Assembly: GCA_965207075.1 (NCBI GenBank) | Contig: CBDBLO010000002.1 | Coordinates: 1,216,001 to 1,280,000, forward strand | From: Nitrosopumilus sp. | GTDB lineage: Archaea; Thermoproteota; Nitrososphaeria; Nitrososphaerales; Nitrosopumilaceae | Reading direction: 5' to 3' | DNA length: 64,000 bases | The notes under the pieces: model-generated | Seen by the model: only the letters and a program-made list of their open reading frames with translations | Told to the model about the DNA's origin: nothing | Databases searched by the model: none | Made by a program: the position numbers and the translations under genes | Shown: in pieces, positions 1 through 64,000 of the stretch | Numbering within the stretch: the stretch's first letter is position 1 | Layout of the letters: the number at the start of each line of letters is the position of its first letter

Positions 1-125
1 AACACTGTGCGGGTGAACTCGGCTCCCAGCCGGGCTTCAAGGTATGATCCCATATACCTGAGCCCTGGCGGGTACATCTTGTGATGGGACATCTTGTAGC
101 TGTCGGTGTTGAGTATGGCGTTCAT
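1..125 (-). CDS. nadV: Nicotinamide phosphoribosyltransferase (NAMPT/NadV family), 5' part only
   Basis: Hand translation MNAILNTDSYKMSHHKMYPPGLRYMGSYLEAR matches NAMPT N-terminal TDSYKxxHxxxYP...SYxExR signature; runs off window; not in ORF track. Confidence 0.85.
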   Translation of the reverse strand, partial: MNAILNTDSYKMSHHKMYPPGLRYMGSYLEARLGAEFTRTV

Positions 126-193
126 TTTTGGTCGTTCCCCCACCGCTGCGGCTTCACGGTATCGTATCGCGGCATGCCGATAAAAGGCAAAGG

Positions 194-268
194 CGAACCC
201 GGCAGGACTCGAACCTGCGATCTGGCGCTCCGCGGGCGCCCGCACTCTCCGGGCTGTGCTACGGGTCC
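194..268 (-). tRNA. tRNA-Arg(GCG) with atypical C33
   Basis: Cloverleaf GGACCCG/CGGGTTC, GCAC/GTGC, GGCGC-CCGCGGA-GCGCC, GCAGG-TTCGAGT-CCTGC. Confidence 0.88.
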
Positions 269-269
269 A

Positions 270-1325
270 TCATGAATATTCAGTTCCACCACCCCTGACC
301 AAATATTTCGGGCTCACGCTCTTGAGCATCACCCGTCCCTGCATGTCCGACCGCTCCGGCACGGGCCGCACTACCACGCCCTCGCGTACGTGGTCCGCCC
401 CCGGTACGAGCGACGGGCCGGACGTATGTTCTTCCAGCGCCTCCAGTGAGAACGGGCCCTTGTAGGCCAACGGGGCATGTCTCAGCCTCAGGCCGCCTCG
501 GACCAGGTCTATGTCCGACTGCGTGACGTACGTGCCGTCGGACAGCATGACGTCAAAGACGGCCATGTCAAGATCAGTCCCGTAGTGCAGGTCCTGCACA
601 TCGCGGCCGTAGATCTCGCAGAACACGTGGACCGGCCCGTCGTCACCGTCCTTGCCGCGTGTTGCGCGCAGATCCTTGGTAATCGCGTACAGGTCGTGCG
701 CGTACCGTCCGGCCATCCGCGTGTAGATGTTGTCCACGCCGTCGGCAAACACGAGCTGGGATGCGGCCCACCCCTTGCTGGACACCGCTATGGAGTCGTA
801 CGGCCTGACCGCGCAGTAGCACAGCACGCCGTGCACCTTCTCGTGCATCGTGACGGGCTCGCCCTCCTGCAGCCTGCCGGGGTGGTTCTTGATGTTCTCA
901 ACGTCGTATGACGCGAGTTTGTCATTGCCGCCGTACCGCACGACCTTGCCCCTCATGTCCGTGGGTATGACCGGCTCGTACTTTGTCACTCCGAGCAGCT
1001 CCGTGCAGTCGGCCCCCTCCTTCCATTTCCACCCGTCGAGTTGTTTGCCGCTGTATATCAGCCCCTGGGAGAGCACGCCGCGCAGCCGCTGGGCGCTCAC
1101 GCGGTTGTGCTTCTTCCCGCCCAGCTTGCCGACCAGCCCCATCTCCTCCAGTATCGATTTGGGGACGATCGCCTGCTCCGGTATGTACGCGGCCAGGTCG
1201 CCCGTCTTGTACATGCCCTTGGGCACGACGCACTTGTACCCCATCACCACGGCAATCTCCAGCCTGTCGGCCTCGGGGTGCTTCTCGACCTGCAGCCTAT
1301 GCATCTCTACTGCAAAGCTGGCCAT
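270..1325 (-). CDS. RNA ligase, DRB0094 family (N-terminal tRNA-binding/OB-like domain + Rnl2-type nucleotidyltransferase)
   Basis: HPEADRLE...VVPKG..YIPE..RLRGVLSQGL N-domain; EKVHG motif I, EIYG, FDV, REGVVV, LKSVSPKYL. Confidence 0.9.
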   Translation of the reverse strand: MASFAVEMHRLQVEKHPEADRLEIAVVMGYKCVVPKGMYKTGDLAAYIPEQAIVPKSILEEMGLVGKLGGKKHNRVSAQRLRGVLSQGLIYSGKQLDGWKWKEGADCTELLGVTKYEPVIPTDMRGKVVRYGGNDKLASYDVENIKNHPGRLQEGEPVTMHEKVHGVLCYCAVRPYDSIAVSSKGWAASQLVFADGVDNIYTRMAGRYAHDLYAITKDLRATRGKDGDDGPVHVFCEIYGRDVQDLHYGTDLDMAVFDVMLSDGTYVTQSDIDLVRGGLRLRHAPLAYKGPFSLEALEEHTSGPSLVPGADHVREGVVVRPVPERSDMQGRVMLKSVSPKYLVRGGGTEYS

Positions 1326-1441
1326 CAGCTACCCGCCCCACCCACGGGTCCGAAATACGCGACGTAAAGCATGAACAACGCAAAGGCCACGAACATAACT
1401 ATGCATGCAACCGACAAGTTTGACCTCCCGCGGGCGGCCAT
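1325..1441 (-). CDS. 38-aa single-TM protein
   Basis: MAARGRSNLSVACIVMFVAFALFMLYVAYFGPVGGAGS; TAATG and TGATG overlaps on both sides. Confidence 0.55.
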   Translation of the reverse strand: MAARGRSNLSVACIVMFVAFALFMLYVAYFGPVGGAGS

Positions 1442-1584
1442 TACGGATTACCCCGAAACTCATCACAAGAGCAAGGCATGGTGACTCCCTCGCCGCAGTA
1501 TTCGGCCTTGATGGATACGGTGCACTCACCGCCGCCTATCTTATGATACTCGTAGCCGTGGCCGCAGTCGCAGAGCGGGGACAT
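1441..1584 (-). CDS. 47-aa Zn-finger microprotein (CxCGHxxxxH...CxCxxF)
   Basis: MSPLCDCGHGYEYHK...PCSCDEF; coupled by TAATG. Confidence 0.65.
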   Translation of the reverse strand: MSPLCDCGHGYEYHKIGGGECTVSIKAEYCGEGVTMPCSCDEFRGNP

Positions 1585-1740
1585 TAGGTTGGCACCTCCG
1601 CGCTTATTGGTGCCTCCCCGACTGGTTCAAAAAACGACGCCGGGTTGGGTTCGTCCTCCACCAGCAGTATGAGTACCATCAGCCCACCCACTCCTCTGCC
1701 GAACCGTATTTTCCCATAACATCACCAATATTATCATATC

Positions 1741-1763
1741 ATTTATAAATGTTAGGTTATTAT
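1741..1763 (-). promoter_or_regulatory. Archaeal promoter (TATA box TTTATAAA) identical to 17952-17974
   Basis: ATTTATAAATGTTAGGTTATTAT, AT-rich island ~25 nt upstream of an ATG on minus strand. Confidence 0.75.
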
Positions 1764-1880
1764 GCCCTGCGGTATTTCCAGCATACCCACGGGGCGGCGG
1801 TCTCGCTCATTGCACACACACAACGCGTTTGTACATAAGGCGCCGGCCTCCAGCGGACAGGCAGAATGACGCGTGTATGG

Positions 1881-2096
1881 TCATGGCGCGGACTTCTGCG
1901 GCCTTCGTATGATCCGCAGCCGCACGGCGCATTCCTCGCAGTAGATGTACTTTCGGATGCCCGGCCTAGAGTTCTTGCTCACCACGGCGGTCCCCGGAAA
2001 GCACTCCGCGCCGCACTGGCGGCAGTCCGTATGGTGTCCGAGACGGCGCCTGTTGCTGTACTTGGCCGTGTCCATGACAAAGCGCTTGGCGGGCAT
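1881..2096 (-). CDS. Zn-finger protein, CxxC...VS...CxECAVRL family
   Basis: CRQC...VVSK...YCEECAVRL; TGATG coupling. Confidence 0.7.
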   Translation of the reverse strand: MPAKRFVMDTAKYSNRRRLGHHTDCRQCGAECFPGTAVVSKNSRPGIRKYIYCEECAVRLRIIRRPQKSAP

Positions 2097-2347
2097 CAGG
2101 CGGCCGTCACCTCTGAAAGTTCGCACACGCCGAGCCGGACGGCGCACTCGGCGCAGTATCGCTTGCCGTTCAGGCGCCGGGGCTTGGAGACGGCGACGTC
2201 CCCGGGCGCGAACTCGCGGCGGCAGTTGCCGCATCCCGTATAGGGGGTGCGGCGTCCCGAGGCGTGCCCGCGCCTAGCGTCCGTCGCCTGCTGCCTGCGC
2301 CGGCGGCCGTCCTGCTGGTCCAGCCACTTCTGGCTGACGTGTATCAC
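2096..2347 (-). CDS. Zn-finger protein, CAVRL family
   Basis: PYTGCGNC..FAPGDVAVSK..YCAECAVRLG; GTGA overlap start. Confidence 0.7.
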   Translation of the reverse strand: MIHVSQKWLDQQDGRRRRQQATDARRGHASGRRTPYTGCGNCRREFAPGDVAVSKPRRLNGKRYCAECAVRLGVCELSEVTAA

Positions 2348-2625
2348 CGTGACCGGAGCCACGCGTCCACCTCCGAAGCGGTGCATATTCCAAGCCTCAC
2401 GGCGCATTCCACGCACCAGTGTTTGCGGTGCTTGCCGCTCGGCCTGCTCACGGCCAGGCTTCCCACGGACAGTTCCGTCCTGCATTCGCAGCACGCGGTA
2501 TACGGCGACTTGCGCCCGGCCGAGCGACTGCTCCGCATGGTGGCGTGGGCCTTGAGTTCCTTGTCCTGCAGGGTGCGCTGGTATGTCAGCCACCGGCGTT
2601 CTATGCGCATTATGAATGCCGGCAT
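2344..2625 (-). CDS. Zn-finger protein, CAVRL family
   Basis: PYTACCEC..VSR..WCVECAVRLGIC. Confidence 0.7.
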   Translation of the reverse strand: MPAFIMRIERRWLTYQRTLQDKELKAHATMRSSRSAGRKSPYTACCECRTELSVGSLAVSRPSGKHRKHWCVECAVRLGICTASEVDAWLRSR

Positions 2626-2894
2626 CAGGGGGGAGCCCCCTGCCTCGCCGCGTCCACAATGCGGCGGACCTCCTGCATGCTTTCCACGCGCCGCATGGAG
2701 AACGCGCCGGCGCGGTGCGGCTCGTAGAACGCGTGCTCGACGGCCGCCATCAGGGGCGTCCAGATGCCGGGAACCTGGACCGCCCTGTTGCGCGGCATCC
2801 CGGCGCAGCACTCCACGCAGTAGTAACGCTCGCCGGCTCCGTCGTAGTTGAGGACAAGCATGGTTATCGCGCCGGCGGCGTGGACGTCGCTCAT
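2625..2894 (-). CDS. CxxC...HAxxxPH putative Zn-binding protein
   Basis: YYCVEC...VEHAFYEPH; homologous to both halves of 8998-9630. Confidence 0.65.
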   Translation of the reverse strand: MSDVHAAGAITMLVLNYDGAGERYYCVECCAGMPRNRAVQVPGIWTPLMAAVEHAFYEPHRAGAFSMRRVESMQEVRRIVDAARQGAPP

Positions 2895-2895
2895 C

Positions 2896-3036
2896 TTACG
2901 CCGCCTCCCTGTACGTGCGGCACCCGCAGGAGGGGCAGCCGCCGGGCGCCACGCACGACCCGCGGCACGGGCACCGCAGGCACTTCCGCTCGCCCATGTA
3001 GTGGTCGTCCCTGGGGCAGCCGCACATGCAGGGCAT
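2896..3036 (-). CDS. 46-aa Cys-rich microprotein
   Basis: MPCMCGCPRDDHYMGERKCLRCPC...CPSCGCRTY. Confidence 0.6.
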   Translation of the reverse strand: MPCMCGCPRDDHYMGERKCLRCPCRGSCVAPGGCPSCGCRTYREAA

Positions 3037-3037
3037 G

Positions 3038-3424
3038 TCAGCACCCCTCCTCCCCCGGGCGGTGGGCCAGCGTGTCCACGTTGCGGATGATCGGGTTCCC
3101 AACACCGCGCTTCCCCAGTTCCTCCCGCGCTATATCGCATGACTCTGGAAGTATCTCCATGTGCTCGATGCGGGCCGCCGTCTCGGGCGTGATGATCCCG
3201 GCGTCCATGCCGCGCGTGGTGAAGTTGGCCTCGCCCGCGAACGGGTCGATGATGTGGACGCGCTCCCCGTTGAGGCCATCGGCAACGCCGAACTCGGTCT
3301 TCAGGATGTGGTCTACGGAGTTCTCGATAAAGTCGATGAGCTCGGGCGGGGTGAACACCTGCACCTTTTTCTTGTCTTGGCGGGCCTTTGCGACGTCCTC
3401 GTCCGTGAGGGGCTTGTCCGTCAT
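3038..3424 (-). CDS. Truncated adenine-MTase-like protein (SAM-binding half, Type ISP R-M-like), no NPPY motif
   Basis: VFTPPELIDFIENSVDHILKTEFG..GL...VHIIDPFAG resembles Type ISP MTase motifs X and I; ends before motif IV. Confidence 0.7.
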   Translation of the reverse strand: MTDKPLTDEDVAKARQDKKKVQVFTPPELIDFIENSVDHILKTEFGVADGLNGERVHIIDPFAGEANFTTRGMDAGIITPETAARIEHMEILPESCDIAREELGKRGVGNPIIRNVDTLAHRPGEEGC

Positions 3425-4002
3425 GTCAACACCTGCTGCCCTGCACCCCGGTTCTTCTGGGCGATCTCCTCCAGTATCTTTGTCCGCTTGGCCTCTATTA
3501 GCTCGCGTTCATGCTTGATTGCGTTATTGGTCATGCCCATGCGCGGCTCCCCCATGGCGGCGCTGCGGCGTTCGATTGCAGTCTTCTCGGCGTGGCATGG
3601 CTTGCACATCAGTTGCAGGCGTTCCTTGGCAAGGTCGGGGTTGCGTAGGTAGTACCTCACTATCGAATTAGAGTTTCCGATGGCCTTGCGGTCTACGGAG
3701 CCGTCCGACCTGATGTGGTCTAAATGTAGGTTGGACGTGACATGGCACACGACGCAGGAGCCGCCGAGCAGCTTGAGGATGTCGCGGCGCATGGCATAGT
3801 ACATCTTGCTCTTTGAATCCGCGTCGCATTTCTTGCACCACGTCTTAAGCCCGTGCGAGTTGACCTTGCTCTTGCTGAAGTGGTCGTAGGACAGGGTCAG
3901 CCCGCACTTCTTGCAGATGCGCATCTTGTTCTTGTCCAAAAGCTGCCTTTGGCGGCGCTTTAGATCCAGACTGCGAATTGCAATCTCGTCAAGCTCGCTC
4001 AT
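3421..4002 (-). CDS. HNH endonuclease with N-terminal Zn finger
   Basis: CKKC..F...GLKTWCKKC; LGGSCVVC..LHLDHI..DG...LQLMCKPCHAEKT. Confidence 0.82.
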   Translation of the reverse strand: MSELDEIAIRSLDLKRRQRQLLDKNKMRICKKCGLTLSYDHFSKSKVNSHGLKTWCKKCDADSKSKMYYAMRRDILKLLGGSCVVCHVTSNLHLDHIRSDGSVDRKAIGNSNSIVRYYLRNPDLAKERLQLMCKPCHAEKTAIERRSAAMGEPRMGMTNNAIKHERELIEAKRTKILEEIAQKNRGAGQQVLT

Positions 4003-4523
4003 TTGGCGGCCTCCTGTTTTCTGCGTCGCATGATTGTAAGCCTTGCCCATCGACAGTCGTTGCACAGTATTTTGAGGTGCTTGACGGCCTGCTCCGGGCG
4101 CTTGAGATAGTACGCGTACCGCATCGAGGGGAACGTTGGAACGTCGGGGTTGTGTACGACCTGCGTGACATAGGCGCGACTGCTGTCTTTTATGGCGGTC
4201 TTGCAGATGTGGCATGTCGTGCCGCCTAACAGCGACAGGATTCCGGCGCGTACGCTGGAGTTGTGCCTGTGGGATTCCGCGCTGTGGCATTTCCGGCAGA
4301 TGTGCTGCAGCCCGTCTGCCGTGCGGCAGTGGCGCGCGAACTTCTCGCGGGGCAGTGGCTTTCTGCATCTAAAGCACATCTTCAGGTTGTTGGCGGCGGC
4401 CTGCCTCTTGATCAGTGTGGCCAGCTTTACCTGCAGTTCTAGTTCCCGCTGATTGATCGCGTCAAGTTCCTCCTGCGTGGTGATGTATCCGGGAGTCGGC
4501 TTTTTCTCACGGTTGGTGTGCAT
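3999..4523 (-). CDS. Degenerate HNH paralog of 3421-4002
   Basis: Same architecture (CFRC..DGLQHICRKC; LLGGTTCHIC; YYLKRPE..LKILCNDC) without DH and final His. Confidence 0.7.
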   Translation of the reverse strand: MHTNREKKPTPGYITTQEELDAINQRELELQVKLATLIKRQAAANNLKMCFRCRKPLPREKFARHCRTADGLQHICRKCHSAESHRHNSSVRAGILSLLGGTTCHICKTAIKDSSRAYVTQVVHNPDVPTFPSMRYAYYLKRPEQAVKHLKILCNDCRWARLTIMRRRKQEAAK

Positions 4524-4894
4524 TACGACATGTCCCTCCTCGGCTGGTATGACATGCATCCGCAGGACGACACCATGCAACGGCGCGTGCGCTCCATCGG
4601 CTTTGTCTGCTCGTGGGCGTCGGACGGGTGGCGGCACCCGCGGCATGTCGAGTCGTTGGCCGCCACGTTGCGGATTGCCTGCGCGCGTCTCTGCATTTTT
4701 TCGGCGATGTACATGGCTTTGCAGTCGCATATCATGCAGCCCTTTTGGTGGGAGGTTGCGGGGTGGCCGCACCCGTCGCATGTGACGCGTTCTGCCGCAG
4801 AAGGTATGGCGCGCTGGCGGTACTTTACGCGCTTCCTCATGCCTATGGCATTGAGGTGTCCTGTCTTCGGGTGGACGTCAGACCAGCGGGGCAT
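4523..4894 (-). CDS. Protein with two CxxCxHxxxxH...CxC fingers
   Basis: CDGCGHPATSH..CDC and CRGCRHPSDAH..CGC. Confidence 0.7.
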   Translation of the reverse strand: MPRWSDVHPKTGHLNAIGMRKRVKYRQRAIPSAAERVTCDGCGHPATSHQKGCMICDCKAMYIAEKMQRRAQAIRNVAANDSTCRGCRHPSDAHEQTKPMERTRRCMVSSCGCMSYQPRRDMS

Positions 4895-5085
4895 TATCCT
4901 GTTGACACCTCCGGCATCCTGACCGGTCCCTGCCTTTTTTGAGCCTCCCACAGCAGGCACGTGCATATGACAAAGTCGCCCGCCTCGTTGGTGTCTATGT
5001 GGGTGCACCGCGGGCCTGCCTTGCCGAAATGCAAATGGATGCGTTCAAGGTGGCCGCAGCCGCGGCAGAACTTTTCGTCGATCAG
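4894..5085 (-). CDS. CxxCxHxxxxH...CxC microprotein, probable near-cognate (CTG) start
   Basis: CRGCGHLERIH...CTCLLW; CTGA overlap with upstream stop. Confidence 0.6.
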   Translation of the reverse strand: MIDEKFCRGCGHLERIHLHFGKAGPRCTHIDTNEAGDFVICTCLLWEAQKRQGPVRMPEVSTG

Positions 5086-5567
5086 CCGGATCCTCCCCCC
5101 CGCTGCATGTGCTGCTCGAGCATCCCCCTGTACTCCCACGCCTTCTCCTGCATGGCACCGGGCCACGGCCAGTTGCCGCCGTCTGCTATGAGCTCAAGCG
5201 AGCCGCACTTTACGGAGCCGTCGGGCTGCCTGCCGAACGGCATCAGGCGGATGTCCAGCAGGTCGGCGTCCTTGCACCGTTCGCGGGCGGCCTTTACGGC
5301 GTCCCCGTTGATGTCGGCGCCGTATATCTCGACGCGTGCGGCGCCCCGGTCGCGGGCTTGGCGCATGCCCTCTGCCAGCAGTATGCCGGAGCCGCAGGCG
5401 GGATCGAATATGCGGACGCGCCTGCCCCTGTGGTCCTCGGCCCCAAACGTCATCCCCACGAGCAGCGTCGCCGCGGCGGAGGACGTATAGTAGGAGGCGG
5501 CCTCCTTGCGGTGCTCACTGTCACCGGTTTCGGGGTCGTACTTGACTGGCCTTTTTTCGTTTGTCAT
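5082..5567 (-). CDS. Truncated adenine-MTase-like protein (SAM-binding half), no NPPF/Y motif
   Basis: YYT (motif X), IFDPACGSGILL (motif I), IYGADIN (motif II), GSLELI; ends before motif IV. Confidence 0.75.
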   Translation of the reverse strand: MTNEKRPVKYDPETGDSEHRKEAASYYTSSAAATLLVGMTFGAEDHRGRRVRIFDPACGSGILLAEGMRQARDRGAARVEIYGADINGDAVKAARERCKDADLLDIRLMPFGRQPDGSVKCGSLELIADGGNWPWPGAMQEKAWEYRGMLEQHMQRGGGSG

Positions 5568-5821
5568 TTCTTCACACGCCTCCGGGTGTCATTCCGGCTG
5601 CCCGACCGGGCGTAGCGGCCCTGGTGGTCGGTGCGCGGCATGACTGCCTGCGCGGTCTGGGTGGGCATCTGCGACGCGTCCTCCCCGGGCATGTCCATCG
5701 GGCGGCCGCACTCGACGCACTCCATGTTGGACGTCCAGCCCGTGCCGCCGTCGCCGGTGTCGCCGAACGTCTCGTAGTATACGGTGCCGCCGCACTTGGG
5801 GCACACTGGGGGCTTGGTCAA
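5564..5821 (-). CDS. Zn-ribbon protein
   Basis: CPKCGG...CVECG. Confidence 0.65.
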   Translation of the reverse strand: MTKPPVCPKCGGTVYYETFGDTGDGGTGWTSNMECVECGRPMDMPGEDASQMPTQTAQAVMPRTDHQGRYARSGSRNDTRRRVKK

Positions 5822-6024
5822 CCCGCGGCCTCCTTCAGCATTTGCGACACGCTCTTGTGGTACGTGCGTATCCTGAGCTGCTTGCCGCAGCAGGGGCAGT
5901 GCCTGCCATCCCAGTCAGTCTGCATGTCACATGGGCGGCAAACCTTGGTTGCGCCGCGCCTGCGCTGGCCTCCTTCCATCAGCGTGCCGAGCGAGTATCT
6001 GTCGCATTTGCCGCGGCATGCCAT
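5818..6024 (-). CDS. Small Zn-finger protein (CxGxC...CxxC..WDG.xCPCCGxxLR)
   Basis: MACRGKC...CRPC..WDGRHCPCCGKQLR; pattern familiar from thaumarchaeal small proteins. Confidence 0.7.
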   Translation of the reverse strand: MACRGKCDRYSLGTLMEGGQRRRGATKVCRPCDMQTDWDGRHCPCCGKQLRIRTYHKSVSQMLKEAAG

Positions 6025-6683
6025 CAGTCCCGCACCAACCTGTTCTTGCGCGCGTGTCTGTTGTTGCCGACCGTCCCCCTTGCGCGGCGGGCGGCTATTG
6101 CGCGGTGTCCCATGCCGGTTGACGGCGCGGCGGCGTCGCAGCCCGTGCGGCGGCACGTTCCAAGGAGGCGGTAACATCTTTGGCAGTACGACCCCGGTTC
6201 CTGCTCCGCGCGGCGGCGCATCTCGGCCACTCCGCCGTCGCTGACCCCAAGGCCGCGGGCGGTGCGCCGCGATACTGTGCGCTGCGACCTGACCTTGCCT
6301 ACGGTGACATGCTCGCGGGCGGCATGCACCTGCAACCGCTCCCTTGTTTGTTCGTCCTCGGGACGGGCGGAGTATATCTCGCAGGCCAGGTGCTCGGGGG
6401 CCACGCACGTGGTGTTGCGGCACGATCTCGTTATGGTGGCGCCGGCGGGGGGCGCGTGTCCGCGCCACGCCCTGAACAAGTGCGGCAGTATGCCGACGCG
6501 CTTGCCGCCGATCTTGGCCTCCGGCTGTCCCTTCTTGGACTTGCCCGTCCAGGGGCGGCAGCCGTTCTTGTCGGCCGCGCCAATCGCTCCGCGCCGCAGC
6601 ATGTCGCACGCCCGTTCGCGTACAGCGGCGGTCGCGGGATCACCGGCGGCCTCGGCCAGCCTGCCGTAGGTCAGGGGTGGCAC
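6024..6683 (-). CDS. Degenerate HNH_3-like homing endonuclease domain protein
   Basis: GCRPWTG...TRSCRNTTCVAPEHL versus canonical CWxWxG...HxCxNxxCVNPxHL. Confidence 0.65.
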   Translation of the reverse strand: MPPLTYGRLAEAAGDPATAAVRERACDMLRRGAIGAADKNGCRPWTGKSKKGQPEAKIGGKRVGILPHLFRAWRGHAPPAGATITRSCRNTTCVAPEHLACEIYSARPEDEQTRERLQVHAAREHVTVGKVRSQRTVSRRTARGLGVSDGGVAEMRRRAEQEPGSYCQRCYRLLGTCRRTGCDAAAPSTGMGHRAIAARRARGTVGNNRHARKNRLVRD

Positions 6684-6747
6684 CCCCCGCCGTCAGGGCC
6701 GTGGACGCCGGCGCCATGGCCGCAGCCGGCGTACGCAGAGTCCCGAC

Positions 6748-7080
6748 TCACTGTGGTGCGGCCTCCTCTACTGCGTTCCCGTATACCGCGCGGGACTTGC
6801 GCGTCGCAAGCACCGCGTCGATGTCGGCCTGCGTGCAGATGCCCAGGCGGACGGCGCACGTGCCGCACCGGTACACGCGGTTCCTGCCCGACCGGCTCAC
6901 GTAGGTGTCGCCCAGTTCAAACTTGTGGCTGCAGTGGTTGCACGAGTCCCACGGGGCGGCGCGCACGTGCCCGCCGGTATGCGGCATGGTCTCGCGCTGC
7001 CTCTCGTGTTCGCGCTGCGTGGGTTGCTGCCGCGCAAGCCACAGCCTCGTGACGAGCCTGACCCGGAAGGAGGACGTCAT
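6748..7080 (-). CDS. Zn-finger protein, CAVRL family
   Basis: CNHC.HKFELGDTYVSR...CGTCAVRLGIC. Confidence 0.7.
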   Translation of the reverse strand: MTSSFRVRLVTRLWLARQQPTQREHERQRETMPHTGGHVRAAPWDSCNHCSHKFELGDTYVSRSGRNRVYRCGTCAVRLGICTQADIDAVLATRKSRAVYGNAVEEAAPQ

Positions 7081-7358
7081 GGGCCGGCCTCCGCAGTGGG
7101 GGTGTCGGGGACGGGCTCGATGTCCCTCCTGCGCGCGCCGCAATCAAGGCAGGCAAGGCCGCCAGCGCCGCTGTCGAGGTACCAGCGGTGCCCCCCGGGG
7201 CGTTGGCCGCAGGCCTCGACGGCCTTTTCGGTGGCGGTCTTCCAAGGGGGCGCCTCGGAGGGTGGAGGGGACTGCTCGCTGGCGGGCATGTGGCAGACGG
7301 TGCACACATCTTGGCCGAGCAGATCGCTGTACTGGTTTTTGTGTACTATGCACCTCAA
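7077..7358 (-). CDS. Cys/His-rich hypothetical protein
   Basis: CTVCH, HRW..CLDCG; coupled overlaps. Confidence 0.6.
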   Translation of the reverse strand: MRCIVHKNQYSDLLGQDVCTVCHMPASEQSPPPSEAPPWKTATEKAVEACGQRPGGHRWYLDSGAGGLACLDCGARRRDIEPVPDTPTAEAGP

Positions 7359-7756
7359 TGTCCGGACCTCCCGGCGGGACTGGAACCCTTGCCCTTACCG
7401 CGGCACCGCAGGCAGCACCCGCAGGGCCGGCTGACGCGCAGCACCCTGACGTACGGCCAGTGCCTCAGTGAAAGTTCCATTATCAGCGCGCGGTGCTCGG
7501 GCAGCCGCTCCGGGCAGTGCCTGCCCTCGTGGGCGGCGTGCCCGCAGAGGGAGCACGTCCTGCCGTTCCGCCCCGCCCCGCCCGGGCCGGTTTCTTCCGC
7601 CGTTCCGCCCTCTTGCGGCGGCGGGCTTATCCACCATCCGGGCTGCTCGGTGTCGGCCTCCGTCAGTATGTCGGTGCCGTCTGACGGGACGCCGTGCGGC
7701 GCGTCCGTTCCTCTTCTGCCGCGCCCCGCCGTCGCTGTGTCGTCGCTTTCTGCCAT
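7355..7756 (-). CDS. Hypothetical protein with C-terminal CxxCGHxxH...CxC
   Basis: CSLCGHAAH..PCGCCLRC. Confidence 0.55.
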   Translation of the reverse strand: MAESDDTATAGRGRRGTDAPHGVPSDGTDILTEADTEQPGWWISPPPQEGGTAEETGPGGAGRNGRTCSLCGHAAHEGRHCPERLPEHRALIMELSLRHWPYVRVLRVSRPCGCCLRCRGKGKGSSPAGRSGH

Positions 7757-7773
7757 CCGATTCACTCCTTTCC

Positions 7774-8226
7774 CTACCCGCGGTTCTCCCGTCCGTCCCC
7801 GCATCCCGCGACGTGAACACCGGCGGCCGCAGTAGGCGGTACCGGTTCCCCCAACGCCCGCGTCAGGGACTGGCGGCACAGCGCGAGTATGCGCAGGTCG
7901 TCGTCCTGCAGCCCCTCGTACCTTTCAAACGAGGACATGTCGTTTCTCGTCGCGCGTATTATCCTGGCCGCCGCATGCACGGTGTCGTCCTCCTCCGGCA
8001 TTTCCAGCATGCCGGCCGCCCGCCTGAGTGACTTGGTGTCGGCGTGCAGGTGGTCCAGCGCCGCGGCGTTCTCCAGTTTGAGCTGCGTGCGGTTGAGCAT
8101 GTGCTCCATGCGCTCGACGGCCCTGCGCACGGACTTGGCGGCGTCGAACCTGCCGGGCGGCGACAGCATGAGCCACCACGGGAGCCGCCTCGGCCTTCTT
8201 GGCAGGGGGACGTACACTTGCATCAT
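7774..8226 (-). CDS. Helical hypothetical protein
   Basis: ATGA coupling; amphipathic helical composition. Confidence 0.55.
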   Translation of the reverse strand: MMQVYVPLPRRPRRLPWWLMLSPPGRFDAAKSVRRAVERMEHMLNRTQLKLENAAALDHLHADTKSLRRAAGMLEMPEEDDTVHAAARIIRATRNDMSSFERYEGLQDDDLRILALCRQSLTRALGEPVPPTAAAGVHVAGCGDGRENRG

Positions 8227-8453
8227 CTCCTGTGGCCCGGGCCCGGGTCCGCAATCCCCGCCCCGACGCGGGCCAGTTTTTCCCTCGTGTACGCGTCGGC
8301 GACATGCTCCTCCATGGTGGCAAAGGAGTTGCCGGCGTACTGGCAGGCGCCGCATTTGTAGATGTGGGTGGATTCCAACCCGCATACGGTGATCAGTCCG
8401 TACAGGTCTTGCCCAGTCGACACGGGCGTGTAATGCGGGGACGGCCGGTCCAT
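8223..8453 (-). CDS. C2H2-like Zn-finger microprotein
   Basis: YKCGACQY...MEEHV. Confidence 0.6.
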   Translation of the reverse strand: MDRPSPHYTPVSTGQDLYGLITVCGLESTHIYKCGACQYAGNSFATMEEHVADAYTREKLARVGAGIADPGPGHRR

Positions 8454-8998
8454 CACGCGCCACCCTCCCCGGGCCCGCAGTTCTCCAAGTCCCACTCGCG
8501 GCCCTCGAACACCTCGTCGAGGGCGCGTATGTCGTCCTTCAGGCGTATGATGTGTGGGGGCATGTCGTCCACGCCGCATCTGGCGACCTGGGCGTGGCCC
8601 GTGCCCGCGCAGTTCTTGCGGGCGGATTCGGCAAAGTGCTCCACGTCGTCGAGCTTTTTGCGCATGCCGCTTACGGATGCAGTGATGCTGTCGCAGCGCT
8701 TCCCGACAATCTCATCCGGGTCCTCGACGGCCCTTGAACCGGGTCCGGCCGGGCCGTCAACCAGGACGGGCACCATGAACCGCACGCGGCTGAAGCCAGC
8801 GTTCAGGTCGCACTTGTCGCAGTCGCTGTCCCCCGGCGGGTCAGTGCACGTATCTGTGCTCTGCATCACCAGCATGTAGCCGCACCCGTTGCACCGGTAT
8901 GCGATGATCGTTTCCCGGCTGAAGCGCTCGCAGTACCAGCAGATGCCGCCCTCTTGTATAGACGCGGTGGGCAGCCCGCACCGCCTGCAGTCGGGCAT
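8453..8998 (-). CDS. Multi-CxxC protein with helical C-terminus
   Basis: CRRC..CWYC..CNGC..CDKC. Confidence 0.6.
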   Translation of the reverse strand: MPDCRRCGLPTASIQEGGICWYCERFSRETIIAYRCNGCGYMLVMQSTDTCTDPPGDSDCDKCDLNAGFSRVRFMVPVLVDGPAGPGSRAVEDPDEIVGKRCDSITASVSGMRKKLDDVEHFAESARKNCAGTGHAQVARCGVDDMPPHIIRLKDDIRALDEVFEGREWDLENCGPGEGGA

Positions 8999-9630
8999 CA
9001 CTTCCGCCTCCCGGTATCGGCTAGGGCACGCGCGAGGTCCGACAGCGAGTCCGGAAGGCATCCGCCGGGCGGCGTCCGCGGGCCGGGGGCCGGGGAGGAG
9101 GTAGGAGGGTCGTCCGGCGCGTTTGCGCGCCACATAGCATCCAGTACGTGACCGATGGCCGGAAAGCCGTCGGCCTTCTGGATGACCAGGACTTTGGCAT
9201 GGTGCGGGCTGCCGAGGGCGTGCTCCACCACCTCTTCCTCCTCGTACTGCTGGATGTAGTGGCTGCCGTCGGGGGGCGGGTCGTGGCCCAATATGCGGGC
9301 GTTCGCGCACTCCATGCAGTAGTGGTATTCGGTTTCCGTGTCGAGCATTATGAGGGTCTCCCTGCCGCCCACCGCCTCCCAGGCGCCCCCCTGCGACGCC
9401 AGGGCGGCCGCCGACCCGCCTGACACGGCGACGCCGCTGAACACCATGCTGAGCGCAGGGATGCGGTTCCGGCGGTGGAACACGACCGCGTCGGCGTTGT
9501 GCGGCTTTCCCAGCGCGTGGCTCGTCGCGTCGTAGACGCTGAGCGGCTCGCCGTCCGCGCATGCGGTGCAGAAAATATCGCACGTGCTGTCGTCGTACAG
9601 CATGAGCACGGTCTTGTATGGGGGGGCCAT
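8998..9630 (-). CDS. Protein with duplicated CxxC...HALGxPH domain
   Basis: FCTACA..SHALGKPH and YCMECA..EHALGSPH. Confidence 0.7.
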   Translation of the reverse strand: MAPPYKTVLMLYDDSTCDIFCTACADGEPLSVYDATSHALGKPHNADAVVFHRRNRIPALSMVFSGVAVSGGSAAALASQGGAWEAVGGRETLIMLDTETEYHYCMECANARILGHDPPPDGSHYIQQYEEEEVVEHALGSPHHAKVLVIQKADGFPAIGHVLDAMWRANAPDDPPTSSPAPGPRTPPGGCLPDSLSDLARALADTGRRK

Positions 9631-9980
9631 CAGTCGGTTCCACCTCCGGCTCCGGCGGCGTCCTCCCGGCAGTGGCAGGATCCGCCGTGCTTGCACACGA
9701 CGCCGCACGCCGCGCAGTACGTGTTGCCGTCGGCGTCGGTCTGCCAGTCGCACTCGTCGCACGGTATGGAAATCTCAACGGGCGGCAGGCAGTCGGACAG
9801 CCGCTCCAGGCTGCTGCGTATCTTTGACACGTGTTCCATGATGGCGCCCTTTTTGCGCGCCTCGTCGTACGACCCGCCGATCATGCCGCCGGCCAGCGAG
9901 TCTATGCCGTCAAGGTGGGCGTGCGCGATGTTGAGCTCGCGGTCGGTGCTTGTGGTGGTGGTGGTGCCGACGGCGCTCAA
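9630..9980 (-). CDS. Helical + Cys-rich protein
   Basis: TTGA start overlap; CDEC..CAAC..CHC. Confidence 0.55.
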   Translation of the reverse strand: MSAVGTTTTTSTDRELNIAHAHLDGIDSLAGGMIGGSYDEARKKGAIMEHVSKIRSSLERLSDCLPPVEISIPCDECDWQTDADGNTYCAACGVVCKHGGSCHCREDAAGAGGGTD

Positions 9981-10480
9981 AGTCTGGAAGCCTCCCTTTC
10001 CTCGTTTGTCAGGTCCCACCGCGGCCTGCCGCAGTCAGAGCAATAGTCGCCCTCGAAGCGATGGCCGCCGCGGCGTCTGCCGCACTCCGCCATGCTGCGG
10101 GATATGCGGTCGGCAGCCTCGAGGCGCCTGCGCATCTCGTCCACCGCGGCGTCCGTCTTGCCGGCGTCGCCGTCCGTGCCGGTTATCGCGCGCAGGCACT
10201 CCCGTATGGTGTCGGTCTGCTCGCCCACCAGGCGGGCCAGCGTCTTGCCGCTTGCGCGCGGGCCGTCGTCATTGTCGCCGCCGACCAGGTACTCGATGAC
10301 GCCGAGGCGGCGGTACGCCTCGGACGCCGACACGACCGTTTCGGCCATGCGCACGGACTCGGCGTTGGCGGCCGCGTCGGCGTCACTTCCGTGCGCCTCG
10401 TGCCCGCAGTGGCGGCACCTGTACGTGGGTATGTGCAGGGTCGCCGTATTGTCCGGGTGGCGCGCGTCCGTGTCGCTCAT
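9977..10480 (-). CDS. Zn-finger/helical protein
   Basis: CRHCGH...HRF..YCSDCG. Confidence 0.6.
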   Translation of the reverse strand: MSDTDARHPDNTATLHIPTYRCRHCGHEAHGSDADAAANAESVRMAETVVSASEAYRRLGVIEYLVGGDNDDGPRASGKTLARLVGEQTDTIRECLRAITGTDGDAGKTDAAVDEMRRRLEAADRISRSMAECGRRRGGHRFEGDYCSDCGRPRWDLTNEEREASRL

Positions 10481-10986
10481 GCCCCCGCCGCCACCTCCCG
10501 GATGCGCCTGGCGTCCCCCGAGCTCAATGAGCATGGCATGCACTCGTACGAGTCACCCGCGCCGGCGGACGCGCCCGGCACGGCCAGCACGTACTCGCCG
10601 AACGCGTCGAGCGGGCGGCCGCAGGAGATGCACGCCGGATACGCGGCCGGTCCGGTTGAGCGCGAGGCCCGCCACCGGCGGAGCAAATGAATTGTAATGG
10701 GTATTATCCGCGAGGCGGACACCGCGGTGGCCGCGGGGACGTATATTCTGCGGCGGCGGCGGCAGTCCGCGCAGTGGCCGTTGACTTCCTGGAACGACCC
10801 GCGGCGGAAGGCCGACTCGTCTGCCGGGTCGGGGATGCGGTACCTGAACCCGCCGCAGCGGACGCAGGCGACCGGCGCCCGCACCACCAGTACGGCGGCA
10901 TACGCGTTGCGCACCCTCTGCAGGGCGGCCGCCTCGCGGACGTCCCGCGGGCGGGGCGGCGCACGGAGGAAACCCAGCAGGCTCAT
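10477..10986 (-). CDS. Double Zn-ribbon protein
   Basis: CVRC/CADC and CISC/CMPC. Confidence 0.6.
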   Translation of the reverse strand: MSLLGFLRAPPRPRDVREAAALQRVRNAYAAVLVVRAPVACVRCGGFRYRIPDPADESAFRRGSFQEVNGHCADCRRRRRIYVPAATAVSASRIIPITIHLLRRWRASRSTGPAAYPACISCGRPLDAFGEYVLAVPGASAGAGDSYECMPCSLSSGDARRIREVAAGA

Positions 10987-11219
10987 GCGGGCGCCTCCAC
11001 GTCCCTCAGGGCCAGGTGGTGGCGGACGCCGTCCCTGTCCAAGTATATGTCGCCCTGCTGCAGGACACAGAACGTCTTACATGCCCCGCATACCAGGCCG
11101 GTATCCGTGTTGCTGATCGCATAAACGTCGAAGCCGCCGCCCTCCGCGCACCCTGGGCATATGATACGTATCCCGCTGCGCGCCTTGGCCGCCTTGTCGC
11201 CGCTGCTACTCAGAGTCAC
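10983..11219 (-). CDS. Zn-ribbon microprotein
   Basis: CPGC...CGAC. Confidence 0.6.
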   Translation of the reverse strand: MTLSSSGDKAAKARSGIRIICPGCAEGGGFDVYAISNTDTGLVCGACKTFCVLQQGDIYLDRDGVRHHLALRDVEAPA

Positions 11220-11466
11220 GCACCTCCCTTACCATGCATGCGCTGCACCTGGCATCGTCGACTTCCTCGGGCACGACGCGTAGCGGAGTCCCGCAGTTGC
11301 GGCACTTGGCATCTATTCGCTTTACTGGCACGTTCCACCCGCGGCAGCCGCACATGGCCGCATACGTGCACGTCCTGCCTGGCTTTTTCTTGTGCGACCC
11401 CGGGCCGTGCCCGCAGCCCCGGCAGGCCGGGACTGGCGCATCGGCGGCAACGGCGGCTGACATCAT
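11206..11466 (-). CDS. CxxCxHxxxxH...CxC + Zn-ribbon protein
   Basis: CRGCGHGPGSH..CGCRGW..CRNC..CSAC. Confidence 0.7.
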   Translation of the reverse strand: MMSAAVAADAPVPACRGCGHGPGSHKKKPGRTCTYAAMCGCRGWNVPVKRIDAKCRNCGTPLRVVPEEVDDARCSACMVREVRDSE

Positions 11467-12125
11467 TGTTGGCTGCCGCCTCCTTCGACGTTTTCGCCAC
11501 CGGCATCCGGACCGTCGTCACCGTCATTATCACCGCCCTCCTTCACGTCATACACGTAGTACATGACGGGACCGCGCGTGTACTTTGTGTAGGGGCGCGT
11601 CCCGCGGTGGTGGCGGACCAGGCCGCATTTCCCGCATACCGGGCGCTGCGTCTCCACGTTGGAGACCCACGCGTGCCCATACAAGCGGCCGGGGCGGCAG
11701 CCTGGCTCGCGGTCGCCCTTGACGATGCGGAATATACGTTCGATTGCCTCGTCGGCGTACACGCTGCCGCTTGACGGGAATACGTCGTCCAGCTGGAACG
11801 TGTCGTCAGTGGTGTCGTCATCGTCCGCTTGGCCGAACAGGGTCGCGCCTGCTGGGAGAAGGCTTCTAGGTATGATGAGGAACATGCACGTGTGGGCGTC
11901 GCGTTCGCCCCCGGGCACGCGCTCCATGAGCGCGTCAAGCCGGTCCTCGGCGTCGCGCACCGACATGTCGTACCCGAGGAGCGTGCAGCCGCCGTCCTCG
12001 TCGGCCATCAGGCAGGCGGTGCCGCCGGGCCTGTCCGGTACGGAGGTCGCGCAGTCCGCTTTGTCATCTTGCACGGCTTGCATGAGCCGGTTTTCATTTA
12101 ACCCCCCGGGCTTGTCAGGCGCCAT
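11463..12125 (-). CDS. Acidic hypothetical protein with HxW...CxxC motif
   Basis: GHAW...VCGKCG; coupled overlaps. Confidence 0.6.
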   Translation of the reverse strand: MAPDKPGGLNENRLMQAVQDDKADCATSVPDRPGGTACLMADEDGGCTLLGYDMSVRDAEDRLDALMERVPGGERDAHTCMFLIIPRSLLPAGATLFGQADDDDTTDDTFQLDDVFPSSGSVYADEAIERIFRIVKGDREPGCRPGRLYGHAWVSNVETQRPVCGKCGLVRHHRGTRPYTKYTRGPVMYYVYDVKEGGDNDGDDGPDAGGENVEGGGSQQ

Positions 12126-12625
12126 CAGTCCTCCGGCCTCCTGAAATTGTTCCGGCCGCCGCCCGGCTTCTTCTTTGCGTCGATGTGCCCGTTTGTACGG
12201 CGCCGGCGCTGCACCATGCGGTCGGGCTTCGCCCCGGTGGAGTTCTTTACGGCCTGCGCGTGGAGCGGCAGCGTGCCGTACGTGTGCGTCGGGTTGCCAT
12301 CATTGTCGCGCGAGTCGGGGCGCCCGTCGGTGTGGCGCGTGACGTGGCACCCGCGGCGCGTGCAGTGCTCGTCGGCCTCGTAGCTGGTGCTGGTGCACCG
12401 TTTTTTGCCGGCGGCAGATGTGGGGCTTCCGCCGTCGGGGTATGTCGTGACAGATCCGTATATCGCGGTGACTGAAAAGGCGTGCCCGAAGCGGCTGGCG
12501 CACTTTGGCGGCTTGGTCATTTTTTTCGGCGGCCTGGACTGTTCGGATCCCGGCTCGGCCTTGAAGGTGGCCCGGGAGGTGGCGGCCTGGTAACTGTGCC
12601 GGCGGCGGTCGCGGCGGCTGCTCAT
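12125..12625 (-). CDS. Basic hypothetical protein (C..GHxF...CxRxGC)
   Basis: ATGA/TGATG coupling. Confidence 0.55.
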   Translation of the reverse strand: MSSRRDRRRHSYQAATSRATFKAEPGSEQSRPPKKMTKPPKCASRFGHAFSVTAIYGSVTTYPDGGSPTSAAGKKRCTSTSYEADEHCTRRGCHVTRHTDGRPDSRDNDGNPTHTYGTLPLHAQAVKNSTGAKPDRMVQRRRRTNGHIDAKKKPGGGRNNFRRPED

Positions 12626-13005
12626 GGCGGCGCGCCCCCCGTGTCGCCGACCAGTACCGACTTCTTGTCCTCGTGCTTGAGGACGAACTCGGTGCGTATG
12701 CCGGCGAACTGTATGACGAACCTGACCCTTGGCTGGGACAGCAGCCATGTGAGTTCCTCGGTCCTGTTCCTTCCGAGCCGCATGGTCATGGCGCTGTCAT
12801 GCGGACCGTCCACGCGCACGCAGGCGCGCCTGTCGCCACTCTGTTTCGCGGCCGCCGGCACCCGCCCTCCTGCGCGGCACGGGTTGCAGACCCGCCTGCC
12901 GTCCGGCGCGGTGGATACTGAGTTGGTCTTTTTCCGGCACGCGTCGCACGTGATGGTCTTGGCGCCGCCGAGCGTGCACTCGCCGGCCGGTCGCAGCGGC
13001 ATCAT
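12622..13005 (-). CDS. Zn-finger protein
   Basis: CDAC..DGRRVCNPC. Confidence 0.6.
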   Translation of the reverse strand: MMPLRPAGECTLGGAKTITCDACRKKTNSVSTAPDGRRVCNPCRAGGRVPAAAKQSGDRRACVRVDGPHDSAMTMRLGRNRTEELTWLLSQPRVRFVIQFAGIRTEFVLKHEDKKSVLVGDTGGAPP

Positions 13006-13256
13006 GGGGCGTCCCCCTCCTTCGGTTGGAACCCCGGGCAGTCGCACCCCATTGTCATGCAGTGGTGGCGGCCGCCCGCCAGCTCAAAGTGATAGCCTTC
13101 CTGGTGCCCGCACCCTTCGTTGGCGCACGTGTTCCCCTGGCACTGCTCGTGCCGTTCGCATGATATTTTGTCCGGCGCCTCCAGCACGTGGCAGTCGCAC
13201 GTGGGACACTTGGAGCCGGGGGCGTCCAGCCACATGCCGTTTATCCACGCGCCCAT
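13002..13256 (-). CDS. Cys/His-rich microprotein with CGHxxxxH...CxCxxF
   Basis: CGHQEGYH...GCDCPGF. Confidence 0.65.
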   Translation of the reverse strand: MGAWINGMWLDAPGSKCPTCDCHVLEAPDKISCERHEQCQGNTCANEGCGHQEGYHFELAGGRHHCMTMGCDCPGFQPKEGDAP

Positions 13257-13423
13257 CAGGTCACCCTCCTTCGATCGTTGCGGGCGCACCTCTTGCAGGT
13301 GTCAGTGTAGCCGACCTGCTTGTCCAGACACTGCGAGCAGAAGGGGCCGCTGCAGATGGAGCAGTACGTGTCGCCGTCCCTGGCCCCGTTTTCTGCGTCG
13401 TGGTTTTCACAGTAGGGCATCAT
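13256..13423 (-). CDS. B-box-like Zn microprotein
   Basis: CENH...CSICSGPFCSQC...CKRC. Confidence 0.65.
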   Translation of the reverse strand: MMPYCENHDAENGARDGDTYCSICSGPFCSQCLDKQVGYTDTCKRCARNDRRRVT

Positions 13424-13578
13424 GCACCGGCCTCCACGTAGTCGTGCAGCCCGTCGTGGCCGCACTCGGGGTCGGAGCATGTCAGGTTGCCGCCGTCCTG
13501 CCCGGTCTTCTCGTCGGGCTCCGGGAAGTGGAGGTCGTCGCCGTTGCACTCGCCGCAACGGACCACGTATCTGCCCAT
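13420..13578 (-). CDS. Zn-ribbon microprotein
   Basis: CGEC...CSDPECGH. Confidence 0.6.
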   Translation of the reverse strand: MGRYVVRCGECNGDDLHFPEPDEKTGQDGGNLTCSDPECGHDGLHDYVEAGA

Positions 13579-13709
13579 CAGCAGTCCCCTCCCCCGTCGC
13601 AGTAGCACTCACGGCCGGTCGTATGGCAGCAGCAGTCGCACGCCCCGCCGTATGTGGTTCCGTTGCACAGGGTGTGCATCTTCTGCATGCAGTCGCTGGA
13701 CTTTGCCAT
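13578..13709 (-). CDS. Metallothionein-like Cys-rich peptide (43 aa)
   Basis: MAKSSDCMQKMHTLCNGTTYGGACDCCCHTTGRECYCDGGGDC. Confidence 0.6.
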   Translation of the reverse strand: MAKSSDCMQKMHTLCNGTTYGGACDCCCHTTGRECYCDGGGDC

Positions 13710-13957
13710 TATTGCGCCCACGGCTCCTTTGGCAGCAGGTCGGCCACCGTCGATTCCCCGTACGGTATGTCTGGGTTGATGCCCTGGCACTCCTTGAGTG
13801 TGTATTCTGTGTTGGGCGGGCAGGGGCACGGCGGGTTCGGGAAGGGGAAGGAGTCGCCGATGCCGGTGGTCCCACGCGGAAACCAGTATCGTCCGCTGTA
13901 GTCCGAGTATTCGTAGCCGCAGTTGTCGCAGGTGGCGCGGACAAGGAAGCGGGGCAT
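13709..13957 (-). CDS. Zn-ribbon-like protein
   Basis: CDNCGY...CPC. Confidence 0.6.
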   Translation of the reverse strand: MPRFLVRATCDNCGYEYSDYSGRYWFPRGTTGIGDSFPFPNPPCPCPPNTEYTLKECQGINPDIPYGESTVADLLPKEPWAQ

Positions 13958-14211
13958 CAGGAACCGACCCCCCACGACGGCCCACAGGCGACCGTGCACT
14001 GCTCGACGGCGGACGGCATGACCGCGTACGACATGGCCACGGCGAGGTCCACCGTTCCCAAGGCGGCAAATATGCAGCCGGACACGTAGTGCCTGGGGCG
14101 CAGTCGGATCAGGTAGATGTACGCGAGCGCATACATCATGGCGGACAACACGAGCAGCACGAACATGAGCGCGAGCGGCACGGCCGCTTCCGGCGTGGCC
14201 GGCCAGAGCAT
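13957..14211 (-). CDS. Two-TM membrane protein, paralog of 18437-18730
   Basis: AMMYALAY...GTVD...QCxVACGP shared. Confidence 0.7.
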   Translation of the reverse strand: MLWPATPEAAVPLALMFVLLVLSAMMYALAYIYLIRLRPRHYVSGCIFAALGTVDLAVAMSYAVMPSAVEQCTVACGPSWGVGS

Positions 14212-15002
14212 CAGGCGAACACCTCCACGGCGTCGGCGCATATGTCGCGCGCCCTGACTGACGGGACCGTGCACTTGATGTTGTCCGGTTCCGTTATCTT
14301 CGCATAGACCATGATGTCCCTGACGGTGCGGATCTGGCTTGACGTGGCCCCTGCGGGCGCGCCGGATATTGTGATCTTTGAGTTGTATTTCTGCGCGCAG
14401 ACGACGCCGGTCTGCGCGATGTACTCCTTCACATCCACGCTGCGCCTTATGTCGAGCCCGCTCATTCTCATGGCCTCGTCGGCCATGCCGGTGTGGGCGC
14501 CAAAAACTGACGCCACAGTATAGCCGTCTTTCAGTATGAACGCCGAAAAGTCCGTGTGCGGGCCGATGTGCGTGATGTCGGTATGCAGGTCGATGCGGTC
14601 CTCCAATCTGCGGAGGTTATCCGGGTTGTAGGGGTTTGACTTTAGTGGCTTGGGCACATCCTTTGGATCTGGGTCATGCAGGTGGTTGCTCATGTGCTTC
14701 CAGACCTCGGACTCGGTGCGCGCAATCGAGCCGCGCTTGAGGCACCACGGGCATGAATACGCATACGCCTTCTTCTTCTTGCCGGCATCCTGCTTGGCCG
14801 ACTCCTCGGCCAGCATCACGCGGTAGCGGTACATCTTGTCCTTGGCCTTGTACCATTTCCTGTCATACTCTTCGTACACGCGCTCCCTGTCATCACGCGG
14901 TATCCGGCTGTCACTGGCGTGCACGCTCCCGCGCTTTGCCTCCAACTGGTCCATCTCGCGGCGAGCGGACTCGATCTTCTCGGTGATCGTTGCGGCCTTC
15001 AT
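14211..15002 (-). CDS. Coiled-coil + C2H2 Zn-finger protein
   Basis: YSCPWC...VWKHMSNH. Confidence 0.7.
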   Translation of the reverse strand: MKAATITEKIESARREMDQLEAKRGSVHASDSRIPRDDRERVYEEYDRKWYKAKDKMYRYRVMLAEESAKQDAGKKKKAYAYSCPWCLKRGSIARTESEVWKHMSNHLHDPDPKDVPKPLKSNPYNPDNLRRLEDRIDLHTDITHIGPHTDFSAFILKDGYTVASVFGAHTGMADEAMRMSGLDIRRSVDVKEYIAQTGVVCAQKYNSKITISGAPAGATSSQIRTVRDIMVYAKITEPDNIKCTVPSVRARDICADAVEVFA

Positions 15003-15163
15003 CAGTCCCCGGCCTCCGCTGACGACGTCCGCACCCTCCTGCCGGTGCTGTTGTCTATTACCGTCTTGGCCTCGTGCCCGCACATGCTGCAGGTCGCAAT
15101 GTTTGTCTGGACGTTGATCCTTGCAATGCATCCGCACTTGACGCAGGAATAGGAATGCGGCAT
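15002..15163 (-). CDS. Zn-ribbon microprotein
   Basis: CVKCG...CSMCGH. Confidence 0.65.
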   Translation of the reverse strand: MPHSYSCVKCGCIARINVQTNIATCSMCGHEAKTVIDNSTGRRVRTSSAEAGD

Positions 15164-15411
15164 TAGGGATACCCCTCCACCAGTCCGTGCGTCTTGCCGC
15201 GTATGAAGCGCTTGTCGGGCACGCCGTGCTTGGCGCACATCGGGTGGTCGCGCATCTGCACGGTGGGCGCCTGCCTGTCCCGCGTAAAGTACAGGCCGTC
15301 GGCCGCCTCGCCGCAGTGGTGGCAGGTCATTATCAGGTTGCCGCAGCGCCCGCAGTCGTCGCCGCGCATCGTGCACACCGGCTTGTCGCACTTGCAGGTA
15401 GCGCGGGGCAT
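15163..15411 (-). CDS. Multi-Zn microprotein
   Basis: CKC..CGRC..CHHC..CAKH. Confidence 0.65.
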   Translation of the reverse strand: MPRATCKCDKPVCTMRGDDCGRCGNLIMTCHHCGEAADGLYFTRDRQAPTVQMRDHPMCAKHGVPDKRFIRGKTHGLVEGYP

Positions 15412-15590
15412 CAGTCCTCAGGCCCCCTGGTGTCCTTGAGCAGGCCGTCAAGCTCCCGCTGGACGCGCGCCGGGTCTTTCAGCATGCAGTCCATGCAGTA
15501 CGAGATGCACCTGTCGTTGCTGGAAGCGGTCATGCCCCAGTCGTCACTAATGGCGCTGTGGCAGGAGTCGCACGTGCCGATTATGCCCAT
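15411..15590 (-). CDS. Zn-finger microprotein (59 aa)
   Basis: CDSC...YCMDC; TGATG both sides. Confidence 0.65.
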   Translation of the reverse strand: MGIIGTCDSCHSAISDDWGMTASSNDRCISYCMDCMLKDPARVQRELDGLLKDTRGPED

Positions 15591-15787
15591 CAGTCATCGG
15601 CCTCCGGTTCAGATGGGGCGACCCATCGGGTTTCGTATGGGTTTACAAGCAGGTTTGGTTCGTCCGAACTAACACATGTTCTGTGCACCTGTTCAAACAA
15701 CTCAACGAGTCCATCATCGTTGTGGTGCAGACGAACCTCCAAGTCGTCCTGCCTGATTGGCTCCCTACACACATTGCAATCTGCCAT
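15590..15787 (-). CDS. LIM-half-like Zn microprotein
   Basis: CNVCREPI...VHRTC. Confidence 0.65.
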   Translation of the reverse strand: MADCNVCREPIRQDDLEVRLHHNDDGLVELFEQVHRTCVSSDEPNLLVNPYETRWVAPSEPEADD

Positions 15788-15960
15788 CAGTCCTTCACCC
15801 CCTCCCTGTTGCACGCGCCCTCGTGGCACGTCTCGGCGTGGCACGCGCCGGGGTCGCAGAACTCCCTGACGTACAGGCCGCACTGCCCGCACTTTGCATG
15901 GCCGCATCCGTCGTCTGACACGTGGTCGGGCGAGGCGCAGCAGCACCATTTTTGGGACAT
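15787..15960 (-). CDS. Metallothionein-like Cys-rich peptide (57 aa)
   Basis: WCCCASPDH..CGHAKCGQC..FCDPGACHAETCHEGAC. Confidence 0.65.
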   Translation of the reverse strand: MSQKWCCCASPDHVSDDGCGHAKCGQCGLYVREFCDPGACHAETCHEGACNREGVKD

Positions 15961-16334
15961 CAGAGCCCGGCCTCCCTGCGGTACATGTTCAGCATGTTCT
16001 GCTCGAACCGGGCGCGGTGCTCCATGACAAAGTGGTTGGCGAACTCGCGGGCGACTGACAGCGCGAACTCCCTGCCGCCGTGCTCGTACGCGGCGGGTAT
16101 CCAGATTGAATGGCTGACGCATTCCCGGCAGAGCGTGCCGTCGCGCGTGTACGCGTCGGTAAAGCCCCAGGGCTCGGCCACCGCGCAGGCGGCGGGCGAC
16201 TCGATCAATGCATGCTCGTGTTCCTCGCTGAGGCGCCCGGTTCCGGCGAGCCTGCCGCTCCACGCGGGGCACACCAGTTCCAGCACGGTGGCCTTTTCGG
16301 CGGCTGGCGCCAGGACGGTCGCGGTACTGGACAT
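15960..16334 (-). CDS. Hypothetical Zn-binding protein
   Basis: CREC...HFVMEH. Confidence 0.6.
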   Translation of the reverse strand: MSSTATVLAPAAEKATVLELVCPAWSGRLAGTGRLSEEHEHALIESPAACAVAEPWGFTDAYTRDGTLCRECVSHSIWIPAAYEHGGREFALSVAREFANHFVMEHRARFEQNMLNMYRREAGL

Positions 16335-16588
16335 CAGGCCAAAACCTCCGGTTTCCTTTTAGCCTCCCGGCGGAGCGCCCTGAGTTCCTCCAGGGCCTTC
16401 CGGCAGCACTCCCTCTGGGCGGGCGTGTGCAGGTGGCGCTTTTCACGGCGGCACGGCGCGCAGACGGCGATCACGCTGCAGAACCCCTCGGGGCACCGGA
16501 AGTAGCGCAGCCTCTCCACGCCGTCGCCGGGTCGGCGGCCGCACATGTCGCAGCACCGCCGGCCGTCAAGCGTGTATATGCCGCCCAT
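16334..16588 (-). CDS. Zn protein, paralog of 17004-17441
   Basis: MGxxYxxDG..CCDxCG...RCPxxxC...AVCxxC shared. Confidence 0.7.
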   Translation of the reverse strand: MGGIYTLDGRRCCDMCGRRPGDGVERLRYFRCPEGFCSVIAVCAPCRREKRHLHTPAQRECCRKALEELRALRREAKRKPEVLA

Positions 16589-17004
16589 CAGGCCGGCACC
16601 CCCGGGGCCGCTGCCGCCAGCGGCTTTTCCTGCTGGCCGCCTTCGCGCGGGGCCTCTATGATATATTCGGAGTACCCAGGGCACTTGCACGGCTCGCAGT
16701 ACTTGTGCTTGTCCTCGCCGCGCCTTTGCCAGCTCAGCGGAAGGCAGTCATGTATGGTTGCCTTGCACGGGCCTTCACCGCCGTCGTGCTCGTCCTCGTC
16801 GTGGAAGCACCGGATGCAGTAATGGTCGGTCTGCGGCGCGTTGCCGAGCCCGCGTGCTTCCTGCAGTATCTCTGGATGCCCGGTCTCAACCACCCACGGC
16901 TGCCGCCTGTGGCACTCCTTGCAGGCCACGCATCCCTCGTCGCCGCACTCAAAGCTGGTGGAGTCGCAGGCGGGGTTCACGCATCCCATCCCAAACTCGC
17001 CCAT
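16588..17004 (-). CDS. Multi-Zn protein with CxxCxHxxxxH...CxC finger
   Basis: CIRCFHDEDEH...PCKCPGY. Confidence 0.7.
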   Translation of the reverse strand: MGEFGMGCVNPACDSTSFECGDEGCVACKECHRRQPWVVETGHPEILQEARGLGNAPQTDHYCIRCFHDEDEHDGGEGPCKATIHDCLPLSWQRRGEDKHKYCEPCKCPGYSEYIIEAPREGGQQEKPLAAAAPGVPA

Positions 17005-17441
17005 CAGGCCGCCACCCCCGCCAGTACCATGACGCGCTCGCGGATTTCGTCAGAGGTTTTGCCCTCCACGTGTATCCTGCGCGCCTCCTTGCAGATCTTT
17101 CGGTGCGTATTGCCGTCGCCCTCGCGGGTGTTGATGCAGCTGGCGTAGCGGTGCTTCCCGGCCAGGCGGCAGTCCGTGCACACGGCCCACTTCTGGCACC
17201 AGTCGTAGGGGCACCGCACGCACCTTACCTCGAACGGGACGCTCCTTTCATACCGCAGTATCTTCTCGCCCGGATCCACCGCATCCGTGTACAGGGTCCA
17301 CTCGTACCCGTTGCGAAGCACCACGGGGTGGTACCCGCGCTTGGGCACGTCGCTCCTGAGAACGCGCGTGCGGCCACTGCGGCGCGTCTTGCCGCAAAAG
17401 TCGCAGCACAGCAGGCCGTCGTCGCTGTAGCAAAAACCCAT
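17004..17441 (-). CDS. Zn protein, paralog of 16334-16588
   Basis: MGFCYSDDGLLCCDFCG...RCPYDWCQKWAVCTDC. Confidence 0.7.
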   Translation of the reverse strand: MGFCYSDDGLLCCDFCGKTRRSGRTRVLRSDVPKRGYHPVVLRNGYEWTLYTDAVDPGEKILRYERSVPFEVRCVRCPYDWCQKWAVCTDCRLAGKHRYASCINTREGDGNTHRKICKEARRIHVEGKTSDEIRERVMVLAGVAA

Positions 17442-17683
17442 TACGCCCCGGCCTCCGTCGAACCGACTTCGGGCGCCCCCGCGACGGTTGGCGCGCAGGC
17501 CATCCACCAGGACAGCTCGAACACGTGCCCGCCGCAGAACCTGCACGTGAGTCGGCGGTTTTCGTCCTCGCTGAGCGCGCCGGACTGCTCGTACTTGCCG
17601 CAGCCCTCGTTGGTGCATTTTGATACAAGCACGCGCATGAGGCGTGGCTGCTGCACGACTGTGGGCGCTTCGACGACTGACAT
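17441..17683 (-). CDS. Zn-ribbon microprotein
   Basis: CTNEGC...CRFCGG. Confidence 0.65.
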   Translation of the reverse strand: MSVVEAPTVVQQPRLMRVLVSKCTNEGCGKYEQSGALSEDENRRLTCRFCGGHVFELSWWMACAPTVAGAPEVGSTEAGA

Positions 17684-17931
17684 CAGCGTCTCGCCTCCCG
17701 CCGGCAGCTGTTGCATATGCCGGCGCCGCCAAACCTGACGACGCGCCTGAGCATCTCCATGCTCTCGACTGCGCACCCCGGGCAGCCCTTCGTGGACTGC
17801 CTGCCCTGCGGCCGGACGTCGGAGCGCCGCGCCCTTTTTGGCGCTGGAAAGAACGACGCTACGCTGTATCCGGCTTCTTTTACGGCCTGCTCGACTGTCA
17901 TGCCGGGCCCGGCCAGAATAGATTTTGACAT
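17683..17931 (-). CDS. First gene of the long operon; Zn-finger protein
   Basis: CPGC...CNSC; ATG ~22 nt below TATA box. Confidence 0.7.
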   Translation of the reverse strand: MSKSILAGPGMTVEQAVKEAGYSVASFFPAPKRARRSDVRPQGRQSTKGCPGCAVESMEMLRRVVRFGGAGICNSCRREARR

Positions 17932-17938
17932 GCTTTGT

Positions 17939-17974
17939 ATAATAACCTATTATTTATAAATGTTAGGTTATTAT
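17939..17974 (-). promoter_or_regulatory. Promoter with TATA box enclosed by perfect 11-bp inverted repeat (operator)
   Basis: ATAATAACCTA-TTATTTATAAATGT-TAGGTTATTAT. Confidence 0.8.
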
Positions 17975-18294
17975 TTTGGGTGTTTTGTGATACATGCGGG
18001 CGCGGCGGCTGGAAGTTCCAGCCCGGCGCGGAGCACGTCGAGTTTGGACACGACGTTTTTGGACAGGGCGCACGCGAGGCAGTAGAATTTGTGACCGCGG
18101 CGGACCGGGACGTACGGCAGGCCAGGGCGCGCCGGTATGTTGCAGACGGCGCAGTGGTCGCACCTTATGCGCGCCATGGCGGCGTAGCGGGTAAGGTGCC
18201 CCGAATGTATGTCGGCGGCTGCCTCCCTGGCGTACCTCCGGTAGCGCGAGGCGGTGATGGCAGACATTATGCGGGGGGCGCCGGACCGGGACAT
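17971..18294 (-). CDS. Divergent member of CAVRL Zn-finger family
   Basis: CAVC..PG..YV...FYCLACA. Confidence 0.6.
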   Translation of the reverse strand: MSRSGAPRIMSAITASRYRRYAREAAADIHSGHLTRYAAMARIRCDHCAVCNIPARPGLPYVPVRRGHKFYCLACALSKNVVSKLDVLRAGLELPAAAPACITKHPK

Positions 18295-18436
18295 CGTGGA
18301 CGGTCTCCTGATTAATCCGGCCAGTTCCTCGCCTTCAGGGTCTTGCCGCACCTGCAGCCGCTGGCGCATACGCATGAAAGAACGTAGAAGATGCCGGCGA
18401 CTGGACGCACAGGCAATATGAGCAGGTCTGCCGCAA

Positions 18437-18730
18437 TCATGACCCGATGCCCCCGTCCAAAGGCCCGCAGGCCACCACGCACTGCCCGGCCGGCGCCTGC
18501 GGCATAACGTACATCAGGACTACCACGATGTCAACCGTCCCCATGAACGCGTACAAGGCGCCTACGATTACAAGCCTGCGGCGCGTCGATGCGCTGGCGC
18601 CCGCCCCGCCGCCCGTGCTCCTGTACATGGACAGGGCCCTGTATGCGAGCGCGTACATCATGGCCGCCAGCACGAACAGCCCGAACGTGATGGCAAGCTG
18701 GGCGGCCTCGTCGGCAGTCGGCAGCATCAT
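18437..18730 (-). CDS. Two-TM membrane protein, paralog of 13957-14211
   Basis: AMMYALAY...GTVD...QCVVACGP. Confidence 0.7.
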   Translation of the reverse strand: MMLPTADEAAQLAITFGLFVLAAMMYALAYRALSMYRSTGGGAGASASTRRRLVIVGALYAFMGTVDIVVVLMYVMPQAPAGQCVVACGPLDGGIGS

Positions 18731-18776
18731 ATGACGGAGCCCCCCACTGCCGATCCCAAATGCGTGTGACGCAACA

Positions 18777-19013
18777 TCAGGGCGACGCCCCCACCATGAT
18801 CTGCTCCTCGATGTCCCGATGCTCCTGCCTCCAGTGCGTGAGCGCCGCGTTCAGGGCGGCCTCCTTGCACTGCCGGGCGGTGGAGCCGGTGTCCGGCAGG
18901 CTCATGACGTCGTCGTAGGCGCGGAGGACCAGGGTGCAGGAGCCGCACTCCTTGGCCTTGCGGAGCAGGCGCATGATGTAGACGGTGCCCTGCGCGGTGA
19001 GACGTGCCGGCAT
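18777..19013 (-). CDS. Zn-binding microprotein
   Basis: CGSC...HWRQEH. Confidence 0.6.
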   Translation of the reverse strand: MPARLTAQGTVYIMRLLRKAKECGSCTLVLRAYDDVMSLPDTGSTARQCKEAALNAALTHWRQEHRDIEEQIMVGASP

Positions 19014-19147
19014 CAGTCTTCACCCCCGCCGAGCGTGGACACGCCGCCGTCGTAGGTGCATATGATTTTGTCGCCGTCCGGCACGTGGCCGTGCTCGCGG
19101 CACTTGCCGCAGCGGCCGCATACCAGGTTGCAGTTCTGGCAGCCCAT
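19013..19147 (-). CDS. 44-aa Cys-rich microprotein
   Basis: MGCQNCNLVCGRCGKCREHGH; TTAAA box ~23 nt upstream. Confidence 0.6.
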   Translation of the reverse strand: MGCQNCNLVCGRCGKCREHGHVPDGDKIICTYDGGVSTLGGGED

Positions 19148-19204
19148 GGGTGGTGTGCGGCGGGCTGCGTTTAAGGGGGATGCGCCGGTTCCGGGCGGGC
19201 CTGT

Positions 19205-19843
19205 TTAGGGGGCGTGCGGCGGCGTGCCGGCGGGCGGGGGATCCCCGTCCTGGGCGGTACTGGGCTGGCCGTGCTTGCGCGAGGCCGACGCTATTATTTC
19301 GCGCAGAGCCACGCCGTTCATGAGCTTGACGCCAGTGGAGGCGGCCAGGTCACGGGCGGCCTTTGTAAAGTCGTTGTTCGTGATGACCCACCCCTCGTCG
19401 GCGTTGTAGTGCTGGACGCCGGCGAACACCTGCTGGACCGCCTCGATGCCGACTGAAGATGAATAATGCTTGGCCTGGATGGCGATGCGCCTCCCCTTCT
19501 TACGCACGAGCACGTCCACCCCGTAGTCTCCGCTGGCCTGGGTGGCCTCCGACTCGTAGCCGAGGCGGGCGAACAGCGCCTCAAGGAATTTTTCAAAGGA
19601 TATGCCGTCCATGCTGTCTAGGTTCTGCACGCCCATCTCGACGAGCACCCGGGCCGCGCGGTTGCGCCGGCGCCGGCGCAGTATGAAGAAGGCGGCGAGT
19701 GACGGAACCAGTATGATTATGACGAGGAGAGCGAGTCCTGAGCTGACCTGCGTGTACGTAAACCAGAGGAGGAACAGCGCGAGCAGGACGGCGACGGCCT
19801 TGGACTTGCGCCTCTTCTTCCTCTTCTGCTCCCCTGACGCCAC
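19205..19843 (-). CDS. Membrane-anchored Mrr-type (Mrr_cat) restriction endonuclease
   Basis: Two N-terminal TMs; FE..L, GDYGVD, IQAKHY, AVQQV, ITN..FT..A. Confidence 0.88.
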   Translation of the reverse strand: MASGEQKRKKRRKSKAVAVLLALFLLWFTYTQVSSGLALLVIIILVPSLAAFFILRRRRRNRAARVLVEMGVQNLDSMDGISFEKFLEALFARLGYESEATQASGDYGVDVLVRKKGRRIAIQAKHYSSSVGIEAVQQVFAGVQHYNADEGWVITNNDFTKAARDLAASTGVKLMNGVALREIIASASRKHGQPSTAQDGDPPPAGTPPHAP

Positions 19844-19928
19844 GGGCCGTATGGGCTCGGCGGCTTTTAAGCCCGCGGCGGGGTCCTGAGCTGTCGTCGT
19901 TTTTATTGGACGGCGCCGTTATACGGCC

Positions 19929-20861
19929 ATGAACTAACGTGCACGAGTTTCAGTGGACGCCCTGAGGGAGAAGATGCCCAAGCACCGCGATACGGTGTGC
20001 CTCTACGTGTTCGGCTCGCAGGCGCGCGGCGACGAGCGGCCGGACAGCGACCTTGACGTACTGCACATAGTCAACAGGTGGTGCAGCAAGTACAGCGACA
20101 CCCACTACAGCGTGGTGCGGGACATCGTACGCGATACCCCGGGCGGCGTGCAGGACGTCACGGTGCTCGTGGAGACAACGCTGACCATACAGAAGCAGGG
20201 CAACCTGTACGGCGCCGCCGAGTACGGCGCGCTGCGCGAGGGGCGCGTGATATACGGGGAGGAGAACGCGCACATGGTGCACACGTATGACATGCCCGCC
20301 GCGGAGGCCGCCCGCAGGTGGCTGTCGCGGGCGTACATGTGCATCCTGCACGGGCGCCAGATGGAGGTGGCGGCCGGACGGTTCTCCGGTCTCGACGACA
20401 TGTGGGCCAGGTCCGTGGAGTTCTCGCTTAATTCCATACTGTGCGCGGGGGGCGTGAGGTTTCCGTTCGTGCGCGGCGACCTCCGCAGGTTGCACGGGAT
20501 GCTGCCTGACGGGGAGGCGGTAGTGGACATCGGCGACGGCGTGGCGCCCGGAAGGCGCGACGCCGAGCGCGTGTACGGGCAGGTCCGGGAGCTCCTGGGG
20601 GACGGCGTTCAGGAGACGTTTGCCATGGACGACGGCCTGTGGGACACGTCAAGCATACTGACGGGAATTGCAGACTTGGAGCTGCTGCGGTCAGTTCCGG
20701 CCGACCGGCTGCGGTCGGTACTGGACGAGAGGATCAGGATACTGCGCGGGAGGCTCGAACTGCTGACCGGGATTGCAGACGGCGTAGTGGTAAGGCCTGC
20801 GGGCCGGGCGGCCGGCGGTGAGTGTCCACCTGGACCGCGTGGGACTGCCCGACTCCTTTAA
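19929..20861 (+). CDS. MNT (minimal nucleotidyltransferase)-HEPN-like fusion; in-frame TAA at codon 3, possible restart at GTG 19953 or pseudogene
   Basis: FGSQARGD..DSDLD; MN*RARVSVDALREK aligns with paralog MNQQAKVSVDAIREK. Confidence 0.75.
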
Positions 20862-20886
20862 AACACCACGCGTGTATACCAACAAG

Positions 20887-21051
20887 ATGACAAGCTTTTA
20901 CAGCGCCGACGGCTACAACGACGCCGAAAGCATACGCGCGAGGATAGCATACCTGGAGGGCATGGACGATAAATATGCAGGCGACAACCCGGGTGCGCGT
21001 CAGGCATGCATAGACGAACTGCGGGCCAAACTGGCCGACCTGGAGGAATGA
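20887..21051 (+). CDS. 54-aa helical hairpin protein
   Basis: TTTAAAA ~24 nt upstream; IRARIAYLE...IDELRAKLADLEE. Confidence 0.65.
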   Translation: MTSFYSADGYNDAESIRARIAYLEGMDDKYAGDNPGARQACIDELRAKLADLEE

Positions 21052-21102
21052 ACCGCATGCACGAACTTTCATACTTTTAAGGAAGGACGCAGTTTAACCT
21101 GC

Positions 21103-22035
21103 ATGAATCAGCAGGCCAAGGTATCGGTTGATGCCATACGGGAAAAGGTGTCAAAGAACTTGGACACGCAGCGGGTCTTTGTATTCGGCTCGCAGGCACG
21201 CGGTGACCAGCGGCCTGACAGCGACCTCGACATACTGCACATAGTACGCAAGGGATGCGACAAGAACAACTACATGCACCACCGCGCGATAAAGGACGCG
21301 GTGGACGGGGCGGCCGGCGGCGTCAAGGACGTCACGATACTGGTGGAGACGCCGATAACGATACAAAAATACGGCAACCTGTATGGGTCGACCGAGTACA
21401 ATGCGCTGCGCGAGGGTGTCGCAGTGTATGAGTCCAAGAATGCGCAACATATTCACACGTATGAGATGTCCAACGCGGAAAACGCGCGTAGGTGGCTGTC
21501 GCGGGCGTACATGCACATACTATATGGGCGGCAGTTGGCGAAGTACAAGAGGCCCAGCGCGAGGTCGGACCGCGATACGATGTGGAACCTGTCAGTCGGG
21601 GACTCGTTAAGGTCGGTGCTGTGCTCCAGGGGTGTCAAGTTTCCGTTCACGCGCGGCGACCTGCGCAGGCTGCACGGGTGGCTGCCGGACGGCGCGGGGG
21701 ATGTGCTGGGTTTTGACACGGGCATGCTGGAGCACCCGGGGGAGCGCGACGCGGAGCGCGCGTACAGCGCGGCCCTGACGTGGCTGGGGGACGGCGTCCC
21801 AGAGTCATTTGCGGTCGACGACGGCCCGTGGGACGTACTCGAGCTTCCGACGAGGATCGCCGAACTGGAGGTGCTGCGCGCGGTCCCGGCCGACCACATA
21901 CACTCGGTGTTGGACGAACATTACAAGATACTGCGCAGGCGGTACGAGATGCTGACGAAGATTGCGGACGGCGTGGCGGTGGAAGCCGGTGGCGCCGGTG
22001 GCGGTAGAGGCGGGAAGTCCGCCGGCGGCAGCTGA
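21103..22035 (+). CDS. MNT-HEPN-like fusion protein
   Basis: FGSQARGDQRPDSDLDIL; WLSRA...GVKFPFTRGDLRRL. Confidence 0.8.
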   Translation: MNQQAKVSVDAIREKVSKNLDTQRVFVFGSQARGDQRPDSDLDILHIVRKGCDKNNYMHHRAIKDAVDGAAGGVKDVTILVETPITIQKYGNLYGSTEYNALREGVAVYESKNAQHIHTYEMSNAENARRWLSRAYMHILYGRQLAKYKRPSARSDRDTMWNLSVGDSLRSVLCSRGVKFPFTRGDLRRLHGWLPDGAGDVLGFDTGMLEHPGERDAERAYSAALTWLGDGVPESFAVDDGPWDVLELPTRIAELEVLRAVPADHIHSVLDEHYKILRRRYEMLTKIADGVAVEAGGAGGGRGGKSAGGS

Positions 22036-22088
22036 AGGACAGTGTAGCCCTGCACATGTTAGGTGTTATGCGCCGGCGCATGCACCGG

Positions 22089-22793
22089 TCATTGATGCCT
22101 CACTGCCACCAGTTCCCACTGCCTCCACGCGCCGGTCTCCGGCGGCCTCCGTTCCTCCGACACTTCGTCCGGGTCGCCCAGCACGCCGAACCCCGCCAGG
22201 TGCAGCCTGTACTCGAGCTCCCGGTCCGTGAAGAAGTGGATGGGGAGCCCGGCCTTGGGGCCGTCGTCGTACAGTATGGTGAGGCCGCCGAGTGAATTTT
22301 TCTCGATTACCTGGTGCCGGCGGTATATGTCTGTGCGCGCGGAGTTCACCCGCAGGAACAGCAGGCCGCCGGGGCGCAGCACGGCGGCCGCGTGTTCGAG
22401 GTATCTGCGGACCGTCTGCCCGTCGCCGTGCTGGAACGCCTGTATGGATATTACGTAATCGTGCTGGACGTCCGGGCTGACGGCGAGAAAGTCTTCACAC
22501 GACACGCGTCCGGCGCATTCGGGGGACCTTGCAAGCAGCCGCTGCAGCCCGGCTTCGGACACGTCGATGCCGCGGAGCCCCGGAAGCGCGGCCGCCAGCG
22601 GTATGTAGTTGCGGCCGTTGCCGCACCCGGCGTAGAGGCCACGCCCGTCAGCCAGTCCGCGCCCGCGGAGTGTGTCGATGATCGTGCTAACGAACGGCAC
22701 GGGCGGCTCGCCCTCGTACCGGCCCGATCTGTACTCCGCGTCCCAGCGCCGCGCCATGCGGGCGCCGTCACTATCGTTGTCCCGGCAATCCAT
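22089..22793 (-). CDS. Class I SAM-dependent methyltransferase
   Basis: WDAEY, GCGNGRN, GIDVS, LRPGGLLFL. Confidence 0.85.
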   Translation of the reverse strand: MDCRDNDSDGARMARRWDAEYRSGRYEGEPPVPFVSTIIDTLRGRGLADGRGLYAGCGNGRNYIPLAAALPGLRGIDVSEAGLQRLLARSPECAGRVSCEDFLAVSPDVQHDYVISIQAFQHGDGQTVRRYLEHAAAVLRPGGLLFLRVNSARTDIYRRHQVIEKNSLGGLTILYDDGPKAGLPIHFFTDRELEYRLHLAGFGVLGDPDEVSEERRPPETGAWRQWELVAVRHQ

Positions 22794-22930
22794 GCCACGG
22801 CCATGCACATGACTGCATAAAACAGTCATCATAATACTTGGGGCCGCCGCCTGCACCGCGCGCCTGGCGGCAGAATCGAAAAGCACACTCCAGATCACAT
22901 TTTAAGGGAGGTGGACGGAGGGGTTGCTGT

Positions 22931-23449
22931 TTGGCAGGAAGCGACGGGCTTGACGGCATCAATGTCTTTTCTGACGACGACAAGCTGAAGATCCTGGGCG
23001 AGCTGCTCGGCAACAAGTCAAGCAGGGACATCATAAGGCTGCTCATCTGCAGGGAGTGCTACACGAACGACATTGCAACCACGCTGAACATGCGGTCGAA
23101 CCTGGTGGTCCACCACCTCAAGAAGATGGAATCGATTGGCTTGGTGGAGGTAAGGGAAGGGAGGCTGACCCGGAAGGGGCAGACGCACCGGTTCTTCAGG
23201 ATCAGGCCGGGGATCCTGGTGCTGCCGGAATCCGCGGAAAGCGGCAGCCTCCTGAAGAGGCTGGCCGGAGGGGTGGTAAAGTTTGCGGCGGTGGGTGCCG
23301 CGGCCGCGCTGTCCTACTTTTTAGTCGACGCGCTGCGGGCGACGGAAGGCATAGTACCGCAGACAAAACCCCTGGATCCGCTGGTCTACTCGCTCGTCGT
23401 GGTTGTCGCGGGTCTGGCCGTAATGTATTATAAAAAAAGGACTAGGTGA
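22931..23449 (+). CDS. ArsR-like winged-helix regulator with two C-terminal TM helices
   Basis: LGNKSSRDIIRLL..IA..LN..SNLVVHHLKKMESIGLV; hydrophobic C-terminus. Confidence 0.82.
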   Translation: MAGSDGLDGINVFSDDDKLKILGELLGNKSSRDIIRLLICRECYTNDIATTLNMRSNLVVHHLKKMESIGLVEVREGRLTRKGQTHRFFRIRPGILVLPESAESGSLLKRLAGGVVKFAAVGAAAALSYFLVDALRATEGIVPQTKPLDPLVYSLVVVVAGLAVMYYKKRTR

Positions 23450-24569
23450 AATCCCAGGACAAGCCCGGGATCTCATCTAGTATGTTTGCCTGTTTTGAGT
23501 ACGTGGATAATATGCCGTTGTACCCGACGTGTGTTCCCTTGAAGTTCTTTGACGGGACGTAGCTGTACACCGGTGCGCCGCTGTCTCCATCCTGTCCGAC
23601 ATAATTGGTGGCCGCCATGTCGTTTATCCAGACGCCGTCGACGTAGTTGCTGTATGACGCGATGACCACGACACCTGACACTCCACGCGTGACATGTCCT
23701 TCCATATGTACGCCGTCAAAGAGCGCCGTGTATCCTGCCACGTTGACGTCGAGGTTGTTGTATATGCGGTCGCTGATGTTTTCATCCGCATTCACGAACA
23801 GCGCGTCGGCGGTGCTTCCGGCACTGTAGCTGTTGGCGGTTACCGTGCCGATGTGGTCCCAGTAGAAGTAGTTTGGCTGGCCGACGGTTTCACCGGTGTT
23901 GCCGCCGGTGCAGTGTCCCGCAGTGACAAAGCCTGTCTCTCCGTTGCGCTCCGCCTTGAAGCCAACGCTGCAAGCCCCGTGCAGGGTTGAGATTTTGACC
24001 CCACCTTGCGCTGGTTCGCAGTCTCCAGTCTGGGAGCATTGCGGCGTTGTCGCCGCCATGGGTTGCACTATTATGGACACGTCGTTGCCCACGAGTTCCC
24101 TGACCTTGCTCAGAACACCCGCTGAGTGCTCGGCAAGCTTGTCGGGAAAGACGTTGACAACGAGATTGTTGGAGGTGTCCACGTACAGGCCGGATACCGG
24201 AAACTCGGCCGTAAAGTCGTCAAACGACTTGGAGGCCAGATTGGACGTGATGTACCCGGATACCAGGTCCCTCTTGTCCAGCGCTGCTTGTCTTGCCGTG
24301 TTGTCTACCCCCTGCTCGTAGGAGGACTTGATCTGCTGCGCCTCCTCGACCAATGCGGTCCTCTCTGCGTCCGTTATGTTCTCGTTGTGTAGTTGCTGGG
24401 CGATCTCTGTCATCCGCTGTACGTCCGGCGTGTCGAATGTCGGCGGCTCGGTTCGTATCGAGTCCTGCCCGGGGTTCTGTGCCGTCACGTCCTGCGACAG
24501 CGCGACCGTGAATCCGACCAGCCCGACGGCCAGCATCGCTACAAGGATCGTCGTTGTAGTTTTCTTCAT
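23442..24569 (-). CDS. Secreted S1 (alpha-lytic-like) serine protease with propeptide
   Basis: Signal peptide; CSVGF, GFVTAGHC, D, GDSGAP triad. Confidence 0.88.
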   Translation of the reverse strand: MKKTTTTILVAMLAVGLVGFTVALSQDVTAQNPGQDSIRTEPPTFDTPDVQRMTEIAQQLHNENITDAERTALVEEAQQIKSSYEQGVDNTARQAALDKRDLVSGYITSNLASKSFDDFTAEFPVSGLYVDTSNNLVVNVFPDKLAEHSAGVLSKVRELVGNDVSIIVQPMAATTPQCSQTGDCEPAQGGVKISTLHGACSVGFKAERNGETGFVTAGHCTGGNTGETVGQPNYFYWDHIGTVTANSYSAGSTADALFVNADENISDRIYNNLDVNVAGYTALFDGVHMEGHVTRGVSGVVVIASYSNYVDGVWINDMAATNYVGQDGDSGAPVYSYVPSKNFKGTHVGYNGILSTYSKQANILDEIPGLSWDFT

Positions 24570-24605
24570 TGAACTGCGTTAATGTGAAGTCGTAATAAGA
24601 AAATG

Positions 24606-24657
24606 CTCAATTTGGATTGAATGAGTTTGCCATGTTCGACTCAATCCGGATTGAATG
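24606..24657. promoter_or_regulatory. Tandem palindromic operators TCAAT-N4-ATTGA upstream of protease
   Basis: CTCAATTTGGATTGAATG (24606) and CTCAATCCGGATTGAATG (24640). Confidence 0.7.
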
Positions 24658-24771
24658 CTCCCGCTTGTCATCTTATACTGATGCCATGATGGTGGCAAAG
24701 CCGCCAACACTCCGAAGTGGCTGCCGCGGGTGGAATACACTATGCCGCCTTGACCACCCTGACTTTTCGAC

Positions 24772-25710
24772 TTAATCACCGGGACGGGGCCCGGGCAGGT
24801 GAGCCTGTTCAACCGCGGTGAAGTGCTTCGGGTGCGTCGGCACGTGCCTGATGGCGTCCAGTACGGGACGACGCGGTGTGGGCTTCCTGCGCCGCGCGGA
24901 GCGCACAAGTTTTGACGCTAGAGAGTACATGCGGCGGGCCGAGCGTGTGGCGCGGTCGACGTCCTGCGGCTCGTACGTCCGGGACCCGAGCTTGATGCGG
25001 CGGGACCCCCAGTGGTGCAGGGCGCCGAGGTCGAGGTCCGGCGAGGGGCGGCAGTCCGGGGGGAGCAGGCCGTACAGTACGCGCTGGTCGCGCGCGTACG
25101 GGAACATGATGCGGCGGGCCAAAAGACACGCCTTCATGGAGTGGCCGATCGAATCATACAGGGTGTTGCACGCGGGCTCCAGGTTGAGCCCGAGGTTGTC
25201 CGTACTTCTCGCCCACGACCTGCCGGCGGACAGGCGACGCGCGGAGATGCGCAGGTACCAGTCGGCGCACCACGCGGTGTCGCATGTGTCGGGGCCGTTG
25301 TGGCCGTTTGCGGGGCAGCCGCCTACTCCTGCCGGCAGCAGTGGGTCCAGCGCGCGGCACGCCACGGGGGAGCGGTAGAGTATGCGGCTTTCGCCTTTGT
25401 GGTAGTCGCGGAGGGCGTGGTACTCGGGCGTGCCGTAGAGGTTGGCATTGCGCCCTATGGTGCGGGGGGTGTGCTCGAAGACCGTGGCCTGTTTTACACC
25501 GCCGCGCGTGCCGGCCAAAACGTTGCACAACGACTCGTAGAACTTCTTGGAGCCCGTGCGCGTTATGCACAGGATGTCCAAGTCGCTGTCGGGGGACTGG
25601 GTGTTGCGGACCTGCGAGCCGAATATGATGAACAGCAGCAGTCCGGCGGGCGGGTCGGAGAGCAGGCCGTTCCTGATGGACCTGACGGATGCGGCGGCCC
25701 GGCGGTTCAC
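24772..25710 (-). CDS. MNT-HEPN-like fusion protein (third copy)
   Basis: IFGSQVR..DSDLDIL; NLYGTPEYHALR; MKACL..IMFPYARD. Confidence 0.75.
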   Translation of the reverse strand: MNRRAAASVRSIRNGLLSDPPAGLLLFIIFGSQVRNTQSPDSDLDILCITRTGSKKFYESLCNVLAGTRGGVKQATVFEHTPRTIGRNANLYGTPEYHALRDYHKGESRILYRSPVACRALDPLLPAGVGGCPANGHNGPDTCDTAWCADWYLRISARRLSAGRSWARSTDNLGLNLEPACNTLYDSIGHSMKACLLARRIMFPYARDQRVLYGLLPPDCRPSPDLDLGALHHWGSRRIKLGSRTYEPQDVDRATRSARRMYSLASKLVRSARRRKPTPRRPVLDAIRHVPTHPKHFTAVEQAHLPGPRPGD

Positions 25711-26142
25711 GTGTGGTATGCGGGGCGTTTCATATTAACGCCCGCGGCGGGGGCCTGACGGCGGTGTCGTCGTTCCTGCGGCGCATTTCACGGCCATGCG
25801 CCAGTTCCGCATAAAACGGTCCGCACCGGTACCGATGTGTCTGGACTTAAATACGGAGCATTGTGATATGCACTGATGTCCCGCAAATGTCCCAGATGTG
25901 GCTTCGAGTATCCACCGGAACTGCCCGAGAGCGCAGTAAGGATACTCATGGAACATCATGATAGACAGGCGGCCCACAGAAAAGGGACTGCCTGAATCTT
26001 ACTGTCATAACGCCACAACCGTATCACAAATTCACAAGTGCTGTGCCGGAGCGCGTGATCTGCCGGCGGGTACCGCGCCGCGACGCCCTGCCAAGCTTCG
26101 CGGGGTACGCAGTTGTTAAATGCGCGTGCGACAAGCGCGTGT

Positions 26143-26469
26143 ATGGTACGGCGGCGGACCGAAGGCTTGCGTTACTCCCTGCCGCTGGACAGGCTCTTCC
26201 CGGGCCACCCGAACGCCAGGATAATGGACTGCCTTTTGTCCAACCACGGGTTAGGGCAGTCGGTTGAAAACGTGGTGGGGTTCACCGGGCTCAAAAGGGA
26301 CGAGGCGGTGTCCGGGTTGGAGTGGCTGGCGGGGGAGAAGTTGATCAGCACGCGCGGCGGCAACTACGTGGCCGAACCCGGAACAGGTTCCGCCAGGCTG
26401 GACGGGCTGTACGCGTATTATCGGGCGACTGTGGGGTCAAACCTGGACAACGCGTTTCCGCCCGGGTGA
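26143..26469 (+). CDS. Winged-helix protein
   Basis: ARIMDCLL...TGLKRDEAVSGLEWL...LI; TTAAA upstream. Confidence 0.7.
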   Translation: MVRRRTEGLRYSLPLDRLFPGHPNARIMDCLLSNHGLGQSVENVVGFTGLKRDEAVSGLEWLAGEKLISTRGGNYVAEPGTGSARLDGLYAYYRATVGSNLDNAFPPG

Positions 26470-26518
26470 TGACACAGCGCCCGGGGCGCGGGCGCCGCTC
26501 TGTTCAGGTCCCAGTAGG

Positions 26519-26830
26519 TTAGGCGGGAACCTCCGTTATTCTGTACCGCCTGGAGGAGTGGCAGTGCGTGCACCGCGTTGATACGTGCTCGCCGTCCGCC
26601 CCGTCGTGGTGCAGTATGCCGCCGCACCTCGGGCACGTGAATACGATCATCTTCTCCTTTGCGCAGCTGTCATGCTCGACGGCCTCCGCGACTTCGTTGA
26701 TCGTCATGCTCCTGCAGACGTCCCTCCGGCGCGTGACTTTCTCGTTCATCTCCGTGCCGCATCTGAAGCAGAACGGCTCGCGCGTGCCCTCGGTCTCCGT
26801 GTGGCACCTTGGGCATTGGTGTACGCTCAT
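26519..26830 (-). CDS. Double Zn-ribbon protein
   Basis: CPRC/CFRC and CPRC/CTHC. Confidence 0.7.
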   Translation of the reverse strand: MSVHQCPRCHTETEGTREPFCFRCGTEMNEKVTRRRDVCRSMTINEVAEAVEHDSCAKEKMIVFTCPRCGGILHHDGADGEHVSTRCTHCHSSRRYRITEVPA

Positions 26831-26927
26831 CAATTATGGCCACTTGTATTTTTTAAAAACGACGGAACCGGAGACGGAACCCCCCCCCGGAAGGACGAGT
26901 TATAACAAAGGCGTGCGTATAATATGC

Positions 26928-27890
26928 ATGGAGAACCACCACGCGGTGCTCGGCGTCAGCCGGGGCGCGGACCGCAGCGAGATACGGGAGGCGTTCCGCC
27001 GCCGGGCGCTGGAGTGCCACCCGGACGTCAGCGGGGGCGATAGTGGTGAGTTCATGGCCGCGAGGAGGGCGTACGAGGCGCTCGTGAATCCCGTGGTGAG
27101 CAGGGAGGACGAGGCCGCCAGGCTGCACGCGGAAATGCTCAGGGCCGAGAAATGGTGCGCCGACCCGTCGTCGTTCGGGACGGCGGACTTTGGAGATGCG
27201 ACGTTTGAAAAGTATGGCGGGTCCGTCAGGATTGCGGGCAGGCTGAGGGCCGGCACCCTGAGGTTCGGGGGGCGCGTCCTGGTGTATGGCGACGTGTCGA
27301 GCCCGCCGTGGGGCGGGCCGCATAGAACGGTGCTGCAGGGAGGCGGCGGCGTGGACGTGCGCGGCAGCATACTGAACGGCGCGGAGGTCAGGGGGCGCGA
27401 CGTCTTTGCGGTCGACGTGTTTGGACTGAGGCGCGTGGAAATGGACGCGGTGCGCGTGGGTGTGAGCTGGGACGCGTCGCTGCACGCGAGCATAACTGCA
27501 GACGGGGGGAACGCGGTGTTGCGCAACTGCACGGGACCTGCCCGCATACGCGGGGACGTGGTGGACGTCTGGGACGTGCGCGACGGGTGCGTTCTGGAGG
27601 GGCGGCGTGTGGTGGTGCGCGGCAACACGGTGACGCACGACTGCACCATACGGGTGTCGGAGTCTCTGTCGTTCACGACAGGCCAGATGCTCGGGCTTTC
27701 GGACAACTGCACCATATCTTGGGACGGCGGCGAGGTGAAGCTGGGGCGGCTGAAGACGTACAGGACGGGCCGGCTGCCGGGCCTCGATGGCGCCCAGGGC
27801 ACCATGGTGGGCGGCGGGTTTGTCATGACCGTGCAGATGCTGCAGCACGCGGCCGCAAGGCGCGGATGGAACCCGTTTACACGCGGCTAG
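26928..27890 (+). CDS. J-domain (DnaJ-type) protein with C-terminal beta-solenoid-like region
   Basis: VLGV..A...EIREAFRR.ALECHPD...AYEAL; Gly/Val-rich beta repeats. Confidence 0.82.
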   Translation: MENHHAVLGVSRGADRSEIREAFRRRALECHPDVSGGDSGEFMAARRAYEALVNPVVSREDEAARLHAEMLRAEKWCADPSSFGTADFGDATFEKYGGSVRIAGRLRAGTLRFGGRVLVYGDVSSPPWGGPHRTVLQGGGGVDVRGSILNGAEVRGRDVFAVDVFGLRRVEMDAVRVGVSWDASLHASITADGGNAVLRNCTGPARIRGDVVDVWDVRDGCVLEGRRVVVRGNTVTHDCTIRVSESLSFTTGQMLGLSDNCTISWDGGEVKLGRLKTYRTGRLPGLDGAQGTMVGGGFVMTVQMLQHAAARRGWNPFTRG

Positions 27891-28081
27891 GAGGAACCGG
27901 CGCCAGCCTCCTTGGCGTCTTCCTCGTCTGCCTTCTTTCGTTCCCTCTCAGCCCACTCCATGAACATCACGCGTTTGTTCTCCCAGATGGCCTCGTCCTC
28001 CGGGTCGTGCTGCTTGTGGGCCTCTATGCTTGACAGCTCACTGGAAATGTGGGACTCCAGGGCGTCCCTGCGCTTGCCCAT
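27887..28081 (-). CDS. Small charged helical protein
   Basis: Own TTAAAT box; 64 aa. Confidence 0.55.
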   Translation of the reverse strand: MGKRRDALESHISSELSSIEAHKQHDPEDEAIWENKRVMFMEWAERERKKADEEDAKEAGAGSS

Positions 28082-28229
28082 ACAACGACAGGCGCGGATG
28101 CATTTAACGCAGCCGTACTCCCGGAGCGCCGCCCGGCAGTGTCTGTGGATTCGGACGCAGGGCTGCGCCGTCCTGCATGACCGGTCTTACTGTGACCATT
28201 TGGAACCTAAAACACCTGACGGTTTTTGA

Positions 28230-28800
28230 TCCGGCAGATTTTCATTTTTTCCAGATATGTGTTCAAAAACACTAATCAGTTTTAACCGTTTGTGTAAAAT
28301 TTGCATTTAAGGGGGTGCAAAAAATCCCGGTACGGTACGTTCGAGTATTTACGATTATTAATTTTCTGCTGAATTTGGTTGGTTTTTAATAATCTAGCTG
28401 CATGGAGGTCTTTTCGTGCAGCTGAAATGCAGCTGACGTATTACATCTTTTTTCAATATTCTTGTAATTATTTCAATATATATGAATTTCTTGTAATTAT
28501 TAGATGATATGTGGATTATTATGTAAAAAGTTAGATCAGCTGCATAGCTGCATGGTGAAAACTAGCATTCTGGAACAAGTAGTTACAGAAAAAGAGTTAT
28601 GACCGTGCAGCTACGCAGCTGGGGGGTGTTTTTTGCAATAATTACAGCTTTCTATCATGCACCGTTCTACATATTACAATAATCCGTAAGAAACCATATC
28701 ATATTTCCAAAAAACGCAGCTTCATTCCAGCTGCATGAAAAAACAAAAACCCAGCTGAACAGATACGGTCTCGGTATCTGCGCGTTTGCATGAAAACCTG
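28230..28800. repeat. AT-rich non-coding region with ~11 GCAGCT/AGCTGC-type repeats; candidate replication origin
   Basis: Motif copies near 28395, 28417, 28427, 28537, 28545, 28606, 28614, 28645, 28715, 28728, 28751; TTCTTGTAATTATT twice. Confidence 0.6.
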
Positions 28801-28886
28801 ATGGCAGGTTTCGAGAGACGTGTGTCATGGTCCCGATTGAGGAATGTGTCGACCGACGGGTGAAGAACTGAGCAGTCACAGCCACG

Positions 28887-29633
28887 TCAGGACATGCCGC
28901 CCGCCATAGTCACAAACACGGCCACCAGTACCAGCACTGCCAGAAACACCACGTTCATCGGGGCGGCCGTTACGACCAGCCTGCCGACCGGCACGCTGTC
29001 CCAGTCGCGCCTGTCAAAGTACGTCGTACGCATTATGCTGAACGACCCGCGCCCGTCCTCCCACACCGGCACGGCGAACTTGTCCCACGGGCGCTTGTAG
29101 TGGGCGGCGAACAGGCAGAACACCCTCGTCCACGGCCTTGCCCGCGGGTACCCTGCAAACAGCGGCGGCACGCCCCTGGCGCCGCGGCGGCAGTCCACGG
29201 CCTGCCATACGTTCATCACGAGGTTGTACGACACGATCAAAAAGGCGGCCGCCGTGATGGCCAGCAGTGCGACCGCGACGGGGACAAAGTACACGCCGCC
29301 GTATGACGGCAGCGTGACGGATACGACCAGCAGTATGATGCAGTCACCGGCAGCCAGCCCCCTGACCCGCCACATCACCAGTGCGATGGTTATGCCGGCG
29401 GCCATGCTGAATATCGCGTTCAGGTCCTGCCACCCCCCGGACAGTAGAAACATTGCAAGCCCCGCGCCGCCGATCATCGCGTAGTGGCGGTCCCGTCCCA
29501 TGAGTTCGCGGTATTTCAGGTCCCCGTAGGATTCCACTGCGAGTAGTCCCAGCACCAGCGCCAGCCTGCCATATTCCAGGTACTGCGGCAGCAGGACGGC
29601 CGCCGCGCCGTCAGCAGGAAGAAACGGGGGCAA
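28887..29633 (-). CDS. Prepilin/preflagellin peptidase (A24, PibD/FlaK-like)
   Basis: SYGDLKYRE (Asp1) and GLAAGD (Asp2), multi-TM. Confidence 0.75.
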   Translation of the reverse strand: MPPFLPADGAAAVLLPQYLEYGRLALVLGLLAVESYGDLKYRELMGRDRHYAMIGGAGLAMFLLSGGWQDLNAIFSMAAGITIALVMWRVRGLAAGDCIILLVVSVTLPSYGGVYFVPVAVALLAITAAAFLIVSYNLVMNVWQAVDCRRGARGVPPLFAGYPRARPWTRVFCLFAAHYKRPWDKFAVPVWEDGRGSFSIMRTTYFDRRDWDSVPVGRLVVTAAPMNVVFLAVLVLVAVFVTMAGGMS

Positions 29634-30210
29634 CCAGTATGCGCCTCATCTGTTCTGACGTCGATTCGACCCAGGCATCGATCTCTACCAACTTGTCGTG
29701 CAGCCCGGCCAAGCGGTCCACGGCGCATTCCACGCGCCGGTGCCTGCACCTTGGCAGCAGCCCTACGGCCCGTAGGTGTGATATGGACTTGCGAACCTCA
29801 CTGTCCCCGCGCGGCCAGTCTACCAGGTAGTTCTGTATTGTGCGCATTGGGACGGTCGCCGGCTCCACCGGTGTTGGCTGCTCCTGTCCTTGCCTTGACA
29901 CCGCGCGCGCAAACCGGTACACCACGGACAGTACGCATACGTCGAAGAACCTCAGTCCCAGCCCGTCGGCCATGAGGAGCCCCGTGCCGACCGGCGTGAG
30001 CCTGGGCGCCCCACACCCGTCACTCCACTCCATCAGTCCGCCGTCCACGAGCCTCCGGACCACGTGATCGCCCGCCTCGCCCCGCTCCGCCTTTCCAATG
30101 TCGTTGAGTACGGCGCGCCCCATGCGGCGCCCATGCTGGGACAGCACGACCACGGCCTTTCTTGCGGCCGCGGCGGTGTCAGTACTCCCGGCGCGTTCCC
30201 GCCCGCTCAT
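29611..30210 (-). CDS. Putative tandem winged-helix protein
   Basis: VVRRLVDGGLM..LTPVG; VRKSISHLRAVGLL. Confidence 0.55.
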   Translation of the reverse strand: MSGRERAGSTDTAAAARKAVVVLSQHGRRMGRAVLNDIGKAERGEAGDHVVRRLVDGGLMEWSDGCGAPRLTPVGTGLLMADGLGLRFFDVCVLSVVYRFARAVSRQGQEQPTPVEPATVPMRTIQNYLVDWPRGDSEVRKSISHLRAVGLLPRCRHRRVECAVDRLAGLHDKLVEIDAWVESTSEQMRRILVAPVSSC

Positions 30211-31739
30211 TTGTAGATCACCACCCCCCGGCTCCTGCCGTCCTTCTTCTTCTCCTGCTGGCGCAATAACTTTGCCAGGCCCGCCGGACTGTCGAACTTG
30301 AACACGCGCACAGCATTACCATCACCGGAACCGGCACCGTTCCCGGCCGCCGCACCGCCGTCTGACTGCGACGCCACGGCGGCCGCAGTGCCTGGCAGTC
30401 CGAGCCACTCGGACGCCTGCACGGGCATCAGGTACGCCCCCCTCCTGGATGCGGCGTCCCCGACCTCCCGGAGCACGGTAACCTTCTCGTGTTCGTCGAC
30501 GACCGACACGCGGCGCGTGCGCACGTCCACCAAGTACGGTGGATGTTTCTTGTTGCCCGGTATGACCACGGCATCGCGCGAGTTCTGCAGCAACACTTGG
30601 TCGGCAGGGCCTTGTGGCTTCTTGGCCGGCGGCTGCGCGGCAGTACCCGATCCCGCCGGCGCCCGGCCTCGTGAGCGCTGCCCGCCGCCCGCAGGGCTGT
30701 CTGGCCCTGCATCATCCTCGTCCTCGTCCTCTTCACCTCCCGACTTTGCCACGCCCCGTCCAGTACCACTGCCGTTGTGTCGACCGTCTGTGATCGCCCC
30801 CGACCCGGAGCGGAACCTCGGTGTGTCGGCGGCAACCTCTATCTCCTCCGGCGCCGGCCAGCTGAACTTCACGTCACTCACCGCCCCGTGGCGCACCAGT
30901 TGCGACACGTGCTCGGCGAACTCGCCCTGCAGACCGGACGGCACCTTTGATATGGCATGCGGTATGTAGTACGGCAGCACGAACCTGGAGAGCCTGTTTC
31001 CCAGCCATTCGCACAGCTCTGACAGCTCTTGCGAGGCGTCCTCGTCGAGCTTCAGGTTGATGAACTTCTGGTCCACGGTGTCCCTGCACGCCCTCATCAC
31101 GTCCTCCACCGCGCGTCGAGCGCCGTCCGCCTCCGACTGCGATATGGTGCGGCCGTCCTGGGCTGCCCCGCCGTGGGACAGCGCCTGCAGGTGCCTGACG
31201 ACGCGTCCCAGGCGCATCGGGTCGTACCCCGTGGGCCGCTGGTTGGCCACGGTGTGCCGCGCCAAAAAGTCCGACTCGTCGGCGCATTGTACGACGATGC
31301 ATTCCACCTCCTTGACGCCACCCGACCTCGAGTACCCGCGGTACATGTCGCCGTCGGCCAGCAGGTAGTACGACTTGGGAACGTACTCGGTAAGTTCTGG
31401 CACGTTGTCTGCGACGCCCCCGTTCTCCTTAGCCCTGGTACTGACGCGTCCGTTGCCGCCCTTTGCACTGCTTGCTGCATACACCGCGGGGACGCTGGCA
31501 TCCCGGGCAATCCAGTATCCCACCCTTATGGGAGGCAGCGTCCCGGCGCGCGCCGCCGGACCGGAGGACATGTTCGCATATACGGCCACCTGTTTGGCGA
31601 TCGGCACTGACACGTCCATCGGGTGCATGACGATGTCCTTGAGCCTGACCTTCCGCCTGACCTCGCCGCCGTCCACCAGTACGCGCGACGCCTCGACTGC
31701 CGCTGCGGCGGGCACCAGTCCTTTCACATTGCCGCTCAT
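30207..31739 (-). CDS. Divergent ParB/Srx-like protein
   Basis: LPPIRV...YYLLADG..Y..G.KEVECIVV...ANQR..YDP pattern of ParB N-domain. Confidence 0.55.
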   Translation of the reverse strand: MSGNVKGLVPAAAAVEASRVLVDGGEVRRKVRLKDIVMHPMDVSVPIAKQVAVYANMSSGPAARAGTLPPIRVGYWIARDASVPAVYAASSAKGGNGRVSTRAKENGGVADNVPELTEYVPKSYYLLADGDMYRGYSRSGGVKEVECIVVQCADESDFLARHTVANQRPTGYDPMRLGRVVRHLQALSHGGAAQDGRTISQSEADGARRAVEDVMRACRDTVDQKFINLKLDEDASQELSELCEWLGNRLSRFVLPYYIPHAISKVPSGLQGEFAEHVSQLVRHGAVSDVKFSWPAPEEIEVAADTPRFRSGSGAITDGRHNGSGTGRGVAKSGGEEDEDEDDAGPDSPAGGGQRSRGRAPAGSGTAAQPPAKKPQGPADQVLLQNSRDAVVIPGNKKHPPYLVDVRTRRVSVVDEHEKVTVLREVGDAASRRGAYLMPVQASEWLGLPGTAAAVASQSDGGAAAGNGAGSGDGNAVRVFKFDSPAGLAKLLRQQEKKKDGRSRGVVIYK

Positions 31740-32008
31740 TTGGTCAGATCCCCCCCGGACATCCCCGCAGTGCACAAGAACACGTCGCATTCATCTATCA
31801 ACCCGGACAGACCTAAAGCCAGAAACATAAACCACGACGGCAGCATGACAATGACGCCGAACACGCCGAAATACGCAACGCGGTTCCATCTGTCGCCGTG
31901 TCTGTTAATTCCCTTCGTGCCGGCAATCAACCCAATAACTAACAAGTATATCATGTGCAACGTAAAAGCTGCAAATACGAAATCGAAAGGGTTCAGTGGA
32001 ATTATCAA
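31736..32008 (-). CDS. Small two-TM protein
   Basis: TTGA start overlap; hydrophobic. Confidence 0.6.
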   Translation of the reverse strand: MIIPLNPFDFVFAAFTLHMIYLLVIGLIAGTKGINRHGDRWNRVAYFGVFGVIVMLPSWFMFLALGLSGLIDECDVFLCTAGMSGGDLTK

Positions 32009-32063
32009 AGTACACCACACCCCAGAGCAGACACAAACCCCCCCACGGCCTCGGCGGTAGTCA

Positions 32064-32339
32064 TCAGTCCCAACCTCCCCATTCCGCGCAGACTAATATG
32101 GCGCACGCGCCGGCGCCGTGCAGCGCAGACACATATAGTATGAGTAGCACCAGTGCGAGCGCGCCCAGGACAGCAAACGCAATAATGCTTTCAATGCGGC
32201 GGCGCTCAAAGGCAAAGGCATAGCCGCGGTTTAAAAACCTCAGACATGATAGCGCGATCAGCAGCCCCGCGCCCGCGGCCAGGATTATGATCATGGCGAA
32301 CTGCCACACAGTGTATGGCAGCAGCGCCTCGGCAGTCAT
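32064..32339 (-). CDS. Small two-TM protein
   Basis: LLPYTVWQFA N-terminus. Confidence 0.65.
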   Translation of the reverse strand: MTAEALLPYTVWQFAMIIILAAGAGLLIALSCLRFLNRGYAFAFERRRIESIIAFAVLGALALVLLILYVSALHGAGACAILVCAEWGGWD

Positions 32340-32695
32340 ATGACAAACGCCTCCTCGAACAGTCCGACCACCGTGTCATATGTTGACCACTGAATGCCGA
32401 ACGCGGCCAGTCCGATGATAACCGGCGCACTCACAATCGACATGCGGCTGCAGTCCCGGAGCGCCATGAAGGCGGCCAGTCTGAGCGCGCTCGCTACCAC
32501 GAGGGTGTTCAAAAACAAGAAAAATACAAAGATGAATGCACCGACAACCGCTTCCGGGCCGAGCCGGTACACTTGGGGCAACGCCAGCATGAGTCCGGCG
32601 ACAGTTATCAGTCCCAGTAAGATTCCAACACCAATCTGAAAGACCACATCATCCACGTCCTGCGCCCCGTTTGTCACGCCGTCCGTCTTGCTCAT
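32336..32695 (-). CDS. Small three-TM protein
   Basis: Hydrophobic; ends WSTYDTVVGLFE. Confidence 0.65.
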   Translation of the reverse strand: MSKTDGVTNGAQDVDDVVFQIGVGILLGLITVAGLMLALPQVYRLGPEAVVGAFIFVFFLFLNTLVVASALRLAAFMALRDCSRMSIVSAPVIIGLAAFGIQWSTYDTVVGLFEEAFVI

Positions 32696-32994
32696 CAGCC
32701 CAGCAACCCCCTGAACACAACTTCCGCATCACGCCCAAACCACATGACGCACGTCATGACGGATGCAAACGCGAGTGCGGTGAACACTATCCACCAGTCG
32801 TCATGACGTCCCACATACGCAAGGATGAGAAACCCGACACTAACCAACAGGAACAATACAAAGCCTGTCCCCGCCTGCAGCATGTCAAATAACAGGAATA
32901 CGATAACAGACATCCCTGCGATGGATAGAAGCACGATAAAGAGACCCGCCACCGCCGCCGCCACCGGGGCTCCATCCATATTCTCCTGTATCAA
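32695..32994 (-). CDS. Small three-TM protein
   Basis: Hydrophobic; coupled overlaps. Confidence 0.65.
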   Translation of the reverse strand: MIQENMDGAPVAAAVAGLFIVLLSIAGMSVIVFLLFDMLQAGTGFVLFLLVSVGFLILAYVGRHDDWWIVFTALAFASVMTCVMWFGRDAEVVFRGLLG

Positions 32995-33122
32995 CCGTTC
33001 AGCACCCCCTCAAACTTCGCCGCCACGGCATCGTACGCGAACCAGTGCGCTGCACCGGCGCATGCGCCGCCGACGATTGTGGCGAACTCCCAGACCGTAT
33101 AGGGCAGCAGCGGTTCTGTCAT
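32991..33122 (-). CDS. 43-aa hydrophobic peptide
   Basis: MTEPLLPYTVWEFATIVGGACAGAAHWFAYDAVAAKFEGVLNG; ATGA/TTGA overlaps; not in ORF track. Confidence 0.65.
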   Translation of the reverse strand: MTEPLLPYTVWEFATIVGGACAGAAHWFAYDAVAAKFEGVLNG

Positions 33123-33439
33123 TCATTCCCCACCATATCCACCGGTTGCGGCAGCAACCTGTCCAGTTTTTCATTGAGCGCCCGCAGCTCGATGGCTATC
33201 TCCCAGGTGGCCTGGCATGTATGCCGGTCCAGATCACCGCCCGGGCCGGTACATTTTGAAGAATAGATGTCACGTTGGTACGACGGCGGCGGTGCGTCAT
33301 CCACTTCGTTGTCAGCGCCGGCCGGCTCCTGTACAAGTAACGCATAGGAGACCACAACCGGGCAGCAAACCGCTAGTATGATAATGCCTACGATAAACCA
33401 CGGTATTCTCCTGCCGCGGCCGTCCCCGTCGCCGCTCAC
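33119..33439 (-). CDS. Single-TM protein with C-terminal coiled coil
   Basis: GTGA overlap; ELRALNEKLDRL. Confidence 0.6.
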   Translation of the reverse strand: MSGDGDGRGRRIPWFIVGIIILAVCCPVVVSYALLVQEPAGADNEVDDAPPPSYQRDIYSSKCTGPGGDLDRHTCQATWEIAIELRALNEKLDRLLPQPVDMVGNE

Positions 33440-34293
33440 CTCGACGACACCCCCGCATGCCCGCACACCTTCCGCCGGGCCATCCGCACCGCCATGCGGG
33501 CCGCCCGCCGGGGGTTCTTCTCACGCTCGGCCAGTATGGGTAGCAGCCTCTTGGCCGCGCCCGCTATCCTGCTGATTATCTCGGCCTCGTACTCGTTGGC
33601 CAGCGACTGCAGTTCGCACCCCATGGCAAACCTTATGGTGTCCTCGCCCCCGCCCTCGACCAGGTCAAGGAAGCCGCACCGCCGGAGCACCATCTCCCTG
33701 CCCCTGCCGTCGGGCGTCGGGCACATGCGCCTGCTGGCGTCCATGACGACGCGCAGGTAGGGATGGGCGTTCCTCACCCCCAGTTCCATGCGGATGCACT
33801 CCAACAGCTTTGACTCTACCAGGGGGCATCCCATGTACCTGCAGACGGCGTAGAAGCTGAGCACGAGGCACTTTGACTTGGTCAGTCCGAGTTCGCGGTG
33901 CAGTTTTTGGTACCACGTCCAGACTGACTGTCCGACGTTGTTCCGCACCCCCATCTTCTGGGCAATGTTGCTCACGACTGCCAGGTCTGTCTGCCTGTGC
34001 ACGTACTTGTCCCCCCTGAGCGTACGGTCGGGCTTGCCCCCGACCTCCATCTCCAGGTACAGGTTTGGGCGGCTGCCGGGCTGCCCCCAGTGCTGCTGCG
34101 GCGCGTGCTGCACGCCTGCGCCCGCGGACGAACTGCCGTCCCCTCCGCGCGCGGCGGCTGCAGGCACGCCGCCGTCTATGCCCGCCCCATACTTTACCAC
34201 GCCGCACGCAGAGCACACGACCTCGCCCGCGTCGGCCTCGACCTCAGCGGACGCCGGATGCCCACACGTATCCAAGACAATAACCCCCTCCAT
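33436..34293 (-). CDS. Divergent TFB (TFIIB)-like protein
   Basis: N-terminal Zn ribbon CGH...DAGEVVCSACGVV followed by cyclin-like helical repeat (FYAVCRYMGCPL). Confidence 0.72.
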   Translation of the reverse strand: MEGVIVLDTCGHPASAEVEADAGEVVCSACGVVKYGAGIDGGVPAAAARGGDGSSSAGAGVQHAPQQHWGQPGSRPNLYLEMEVGGKPDRTLRGDKYVHRQTDLAVVSNIAQKMGVRNNVGQSVWTWYQKLHRELGLTKSKCLVLSFYAVCRYMGCPLVESKLLECIRMELGVRNAHPYLRVVMDASRRMCPTPDGRGREMVLRRCGFLDLVEGGGEDTIRFAMGCELQSLANEYEAEIISRIAGAAKRLLPILAEREKNPRRAARMAVRMARRKVCGHAGVSSR

Positions 34294-34533
34294 GCTTTCA
34301 GCCTCTCATTCGCTACCAGCAGAAGGTGCGATCACGTTCTTGCATGAACAGTGTTGCAATCTCCATGAGCATTTTTGTTGTACATGTGATATATTATGTT
34401 ACCTACCTTTCGGGGCGTGTACGCTCGCTCGCGCGCCTCCGGCGCGCTCGCTCGCTCTATCCTCCCCTTGCCCCCCCCCGCCAACGACCGCGCCCCCGCG
34501 CGCGGTCTTTTAAGCGGCTTGACGTGTGCTGCC

Positions 34534-35307
34534 GTGGACAAGCACGTAAGGAAGGTGCGACACGTGCGCAATAATTCGTGGGCGCTGACGATACCGGACG
34601 ACCTGGTCAGGCGCCTCGGGTGGGACAACGGCGCGTACGTGGAGATGTATGTTGACGATGACGGCAGGCTGGTCGCGCGCGCCGACGGACAGCCGGGGGA
34701 CGTCGCCGTCGTGCGCGTACGCGCCGGGGTGACGGAGGCGGGCGTGCTCGCCGCTGACCCGGCGCCCGCGCCCCCGTCCCCGCCGAGCGCGCCGTCAACC
34801 GTGGGAACCGCGCCCCCGACGTACGCCGGATCCCCGGCCGCCGGCCCGGATGGCGCGCCCGAATCCAGGGAACCGGAGTCCGTCCCCCTGTGCGCCCCCG
34901 CCCATGACGGCGCGCCCGCGCGCGCCCCCGCGGAAGGCTGTCCGGAACCCTACCGGGGGATGGCCCGCCCGCCCGCCCCGGATGAACACTGTGTTGCCGC
35001 CGGACACGCGGTACGGGAAGAGGCGGCCGCCCGCCCCCCGGCGGCCGCCTCTTCTGTCGATCCCGCCGCCTCCGCCCATGATGCCGGGCTTGGAGGGCCG
35101 GAGCCACCGGCCCCCTGCCACACGCCCCCTGCTTTCACGCCCCCCGTCGACGGCGCCCGCGCGGAACCGGCGCCCCCCTGGGAGCGCCCGCGCGCGCCAC
35201 CGGCGCCCCGGGATGCGGACACGGAGCCGGCGCCCGCCCCCCCGGCCGACCCCACGGTTGACGGCGCGCGCCGGAAGCCCGGAGCGGGCGCCCCCGGCTA
35301 CTGCTAG
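34534..35307 (+). CDS. AbrB/MazE/SpoVT-domain protein with long Pro/Ala-rich tail
   Basis: VRKV....SWALTIPDDLVRRLGWDNGAYVEM; TTTTAA ~22 nt upstream of GTG. Confidence 0.75.
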   Translation: MDKHVRKVRHVRNNSWALTIPDDLVRRLGWDNGAYVEMYVDDDGRLVARADGQPGDVAVVRVRAGVTEAGVLAADPAPAPPSPPSAPSTVGTAPPTYAGSPAAGPDGAPESREPESVPLCAPAHDGAPARAPAEGCPEPYRGMARPPAPDEHCVAAGHAVREEAAARPPAAASSVDPAASAHDAGLGGPEPPAPCHTPPAFTPPVDGARAEPAPPWERPRAPPAPRDADTEPAPAPPADPTVDGARRKPGAGAPGYC

Positions 35308-35487
35308 TCCTCCTGCCGTTGTTGCTGCAGATCACGGTCGTGCCGCGGCGCCGTCACTTGGAGCCTGTCCCGGAGCCCCCCCCCCTTGGGGCGCCCCCGC
35401 CGGAGGCGCGGGCGCCCTGTAACCGGCGGCGCCTTTGGCGCCGCCGCCAGAAGGGGAAGCGGGCCCTGAACGGGCGCCCGCTTCCCC

Positions 35488-35518
<31 letters not shown>

Positions 35519-35638
35519 CACGCCCTTCCGGCGGCGCCGAAGGCGCCGCCGCTTGGCGCCCCGGGAGCCCATGGCTCCCGGGGCGCTTCTCCCCCCCCCC
35601 CCATGTCCCGGAGCCAGCCAGCCAGCTAGGAGCCGGCC

Positions 35639-35666
35639 CGGGCGCCCCCCTGACGGGGGGCGCCCG
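35639..35666. other. Perfect 12-bp hairpin
   Basis: CGGGCGCCCCCC-TGAC-GGGGGGCGCCCG. Confidence 0.7.
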
Positions 35667-35690
35667 CCAGAACCACACCGGGGTCCCGTA

Positions 35691-36256
35691 ACGCGCGCGG
35701 ACACCGTCTTTCAACAATCAACACCCCCGCCCTCCTTCCGCGCGCGCCGCGGACACCGGGGAAACGCGCGCGCCACCACCTTACGACAAACGACGGGCCG
35801 GCGCGACAAGCCACATAACTGACGCGCGCGGACACATCTACCGGCTGACGCGCGCGTACCACATGACGCGCGCGCCACCTCCAAGACAAAAACGGGGCGC
35901 GCCGGTACCACGCGAAAAAACGGAGACCGTGCCGCGCGCGTACCCACCGCGCGCTTCAGACGGTATCTCTTCCCTCCGTCTCTCCTCCAACACTCTCCCC
36001 CCCACGCGCGCGCCACTCTAGCCACCCATTCCAACAACACGCCGCGCGAAGAAAGAGAACTGACGAACGCGCGCGACAACGCGGACGCGGGTGAAAGTGA
36101 AACGCGCGCGGACACCGGGACGCGCGCGCCCGGCTCCCCTCCAACTCCCGCGCCGTTCGTTTCTGTTAATAGGAAGTATGACGACGGTGGATGAAATACG
36201 ACGAAATTACACAATAGTATATTGCCCTTCAGCCGTCTGGAGGGAAAACGCGCGCG
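35691..36256. repeat. Dispersed array of ACGCGCGCG (10 copies) in non-coding DNA
   Basis: Copies at 35691, 35764, 35822, 35848, 35866, 36004, 36067, 36102, 36120, 36248. Confidence 0.85.
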
Positions 36257-36302
36257 CCAAGCGTTTTTCACGCCCTTTTAACAAACCCGTATTCCTGCAT
36301 TC

Positions 36303-37106
36303 GTGGAACAAACGCCACAAGACGAGGAAGCCGACCACCACGCCGGGCGCCGCGTGCTGCAGTTCTTCGTATGCCTGTCCGTCGTGATGCTGGTCGCGGC
36401 CATTGCAATCTCGATACACGGAGACCTGCCCCCCGGCGCCTCGGCGCAGACGTCGTCCGTTGACAATATGCTTGATGCCCTGCGCGCGGCGGACGACGAC
36501 GCGCGCGACAATCCGCCCACCTCCTGGCGCCTCGGCGACGGCCTGCAGTCGGGTGACTCCTTTACCTACCAAATATGTCACGACGCGCGCGCGGTGCAGT
36601 TCGCCCACCCCCACGACTGCTATATCCTGCGCATGGATTTCATCTACCGCACCATCCACCACGCGTACGGCAACGCCGGCGTGTCGGGCGGCCTGATATG
36701 GATTGTGGACGCCTCCTTTCTGACCGCCGACGGCAAGGACCGCCGCACCATACTGTTTGTAGACGAGCACTTCGGCGTGCACGCCACCACCTCGCTCGAC
36801 CGGCAGCTCGCGGCCTCCGTGGAGCATACCATCATGCGCCTCGCCGAGTATGGGCGGCAGAACCTGTCCGTGGGCTCGCACTGGGGCGACGTCAAGACGC
36901 ACTTCACCACGGTGCCGCTGTCCGTCGTATCGTGGGACGGCGACCGCACGGCGACGCTGGGATACGACGTCGGCGAATACGAGTCGCGCACCCTCATAAC
37001 GACGGACGTGCCATTCCCGACGTACAGCCTGTGGTTTGAACCGAACGACGCCCTGCCGGGGGAGCCGCGCAAGCAGCACGCGTACACACTGCTCGGGAGG
37101 GAGTGA
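36303..37106 (+). CDS. Membrane-anchored extracellular protein of thaumarchaeal type
   Basis: N-terminal TM; WxLGDGLQSGDSFTYQIC...C motif. Confidence 0.65.
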   Translation: MEQTPQDEEADHHAGRRVLQFFVCLSVVMLVAAIAISIHGDLPPGASAQTSSVDNMLDALRAADDDARDNPPTSWRLGDGLQSGDSFTYQICHDARAVQFAHPHDCYILRMDFIYRTIHHAYGNAGVSGGLIWIVDASFLTADGKDRRTILFVDEHFGVHATTSLDRQLAASVEHTIMRLAEYGRQNLSVGSHWGDVKTHFTTVPLSVVSWDGDRTATLGYDVGEYESRTLITTDVPFPTYSLWFEPNDALPGEPRKQHAYTLLGRE

Positions 37107-37264
37107 CAGACGCCCCCCACAATGCAAGCCCGCATTACCCCAGCTAAAAGCCACGCGCGCGCACCGGCACCCGTCCCTTCGGCCGGTTTTTGCCGGAAAA
37201 ACCCCCCAGACCCAACACAATTAAGCCACACACGCGTGGAAGAAACAGGAGATGATCACACAGC

Positions 37265-38782
37265 ATGAACCCCATAGTAGTCATTGGACTGGTGTCCGTC
37301 GTGGTAGCCGGCATGTACAGCGTGTACGACGGATTGGAGAAGCAGGCCGAACTCGCCGCCCTGCACGCCGACATGCTGGCCCGGCAGCACGCCGAGCACT
37401 CCGTCTTCGTACATGGCGAGGTGCAGGACGACGGCACGAACATCATATTTGTGAACAACGGCCCGCAGCCAGCCGAGCTCGTGCAGGTTCGCGCGTATGA
37501 CTCCAGCGTCGAGCCAGCGCCGTTAGTCAACACGTGGCAGGTGTCGTACGAACTGCCGCCGCTCGGCAGGTTCAACCTCACGGACGCGTCCTCCCCGCTG
37601 CCGCCCCCACCGTCCGACCTCAGGGGCACGACGCTGAGGAACGCGCTGGACGCCGACACGTCATACCGCGGGGTGACGTCTGCCGGCGGCATATTCGAGA
37701 TCACGTATGACCCGTCGTCCGCCATTATCACCCCGGACGGCGCGTTCGGCCCCATGTCCGCCGTGGAGTTTGACAGGGGAAGCGGTTCAAGGTCCCACGC
37801 CGGCGGCGTCACCACGACGGCCTACTATTACTCCGATCCGTCCATAACCTGCAAGACGCGATACGCAGTCGCGGGTACGTCCTATACCAAGTACTATGAC
37901 TTCATAGCCGTGTACAACCAGCCGTACAGCGTTTCCACCACCGGCCCCGGCCCCACCTACACGCACCAGCCGGCCGGCAGCGCGTCGTGGGACTACTTTG
38001 TGTTTGACCGCACTGGCAGCGACATTTCCAGCATCCTGCACTGCAGCAACTACGGCACAGTTATCGACGGCATCCCCGGCCCCCAGCAGAATGAGTCACC
38101 CCAAAACTTCCCAACGTACATCACGCAGCATTCGACATATAGCAACGTGTTCTACCGCACCCTCTCCACTACGAGCACCACCGTCAACCTCAGCCTGCCG
38201 CTTGACGGCGAGTTCACGGCACCGGCCGACGGCAAGTTTCTCCTTCGCGTCGATGCGCCTGTCACCGCGACCACCTCCGCCTCGTACGACGGCTCGAACC
38301 AGCTGATGTTCGTAAACAATGTGTGCCTGACCCAGTCCAATTACCCCCCTGTGGATTACGAGACCGTCACGGAGAACACCGTCAGCCAGTGGGAGTCCTC
38401 CCTCGGCACCCCCGCCCTCACGTCCTCGCTCAACGTCAGGATAAACGGGGTGTCCGCCGGAAGCCTCGGCCTGTCAGATGTGGTCCTGACGGACAGCAGC
38501 GGCGTGGGTGGCAGGAACTATGTCTTTGACAGGTGGGCCGACGGCGGCGGATGGGACTGCACCCTGACGCTGACCGCCGACATCGACGGCTCCTGGCTGC
38601 ACGGCGGCACCCTCACCGGCTGGACGACCGTCGATGCGCTGGACGGCGACCTCATTGAGATTGACGGCACGGTCAGGCTGCGGTACACGCCGCCGTCCGT
38701 TTCCTCCGCCACCATCGACACCACCGGCGCCAGGCTTGAACTGGACGACCCGCTGTTCACCGTGGGCCTGCTGCACAACTAG
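37265..38782 (+). CDS. Large pilin-like adhesin (pilin-type N-domain + Ser/Thr-rich beta domains)
   Basis: Hydrophobic N-helix, ...E..., IIFVNNG..AEL motif like archaeal pilins. Confidence 0.6.
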   Translation: MNPIVVIGLVSVVVAGMYSVYDGLEKQAELAALHADMLARQHAEHSVFVHGEVQDDGTNIIFVNNGPQPAELVQVRAYDSSVEPAPLVNTWQVSYELPPLGRFNLTDASSPLPPPPSDLRGTTLRNALDADTSYRGVTSAGGIFEITYDPSSAIITPDGAFGPMSAVEFDRGSGSRSHAGGVTTTAYYYSDPSITCKTRYAVAGTSYTKYYDFIAVYNQPYSVSTTGPGPTYTHQPAGSASWDYFVFDRTGSDISSILHCSNYGTVIDGIPGPQQNESPQNFPTYITQHSTYSNVFYRTLSTTSTTVNLSLPLDGEFTAPADGKFLLRVDAPVTATTSASYDGSNQLMFVNNVCLTQSNYPPVDYETVTENTVSQWESSLGTPALTSSLNVRINGVSAGSLGLSDVVLTDSSGVGGRNYVFDRWADGGGWDCTLTLTADIDGSWLHGGTLTGWTTVDALDGDLIEIDGTVRLRYTPPSVSSATIDTTGARLELDDPLFTVGLLHN

Positions 38783-38819
38783 CGCGTCCGCCTTTTATCC
38801 TCCCCGCCGCCCTGCCGGC

Positions 38820-38954
38820 ATGGCAATCGAGACAAACGTGCCGTGCCCTGAGTGCGGCCGCATGCTCATGCAGTCCATGGGGGACGGGGACGATTACGCG
38901 TCATGTCCGGACACCGCCGGCTGCGGGTGGTCCGGGAAGCCGCCCGAGTCCTGA
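38820..38954 (+). CDS. Zn-ribbon microprotein
   Basis: CPECG...CPDTAGCGW; own TATA. Confidence 0.65.
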   Translation: MAIETNVPCPECGRMLMQSMGDGDDYASCPDTAGCGWSGKPPES

Positions 38955-39017
38955 CTCCGGCGTAGGAGAAACCAGTTGACTGCACGGCGGTTAAATGCAA
39001 CCACGCGTCCTGCATGC

Positions 39018-39158
39018 ATGTCATCATACGGCGAATGTCCCGCGTGCGACGACAGCACACAACTCGAGAAGATGGAGGTCGACATAGGCGGCGGCCCCGA
39101 CACCCTCGTCACCGTGCAGTGCCCCAAGTGCGGGTTCAACCCGGAGGCCGGGCACTAA
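39018..39158 (+). CDS. Zn-ribbon microprotein
   Basis: CPAC...CPKCG; own TATA. Confidence 0.65.
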   Translation: MSSYGECPACDDSTQLEKMEVDIGGGPDTLVTVQCPKCGFNPEAGH

Positions 39159-39228
39159 CCTACGGGTGTCGCGAACGCGCCGCCGCATGAAACCATCCGC
39201 CTTAAACGCAAACCCATACCCGTGTGGT

Positions 39229-39393
39229 ATGAGCGGCGAGTTTGTAAGCAGGTCAGACGCCGCCTGCCCCAAGTGCGGCGGCTGGACGTGCCGCATCGAC
39301 GACGAGAGCGCCGTCAAGGAATACTGGTCGGGTGGCGCGACGGTTGACGCCAAGTGCACCGAGTGCGGCGAGCCAGTCCATACAACGAGGTGA
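39229..39393 (+). CDS. Zn-ribbon microprotein
   Basis: CPKCG...CTECG; own TATA. Confidence 0.65.
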   Translation: MSGEFVSRSDAACPKCGGWTCRIDDESAVKEYWSGGATVDAKCTECGEPVHTTR

Positions 39394-39475
39394 TCCTCCT
39401 GCAGTTTCGCCCGACGCCTTCCCTCCATAATCCCCTCCACCGCACCACCGCCCTGGTGCAGGAGCATGACGCCGC

Positions 39476-40111
39476 ATGATCATCGCCATCGAAGGAATAG
39501 ATAAGGCGGGCAAGCGGACGCAGGCCGTCCTGCTGCGGGACGCGCTCCAGAAGAGGCTCGTGGAATCCGCGCTCATCGACTTTCCGACAAAGGGCACGCT
39601 GACCGGCGAAGCCGTCGCCGCATACTTCAGAAACACCGCGCGCTCCGACCTCTACCCGTCGCACCACCGGCACGTCCTTCCGTGTCTGGCGGCAGCCGAC
39701 ATGTGGGCTGCCTCCGGCAGGGTCGAGTCGGCCCTCCGCATGCGCGACGTACTGGTGTTGAACCGGTCGCCGGCGTCCAACCTGGCGTACGGGCGGGCCG
39801 CTGAACTGAACCACGCATGGCTCCGCAGCCTGACGGCAGGCCACCCGGCCAACGGCACGCCGAGACTCACCGTCCTGTTGGACATGCCCGTCTCCGAATC
39901 CTTCAGGCGCGTCCCGGAAAACCGAGACGCCTTTGAGTCCGACCGTCATTTCCTGAACGACGTGCGCGCCACCTACCTGTCAGAGGCCCGCAGGCATAAA
40001 TGGACGGTCGTGCGCGCCAACCGCCCCGCCGCCGACGTACACCATACCATACTGCGCAGGGTGATGCCGCGCATACGCGAAGTGTTGCGACAGCGGGAGG
40101 CGGCGTTGTAG
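39476..40111 (+). CDS. tmk: Thymidylate kinase
   Basis: IAIEGIDKAGKRTQ P-loop, FP, LNR...SNLAYG, LDMP. Confidence 0.9.
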   Translation: MIIAIEGIDKAGKRTQAVLLRDALQKRLVESALIDFPTKGTLTGEAVAAYFRNTARSDLYPSHHRHVLPCLAAADMWAASGRVESALRMRDVLVLNRSPASNLAYGRAAELNHAWLRSLTAGHPANGTPRLTVLLDMPVSESFRRVPENRDAFESDRHFLNDVRATYLSEARRHKWTVVRANRPAADVHHTILRRVMPRIREVLRQREAAL

Positions 40112-40129
40112 CGCCTTCTGTGGCATGAA

Positions 40130-40200
40130 TAGCGAGACACGGAGTCGAACCGCGGACCTCAGGTTATGAGCCTGGCATGTTACCGTTACACCACATCGCT
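40130..40200 (-). tRNA. tRNA-Met(CAT), initiator-like A1-U72, with stem mismatches
   Basis: AGCGATG/TCTCGCT, CCAGG-CTCATAA-CCTGA, CGCGG-TTCGACT-CCGTG. Confidence 0.8.
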
Positions 40201-40224
40201 GTAACTTATGGCGTCCGCAGGTTC

Positions 40225-40464
40225 TTATGCCTTTTGACCCGAGGTACTGGTGCAAATCCATGACCTGAGCGTCCTGACCACACACTCCGGACACAAAACA
40301 ATTCCCGCATTGCCAGTCATCACGTTCATCCTGTCCTGGTACTCCCTGCGTTCACCGTACTTCTTGATGCAGTGAACATCGGTGAACCAGACAATGCAGC
40401 ACAGCGAGATGCCGTGCCGCATCCCCCGCCAGAACTCCCTGTACTTTCCGGGCAGCATCATCAT
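40225..40464 (-). CDS. Small Cys protein (G..LCCIxWF...CPEC)
   Basis: Motif pattern; start uncertain. Confidence 0.55.
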   Translation of the reverse strand: MMMLPGKYREFWRGMRHGISLCCIVWFTDVHCIKKYGERREYQDRMNVMTGNAGIVLCPECVVRTLRSWICTSTSGQKA

Positions 40465-40648
40465 GACATGCAGCAAACCACATTTACACGTCACGGATTT
40501 GCGCCAGCATCCGACTGGATGAATCCCGGCCCGCGTGTTATGGTATGCACGTTCTAGCCAATAAATTATGGTACAGTTGTAATGGTGCATACCATATGCG
40601 CCATAATATTCATGCCATTATTGTGCGAACTGCAAAGAACCCAGCGGG

Positions 40649-40855
40649 TCAGGCCCACTTGTCAGGGCTCTTTTTCCTGACGTGCTTTCCGTCGATCGAT
40701 ACGGTGTCCCCATGCTCAAAGACCGTGTGCCACCTGCCGTTGCTGGGAAATATCCTGTCCATCTCGACTATCCTCTTCCTGGTGGGCGGCCTGTTCGTCA
40801 GGGCCCCCCACTTCATGTTGTCGATTTTTGGCATTATGTCGTTTATGTCCCTCAT
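40649..40855 (-). CDS. Conserved thaumarchaeal-type hypothetical protein
   Basis: MRDINDIMPKI.NM.WGAL...FPSNGRWHTVFE recognised from Nitrosopumilaceae. Confidence 0.7.
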   Translation of the reverse strand: MRDINDIMPKIDNMKWGALTNRPPTRKRIVEMDRIFPSNGRWHTVFEHGDTVSIDGKHVRKKSPDKWA

Positions 40856-40911
40856 TACAGCACGCCTGCCCGGTTCTCCTTAAAAACATCACTTATGCGG
40901 TTGCCATGCAA

Positions 40912-43680
40912 TCAGGCGGAGCACGCGCTGAACCCGCAGTGGTTGCAGTGCGAGCACCCCTCGGACAACACGATCTGCTTACCGCACGACGGGCAATCGC
41001 GCCCGCCGTCGGGGGCGGCTGCACCCTCGTCCTTCTCTGCGGACTCGTCCGCCTGTTTGTCACTGCCGGCGTCCTCCTTTTCATCAGCCTCAAACGCGTA
41101 CGACAGCACGTCGCGCACGTAGTCGCTGCCCCGCCGTAACTCCTCTATCACCCCGCGCGTGGCGTCGGACACCCTGCACATGCGTATGTTGTCAGCGGCC
41201 GCCGCCTTCCTGCCTCCCCCTACCTTCTGGTCGTTGCCGACCTCTCCGCCGGACTTGCCGTGGTGGAGCACCTGCTTGTCCCTCGAACCGTCGCGGTATA
41301 CGGTGATCCCCTTGAGCCCCAGTTCGTGGGCCAGCGCGTACGCCGCCCGCACGTCGTTGATGTCAGTGCTGGACGGCATGTTGATCGTCTTTGATATGCT
41401 GTTTGCAATCCAGCGCTGCCACACGGCCTGCGCCATGAGGTGGTCGGCCCAGTGTATGTCCGCCGCAGTCACGAACACGCGGCGCATGTCCTCCGGCATG
41501 TCCGCGTCGGCCCGTATGCTGCCGCCCGCCTCCGTTATGCGCTCGGCCGCCTCCTCGCTGTACAGGCCGCGCGCCTCGAGTTCCGCCTTCAGGTCGTGGT
41601 TCGCGTAGTGAAAGCTCCCCACCGCCACGTGCTTCTCATAACTCAGAGCGAACACCGGCTCCATGCCGTTCGAGCAGCTGGCGATCATCGCGATGGTGCC
41701 AGTCGGCGCCACCGTCGTGGTTACGACGTTGCGTATGCCGTGCTCCCTGACGCGCGCAGCCAGCCCCTTCCAGTCGCATGTCCGCCCGCGCAGCGGCGAG
41801 TCCTCCGGACCGATGCCGTCCTCGAACGCGCCGGCCACGGGCAGCCTCCCGTCCACGTATTCGGTCTTGTCGTACAGCCCGAACGTCCCGCGCTCCCTGG
41901 CGAGTTCGACCGACTCGTCCATCGAATAATAGGTGAGGTACTCGGCCAGCTGCGCCTGCAGGGCGAACCCCTCGCGAGAGTTGTACGGTATGCGCAGCTT
42001 GTAAAGCAGGTCGGCCACGCCCATGACGCCCAGGCCGATGCGCCTCGACTCCCTGGCGGCTACGGCAATCTCCGGTATGGGATAGAGGTTCGCGTCCACC
42101 ACGGCGTCCAAAAACCTCGTGGTCGTCCGTATGGCCCGCACGTACCCCTTCCAGTCGAACTTGCCGTCCCCGTCCAGCAGCCCCGCCACGTTTATCGACC
42201 CGAGGTTGCACGACTCGTACGGGTACAGGCTCTGCTCGCCGCACGGGTTCGTCGCCCGCAGCGGCCCGCCCCTGGCCTTGGCGAACACGTTGTGCTTGTT
42301 GCAGTTGTCCAGAAATATCAGTCCCGGTTCAGCCGACATGTACGCGCTCATGGCAATGTCGTCCCACAGCTTGCGCGCGTCGGTCTCGCCCGCGGGCTCG
42401 CCCGTGCGCGGGTTCCGAGAATGGTATTTTTCGTCCTCCACCACGCACTTCCAAAAGTCCCCCCACATCCCGACGGACACGTTGAAGTTTTCCAGCACCT
42501 TGGGCTTCTGCTTGGCCCGTATGAAGCCCTCGATGTCGGGATGCCATACCTCGAGTATCCCCATGTTCGCGCCGCGCCTCTTGCCGCCCTGCTTCACCAC
42601 CTCGGTTATCGCGTTTACGATTCCCATGAACGACACCGGTCCGGACGCCACCCCGGACGTGCTGGCCACCATGTCACCCTCCGGCCGCACGTCAGAATAG
42701 TTTATGCCGACGCCCCCGCCTGACTGGAATATCATCGTGGCGTCGGTCGCAGCCTTCATTATGCTGACAAGCGAGTCTCCCACGCCCAGTACGAAGCACG
42801 CGGACAGCTGCCCCAGCCTCCCGCCGGCGTTCATCAGCGTCGGGGAGTTGGGCATGAACTTTTGCCCCACCATCAGGTCGTAATACGCGTCAATCTTGTC
42901 GGCCACGTGGTCCAGTTCCCCGCGCTTGATCATGTCGAGCAGTTCCTTGAACGGTACGGACACGCGCGGCGCCGCGTCTGCGTACGCCCTTACCAGCGCC
43001 CGCAGGTGCCACCTGTTGAGCGCGTACCTCCCCACGCGCAGCCTGCCGTCAAAGTAGTCGGCGGTGTCGGAGTACGATACGGCCTCCTCGCGGCGCCTCT
43101 GCGCCTCCGCCCCGTCGTCCTCCCCGCCGTCAGGCAGCGCCACCTTTCCGTCATGTATCAAATCCGGAATCCCCATGAGCAGGGCCACGCGCTCGAACAG
43201 CTGCCTGGGCGTCTCTATGATCTCCCCGTCGTCATTCCGGAACAGGTACCGCGAGGCCAGCACGCGCAAACATGATATGTCGAACCTCTTTGACACGTCG
43301 CACAGCCGAACCCGCCTGCCCAGAACCTCCTGCTTTTCCGTCCTGGCCTGCCGGTGCTCGTGCCTGTACCGTATGTAGTCCCTAGCTATCTGCACGTGCC
43401 CCCCAGCGAGCAGTGCGTCCTCGACCATGTCCTGCACGTCCTCGACGGTGAGTTCCCGGTGCCTGTGGTCCACTCTCTCGATGCGCCCCATCACGGCGCC
43501 GCAGACTTCGCCGGCTATGCGGGCGGCATCCGGTTCATTCGACTCCGCGGCGGCCTTCCGGATTGCGTTCCTTATAAGACCCTGGTCAAACTCGGCCTCC
43601 GTCCCGTCCCGTTTCCTGATTGTCTGAACCGGTACGGTGGAGACAGTGGTTGACAATACGCCCAAGACGGCCTGTTGCAT
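40912..43680 (-). CDS. nrdJ: Class II (adenosylcobalamin-dependent) ribonucleotide reductase with ATP cone
   Basis: KRDG ATP-cone, PNSPTLMNAG, LSACFVL, TNPCGEQ, APTGTI, ISKTIN, C-terminal CPSC..CNHC..C. Confidence 0.95.
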   Translation of the reverse strand: MQQAVLGVLSTTVSTVPVQTIRKRDGTEAEFDQGLIRNAIRKAAAESNEPDAARIAGEVCGAVMGRIERVDHRHRELTVEDVQDMVEDALLAGGHVQIARDYIRYRHEHRQARTEKQEVLGRRVRLCDVSKRFDISCLRVLASRYLFRNDDGEIIETPRQLFERVALLMGIPDLIHDGKVALPDGGEDDGAEAQRRREEAVSYSDTADYFDGRLRVGRYALNRWHLRALVRAYADAAPRVSVPFKELLDMIKRGELDHVADKIDAYYDLMVGQKFMPNSPTLMNAGGRLGQLSACFVLGVGDSLVSIMKAATDATMIFQSGGGVGINYSDVRPEGDMVASTSGVASGPVSFMGIVNAITEVVKQGGKRRGANMGILEVWHPDIEGFIRAKQKPKVLENFNVSVGMWGDFWKCVVEDEKYHSRNPRTGEPAGETDARKLWDDIAMSAYMSAEPGLIFLDNCNKHNVFAKARGGPLRATNPCGEQSLYPYESCNLGSINVAGLLDGDGKFDWKGYVRAIRTTTRFLDAVVDANLYPIPEIAVAARESRRIGLGVMGVADLLYKLRIPYNSREGFALQAQLAEYLTYYSMDESVELARERGTFGLYDKTEYVDGRLPVAGAFEDGIGPEDSPLRGRTCDWKGLAARVREHGIRNVVTTTVAPTGTIAMIASCSNGMEPVFALSYEKHVAVGSFHYANHDLKAELEARGLYSEEAAERITEAGGSIRADADMPEDMRRVFVTAADIHWADHLMAQAVWQRWIANSISKTINMPSSTDINDVRAAYALAHELGLKGITVYRDGSRDKQVLHHGKSGGEVGNDQKVGGGRKAAAADNIRMCRVSDATRGVIEELRRGSDYVRDVLSYAFEADEKEDAGSDKQADESAEKDEGAAAPDGGRDCPSCGKQIVLSEGCSHCNHCGFSACSA

Positions 43681-43766
43681 ATAAGCGGTCGTAATTACAT
43701 GATCATGTAAAATGCAGTATCCGCGGCGCGACATATGTTGTCCGCGCCGCCACAGCCATCGTCGCA

Positions 43767-43952
43767 TCACGCGCCGCCGTCAGAGCATTTGTCACACAAG
43801 GAATCGGCGTCCAGCCCCCTGAGGCAAACCCGCCTGCCGCACTTTGAGCAGTTTTTGAGGCAGGACTCGCACGCTTGGCGGCTGCAGTCTGGGCACGACG
43901 ACGCGCAGGGCGCGCTGCACAGGAAGCATCCGCCCGTGGGCGGCTCCGGCAT
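43767..43952 (-). CDS. Poly-CxxC microprotein
   Basis: Five CxxC. Confidence 0.7.
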   Translation of the reverse strand: MPEPPTGGCFLCSAPCASSCPDCSRQACESCLKNCSKCGRRVCLRGLDADSLCDKCSDGGA

Positions 43953-44137
43953 TATTTACCACGCTCCCTGCACTCGCCGCATACCTTGCCGGTACCGCCA
44001 ATCTCCGACGGACAAACGTAGCGGAAGCAGCCGGAGCAGTACTTGGCGCATGAGTCACACACCAGCTTCCGGCAGACGGCGCAGATCATGATGTGGACCG
44101 GGACGGACCCGCACGCCACGCACTTTTCAGCCATCAC
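43952..44137 (-). CDS. Poly-CxxC microprotein
   Basis: Five CxxC; paralog of neighbours. Confidence 0.7.
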   Translation of the reverse strand: MMAEKCVACGSVPVHIMICAVCRKLVCDSCAKYCSGCFRYVCPSEIGGTGKVCGECRERGK

Positions 44138-44158
44138 GGACTGAGCCGGCCCGCGCTT

Positions 44159-44380
44159 TTAAGACTGGGAAAACAGCTTCTTCTGGCCGCCCCAGCTGCC
44201 GCCGCACGCGTGCTCCGACTGGCCGTGCCACGCCTTGCAGATCTTGCCGCCGCACTTGCCGCACTCTACCATGCACCTGGGGCAGGCGTGCTTGCCACAC
44301 AGGGCGCACGGGGACGTGGTACCGCGCGCGTAGCAGATGGTACAACTTCCGCCACTCCCGTCATTTGCCTCCGGCATCAC
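44159..44380 (-). CDS. Poly-CxxC microprotein
   Basis: CTIC..CALC..CPRC..CGKC. Confidence 0.7.
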   Translation of the reverse strand: MMPEANDGSGGSCTICYARGTTSPCALCGKHACPRCMVECGKCGGKICKAWHGQSEHACGGSWGGQKKLFSQS

Positions 44381-44450
44381 ACGGGATGCCCGCGGCCGTG
44401 TTTAAAGGGCTCCGGCGGCGGCCTTTTAACCAACGCGCGCGCTTCGTATC

Positions 44451-47400
44451 GTGAATTTCCCGCCTGGCGCGGACCGCCATCACCTCCTACCACCCTTCGC
44501 GGTTACGGCCGCCATCGCGCTCGCCGCGCTCGCCGCGCTCGCCGCGCCCGACCTGCAGCATTCCATCCTTCCCGTCCCGGTACCCACCTCCGCCCAGCTT
44601 GACGAGTCCGCCCCCACCCTCTACCTGCACATACCGGGCAAGATGATTGACGGGCAGACGTATCAGGGAATTGCCGTGTCAAGCGCCCCGGCCGGCCTGT
44701 CGTCAGCGGGCGAGCGAACAGTGCACTTGGCCTCCGGTTCGCCCTCCATAATGCTGCCGCAGACCTCCGTGGAGATCCCCATCGGTAAGAACCACGCCGT
44801 CTTCACTATACATGCGGTGCAGTCTGGGGCGGTTGTGGTTCAGGCCGCGTACGGCGGGCTTATTGGTGAGGCGCACGGCGTGGTCTTCTCGCAGTCCACG
44901 GTGCCGAAAGGACTCGACATAATCACACCGGGCTCCATGACGTCCGCGTCGGACCTGCCAGCCTTCGTCTACCTGATGGACGAGCGCGGTTACCCCGCGC
45001 GCGCCCCCACCGGCGGTATTGATGTCAGGCTGGTGGGCGGCGGCCTGGTGGAGGCGCCGAGCTCCATAACCATACCCGCCGGCTCGGCGCAGGCCCTGGT
45101 GCCGCTGCGCGTGTCCGGCTCGGGCCACGTGTCCGCCGCGGCGCCCGGCCTGATGGGCGACACTGAACTGCTATCCTACGACCGGGACGCCATGCACGTA
45201 CGCCTCGAGGTGTCCCCCGACATCGTGCTGCCCGGCGGCAAGGTGTATTATTCCGTGTGGCTTGAAAGGGATCCCGTCAACTCGGGGTCGGACATAATGC
45301 AGGACGAGTCCGGAACGGAGTCCGCAAGCGCCCCCGTCGATGACGCCCCGACGCTGCCGTACCACCCGCCGCGCGCGATAGCCGCGGAACTGCAGACGAC
45401 CAATACGGACGTGCTCCGGCTCACCGAGAGCCATCCGCCAAACAAGAAGGAGGGCAGGTATTCCCCCATCACGCTGCACGGCGGGAGGGCCGCCGGCGTC
45501 CTGTACGCGGGGCACGGGACGGATGTGCTCCCGGCATCCTCGTTGCACTCTGGGGACCGAACGTCCCCCGCGGGCCCCTCGGCCGGCGGCATCGCCGTGC
45601 TGACGGTGTCGGTGCCAGGGTACGGCGTGGCGTCGGCACATGTGTGTGTCGGAACCGTGGTTACGAGCTCCACGACGGCCGCCGCGTACGACGCCAACAG
45701 CACGAGCGTCGTGGAGGGCTCGGATGGCAACTACCTGATAGTCACCGGCGCCGGCGCCGGCGACCGGCGACAGCAGCAGGGGGATGGAGATGAACAGCAG
45801 CAGGACGAGCAGCAGGACGACTCCGCCTCGACCAACCGCAGCTGCGGCTCCGGCACCGAGACGTGGGCCGCCTACGTGGACCGCATAATCCGGGCGTCCG
45901 TCGCGTCCTCCACACAGTCGGGCGGGAACACTGACGGCTCGACCATACAGTTCCCCCGCGAGACATACGGGCCGCCCGAGCCGAACAACATCCGCCTCTT
46001 CATGCAGCCCAGCACCGTCACGCCGCTGCAGCCGCACTCCGGCACGCAGGGCGTGGTCGGCTTCTACCGCGTGGACGTCCAGGAGCCGGAACAGGCGTCC
46101 TTCACCGACGGCGACCTGACGATCGTCACGTCCACCGAGTACGAGCGCGTAACCCCGGTGCGCGCGGAATACGAGAGCATAACTATAACCGCCTCTTCCG
46201 CGCCCGGCAGCGAGCGCGGGGGAGGCGGCATCGACGTGCGCCCCCACCACGTGTCCCACCCCACGTACCATACGAACGCGTACGCGTTCCCCATACAGGC
46301 AAACTTGGAGGGAATGTACAGCGTGCAGGCCGCGTCCGGCGGCCACGTGCAGAACACCACGCTCCGGGTAGTCCACCCCTATGAGACGGCGTACCACCTC
46401 CACGTGACCGAGTTGCCGCCGCGCGGGCCGGTCGGCGAGGAGCAGCCTCTGTTCATGGTGAACCTGGTCGACGACGCCGGCCGCATAATAGACGTGCTCG
46501 AGGAGTTCGGCGAGCCGCGCACGGTCAGGGCGTCGTTTGGCGACCTGTCCGCGCCATCTGCATCCAACGTTATTATGCGTGATGCCGAGATAGGCTCGTA
46601 CAATACCGCCGTCATAAACGGCCCCGTGCCGGGACCGGGCGGCACCGGCGCCATAATCACACTAGAGGGCTGGCCGCCCGCGTCCGGACCGTACGAGGGC
46701 GACGTGGTGCCCGTCGATGCGCCCGTCAGGATGGAGATGGACGCCCCGCGCATGGTACATGTCGGCGAGCGTTTCCCCGTCACGACGCACACCGTGGACT
46801 CGTTGGGCAACCCCGTCGCGCTGGTCGACGAGAGCGACAGGCGAGACACAGGGTTCACCGCCGCGGAGGACGGGACCGGCCTTGTGGGGTCGGGCGGACA
46901 GCAGCCCCTCAGCTCGCTGTACGAGGTGGGCGGGGCCGTGCAACGGGAGGTGGTGGCGTTCCTGAACAGAATGAGCGTGGACGTGGGCAGCGGCTTTGGC
47001 GGCACCGACGAGCACGGGATGCCGGTGCCCAAGGACGTAAAGGCGGGCGAACCGTTTGAGATCAGGGTCGATTCGCTCACAGTGTCGCGTTCCCAGCAGT
47101 CGGAACAGCAGGACCTGTTCGGCGGCGCACTTGACGGTTTTGACATCGGACTAGACCTTGACGGACTGACCCTCGGCGGCTTCGGCTTAAGCTCGGACGC
47201 CCTGCCAGTACCCGACGTGGCTTACGAAATAGACGCGCCGCCCGGCTGGCCGGTGGAAGAGTCGAGCCCCGGCGTGTTCGTAATTACGCCCGCAGACGAG
47301 GGCGAGTTCACCATCACCGTGAGCGGGAGCAAGGAGGGGTTCGGCTCGAAGCCCGCGACCATACTCATCCGCTCGGAGATGTCCGTGCCGCTCACGGTGG

Positions 47401-48209
47401 ACGCCGTCGTGCCGTCGCACGATACGCGCGTGTCCGTGCCGTTCACCCTGCAGAACGGCACTACGGTTACGACCCCATACCAGACCATACTGTCGAGCCC
47501 GACGGACATGTCATTTGCATTCCCCGAGTCGTTCGAGGGCGGGTACGGTTTGATCGACACGGTATACGAGGGAGGCACCCTCCTGCCCGGCGGGACCGTG
47601 CGCATATCCGCATACGACCGCACGGTCAATGTCACGGCCGTATATGACAGGCAAGTAGAGATCATTGTGCTCGGAACCGGCAGCACAGGCTCCGGGGCCT
47701 ACCAGTACGGGCAGACCGTGGTGGTGTCGGCGTCACCCGGCCACGTCATACCCTACCTGCTCCCCGAAAAGATAGCCTACTGGCAGGGCGTGCCGGGCGG
47801 GGGACTGCCCACCGACGAGGTGATCTCATTCCGCGCCGAGTCCGACGCCGTGATCGAGCCGGTGTTCGAGCCGGACTTCACGCGGCTGTACTTTGTCGTG
47901 GCGGCGGCCGCGGCGGCCGCGGGATACGCTGCGTACCGCAAGTTCGGACCGGCCCTGTCGTACAAGATTGGCGACCTAGTGGACTCGTTGAGGGGCGGCT
48001 CTGACGAAGGCGGGGAGGAAGAGGGGGACAAGGCCTCGGCGGAGGACGTTTCGGACAGTGAATACAACTCCCGCGGCAGTGAGGACGGCTATGACGGGGC
48101 GGCGTACAGCGATACCGGCAGTTATGGAGGCGGGACCGGGCAGAACCCGGACGACGACTACACGACGGCCGACCCCGCACCCCGCACCCCGGAGGACGGG
48201 CGCGCGTGA
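44451..48209 (+). CDS. Large surface protein (N-terminal signal/TM, Ig-like beta domains, C-terminal TM and acidic tail)
   Basis: 1252 aa; hydrophobic segments at both ends; precedes secretion ATPase. Confidence 0.75.
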   Translation: MNFPPGADRHHLLPPFAVTAAIALAALAALAAPDLQHSILPVPVPTSAQLDESAPTLYLHIPGKMIDGQTYQGIAVSSAPAGLSSAGERTVHLASGSPSIMLPQTSVEIPIGKNHAVFTIHAVQSGAVVVQAAYGGLIGEAHGVVFSQSTVPKGLDIITPGSMTSASDLPAFVYLMDERGYPARAPTGGIDVRLVGGGLVEAPSSITIPAGSAQALVPLRVSGSGHVSAAAPGLMGDTELLSYDRDAMHVRLEVSPDIVLPGGKVYYSVWLERDPVNSGSDIMQDESGTESASAPVDDAPTLPYHPPRAIAAELQTTNTDVLRLTESHPPNKKEGRYSPITLHGGRAAGVLYAGHGTDVLPASSLHSGDRTSPAGPSAGGIAVLTVSVPGYGVASAHVCVGTVVTSSTTAAAYDANSTSVVEGSDGNYLIVTGAGAGDRRQQQGDGDEQQQDEQQDDSASTNRSCGSGTETWAAYVDRIIRASVASSTQSGGNTDGSTIQFPRETYGPPEPNNIRLFMQPSTVTPLQPHSGTQGVVGFYRVDVQEPEQASFTDGDLTIVTSTEYERVTPVRAEYESITITASSAPGSERGGGGIDVRPHHVSHPTYHTNAYAFPIQANLEGMYSVQAASGGHVQNTTLRVVHPYETAYHLHVTELPPRGPVGEEQPLFMVNLVDDAGRIIDVLEEFGEPRTVRASFGDLSAPSASNVIMRDAEIGSYNTAVINGPVPGPGGTGAIITLEGWPPASGPYEGDVVPVDAPVRMEMDAPRMVHVGERFPVTTHTVDSLGNPVALVDESDRRDTGFTAAEDGTGLVGSGGQQPLSSLYEVGGAVQREVVAFLNRMSVDVGSGFGGTDEHGMPVPKDVKAGEPFEIRVDSLTVSRSQQSEQQDLFGGALDGFDIGLDLDGLTLGGFGLSSDALPVPDVAYEIDAPPGWPVEESSPGVFVITPADEGEFTITVSGSKEGFGSKPATILIRSEMSVPLTVDAVVPSHDTRVSVPFTLQNGTTVTTPYQTILSSPTDMSFAFPESFEGGYGLIDTVYEGGTLLPGGTVRISAYDRTVNVTAVYDRQVEIIVLGTGSTGSGAYQYGQTVVVSASPGHVIPYLLPEKIAYWQGVPGGGLPTDEVISFRAESDAVIEPVFEPDFTRLYFVVAAAAAAAGYAAYRKFGPALSYKIGDLVDSLRGGSDEGGEEEGDKASAEDVSDSEYNSRGSEDGYDGAAYSDTGSYGGGTGQNPDDDYTTADPAPRTPEDGRA

Positions 48210-48267
48210 TGGCGACCGGCCGCAGGGCCAGCCCCCTGCATAAAGAGGCACGCGCCGGGGTGGTCCC

Positions 48268-49965
48268 GTGAGACCCCCGTTTGGCAGGAAGAAAAGGGGC
48301 GGGGCCCGTGCGGGCGAACCCAAAAGGGAGGCTCCCCCTCCCACGCCGTCCGACACCCCCAAGGCCGACGAATACATCATCTGCCGCTTTGACGCGAACG
48401 TCGGCGAGGGAGTGCGCATAGAAGAGTCGTACGACGTGGGGCAGGCAAAGGTGAGCATAACCAAAGACGGCCGCTATCTGGTGGACGAGCCGAGACTGAC
48501 GCGCCGCGCGGTGGCCGCCTACCAGAGGCTGATGCGCAACGTCCACCACTCGTTCACCCTGAAAGACATATCCCGTGACGACGTGATACCTCTGCTCAAG
48601 AGCACGCTGGAGAAGGAGTCCCGCCTGACCCTCGACTTCGAGGTGTGGAAGAGGGAGAGGGAGGCCGTCGAGTACTACATGGTGCGCGACGTGGCTGGAT
48701 ACTACGTGCTTGACGTGCTCATAAGGGATCCGCACATCGAGGACATACTGTGCATCGAGTGGGACAAGCCCGTCGCCGTTGTCCACCGCGAGTACCCCCA
48801 CCACACACTGCTCGACACGAACATCAAGTTCCGCTCCGAGTCCGACATGGAGCGCCTCATACAGCGCATCTCGCAGCGGTACGGGGAACCGCCCAGCGAG
48901 ACGCGCCCCATGACCTCGTTTTCCGACGAGCGCGGCATACGCTACACGTTCACGGGCAACCGACGGATAACTCCGGACTCCCCGACCATGTCAATAAGGA
49001 AGCCGTCGGTCACCACCATTACGGTGTGCCACCTGCTGCAGAGCGGACTGCTCTCGCCGCTTGCGGGAGCGTACCTGTGGGCTACCATGGACCTCAAGGG
49101 CTTCGGCCTGGTGATCGGCGCGCCGTCGGCCGGCAAAACCACGATGATCAACGCGATATTCACCATGGCCAACCCCAGCTGGCACTACTATACTATCGAG
49201 GACGTACTCGAGCTAAATTTGCCGCACAGCCACGTCTCGCGCCACCAGACGACTATGAACTCGTCGCTGCAGGCGACGCAGGGCAAGGCGGAGGGCGGCG
49301 ACAGCTTCGGGGTGTTCGACCTGTGCAAACTCTCGTTGCGTTTCCGCCCCGACTTCGTGCTGGTCGGCGAGATACTGGGCCAGGAGGCCGACGGACTGTT
49401 CCAGGCCGCCGCCTCAGGCAGCGGGTGCATGTGCTCGTTCCACGCGAGCAACGCGGAGCATGCCATCACCAGGCTGGAGGCCCCTCCAATCTCACTGTCA
49501 AAGTCGCAGACCGCCCTGCTCACCTACGTGCTGCACATGTCCTGGGTGCTGCACGACAACAAGCGCCAGCGCAAGCTCATAGGCATCACGGAGATCGACA
49601 CCGGCGGGCATGGCGGCCTCAGCGGTGGCGGAGATAGCGACACGGCCGCGGGCGCCTCGTGCGCCACGGGAGGGCAGTCCGCGTCCGGCGCCAGCCCCGA
49701 CGCCAAGATGCTGAATACGCTGTTCTGGTACGACCCGGAGCAGAACCGCGTGCTGCCCGACAGCCTGGACGAGATCATAGAGAGGAGCACGGTCCTGCCG
49801 CGCATGAAGGTCATGATGGGCGTCAAGGACATCAGGGGCGACATGGAGCGCCGCGTGCGTGTCCTTGAGCGCATACGGGACGAGGGCATAACCGACGTGT
49901 CCGACATACACAGGGCGATAAACACGTTCTACCACCCGCCGGACGGCGATCAGGGACAGGCATAA
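48268..49965 (+). CDS. Type II/IV secretion ATPase (VirB11/TadA/ArlI family)
   Basis: DPHIEDI, SIRK, GAPSAGKTT, TIEDVLEL, LRFRPD..LVGEI, SFHA. Confidence 0.92.
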   Translation: MRPPFGRKKRGGARAGEPKREAPPPTPSDTPKADEYIICRFDANVGEGVRIEESYDVGQAKVSITKDGRYLVDEPRLTRRAVAAYQRLMRNVHHSFTLKDISRDDVIPLLKSTLEKESRLTLDFEVWKREREAVEYYMVRDVAGYYVLDVLIRDPHIEDILCIEWDKPVAVVHREYPHHTLLDTNIKFRSESDMERLIQRISQRYGEPPSETRPMTSFSDERGIRYTFTGNRRITPDSPTMSIRKPSVTTITVCHLLQSGLLSPLAGAYLWATMDLKGFGLVIGAPSAGKTTMINAIFTMANPSWHYYTIEDVLELNLPHSHVSRHQTTMNSSLQATQGKAEGGDSFGVFDLCKLSLRFRPDFVLVGEILGQEADGLFQAAASGSGCMCSFHASNAEHAITRLEAPPISLSKSQTALLTYVLHMSWVLHDNKRQRKLIGITEIDTGGHGGLSGGGDSDTAAGASCATGGQSASGASPDAKMLNTLFWYDPEQNRVLPDSLDEIIERSTVLPRMKVMMGVKDIRGDMERRVRVLERIRDEGITDVSDIHRAINTFYHPPDGDQGQA

Positions 49966-50067
49966 TTACCGGCAGTACCGCGCCATGATGATCGTGCCAC
50001 CCCGCATGATCGCAGGGAGGTTTGACCCCACGGCGTGCGTGTCAGCCTCCCCGTACAATTATTGCCG

Positions 50068-51423
50068 CTAGCACCCGCCCCTGAGCGCCCACTCGTCGTC
50101 GCCGAACTCCGACGCCGTGCAGAACCTGCGGTCTATCTCGGCGTATCCCTTGTCCACCAGCATGGCGTTGAGCGGCGACGCGGCCTGCGTTCCGGTCGAG
50201 CCGTATCCGACGCACCACACCAGCGCGACCACCCTGCCGTACGAGCCGTCCCGCTGGCCGTCGTCCACGTCATATACGACGGTCGTACCTGCCGGGCACT
50301 TTGAGCGCGTGAACGCCGTGGCCTCCTCGTATCCGTCCTCCCCGCGCTCCGGCGTGTCTACCAGCGCCAGGCGGATGCGCACGTCGCCGTCCACCACGAT
50401 GGTGTCGCCGTCAATCACCCTGGTCATCGTCCCGGTCTGCGCGGTCGCGTACGGTATGACGTTCTCGCCGCGCGGTTCATCATCGTCATAACCGCCGGAC
50501 TGCGACGCAGCTGCCGCCGTACCCGCCTGAGCGGTCGAACCGGCCGCCCTCGCGGCGGGCGCGCCGTACTTGCAGTCCCTGCCCAGTTCGCGCACGTACC
50601 AGCCGTCCTGGAACACGTAGGGCTTCGTGCAGTCCCCGAACCCGTCGGCGTATCCGTCATTGTTGTTGTCCTCCCATCCGTCGCCGAGCCCGTTTCCGTT
50701 GTAGTCAAACGAGCACGGCTTCGGAGCAAATCCCTCCGAGGCCAGGTGGTTCGGGTCAAACCCCTTGAGCGGACCAAGCCTGGCCCCCGAGTCCTGCGGT
50801 ATCGGCGTCGGTATGCCGAATATCGTGCGGGTCTCCATGCCCATGCCGTCGAGCACCGCCGCGCACGGCGGGTACATCACGTACCGGTGCGTCAATGTCT
50901 CCCTGAATCCGGTGTCGTTCCGCACATAATACACTCCTGCCTCCGGCGTTCCGGCGTTCCCGGGTTCCGCCTCATCAACCTCAATCCACTCTGGTCCGCC
51001 CACCGAGCCCGCGGGCTCCTCCGCGCCCGGCAGCACGTCGGAAACGGCCGACCCGATGTCCTCCGCGACATACCCCAGCTCCTCGGCCGCGCCGCCCAAT
51101 TCGTCCGCCGCGCCTCCAAGCCCGCCGACCACTTCCTCCAGGCCGTCGGCCGCGCCTTCGAGTCCGGCCACCGCGCTGTCAAGCCCCTCGGCCGCGCCGT
51201 CCAGCACGCTTGACGCCCCGTCGACCAGCCCCTGCGGGTCGACCGACGACTGCTGCGGCGCGCCGTACATCCCGGGTACGACCACGTACCACATGGCCCC
51301 CATCACCACGGCGAACACGACCGCCACCAGCACGGTCATGCCCAGCCTGCGTCCAATTCCCATACCTTGGATACGCATGCGCCCCTTATTTATTTTTCTG
51401 ATGATTTCTCTATGATTTCTCAT
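50068..51423 (-). CDS. Membrane-anchored thermonuclease (SNase) with heptad-repeat stalk
   Basis: TM; VIDGDT, IRLALVDTPE, SYGR; start uncertain (51423/51378/51363). Confidence 0.85.
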   Translation of the reverse strand: MRNHREIIRKINKGRMRIQGMGIGRRLGMTVLVAVVFAVVMGAMWYVVVPGMYGAPQQSSVDPQGLVDGASSVLDGAAEGLDSAVAGLEGAADGLEEVVGGLGGAADELGGAAEELGYVAEDIGSAVSDVLPGAEEPAGSVGGPEWIEVDEAEPGNAGTPEAGVYYVRNDTGFRETLTHRYVMYPPCAAVLDGMGMETRTIFGIPTPIPQDSGARLGPLKGFDPNHLASEGFAPKPCSFDYNGNGLGDGWEDNNNDGYADGFGDCTKPYVFQDGWYVRELGRDCKYGAPAARAAGSTAQAGTAAAASQSGGYDDDEPRGENVIPYATAQTGTMTRVIDGDTIVVDGDVRIRLALVDTPERGEDGYEEATAFTRSKCPAGTTVVYDVDDGQRDGSYGRVVALVWCVGYGSTGTQAASPLNAMLVDKGYAEIDRRFCTASEFGDDEWALRGGC

Positions 51424-51498
51424 ATTTTTTCCAAACAATGGTGGTTTAAAACGGCGCGGCGCGTGTGTGAGCATGGTAATTACGGGGGCGGCCTGGTA

Positions 51499-52296
51499 GT
51501 GGAAGCCTCGGAGGTACTGATATTCCGAGATTATACGGGCTGGGAGGAGCCCGCGCTGAGCACGCCGTTCGGCTTTTGGTCGCTGCGCAACATCATAGTA
51601 TTCGGCGTGTTCGGCATGCTGGCGGGGGCGCTTTACTGGGCGATCATACCGGACGACCTGGACATACAGAGGGACTGGGTGTCCGTGTGCATCGCGCTGT
51701 CGCCGCTCGGCATCGGCGTTCTCTTGGGCATGGCAAATCCGCCCGTCGGTACGGCCGACTCGCTGCTGATCGCGCTGGTGGTACTGGCCTGCAGGTCGCT
51801 TGCCGCGGGCGGTGCGGCCGGCGCAAAGCGCGGTGCGGCCGGCGGCAAGTCCGCCCACCGCAGGCGCAAGCGGTCGCAAGTGCTGGGGTTTCCCAGGCAC
51901 CTACCCCCACCGCGCGGGGTGGTGTCCGCCGACGAGCGCCCGATAGAGGTCAAGTGCACCGACCTCGACGAGCCCAAGTCCATACGCCTGACCATACACG
52001 GCGGCGACGGCACGCGCTACGGGGACAGGCTGGTGTCCTGCTATATCGACGACGAGCTGCTGGACGTGCTGCGCACGACACCCGACGGCTCCGCCGTGCT
52101 GAACGTGAGGCCGGGGAGGGAGGGGGCGCGCAGGCTGATAATACGCGAGTATGTTGGCGATGACGAGTACTCGGTCACCGGCGCGGTCACCGGCGACGCG
52201 CCCGCGGGAGCCGTGCTCGTCAACAGGCCGCTCCACTTCATGCGCGTGGGGGGCGGCGGAGTATCTTTGGCGGCGGCGGCAGGGGGCTCTGGATAA
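51499..52296 (+). CDS. PrgI/VirB3-like membrane protein with C-terminal Ig-like domain
   Basis: I.RD...WEE.....G..SLRNII + two TMs; near VirB4. Confidence 0.5.
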   Translation: MEASEVLIFRDYTGWEEPALSTPFGFWSLRNIIVFGVFGMLAGALYWAIIPDDLDIQRDWVSVCIALSPLGIGVLLGMANPPVGTADSLLIALVVLACRSLAAGGAAGAKRGAAGGKSAHRRRKRSQVLGFPRHLPPPRGVVSADERPIEVKCTDLDEPKSIRLTIHGGDGTRYGDRLVSCYIDDELLDVLRTTPDGSAVLNVRPGREGARRLIIREYVGDDEYSVTGAVTGDAPAGAVLVNRPLHFMRVGGGGVSLAAAAGGSG

Positions 52297-52298
52297 AC

Positions 52299-52592
52299 AT
52301 GGCCGTCCACCGCGTGCGCACGGGTGGCATCGCAGCGGAACTGGAAGTGCAGGACGGCTCAGTCAGGTGCGTCTGCGGCGCGGATGACACTCGCTTTGAC
52401 GTGAGGCTGGACGGCGGCCTGCGGTGGGCAGAGCAGGTGTCGCACGATACGATACGGCTCAACTTTATTGACGCCGCCGGGCTGCTGGTCCAGACGGCCG
52501 TCAGGTCGGACAACTGCCTCAGCGTGATGGACGACATAATGCAGAACGGCACGCCGGCCCCCGCCGCCGGCCGGAAGCGCAGCGGGCGGTAG
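52299..52592 (+). CDS. Hypothetical protein
   Basis: Follows upstream stop by 2 nt. Confidence 0.55.
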   Translation: MAVHRVRTGGIAAELEVQDGSVRCVCGADDTRFDVRLDGGLRWAEQVSHDTIRLNFIDAAGLLVQTAVRSDNCLSVMDDIMQNGTPAPAAGRKRSGR

Positions 52593-52617
52593 GCCCGGCT
52601 GCATCCTGCCCCCTCTG

Positions 52618-53025
52618 TTATCCGCCGCGAAACTTGAACGCTTTGTCGTTGTGCGTTATGATCGCCACCACGCTGCCCGGCGCCCCCGTTTCCACGCGCA
52701 CCACCTCGCCCATCGGCAGCACGGCGGTCGTCGTGCCGTCCTTCATCAGCTGCAGCCTGTAATGGTGGGATAGTTGCCCGTCCACCAGCACGTCCCTGAC
52801 ACGCACGTCCGCAGTCCCCGTGTTTATCACGTCGACCTCAAGGGGGGACGTACCCGCGAAGCCGACCAGCGCCACGCGCTCGCCCATCTGCCGCATGCGC
52901 TTTTCCGCGTCGGCCTCCTGCGCCTTGTGCCTCTCGCCTATGTCGTCAAGTCCCGCCTGGTAGAACACCAGGAGGAACACGCCGAGCACCCCGAACATCA
53001 GCACGTACCTCGCTATCTGGTTCAT
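52618..53025 (-). CDS. Pilin-like protein, type A (no class III leader)
   Basis: MNQ+hydrophobic helix, ER, VDVINTG..V.V..V.VDG. Confidence 0.75.
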   Translation of the reverse strand: MNQIARYVLMFGVLGVFLLVFYQAGLDDIGERHKAQEADAEKRMRQMGERVALVGFAGTSPLEVDVINTGTADVRVRDVLVDGQLSHHYRLQLMKDGTTTAVLPMGEVVRVETGAPGSVVAIITHNDKAFKFRGG

Positions 53026-53484
53026 TCAGCCGACCACCCCCAGGCTCCACCTGTTCTCGCATATCGACGTGGACCCGTCTGTGTACGTAACCATCCCCGT
53101 TGCGAGTTCGGGACGCATGTGCGTGGCCGAAAAGCCGGCGTAGGCGGAGTCACCCGGCGTTATCATCGCCGTGGTACTCAGCTGCGTGACGGATCCCGTA
53201 ATGATTGCAAGATCGGTGATTGTGTGCGTCCCGGTGTTGGTTACGTGCAGCCGGAGGTAGTTCAGCCCCCCGCCCACGTCCTCAAACAGCGTGATGTCCA
53301 TCGTGCAGTGCCTGGCGTACTCGCCGGTGCGCCAGCCCCCCTCCTCGAATATGCCGAGCCATGTGCCGATGACCCCCACCCCCACGACCGCGATACTCGT
53401 CAGTATGAGCACCTCTATGATGCCGGAGGCGGCCGCGCGGCGGACGGGGGCTGGCCGCGCGCCCCGGCTTGGAATGGGGGGCAC
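53026..53484 (-). CDS. Archaeal type IV pilin, type B
   Basis: RRAAA-SGIIEVLIL class III-like signal; VTNTG. Confidence 0.78.
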   Translation of the reverse strand: MPPIPSRGARPAPVRRAAASGIIEVLILTSIAVVGVGVIGTWLGIFEEGGWRTGEYARHCTMDITLFEDVGGGLNYLRLHVTNTGTHTITDLAIITGSVTQLSTTAMITPGDSAYAGFSATHMRPELATGMVTYTDGSTSICENRWSLGVVG

Positions 53485-53489
53485 GGCGC

Positions 53490-53912
53490 CTAATCATCCT
53501 CCTCTCCGAACATGAACGTCCGGTCGTTCTCCGTCACTATGAACAGCGGCGTCGTTCCGTTTGACACGCTTATGCGCGCTATCGCCCCCTCCGGCACCAA
53601 GCCGGCCGTCGAAAAGTTGCCGCTGGTGTTCATCACGTGCGTCGTCCAGCTGGACGGGGCCGAGCCGTTTGCAAACACGTGGTTGATGCTCAGGGGCGCG
53701 CCCCCGGTGTTTATGACATCGACCGCGGCGGGCGACTGAGACACCACCTCCACAACCATGATGCGCTCTAGCACCTGCCGCTCGTATTTTGCCAGCCTGT
53801 CAAGCTGCGACTCCGACCGGTCGGACAGCTCGCCGAGCCCCGCTGTATAAAACACCACGGCGAATATGCCAACTACCCCGAAGATCAGTATCCACTGCAC
53901 GAGCTGGTTCAA
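53490..53912 (-). CDS. Pilin-like protein, type A (no class III leader)
   Basis: Paralog of 52618-53025. Confidence 0.75.
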   Translation of the reverse strand: MNQLVQWILIFGVVGIFAVVFYTAGLGELSDRSESQLDRLAKYERQVLERIMVVEVVSQSPAAVDVINTGGAPLSINHVFANGSAPSSWTTHVMNTSGNFSTAGLVPEGAIARISVSNGTTPLFIVTENDRTFMFGEEDD

Positions 53913-53916
53913 GCAG

Positions 53917-54375
53917 TCACCCTCCCGCCACCAGCACGCTCACCCTGTCGCACGTTATGGTGGAGCCGTCGGACAGTGTGGCGACGGCCTCGGCGTACCC
54001 CGAGCTGATGGCCGCCGACGAGTTGGCCGACGTTACGCCCACGTGCTCGGACTTTCCGCCCGGCTCGATGGCTGTCGCGCCGCCGAACGTGTACGTGTCA
54101 CCGACGCGGGCCGTGAACCCGGTCAGCGTCTCGCCGCCCGTGTTCGATATGGTCACCTCGACGAAGCTCTTTCCGCCCCCTATGTCGTCCCTGCCGTCCA
54201 CGTGCAGCGTGCAGTGGGCGCTCTCCCAGGCGTCGCCCCCGCCGTACCCGCCGAACCACGCGGCCAGCGCGCCGACTCCCACGACGGAGATAGCGATCAG
54301 TATGAGCGCCTCGATCATGCCGGACACGGCGGGCCTGCCGGCGGGCGCACCGTCCTTGTTTCGGCCGGACGTCAT
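53917..54375 (-). CDS. Archaeal type IV pilin, type B
   Basis: RPA-VSGMIEALIL; ISNTG; paralog of 53026-53484. Confidence 0.78.
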   Translation of the reverse strand: MTSGRNKDGAPAGRPAVSGMIEALILIAISVVGVGALAAWFGGYGGGDAWESAHCTLHVDGRDDIGGGKSFVEVTISNTGGETLTGFTARVGDTYTFGGATAIEPGGKSEHVGVTSANSSAAISSGYAEAVATLSDGSTITCDRVSVLVAGG

Positions 54376-56486
54376 GCCGCCGTCCCTTTCTCTGCCGCCG
54401 TAGCCGCCTCCGTCCCTGCAGCCTCCGCGGGCGCGTCCGCGCCGTCCGCGTCCGCGCCAGAGGCCGTACCCCTGTTTCCGCCCTCTTCAACGCCGGCGTT
54501 CTCCGCCGGCGCCGCTCCGTCGTCCTTCACGGCGCTTGTGTTAAAGTAATTCGAGGTCTCCTCCGCCGTCGCCTCGAACTTCAAATATATCGCGTTGTCG
54601 CTGGTCTGCATCATGCCGTATCCCGGACGGAAGTTGACTATGCGCTCCACCTCGCGGTCGGTCAGGTCGAGCGCCGCGCCCGCCAGCCTGGCGGCCGACT
54701 GCGGCATCTGCATGATTATCTTTGTGTCGAACAGCTCGGTAAGCTTGGACGCGTCCGCCAGCGCGCGGTCCATGTCGGAAAACTGCTGCGTGCTTATGGC
54801 CAGTATGAGCGACCGCTTCCTGCCCTCCCTGGACATCTCGCCTATCTTCTGCGTGCTCTGCTGCATCTTGGTCACGCGCCACGCCTCGTCGAGAAGTATG
54901 ATCTTCCACAGCCGGTCGGGCAGTTCGTTCACCCGCCGCCACGCGTACGCCAGCACGAGCATGATGAGCAGCCCCTCGTATTCCTGGTTCTCCGTCTTCT
55001 TCAGGGATATGATCATGTGGTCGGAGAACCGGGGCTCCCCCTTGAACACCTCGGCCACGCTGCCCTGCACGAGGTCGGCCAGGTACCCCTTTGCGGCGGA
55101 CGAGCTCTTCTCGTGCAGGTCCGCTATGGATTTTACGGAGTCGCATATGCTCCTCCACTCCTTCCGCACCGTGTCGGGCGCGCCGGTCGCCGAGCCCAGC
55201 AGGTCTGCCGCCTCCACGGGCTTGTCGAACAGGGCGAACGGGTCCAGGCCGAACTGCTTGCCGGCCTCCACCTCGATGGTGTCCAGTCCGAAGTATTCGG
55301 CATGCGGCAGGTACTCGCCCTGCGGGTCGATGACCGTGCACGGGGTGCGCGGACGGTTCTCCAGGAAGCGCTTGAGGAAGATCTTGTTCGTGAACGACTT
55401 GCCGGAGCCGGGCTGCCCGCACGTGAATATGTTGTGGTTCTTGCGCAGGTTCACGTCGTATATGACGGGGCCGTTGGTGTCTTGGTTGCGGCCGAGGAGT
55501 ATGCCGTTTGGCGCCTCCAGCATGTCCGCGCTTGCAAACGGGTAGAGCACGTGCATGCTGTCTATGGAGCCGAGCCACGACGCGCCCTCGCCCCCCTCGA
55601 CCATCCGGCGCTGCATGCCGTACGACGACGTTATGCGCACGTTCATCGCGGCCACGTTCCGCCTCACCTCCTTGTTGATCTTCAGCAGTTCCTTGCGCGT
55701 CCTTGCAAAGACAAAGCCGTTCACGATGAACGTGAACGCCGACGTGTTGCCAAGCTCGAGGTTCTTCTTCAGTGTGCGTATGTCGGCCAGCTTCTTCTGG
55801 ATGTCTGCCTTTGTTGTCTTCACGCCGCTGTACAGCAGTTCGCGGTTCTCCATCTTGCGCATGGCGTTGTCCGGACGGATGGGCGTCACGTGCACCTGCA
55901 GGCGGTGGAACGTGCGGAACACGCTGTGCACCCAGGCGGGCGTCAGGTACGTGGGCGCGCCGTATATCGTGTACGCCCTGCCGTACAGTTCCTGTCCGTC
56001 CACCACGCACTTGAAGTCGCGTATGCCCTGGGACAGCACCTTCAAGGCCGGGCGGGGGGCCTCGTCGATGGTATAGTTGAAGCCGAGCCGCTCAAGCGTG
56101 TCGTCAAGCGACTCCGACGAGTCGAGCTGCACGCGGACGATCTCCATGTTGCTCTCCGTCGCGCCGTCCCCGCCACCGGATTCCTTGCCGTCGGAATCCT
56201 TGCCGTCCTTGGAACCGTCATCCTTCACGCCGCCGCCACCGCCGCGCCCGCCCATCCGCACGGTAACCGGCACCTTTTCAAGCGTTATGGTCGCGGCGCC
56301 TTGTAGCATGCGCAGCAGGTCGAAAAAGTCGGCCAGCTTGCGTTTCTGCTTCTCCTCCGGCAGTATGAGAAAGTTGCTCGGCGTGATCGTGTAGGCGTGC
56401 CCGTATTCGGGCGGCGGGACCTCGCCGCATACGTACCTGAGTACCTTGTCCAGCATGCCGCCCTTCTTCTTCTTCCCAGTAGCCAC
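54372..56486 (-). CDS. VirB4-like conjugation ATPase
   Basis: PSNF, YPF..., GILLG, NHN..GQPGSGKS, IDPQGEY, LDEAW, REGRK, TQ. Confidence 0.88.
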   Translation of the reverse strand: MATGKKKKGGMLDKVLRYVCGEVPPPEYGHAYTITPSNFLILPEEKQKRKLADFFDLLRMLQGAATITLEKVPVTVRMGGRGGGGGVKDDGSKDGKDSDGKESGGGDGATESNMEIVRVQLDSSESLDDTLERLGFNYTIDEAPRPALKVLSQGIRDFKCVVDGQELYGRAYTIYGAPTYLTPAWVHSVFRTFHRLQVHVTPIRPDNAMRKMENRELLYSGVKTTKADIQKKLADIRTLKKNLELGNTSAFTFIVNGFVFARTRKELLKINKEVRRNVAAMNVRITSSYGMQRRMVEGGEGASWLGSIDSMHVLYPFASADMLEAPNGILLGRNQDTNGPVIYDVNLRKNHNIFTCGQPGSGKSFTNKIFLKRFLENRPRTPCTVIDPQGEYLPHAEYFGLDTIEVEAGKQFGLDPFALFDKPVEAADLLGSATGAPDTVRKEWRSICDSVKSIADLHEKSSSAAKGYLADLVQGSVAEVFKGEPRFSDHMIISLKKTENQEYEGLLIMLVLAYAWRRVNELPDRLWKIILLDEAWRVTKMQQSTQKIGEMSREGRKRSLILAISTQQFSDMDRALADASKLTELFDTKIIMQMPQSAARLAGAALDLTDREVERIVNFRPGYGMMQTSDNAIYLKFEATAEETSNYFNTSAVKDDGAAPAENAGVEEGGNRGTASGADADGADAPAEAAGTEAATAAEKGTAA

Positions 56487-56552
56487 AAAAGCAGGATTCG
56501 CGGCGGTTTTTAAGGCGGCCGCGGCTTAAATCAGACCCGCCGCCCGCATGTC

Positions 56553-56990
56553 ATGAGCCCGTGGTATCACCCCCGATTCTACCACGTGTGGCTGCCGGGC
56601 GACAGGGCCAAGGAAATCCTCGACGAGCTGGCCGACAGGAGGGCCGACAAGGGGCGCCGCAAGGTCGTATACCTGGAGACTCGGGGCAGCAAGCTGGCCG
56701 CCGTGATCGAGTGCGACATGGGTTATACGCCGCGCGCCTGGCGGCGGCTGCGCAAAGGCTTCTGCCTGGGGTACCTGTGCCGCCCCGCCTCCGAGCGCCG
56801 CGACGTCATGCGGTACGCCTGCCTGCTTGCAGAGGAGGGGCGCATGCCGTGGGAGGTCGCCGGTCCCGCCCGGCTGATGCCCGAACTGAGGCGGGAGCGC
56901 GCCGCGGTAATGCACGAGCGCGCGGAGCACCTGCGCACCGCGCGGGACGACGGATGGGACATAGACGTGCCGGAGGCCGTTCTGCCATGA
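56553..56990 (+). CDS. Hypothetical protein
   Basis: TTAAAT ~22 nt upstream; ATGA coupling to next gene. Confidence 0.6.
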   Translation: MSPWYHPRFYHVWLPGDRAKEILDELADRRADKGRRKVVYLETRGSKLAAVIECDMGYTPRAWRRLRKGFCLGYLCRPASERRDVMRYACLLAEEGRMPWEVAGPARLMPELRRERAAVMHERAEHLRTARDDGWDIDVPEAVLP

Positions 56991-57379
56991 CGCCCTCGTG
57001 CGAAGAGTACGCCCCCCGGTGGGCCGGACTGCTGCAGTCCGCAGTCAACATCCGCGACGATCTGGGCGTGATGCCGACCGTCCGCCACCTGTGGCTCGCA
57101 GGACTGGCCTCGGACTGGCTGACGTCGCCGGTAACGGAGATACTGGGCCGCCAGCTGTGGCCCGCCCGCGTGCGCGGCAGGGACGTCCCGGCATACCTGT
57201 CGTTTGACTGGTGGTCCATGGGGAAGAGGTTCGCCGACACCGTGCGGGAGAAGCGGTACATCGGCGCGGCCGGGGTGCTCGACAGGTTTGCCGAAGGGCT
57301 GAACGACGGCGTGGTGGCGGCGGAGCGCGGAGAGATCGTGAAGGCCTTGGCAGACGGCGGCAGGACGGCCGTCAGTTAG
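56987..57379 (+). CDS. Hypothetical protein
   Basis: ATGA overlap start. Confidence 0.6.
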   Translation: MTPSCEEYAPRWAGLLQSAVNIRDDLGVMPTVRHLWLAGLASDWLTSPVTEILGRQLWPARVRGRDVPAYLSFDWWSMGKRFADTVREKRYIGAAGVLDRFAEGLNDGVVAAERGEIVKALADGGRTAVS

Positions 57380-57416
57380 TACCGGCGCCTGCCGGACTGC
57401 CCGGGCGGCTTGCTGG

Positions 57417-57508
57417 TAGGTAGATTAATCGGTAATGTAGACTAATAGGTAGACTGCCGCAAAGCCGGCAATAGGTAAAGTCAGCAGATAGGTAAATTGA
57501 TAGGTTAG
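57417..57508 (+). repeat. Five direct TAGGTA(G/A)A-like repeats between convergent genes
   Basis: 57417, 57446, 57472, 57489, 57501. Confidence 0.7.
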
Positions 57509-57864
57509 GCGCCGTCCTCGCCGACATACCATCCGGCGAGCGGCTGCCGCATGGCGTGCTCCCAGTCCGCAAGCGGCACGACCCAGCCCGGCACGGTGCT
57601 CCGGCCGTCATCCAGCCGTTCGTCGTACACGTCGGCAGCACGAGCCCCCGGCGACTTTCTGCAGAGTCCCGTGATCGTCTTGTTGACCGCGTCGCGCACG
57701 TCCGCCGGCAGCCCCGCCCGCATGTATGACGAATATGTCCGCGGGACCTCAACGTACGTGGTCCCGCGCAGAGTGGCGCAGCGGAAGTTCGGAGCCACGT
57801 CGGAGAGGCGCATCTGGCGGCGGCCCGGTTTGTATTGCGGCGTCGGTTCCTTTGGCATGCCCAA
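57505..57864 (-). CDS. Hypothetical protein
   Basis: 119-aa ORF with plausible composition. Confidence 0.5.
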   Translation of the reverse strand: MGMPKEPTPQYKPGRRQMRLSDVAPNFRCATLRGTTYVEVPRTYSSYMRAGLPADVRDAVNKTITGLCRKSPGARAADVYDERLDDGRSTVPGWVVPLADWEHAMRQPLAGWYVGEDGA

Positions 57865-57986
57865 CCGGCGCGTCAGTCTAATAAGTACGGATCCCGTTTG
57901 GCCGTGGCCGGGAAACCTGCCGGCCGGCCGTCAGGCCCTTGTGTCATGCGCGCGCCTGTCGGCCACCTTGTGCGTCGGCGCCCGCG

Positions 57987-58139
57987 TTATTTTTTGCCTC
58001 CGAAAAGGTGCGCGCGCAGTATGTAGTTCGCCTCGCCCGAGTTCGACCTGCCATGTTCATCTGCCCGCCTGTCGAGCTCCTCGAAGACGTCATCTTCCAG
58101 CGAGAAACTGTGGACATTCTTGGTCTTGCCCTTTGCCAT
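57987..58139 (-). CDS. Ribbon-helix-helix (Arc/FitA-like) DNA-binding protein, 50 aa
   Basis: HSFSLEDDVFEELDRRADEHGRSNSGEANYILR; not in ORF track; AT-rich promoter at 58160-58187. Confidence 0.8.
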   Translation of the reverse strand: MAKGKTKNVHSFSLEDDVFEELDRRADEHGRSNSGEANYILRAHLFGGKK

Positions 58140-58237
58140 GCACCACGTACGGACTGGTACTATTTATTTCTAATAATTCCTAATAGCTATCCCGTTCCTG
58201 CCGCGCGGCGGACTGGCCGGAGTTAAAAGATTCCCGC

Positions 58238-59536
58238 ATGGTTTACAGCATGACCGCGCTGCAGACCATATACACGGGCGATGTCATGGAACAGATCGCC
58301 CGCATCCCCGACTGTTCCGTGGACGTGGTCTTCACGTCGCCTCCGTACTTTGCGCTGCGCGACTACGACACGAAGGAGCAATGGGGGCTTGAACCGACCA
58401 TCCGCGAGTACCTGGACAAGCTGATGTCCCTGATGCGCGAGTGCCGCCGCGTGCTCAAGCCGGCGGGTAACATCTGGGTCAACCTGGGGGACACGTACGC
58501 GACGAGCGCCAAGTACGGGGTGCGGCGCAAGTCCCTCATGGGCATACCGGAGCGGTTTTTTGTCCGCGCGATAGACGACGGTTTTGCCTGCCGGAACAAG
58601 GACGTCTGGCAGAAGGCCAACCCCACCCCGTCGTCGGCCTGGGACCGCCTCACCAACACCTACGAGCCGGTGTTCTTCTTCTCCATATCGGACGCGTATT
58701 TCTTCGACCTGACGCCGGTCCGCGTCGAGGCCAAGACCGAGGCCCGCCCGTTCAACATCCGGGTGAGGGAGGCGCGAAAGCCGGGGGCGAGGCAGGCCAA
58801 ACTGATCCCGGAGCTGTCCCCGGAGGAGGACGCGCAGTACGACCGGCAGGGCGTGCGCAGGAGCGGAAGGCGCGCAAACAACCCCGCCCTCAACAACCGC
58901 AACTTCAAGGAGATCAAGGAGAAGTACGGCTACCTGCCCGGGTCCAACACCGCCAGGCTGCACCGCGCCAGGCCGGGCAACCCCAACCACGTGTGCAAGA
59001 GTTCCGGCTGTCTGCGCAACACCGGCAGCGTCAGAAAGCACGATGGCGTGCTGGGCGGGTACCTCGCCGACCCCATCCCCATGGCCGGCGGGCGCCCCCG
59101 CGGAAAGAATCCCGGCGACATCGTGTCGCTGCCGCACCAGCCCCTCAAGTACGATCACTTTGCAGCGTTCCCCGTGGGGCTCCCGCTCCACTTCCTGCCG
59201 GCCGCGTGCCCGCGCTGGGTCTGCAGGGAGTGCGGGCGGCCGAGGATGCCGCGCGACGGGCTGGACACGCATTCCGGGGGGCGCACCGTGTACAGGTGCA
59301 CCGTGTACACGCCGCTGTGCAAGTGCGGCGCCGGCTGGGAGCCCGGCATCGTACTGGACCCGTTTGCCGGCGCGGGCACCACCATGGTGGCGGCCAAGCG
59401 GCTGGGCTTCCGCTACTGCGGCATCGAGATCAACCCAAAGTACGTCCGCACAATCAGGCGCCGGCTGGCCGAGACCGAGGAGCCGCCGCCCATACCGCCG
59501 CCGGCGCCGTCGCGCGACGCCGAAGGGGAGCGGTAG
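58238..59536 (+). CDS. DNA amino-methyltransferase (N4-C/N6-A, beta class)
   Basis: GD, FTSPPY, RVLK..G.IWVNLGD, HFAAFP, VLDPFAGAGTT, GIEIN. Confidence 0.92.
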   Translation: MVYSMTALQTIYTGDVMEQIARIPDCSVDVVFTSPPYFALRDYDTKEQWGLEPTIREYLDKLMSLMRECRRVLKPAGNIWVNLGDTYATSAKYGVRRKSLMGIPERFFVRAIDDGFACRNKDVWQKANPTPSSAWDRLTNTYEPVFFFSISDAYFFDLTPVRVEAKTEARPFNIRVREARKPGARQAKLIPELSPEEDAQYDRQGVRRSGRRANNPALNNRNFKEIKEKYGYLPGSNTARLHRARPGNPNHVCKSSGCLRNTGSVRKHDGVLGGYLADPIPMAGGRPRGKNPGDIVSLPHQPLKYDHFAAFPVGLPLHFLPAACPRWVCRECGRPRMPRDGLDTHSGGRTVYRCTVYTPLCKCGAGWEPGIVLDPFAGAGTTMVAAKRLGFRYCGIEINPKYVRTIRRRLAETEEPPPIPPPAPSRDAEGER

Positions 59537-59644
59537 ACGACAGGTTTCTGCCGCAATGCCGCCCGCCTTTAAAATGTCACGATGGTGTGCCGGCATGACG
59601 CGTTCTCGTGCCGCCGCCCCGGGCTGCCGAATGGAGATGAGCAG

Positions 59645-59983
59645 ATGAGCGCCATCTGCGGTCCGGCCTGCCAGTCCTGCCAGTTCTACTCGGCGGAGAC
59701 CCGGTACGCCGGCAAGCTGCTGTGCAAGGTATGCGCGGGAGCCCAGCGGTCGGCCGCCGCGCAGATGGGGCGCGCCAAGCGGACGCTTCCCGCCAACCCC
59801 TGCACGTGCAAACGCTCGTGGGAGTCCAGGCCGGACAGGCCGAAGACCGCGGTGAAGTGCCGCATGTGCGGCAGGTGGCATCCGCGCATCTACGTGTTTA
59901 TCACCGGCATATGCCGCACGTGCTGGCGCGCGGTAGAACGCGAACTCGGCAAGAGGCGGGGTAAAACCCGCAGGAGGACGTGA
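59645..59983 (+). CDS. Multi-Zn-finger protein
   Basis: CKVC..CTC..CRMC..CRTC. Confidence 0.6.
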   Translation: MSAICGPACQSCQFYSAETRYAGKLLCKVCAGAQRSAAAQMGRAKRTLPANPCTCKRSWESRPDRPKTAVKCRMCGRWHPRIYVFITGICRTCWRAVERELGKRRGKTRRRT

Positions 59984-59984
59984 C

Positions 59985-60131
59985 ATGCTGAGGTGCTCCA
60001 AGTGCCACCACGAGTGGGACGACCATTACGTGAGCGACTACGGGACGGTGCTGTGCAACGCCGCGTCCGACAACGGAGTGACCGGGTGCCAGTGCGAGAC
60101 GCAGCTGGAGAACGAGGAGGCCGGCGACTGA
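59985..60131 (+). CDS. CxxCxHxxxxH...CxC microprotein
   Basis: CSKCHHEWDDH...GCQC. Confidence 0.65.
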   Translation: MLRCSKCHHEWDDHYVSDYGTVLCNAASDNGVTGCQCETQLENEEAGD

Positions 60132-60238
60132 TGTCAACCAGGACAACAGGATGCGACGTGTGCGGCGCCACGTACGTTACGGACGACCTGACTCAGCTGC
60201 TGTGTCCCAAGTGCAGGAAGGAGACCGCCGAAGAATGA
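60131..60238 (+). CDS. 35-aa Zn-ribbon peptide
   Basis: CDVCG...LCPKC. Confidence 0.6.
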   Translation: MSTRTTGCDVCGATYVTDDLTQLLCPKCRKETAEE

Positions 60239-60657
60239 GCCGCTCGTACAAGGCGGCGCGCAAGGCCCGCCGCAAGAACACCAAGGACACCAAGGACACC
60301 AAGTTCCGCGCGTCGTCCGCGAACACACACGTGTTCGGCGTCCGCACGCTAAAGGACGGCGTGGAGGTCTTCCTGTCCCGGTACATGAAGTACTATACGG
60401 AGATACGCAAGGAGGGCGTCAACAAGGAGTTCGCCCACCAGCTCGCAATGCTGGCGATTTCCATCACCAAGGCGGTGGAGGGCGTCCACGACCGGTACCC
60501 CGTGCAGGGCAACGCCCAGAACATGGTCAACATGTGCACCGAGATGTGGTTCGCCGTCAATGATCCCGAATATCAGGAGGCGGTGCAAAGCAACACTGTC
60601 GACGAGCTGCTCCGAAGGCGGGCGGAAGAGGAGGAGGAGATGGTGGTGGAGGAATGA
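60235..60657 (+). CDS. Helical hypothetical protein
   Basis: ATGA overlaps both ends. Confidence 0.65.
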   Translation: MSRSYKAARKARRKNTKDTKDTKFRASSANTHVFGVRTLKDGVEVFLSRYMKYYTEIRKEGVNKEFAHQLAMLAISITKAVEGVHDRYPVQGNAQNMVNMCTEMWFAVNDPEYQEAVQSNTVDELLRRRAEEEEEMVVEE

Positions 60658-61022
60658 AGCCCTGTATACTGTGCGGACTGCCGACGGGCCGCGAGTGGAC
60701 TCCACCGCACGCGCCGGGACACCGCGTCGCGCTCTGCATCGCCTGCCACAAGCAAATCTCGGCGGCCGCCAACACCTGCGGTGTCGTCCTTCCGGACAAC
60801 TACGACGGACCCATCGGCATCGACGACCGTAACAAGTGCGTCATGTGCAACAAGGAGGCGGAGGGGCTGATATACCGGTGCAAGTGCTCCGAACACTGCT
60901 GCATTCGCCTCTGCATGAACTGCAGAAACAACCGGATGCACATCCACAACAAGATCGGGCACTTCATCAAACACTACGATGTCGAGGGGGACGGTCGCGG
61001 ACTGCCGGAGAGGGTGGAGTAA
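60654..61022 (+). CDS. Double Zn-finger protein
   Basis: CILC..LCIACH; CVMC..LCMNC. Confidence 0.65.
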   Translation: MKPCILCGLPTGREWTPPHAPGHRVALCIACHKQISAAANTCGVVLPDNYDGPIGIDDRNKCVMCNKEAEGLIYRCKCSEHCCIRLCMNCRNNRMHIHNKIGHFIKHYDVEGDGRGLPERVE

Positions 61023-61178
61023 ATGTCAAAGCACGCCGACATCCCGGCCAACAGAATCAAGTGCGCGGTCTGCCAGCACGAGAGCCGGAGCCACCACCCT
61101 GGAGGCTGCTGGGAACAGGGCTGCAACTGCCGCGGGTTCAAATCGCCCCTACGGACGCTGGAGGAGGCGACGGAATGA
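61023..61178 (+). CDS. CxxCxHxxxxH...CxCxxF microprotein
   Basis: CAVCQHESRSH..GCNCRGF. Confidence 0.7.
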   Translation: MSKHADIPANRIKCAVCQHESRSHHPGGCWEQGCNCRGFKSPLRTLEEATE

Positions 61179-61480
61179 CGCGCGGCCTCATCGTCCTCCA
61201 TCCTTACGCCACACAAATCATCACCGGCGACAAGACGGAGGAGTACCGTGACCGCCCGCCGCCCCCAGGGGTCATAGGCTCGACCATCTACCTGCTGTCA
61301 GGCGGATACGCCCTCGGCAGGATCAAGATCACGTGGGCGGAGCCCGGCATCTGGCACGTCCGCGTCGTGGAAAGGTTCGATACCCCGCGCAAGTACGAGC
61401 ACCCGAATGGCGCCCAGGTGTGGGTGCGGGACGTGCGGTTCGACCCGCAGCCCACGCTCGACGGGAGGAATGCATCGTGA
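61175..61480 (+). CDS. ASCH-domain protein
   Basis: L....PYA..I..GDKTEEYR; G.IW-like C-terminus. Confidence 0.85.
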   Translation: MTRGLIVLHPYATQIITGDKTEEYRDRPPPPGVIGSTIYLLSGGYALGRIKITWAEPGIWHVRVVERFDTPRKYEHPNGAQVWVRDVRFDPQPTLDGRNAS

Positions 61481-61596
61481 ACTGCAACAACTGCGATGCC
61501 GAGGGCACTGCTGAGAATGTCTGCCCCATGTGCAACGAGTCGTTCTGCGACGACTGCGAGCATTCCCACGGGTGCGACTTGGAGGACTACTGGTGA
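61477..61596 (+). CDS. AN1/B-box-like Zn peptide
   Basis: CNNC..CPMC..FCDDC.H.H.C. Confidence 0.65.
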   Translation: MNCNNCDAEGTAENVCPMCNESFCDDCEHSHGCDLEDYW

Positions 61597-61748
61597 TGGC
61601 GCCCGGCAAGAGGCGCGGCCTCGTCAGCTGCGATGCCTGCGGCAGGCGCATCAAACCTAACCCCGAAAGGACCAGCGGACCGGGCTCAGCCTACCCGGAC
61701 AAATACTATTGCTCTCCGTGCTGGAAGTACTGGGAGGAGGGTGACTGA
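61596..61748 (+). CDS. Zn-finger microprotein
   Basis: CDACGRRI...YYCSPC. Confidence 0.65.
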   Translation: MAPGKRRGLVSCDACGRRIKPNPERTSGPGSAYPDKYYCSPCWKYWEEGD

Positions 61749-61891
61749 TGCCCGCCCCGGATACCATCCCCTGCCTCTCCTGCGGCCACTCCCAGGACGG
61801 CCACGAGAAACCACGGAGCTGCACGAGCCTGACTCCATGTAAGACCGCCGGCTGCTTCTGCACGCGGTACAAAGGGGGACGGGCTGGCTGA
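61748..61891 (+). CDS. CxxCxHxxxxH...CxC microprotein
   Basis: CLSCGHSQDGH...GCFCTRY. Confidence 0.7.
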   Translation: MPAPDTIPCLSCGHSQDGHEKPRSCTSLTPCKTAGCFCTRYKGGRAG

Positions 61892-62442
61892 CCGACAGCA
61901 ACAGGACCCGCCGGAAGCGCGGGTACGAATACGAGAAGAGTCTGGCGCTCCGGCTCAACAAGGTACCCGGGTGCCGCGCCTACAGGTTGGGCGGGACGCA
62001 GGTGGAACTGCCCGACGTGCTGTGCGTCAACAATATCACGGGTGAGATGGCCGCCATCGAGTGCAAGACCGGCGGCAACGGCCGGCTGTACGTACCGCGC
62101 GATCAAATAGAGAGATGCCGCAGCTGGACCGACGCTCTGCGGGCGTACGGCCGCCGGCACGTCATAGTCGCGTTCAGGTTCCACTCAAAGCGCGGGCGCG
62201 GGAAGACCAGGCGCGATGTAAGGGAGTACCTCTTCCAGTTGCACGACGAAGTCACGCGCGACGTGCGCTGCTCCTATGACGGCACGTTATACATGCGCGA
62301 CTGCGACGGAAATGAGGGCGACTGCGGCTGGACTGTGATATGCTCCCCCGCGGGGGCCGTACAACTGGCGCTGGCCGACAGGGTGCCCGCCCCTGGCGCG
62401 GGGGGGCTGGCCATGTGCGAATCCGCCCCGCCTGTACGCTAG
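61888..62442 (+). CDS. hjc: Archaeal Holliday junction resolvase (Hjc-type PD-(D/E)xK), probable CTG start
   Basis: RKRGYEYE, LPDV, AIECKT; the conserved N-terminus lies upstream of the ORF-track start. Confidence 0.82.
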   Translation: MTDSNRTRRKRGYEYEKSLALRLNKVPGCRAYRLGGTQVELPDVLCVNNITGEMAAIECKTGGNGRLYVPRDQIERCRSWTDALRAYGRRHVIVAFRFHSKRGRGKTRRDVREYLFQLHDEVTRDVRCSYDGTLYMRDCDGNEGDCGWTVICSPAGAVQLALADRVPAPGAGGLAMCESAPPVR

Positions 62443-62479
62443 CCCGCCGCAGTGACATCTGAGGGCGGGCGTCAGAAAA

Positions 62480-62532
62480 TTCCTGCTAATTGATTAAGCG
62501 GAACAAATTCTTTCCTGCTAATCGATTAGCGG
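62480..62532. repeat. Two direct copies of a palindromic site at the putative element border
   Basis: TTCCTGCTAATTGATTAAGCGG and TTCCTGCTAATCGATTAGCGG; perfect palindrome GCTAATCGATTAGC. Confidence 0.7.
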
Positions 62533-62885
62533 TAATTTTCTCCCGTCCGCGCTGTTCCTGCAGATGTCAGGCGTCATTCCAGACTGCGGTGTCTCATCGA
62601 AACCTTAATTATCGGCGTACTCCTACGTTTGGTCAAATCTAAAAAGCATGGAATAAACCAACTAATCCTATTGGATTCGCTGGGGGACTGGCCGGCGCCC
62701 CGTGGCCTCCCTGCCTTCTTGACGCGCCTCTGATCCCGTGACGCGGCCACGCGTGAGTGCTGCCCTCCTGCAGCCGCTGGCGTCGACGGCGGACACTCCT
62801 GAGGTTTTCCGATGGCGCGGTTTTTGTTGCCTGCCGTCCTGCCGCGGGCAAACATCTTATTTGCGCGCCACGACGGCCTGGTTGA

Positions 62886-63617
62886 ATGGGCAAAAAGGAG
62901 GCCACGCGGGGCCGCAAGGTGTTTGCGGTGGACATTGACGGCACCATAACCGAGAACGGAGGCGGGCGCATACACCTGGGCGCCATGTCTGCCCTGAGGC
63001 GCCTGGAGGAGTGCGGGCACACCGTGATATTCGTGACCGGGCGCTCGTCGGTGGAGGGGTTCGTACTGTCGGTCTTTGGGGGCACCACCAACATTGCCGT
63101 GGGGGAGAACGGCGGCTGCATAACGGACGGGCCCGACAGCCACATACTGGTAGGCGACAGGGCCGAGTGCGAGGCGGCCTTTGACGCCATACGGCAGGAG
63201 ATCCCGGATGCGCGCAAAAAGCCGGTATTTCCACGCATGACGGAGGTGGTGCTGGAGCGCACGTTTGAGGTGGACATGGCGGTAAGAGTGCTTGAGCGTC
63301 GCGGCATGAGCGCGAGGCTTTCTGACAGCCAGTACGCGTACCACATCAACTCGCCGGGGGTCGACAAGGGGACGGGGTTCAGGCGCGTGGCGGAGATGCT
63401 GTCCGTGTCAAGAGACGACGTAATTGCCATAGGGGACAGCGCCACTGACGTCCCGCTGTTCGGGGAGGCCGGCACGAGCATAGCGCTCGCAAACGCGTCT
63501 GACAGCGTAAAGGATAAGGCTACAATGACCACGATGTCGGGCGCCGGCGACGGGGTGCTAGAGGCCTTGGACAAATTGGCCCCCGGAATACTCTCGGTGA
63601 CGGGAAGGCGGCGGTGA
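62886..63617 (+). CDS. HAD IIB phosphoglycolate phosphatase (TA0175/SPP-like)
   Basis: DIDGTIT, VTGR, ENGG, DKG, IGDSATD, ANA. Confidence 0.9.
   Translation: MGKKEATRGRKVFAVDIDGTITENGGGRIHLGAMSALRRLEECGHTVIFVTGRSSVEGFVLSVFGGTTNIAVGENGGCITDGPDSHILVGDRAECEAAFDAIRQEIPDARKKPVFPRMTEVVLERTFEVDMAVRVLERRGMSARLSDSQYAYHINSPGVDKGTGFRRVAEMLSVSRDDVIAIGDSATDVPLFGEAGTSIALANASDSVKDKATMTTMSGAGDGVLEALDKLAPGILSVTGRRR

Positions 63618-64000: not shown

What the first reader, a model, noticed from the sequence alone, without database searches (positions are those of the whole stretch)
3038..5567. Two independent half-methyltransferases that keep only the SAM-binding motifs
Seen: 3038-3424 (Type ISP-like FTP..DFI..SV..DPFAG) and 5082-5567 (YYT..DPACGSG..GADIN) are unrelated to each other. 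Both stop just before the catalytic NPPY/F motif, and both have clean coupled starts and stops with no downstream remnant of the missing half. Established: Type I, ISP, IIG and BREX systems need SAM, and phage T3 SAM lyase blocks Type I restriction and BREX by acting on the SAM supply. Inference: domesticated SAM sponges or dominant-negative decoys of host R-M enzymes.
Basis: partly seen in the sequence, partly recalled or inferred. Interest (0 to 1): 0.72.

Follow-up and report, generated by a model that had tools for sequence, protein, structure and literature searches.

The report
Stand-alone half-methyltransferase genes on a mobile element
Two small genes each encode only the cofactor-binding front half of a restriction-enzyme methyltransferase, and one belongs to a widespread, unnamed family of such half-proteins carried by phage-like DNA, so they are kept on purpose, probably to interfere with host restriction.

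Summary
ORFs 3038-3424(-) (P1, 128 aa) and 5082-5567(-) (P2, 161 aa) look like real coding genes, with GC3 of 0.88 and 0.84. Both have ATGA-type overlaps with neighbours in a tight operon of small Cys-rich and HNH genes. Each holds motifs X, I, II and III of a gamma-class N6-adenine DNA methyltransferase and ends before motif IV.

No NPPY-like motif or C-terminal remnant lies in window 1-9000, and the genome holds no orphan C-half.

P1 derives from the Type ISP lineage (LlaGI/LlaBIII, E 5e-11). It is not debris. It has 14 close short homologues, and at least 23 further representatives of 50%-identity clusters (105-176 aa) end just after motif III. Residues matching SAM-contacting positions are conserved. 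One member sits in a phage contig. P2 derives from a roughly 900-980-aa Type IIG-like lineage and has only two short homologues.

The carrier is an accessory element with conjugation-type genes, extra tRNAs, NAMPT and an RNA ligase, not a recognisable tailed prophage.

Function is untested. A counter-defence or restriction-alleviation role is the best guess (0.45). A pure SAM sponge is unlikely, because LlaGI cleaves without AdoMet.

The parts
3038..3424 (-). P1, 128 aa: stand-alone N-terminal half of a Type ISP-type gamma N6-adenine methyltransferase domain
   Evidence: ORF. GC3 0.88. PADLOC ISP/IIG profile E 2.7e-14. Family profile matches LlaGI/LlaBIII at E 5e-11. AF2 model pLDDT 86.5 with order b1-aA-b2-aB-b3. 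Foldseek top hits are LlaGI, LlaBIII and DrdV.
3302..3358 (-). P1 motif X helix (VFTPPELIDFIENSVDHIL, residues 23-41)
   Evidence: T25, P26 and F32 are invariant in 30 family members. The stretch aligns to LlaGI 702-720.
3221..3253 (-). P1 motif I (IIDPFAGEANF, residues 58-68). The second glycine of GxG is replaced (G-E-A).
   Evidence: P61 and G64 are invariant; D60 and F68 are nearly invariant. LlaGI has DPFTGTGTF at this place.
3149..3163 (-). P1 motif II (HMEIL, residues 88-92, strand b2 with E90)
   Evidence: E90 is nearly invariant. Strand 87-90 in the model. The motif name is assigned by position and recalled knowledge.
3068..3082 (-). P1 motif III (NVDTL, residues 115-119, strand b3 with D117). 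The protein ends 9 residues later.
   Evidence: D117 is nearly invariant. Strand 112-115 in the model. All 30 aligned members end 0-55 residues after this motif, most within 15.
5082..5567 (-). P2, 161 aa: stand-alone N-terminal half of a Type IIG-like gamma N6-adenine methyltransferase
   Evidence: ORF. GC3 0.84. Pfam N6_Mtase positions 20-93 of 311, E 5.6e-7. 29% identity over 151 residues to the 982-aa gene at C2:1164602-1167547, whose NPPY lies 28 residues past the end of the alignment. AF2 core 30-110 is confident.
5460..5492 (-). P2 motif X (YYTSSAAATLL, residues 26-36)
   Evidence: Y27, T28, A32, A33, L35 and L36 are invariant in 6 aligned short and long relatives.
5376..5411 (-). P2 motif I (IFDPACGSGILL, residues 53-64)
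   Evidence: D55, A57, C58, G59, G61 and L64 are invariant. The stretch aligns to M.BseCI motif I.
5307..5327 (-). P2 motif II (IYGADIN, residues 81-87)
   Evidence: G83 and D85 are invariant. Strand 78-85 in the model.
5187..5204 (-). P2 lineage signature GSLELI (residues 122-127), preceded by IRLMPFG. This is the last stretch alignable to long relatives.
   Evidence: I106, M109, P110, G112, G122, S123, L124 and L126 are invariant. In P0174 the NPPY lies about 45 residues further on.
3421..3999 (-). HNH endonuclease gene whose stop overlaps P1's start (ORF listed as 3421-4368; coding signal runs to about 3925-3999)
   Evidence: PHROG HNH families down to E 1.2e-13. The Zn-ribbon part matches the Lar-like phrog_5558 at E 7.4e-9. 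Frame plot. ATGA overlap.
3999..4490 (-). Zn-ribbon / endonuclease VII-like small gene (ORF listed as 3999-4781; the start is inferred)
   Evidence: PHROG hits phrog_6762 at 5e-6, Lar-like at 2.6e-4 and endonuclease VII at 4e-4. Frame plot.
5564..5821 (-). 85-aa Zn-ribbon ORF whose stop overlaps P2's start
   Evidence: ORF. Only weak Zn-ribbon Pfam hits, all below cut-off. ATGA overlap.
2896..3036 (-). Cys-rich small ORF starting one base after P1's stop (46 aa from the ATG at 3036)
   Evidence: ORF 2896-3105. Junction sequence. Frame plot class 1 at 2875-3000.

Best explanation
SHOWN. P1 and P2 are real genes in a translationally coupled operon of small genes on an accessory mobile element. 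Each encodes only the front half of the Rossmann-like fold of a gamma-class N6-adenine DNA methyltransferase: motif X helix, strand 1 with motif I, helix, strand 2 with motif II, helix, strand 3 with motif III. Each then stops. They come from two different single-chain restriction-modification lineages. P1 comes from Type ISP. P2 comes from a roughly 900-980-aa Type IIG-like lineage. P1 belongs to an old, diverse family of 105-176-aa proteins with the same ends. That family evolves separately from, and faster than, the same segment of full-length enzymes.

INFERRED. They cannot methylate, because motifs IV-VIII and the DNA-recognition domain are missing. The conserved positions are the ones that hold S-adenosylmethionine in full-length enzymes, so the half-domain probably still binds SAM, SAH or a similar adenosyl ligand.

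The most likely role is counter-defence for the element. Made early after entry, the half-domain would alleviate restriction by single-chain R-M enzymes of the class it derives from. I think it most likely acts at the protein level: it would stand in for the enzyme's own N-lobe at an interface that couples target recognition to the motor or nuclease. The adjacent or fused Zn-ribbon modules may help. Draining the cell's SAM seems less likely.
For: Real genes:
- Codon-position GC, frame plot and coupled junctions.

Half fold:
- AF2 model of P1 has pLDDT 86.5 and pTM 0.74, with order b1-aA-b2-aB-b3.
- Foldseek hits are LlaGI at 4e-5, LlaBIII and DrdV.
- The P2 core, residues 30-110, has the same order of elements.

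Conserved short family:
- 14 homologues of 120-154 aa at 62-89% identity, among the 16 proteins with E <= 1e-3 of 22 candidates.
- The profile search of 1.84 billion representatives gave 856 hits at E <= 1e-3. Of the 150 listed, 23 proteins of 105-176 aa match through profile position 118 or beyond (my count). Long proteins of 800-1700 aa match only about positions 12-95.
- In the 30-member alignment T25, P26, F32, P61 and G64 are invariant. E28, S36, F45, D60, F68, E90 and D117 are nearly so.
- On a quick tree, all 52 long segments can be separated from all 36 short ones by one change (support only 16). A 21-member short clade that includes P1 has support 99. Short branches are longer.

Carrier context:
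- P0029 lies in a 17.4-kb contig beside endolysin (3e-28) and tail-fibre (1e-16) genes. It has its own AAGGAG site, and no NPP[YFW] occurs in 14.7 kb.
- Five close P1 relatives sit on contigs of 42.7-45.0 kb.

Linkage of the two halves:
- The P2 homologue P0018 and the P1-family member P0020 are each on an ENA contig of 25,247 bases, probably the same one.

Zn-ribbon link:
- 3 of 30 members carry fused Cys-rich extensions.
- P0173 has an in-frame Cys-rich upstream part.
- P1 and P2 are flanked by Cys-rich ORFs, two of which match a Lar-like restriction-alleviation PHROG.

Neighbourhood:
- NAMPT, RNA ligase, an ArdC-N-like protein and extra tRNAs.
- The region is accessory: the RNA ligase was found in 0 of 40 other genus genomes.

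Co-residence with long relatives:
- G000 alone, of 38 sampled genus genomes, holds a long ISP-type gene and the long IIG-like gene.

Literature:
- In Type ISP enzymes the MTase-TRD unit signals to the ATPase, possibly through the coupler domain (PMC7049714, passages read).
Against: - No functional test of any kind exists. SAM binding, partner binding and restriction alleviation are all inference.
- In P1's clade motif I reads G-E-[AG] where ISP enzymes have G-T-G. This may weaken or change ligand binding.
- Type ISP enzymes are single polypeptides, so an intramolecular interface would be hard to out-compete in trans (reasoning).
- P1 is only 45% identical over 56 residues to the resident ISP-like gene. 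That is no closer than to ISP genes of other genera. The resident gene is itself in pieces.
- P2's family is tiny: two short homologues.
- No family member was found in 50,697 deposited phage records with 5 queries, in 72,556 plasmids with P1, or in IMG/VR contigs with 5 pattern scans.
- The charge is ordinary. Median pI is 5.08, against 5.13 for the same segment of long enzymes, so it is not a DNA mimic.
- Neighbourhood evidence is guilt by association.
Confidence: 0.45

Rival explanations
1. They are regulators of co-travelling methyltransferase or R-M genes, not weapons against the host. The halves would bind or titrate the long enzymes of the same lineage present in this genome: the 982-aa IIG-like gene 50 kb upstream and the ISP-like gene at 431-434 kb. 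That could, for example, delay restriction while the element establishes itself in a new cell.
For: G000 is the only one of 38 sampled genus genomes with either long gene, and it has both long genes and both halves. The 982-aa gene lies in the same accessory stretch of the chromosome, next to a NucS-like PDC-S11 candidate defence gene. P2 shares lineage-specific signatures with it (IRLMPxG, GSL[ED]LI).
Against: Identity is low: 29% for P2 and 45% over 56 residues for P1. The phage contig L075 carries a family member but no long methyltransferase in 14.7 kb. Kin genomes are not independent samples. No binding has been tested.
Confidence: 0.15
2. They are SAM sponges. The half-domains would soak up S-adenosylmethionine and starve SAM-dependent defences.
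For: Positions that contact SAM in full-length enzymes are the conserved ones. Many family members keep a canonical DPFTGTG motif I. T3 SAM lyase shows that lowering SAM defeats Type I R-M and BREX (abstract of 10.1101/2023.02.27.530186, seen in the listing).
Against: LlaGI, the archetype of P1's parent class, cleaves completely without AdoMet (PMC2790903). A stoichiometric binder would have to match a metabolite present at about 0.1-0.4 mM (recalled figure, no call), unlike sponges for rare signalling nucleotides. P1's clade has an altered motif I. Searches for 'SAM sponge' plus phage found 0 papers.
Confidence: 0.08
3. They are the N-terminal subunit of a split, active methyltransferase whose C-terminal half (motifs IV-VIII plus recognition domain) is made from another gene and assembles in trans.
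For: Two-polypeptide methyltransferases exist (recalled). HNH homing endonucleases, which can split genes, lie between P2 and P1.
Against: No NPPY-type motif or C-half similarity lies in window 1-9000. No orphan C-half lies anywhere in the 2.23-Mb genome: tblastn with four C-halves found only the two full-length loci themselves. None lies in the 14.7 kb around P0029. Both P1 and P2 are N-halves, so they cannot complement each other.
Confidence: 0.05
4. They are pseudogene debris: leftovers of broken R-M genes with no function.
For: Broken ISP fragments do occur. A 279-aa open frame in two IMG/VR contigs holds coupler plus N-half. The resident ISP-like gene is in pieces.
Against: The same short length is kept across at least 23 clusters below 50% identity. 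Starts and stops are coupled. The coding signature is strong. The model is confident and compact. The short forms do not nest among long ones on the tree.
Confidence: 0.02
5. They are a small ligand-binding or protein-binding module with a job unrelated to restriction, for example metabolic or transcriptional control of the element, reusing a half-Rossmann scaffold.
For: No functional evidence ties the family to restriction. P1's clade has a changed motif I. Half-Rossmann modules bind many nucleotides: Foldseek also lists dehydrogenases for P2.
Against: The sequence tie to R-M methyltransferases is close and specific: motif X plus motif I, 45-58% identity over about 60 residues. Two independent lineages of the same kind of enzyme were cut at the same place and sit in one operon. 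The neighbourhood is rich in defence-related and counter-defence-related genes.
Confidence: 0.25

Closest known systems
Methyltransferase domain of Type ISP restriction-modification enzymes (LlaGI, LlaBIII; PDB 5ffj, 4xqk)
   Same: P1's family matches motif X and motif I at E 5e-11. With the broader profile, 52 long ISP-type proteins match model positions about 12-131 of 133. Best structural matches are LlaGI at E 4e-5 and LlaBIII.
   Different: P1 has no Mrr nuclease, helicase, coupler, motifs IV-VIII or recognition domain. It is 128 aa against about 1,400-1,600. In P1's clade motif I reads G-E-[AG] in place of G-T-G.
Type IIG/IIL single-chain enzymes (DrdV, PDB 7lo5; MmeI family) and gamma-class methylases such as M.BseCI (PDB 7qw5)
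   Same: P2 aligns to M.BseCI residues 17-101 at E 3e-4. It also aligns to 892-982-aa relatives that carry NPPY. PADLOC MTase_II and IIG profiles match.
   Different: P2 stops 38 residues after GSLELI, with no motif IV or anything beyond it. The nuclease-like N-terminal part of the long relatives is absent. That part was seen only by eye as a PD...ExK-like string and was not tested.
Known anti-restriction proteins: Ocr/ArdA DNA mimics, T3 SAM lyase, Ral/Lar
   Same: The proposed role is the same: helping incoming DNA escape R-M. Two neighbouring ORFs match a Lar-like PHROG through their Zn-ribbon.
   Different: There is no sequence or fold likeness to these proteins: no Pfam or PHROG hit of that kind. 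The charge is not DNA-mimic-like. No enzymatic motif is present. What Ocr, ArdA and Ral do is taken from passages and from recall.
Catalytically dead methyltransferase-like partners in eukaryotes (DNMT3L, METTL14), recalled and not examined in any call
   Same: The idea is the same: a methyltransferase-fold protein without catalysis that works by binding an active relative.
   Different: Those proteins keep a whole fold, and their partners are known. Here only half a fold is kept and no partner is known.
Short 'DNA methylase adenine-specific domain-containing' proteins of cultured phages (Klebsiella phage KpV477, 153 aa; Prochlorococcus phage P-SSM2, 132 aa) and short N6_Mtase clusters in the ESM Atlas
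   Same: They have similar size and a weak fold match (E about 1e-2, probability 1.00). The nearest Atlas clusters to both P1 and P2 are proteins of 119-204 aa that carry N6_Mtase, and three of those clusters are labelled viral.
   Different: These are leads only. There is no alignment and no sequence match by tblastn. I know of no described function; none turned up in the searches.

Membership tests
Gamma-class N6-adenine DNA methyltransferase (Pfam N6_Mtase PF02384) | N-terminal motif X and SAM-binding motif I | tested here: met
   P2 has a Pfam hit over the cut-off, at profile positions 20-93. P1's family aligns with LlaGI motifs X and I.
Gamma-class N6-adenine DNA methyltransferase (Pfam N6_Mtase PF02384) | Catalytic motif IV, (N/D/S)PP(Y/F/W) | tested here: not met
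   The motif is absent from both proteins and from all six frames of window 1-9000. The long relatives have NPPY or NPPF.
Gamma-class N6-adenine DNA methyltransferase (Pfam N6_Mtase PF02384) | Complete seven-stranded class I methyltransferase fold | tested here: not met
   The models show only three strands: P1 near 57-60 (two DSSP strand residues, 59-60), E87-90 and E112-115; P2 E50-56, E78-85 and E103-108.
Gamma-class N6-adenine DNA methyltransferase (Pfam N6_Mtase PF02384) | SAM binding and methyl transfer to DNA | not testable with these tools
   This needs ITC or DSF and a methylation assay.
Type ISP restriction-modification enzyme | Single chain with Mrr nuclease, SF2 helicase, coupler, methyltransferase and Type_ISP_C recognition domain | tested here: not met
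   P1 is 128 aa and matches only profile positions 878-949 of 1646. It has no Pfam hit to ISP_coupler or Type_ISP_C, which the resident 823-aa gene does have.
Split (two-polypeptide) methyltransferase | A partner gene encoding the missing C-terminal half | tested here: not met
   None lies in window 1-9000, in the whole genome or around P0029.
DNA-mimic anti-restriction proteins (Ocr/ArdA type) | Strongly acidic surface that imitates DNA | tested here: not met
   P1 has pI 4.78 and net charge -10. P2 has pI 6.31 and net charge -1. The family median pI is 5.08, against 5.13 for the same segment of long ISP enzymes. The Ocr figures are recalled.
Conserved stand-alone half-methyltransferase family (proposed here) | Length 105-176 aa, motifs X, I, II and III present, and termination shortly after motif III, kept across distant members | tested here: met
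   P1 shows this in the 30-member alignment and the representatives table. P2 belongs to a separate small family with the same design, 3 members.

The most novel reading that the evidence does not exclude
Phages and other mobile elements carry a widespread, so far unnamed class of 'half-methyltransferase' counter-defence proteins. Each lineage would have been carved out of the SAM-binding lobe of the same class of single-chain restriction enzyme that it disables: Type ISP for P1 and Type IIG for P2. They would work as dominant-negative stand-ins together with small Zn-ribbon partners. This would be an anti-restriction principle different from DNA mimicry, SAM destruction or self-methylation.
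Probability: 0.25. Interest if true: 0.8.

Novelty: new variant of a known kind. Interest (0 to 1): 0.6.

Why it matters
No inhibitor of Type ISP restriction enzymes turned up in the literature searches made here (a search for 'Type ISP' + anti-restriction + inhibitor listed only general R-M and BREX papers).

If these half-domains alleviate restriction, they would be the first inhibitors of that class. They would also be a clean case of a defence enzyme's own domain being turned against it.

Even without that role, the family is a compact natural example of half a Rossmann-like methyltransferase fold surviving as an independent protein. That is of interest for protein folding and for engineering SAM-binding modules.

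The family is missed by Pfam for P1 and has no PHROG for P1, so it goes unannotated in genomes.

Tried and rejected
- **Homodimer test.** Complex prediction with two copies of P1 (alignment A3) plus two SAM returned 'no answer', score 0.03 against a mark of 0.42. This is no evidence either way.
- **Internal-deletion idea for P2.** MAFFT placed the tails of P2 and P0173 on the extreme C-terminus of the long relatives. Local alignment scores of the tails against the post-NPPY parts were reached by 36 to 435 of 500 shuffles. Rejected as chance.
- **DNA for dN/dS.** The close homologues are known only as ENA/Logan proteins.
  - Genome contigs gave 16 loci and JGI metagenomes gave 28 loci. All were partial matches at 28-58% identity, and I did not examine their ORF lengths.
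  - Viral contigs with A1 gave none.
  - Viral contigs with A3 gave 9 loci: 7 in open frames of 1547-1651 aa and 2 identical ones in a 279-aa broken ISP fragment.
  - Single-protein scans with P0029, P0030 and P0023 gave nothing useful.
- **Deposited phages.** Five queries found only two unverified Listeria records, and the one I opened holds a 1559-aa ORF. P2 found none. The first 12 kb of the window had no megablast match.
- **Plasmids.** 156 records matched, none covering 80% of P1. Those listed are annotated mostly as Type ISP enzymes.
- **Related genomes.**
  - Family level: 24 of 300 other genomes matched, in open frames of 502-1679 aa. The exception was one 120-aa frame that is probably cut by a contig end.
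  - Genus level: none of the 37 genus genomes within that family sample matched.
  - Phylum level: 7 of 400 other genomes matched at E <= 1e-8, all in long frames.
- **Expression.** No RNA holder was listed for window 2800-5900. Laying four runs showed only contigs. These included a 10%-diverged P1 allele and a variant that skips 3862-4913, but too few listed differences for a dN/dS.
- **BFVD fold search.** No match at E <= 0.001. The P2 fold search in the PDB likewise gave no match at E <= 0.001; the best was M.BseCI at 1.5e-3.
- **Earlier findings of this scan.** Nothing to show.
- **Literature.** There were 0 papers for 'anti-restriction' + 'truncated methyltransferase' + phage, 0 for 'anti-defence' + 'methyltransferase fragment' and 0 for 'SAM sponge' + phage. 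Two preprints shared five broader terms, but the passages I read do not mention half-methyltransferases. Supplements were not opened.

Full report
**1. What is in the sequence**

The two ORFs are at the stated places on the minus strand: P1 at 3038-3424 (128 aa) and P2 at 5082-5567 (161 aa).

- GC by codon position is 0.65/0.39/0.88 for P1 and 0.66/0.51/0.84 for P2. A sliding frame plot gives one unbroken coding phase over each.
- They lie in a run of tightly packed minus-strand genes.
- The stop of an HNH endonuclease gene overlaps P1's ATG in an ATGA (3421-3424).
- P1's TGA (3038-3040) is followed after one base by the ATG of a Cys-rich ORF.
- The stop of an 85-aa Zn-ribbon ORF overlaps P2's ATG in an ATGA (5564-5567).
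- Between P2 and P1 lie two more Cys-rich ORFs, an endonuclease VII-like Zn-ribbon gene and the HNH gene.

**2. What the proteins are**

P2:
- It passes Pfam's N6_Mtase threshold (29.6 bits against a cut-off of 20.4, E 5.6e-7). Only residues 18-94 match, on profile positions 20-93 of 311.
- It aligns to M.BseCI residues 17-101 (E 3e-4).
- It aligns at 29% identity over 151 residues to a 982-aa gene of the same genome at C2:1164602-1167547. That gene's NPPY lies 28 residues beyond the end of the alignment.

P1:
- It has no Pfam or PHROG hit.
- It matches a PADLOC profile of Type ISP/IIG enzymes at E 2.7e-14, profile positions 878-949 of 1646.
- A profile of its 15-member family matches LlaGI and LlaBIII at E 5e-11 and 7e-11 over motif X and motif I.

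Models:
- AlphaFold2 gives P1 a confident compact model (pLDDT 86.5, pTM 0.74). It has an N-terminal helix, the motif X helix, and then strand-helix-strand-helix-strand.
- Foldseek ranks LlaGI (4e-5), LlaBIII and DrdV first for P1.
- P2's model is weaker overall (pLDDT 66.8, six sequences), but residues 30-110 are confident and show the same order of elements. Its best solved match is M.BseCI at 1.5e-3.

So each protein is the front half of a class I methyltransferase fold. It carries motifs X, I, II and III and ends before motif IV. I name motifs II and III by position and from recalled knowledge of M.TaqI-type enzymes, not from a call.

**3. Is the missing half anywhere?**

- No [NDS]PP[YFWH] occurs in any of the six frames of window 1-9000.
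- tblastn with three full-length relatives of the same genome found only the N-half matches there.
- tblastn of four C-terminal halves against the whole 2.23-Mb genome found only the two full-length loci themselves.
- P1 and P2 are both N-halves, so they cannot complement one another.
- They are only distantly alike (hhalign probability 31%, 53 columns). This fits two independent origins.

**4. Debris or kept genes?**

For P1 the answer is clear.

- A word-indexed search of 5.8 billion proteins found 16 proteins with E <= 1e-3 among 22 candidates. These are P1 itself, 14 others of 120-154 aa at 62-89% identity, and one 100-aa fragment.
- A profile search of 1.84 billion cluster representatives found 856 proteins at E <= 1e-3. 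Of the 150 listed, I count 23 of 105-176 aa that match through profile position 118 or beyond. Proteins of 800-1700 aa match only the first two thirds.
- I fetched 28 short ones and aligned 29 with P1. All begin 5-75 residues before motif X and end 0-55 residues after motif III, most within 15.
- T25, P26, F32, P61 and G64 are invariant. E28, S36, F45, D60, F68, E90 and D117 are nearly so. By position these are the residues that hold SAM in full-length enzymes (recalled).
- Many members keep the canonical DPFTGTG. P1's clade has DPFAGE[AG]xF.
The short proteins therefore correspond to one contiguous piece of the ISP methyltransferase domain.
- A quick maximum-likelihood tree of 36 short and 52 long segments has 132 columns and many unresolved forks, and the careful search did not finish. 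It can separate all long from all short with one change (support only 16). It gives support 99 to a 21-member short clade that includes P1, and it shows longer branches for the short forms. None of the short forms nests inside the long clade, apart from the unresolved, very long-branched P0041.
- This is the pattern of an old, separately evolving and fast-evolving family, not of recent breakage.

For P2 the evidence is thinner.
- One 151-aa homologue at 63% identity was found.
- A 353-aa ORF call has a last 170 residues that are 55% identical to P2 and end at the same place.
- All three share a G/N/D-W-P-W/F string near the end.
- Its long relatives (892, 897 and 982 aa) carry NPPY 28-45 residues past the shared GSLELI/L signature.

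I could not obtain DNA of the close homologues, so no dN/dS was computed.

**5. Where such genes live**

The window lies in an accessory part of a 2.23-Mb, 60% GC chromosome.

- The RNA ligase next to P1 was found in 0 of 40 other genomes of the genus.
- The region carries five tRNA genes that duplicate chromosomal ones.
- It also carries NAMPT, an RNA ligase, LigT, an ArdC-N-like protein, a PD-(D/E)XK exonuclease, ribonucleotide reductase, thymidylate kinase and two N6_N4 methylases.
- It has conjugation-type genes: T2SSE, T2SSF and an AAA_10/TraG-like ATPase. The ATPase has relatives in 9 of 40 genus genomes.
- The genome gave no hit to three phage hallmark families.

I therefore call the carrier a large mobile element of uncertain type rather than a prophage.

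Elsewhere:
- The family member P0029 (139 aa, 32% identical to P1) was located in a MAG contig. There it closes a block of small unknown genes, has its own AAGGAG site, and faces an endolysin and tail-fibre block. No NPP[YFW] occurs in 14.7 kb.
- Five close P1 relatives sit on contigs of 42.7-45.0 kb, which is a phage-like size. This is inference.
- The P2 homologue P0018 and the P1-family member P0020 are each recorded on an ENA contig of 25,247 bases, most likely the same contig. If so, the two kinds of half travel together in a second element.
- The family was not found in 50,697 deposited phage records (5 queries), in 72,556 plasmids (1 query), or in 300 family and 400 phylum genomes. There, only long open frames matched.
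- ESM Atlas and BFVD give leads to many clusters of 119-204-aa proteins labelled N6_Mtase, some viral. These are leads, not alignments.

**6. A recurring companion**

- Three of the 30 aligned members carry fused Cys-rich, Zn-finger-like extensions: P0020 and P0067 at the N-terminus and P0108 at the C-terminus.
- The P0173 ORF call has an in-frame Cys-rich part upstream of the P2-like part.
- In the window both halves are flanked by Cys-rich small ORFs.
- Two nearby ORFs match a PHROG annotated as a Lar-like restriction alleviation protein through their Zn-ribbon (E 7.4e-9 and 2.6e-4).
- The 85-aa ORF upstream of P2 has only a sub-threshold Pfam Lar_restr_allev hit (E 0.072).

This is suggestive and no more.

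**7. How it most likely works**

Shown: these are two independent, conserved, non-catalytic half-domains in a coupled operon on a mobile element.

Inferred: they bind an adenosyl ligand and serve counter-defence.

I prefer protein-level interference over SAM depletion, for three reasons.
- LlaGI, the archetype of P1's parent class, reaches complete cleavage without AdoMet, and its listed cleavage cofactors are ATP and Mg2+ (PMC2790903, passages).
- A stoichiometric binder is a poor match for an abundant metabolite (recalled concentrations).
- In Type ISP enzymes the MTase-TRD unit is thought to signal to the ATPase, possibly through the coupler (PMC7049714, passages). That gives a surface which a free N-lobe could occupy.

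Against this:
- An intramolecular interface is hard to out-compete in trans.
- P1 is no closer to the resident ISP-like gene than to others.
- That resident gene is itself in pieces.

One observation cuts both ways. G000 is the only one of 38 sampled genus genomes with a long ISP-type gene or the long IIG-like gene, and it has both long genes plus both halves. This fits counter-defence against resident enzymes, and it fits equally well a regulatory role for co-travelling enzymes. Kin are not independent, so I draw no statistics from it.

**8. Comparison with what is known**

- The halves are homologous to, but not members of, the gamma-class N6-adenine methyltransferases and the Type ISP and IIG enzymes. 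The catalytic motif, the complete fold and the other domains were tested and are absent.
- They do not resemble Ocr/ArdA: the charge is ordinary.
- They match no SAM lyase or other named anti-restriction family in Pfam or PHROGs.
- The nearest concept is the catalytically dead methyltransferase-like partner, such as DNMT3L or METTL14 (recalled). Those keep a whole fold.
- My literature searches found no description of stand-alone half-methyltransferases as anti-defence proteins. Subscription-only papers and supplements were not covered.

**9. Verdict**

Domestication: yes for P1, probable for P2. Decoy: plausible but untested. SAM sponge: unlikely for the ISP-derived half.
- Interest is 0.6. 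This is a real, widespread and unannotated family with a clear and cheap experimental path, but it has no functional evidence yet.

Noticed in passing
window 1881-2234, 2096-2659, 2344-2811, 6748-7143 (all minus strand): Four paralogous small ORFs end in a C-x2-C-A-V-R-L-G-[IV]-C string. One has a weak, sub-threshold DUF6510 hit. This is a repeated Zn-ribbon gene family within the same operon region.
   Followed up: no
window 192-268 and 40130-40200; G000:C2:1186525-1186747: The accessory region carries tRNA-Arg(gcg), tRNA-Met, and a His/Thr/Cys cluster. All duplicate tRNAs found elsewhere on the chromosome.
   Followed up: partly
window 1-1325 and upstream (G000:C2:1214731-1217325): A nicotinamide phosphoribosyltransferase (phrog_448, E 4e-149), the tRNA-Arg and an RNA ligase with a PHA02142 OB-fold sit side by side. 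This cluster is reminiscent of NAD-reconstitution and tRNA-repair counter-defence genes, which is a recalled concept.
   Followed up: partly
window 48268-49965, 54372-56486; G000:C2:756930-758759 and 1721256-1723100: The window holds a T2SSE ATPase and an AAA_10/TraG-like ATPase. The latter has two 69-70% identical paralogues elsewhere in the genome, each with one in-frame TGA. Relatives occur in 9 of 40 genus genomes. No phage terminase or HK97 capsid family hit was found anywhere in the genome.
   Followed up: partly
G000:C2:430900-438700 (locus L064): The resident Type ISP-like locus is in pieces. An 823-aa coupler-MTase-TRD part and a 258-aa TRD tail match consecutive parts of one PADLOC profile. 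An IS5-family transposase and a 1101-aa HKD+Snf2 helicase lie upstream.
   Followed up: partly
G000:C2:1164602-1169191 (locus L063): The 982-aa IIG-like methyltransferase, which is P2's long relative, sits next to a 459-aa NucS-like protein that matches the PADLOC candidate system PDC-S11 (E 1.4e-35). This may be a two-gene defence system.
   Followed up: no
window 19205-25710: An Mrr_cat restriction endonuclease (E 1e-32) lies here. Three roughly 300-aa nucleotidyltransferase (NTP_transf_2/Polbeta) proteins, a class I methyltransferase and an ArsR-type regulator follow it.
   Followed up: no
window 3862-4913 (run X3): A public run that holds the region at 99% also holds a variant contig that skips 3862-4913 (the HNH/endonuclease VII-like genes) and a 285-base, 10%-diverged allele of P1. 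The endonuclease cassette therefore varies between copies of the element.
   Followed up: no
G000:C2:712737-713009: ARAGORN reports four overlapping 93-base 'tRNA-???' calls at 60-base spacing. This is probably a tandem repeat rather than tRNA genes.
   Followed up: no
L071 and L072, positions 9530-10369 (IMG/VR contigs): Two viral-collection contigs share an identical 279-aa open frame that holds the end of an ISP coupler plus the N-half of the methyltransferase and stops after motif III. It looks like a broken ISP gene, and shows that real debris of this kind also exists.
   Followed up: no
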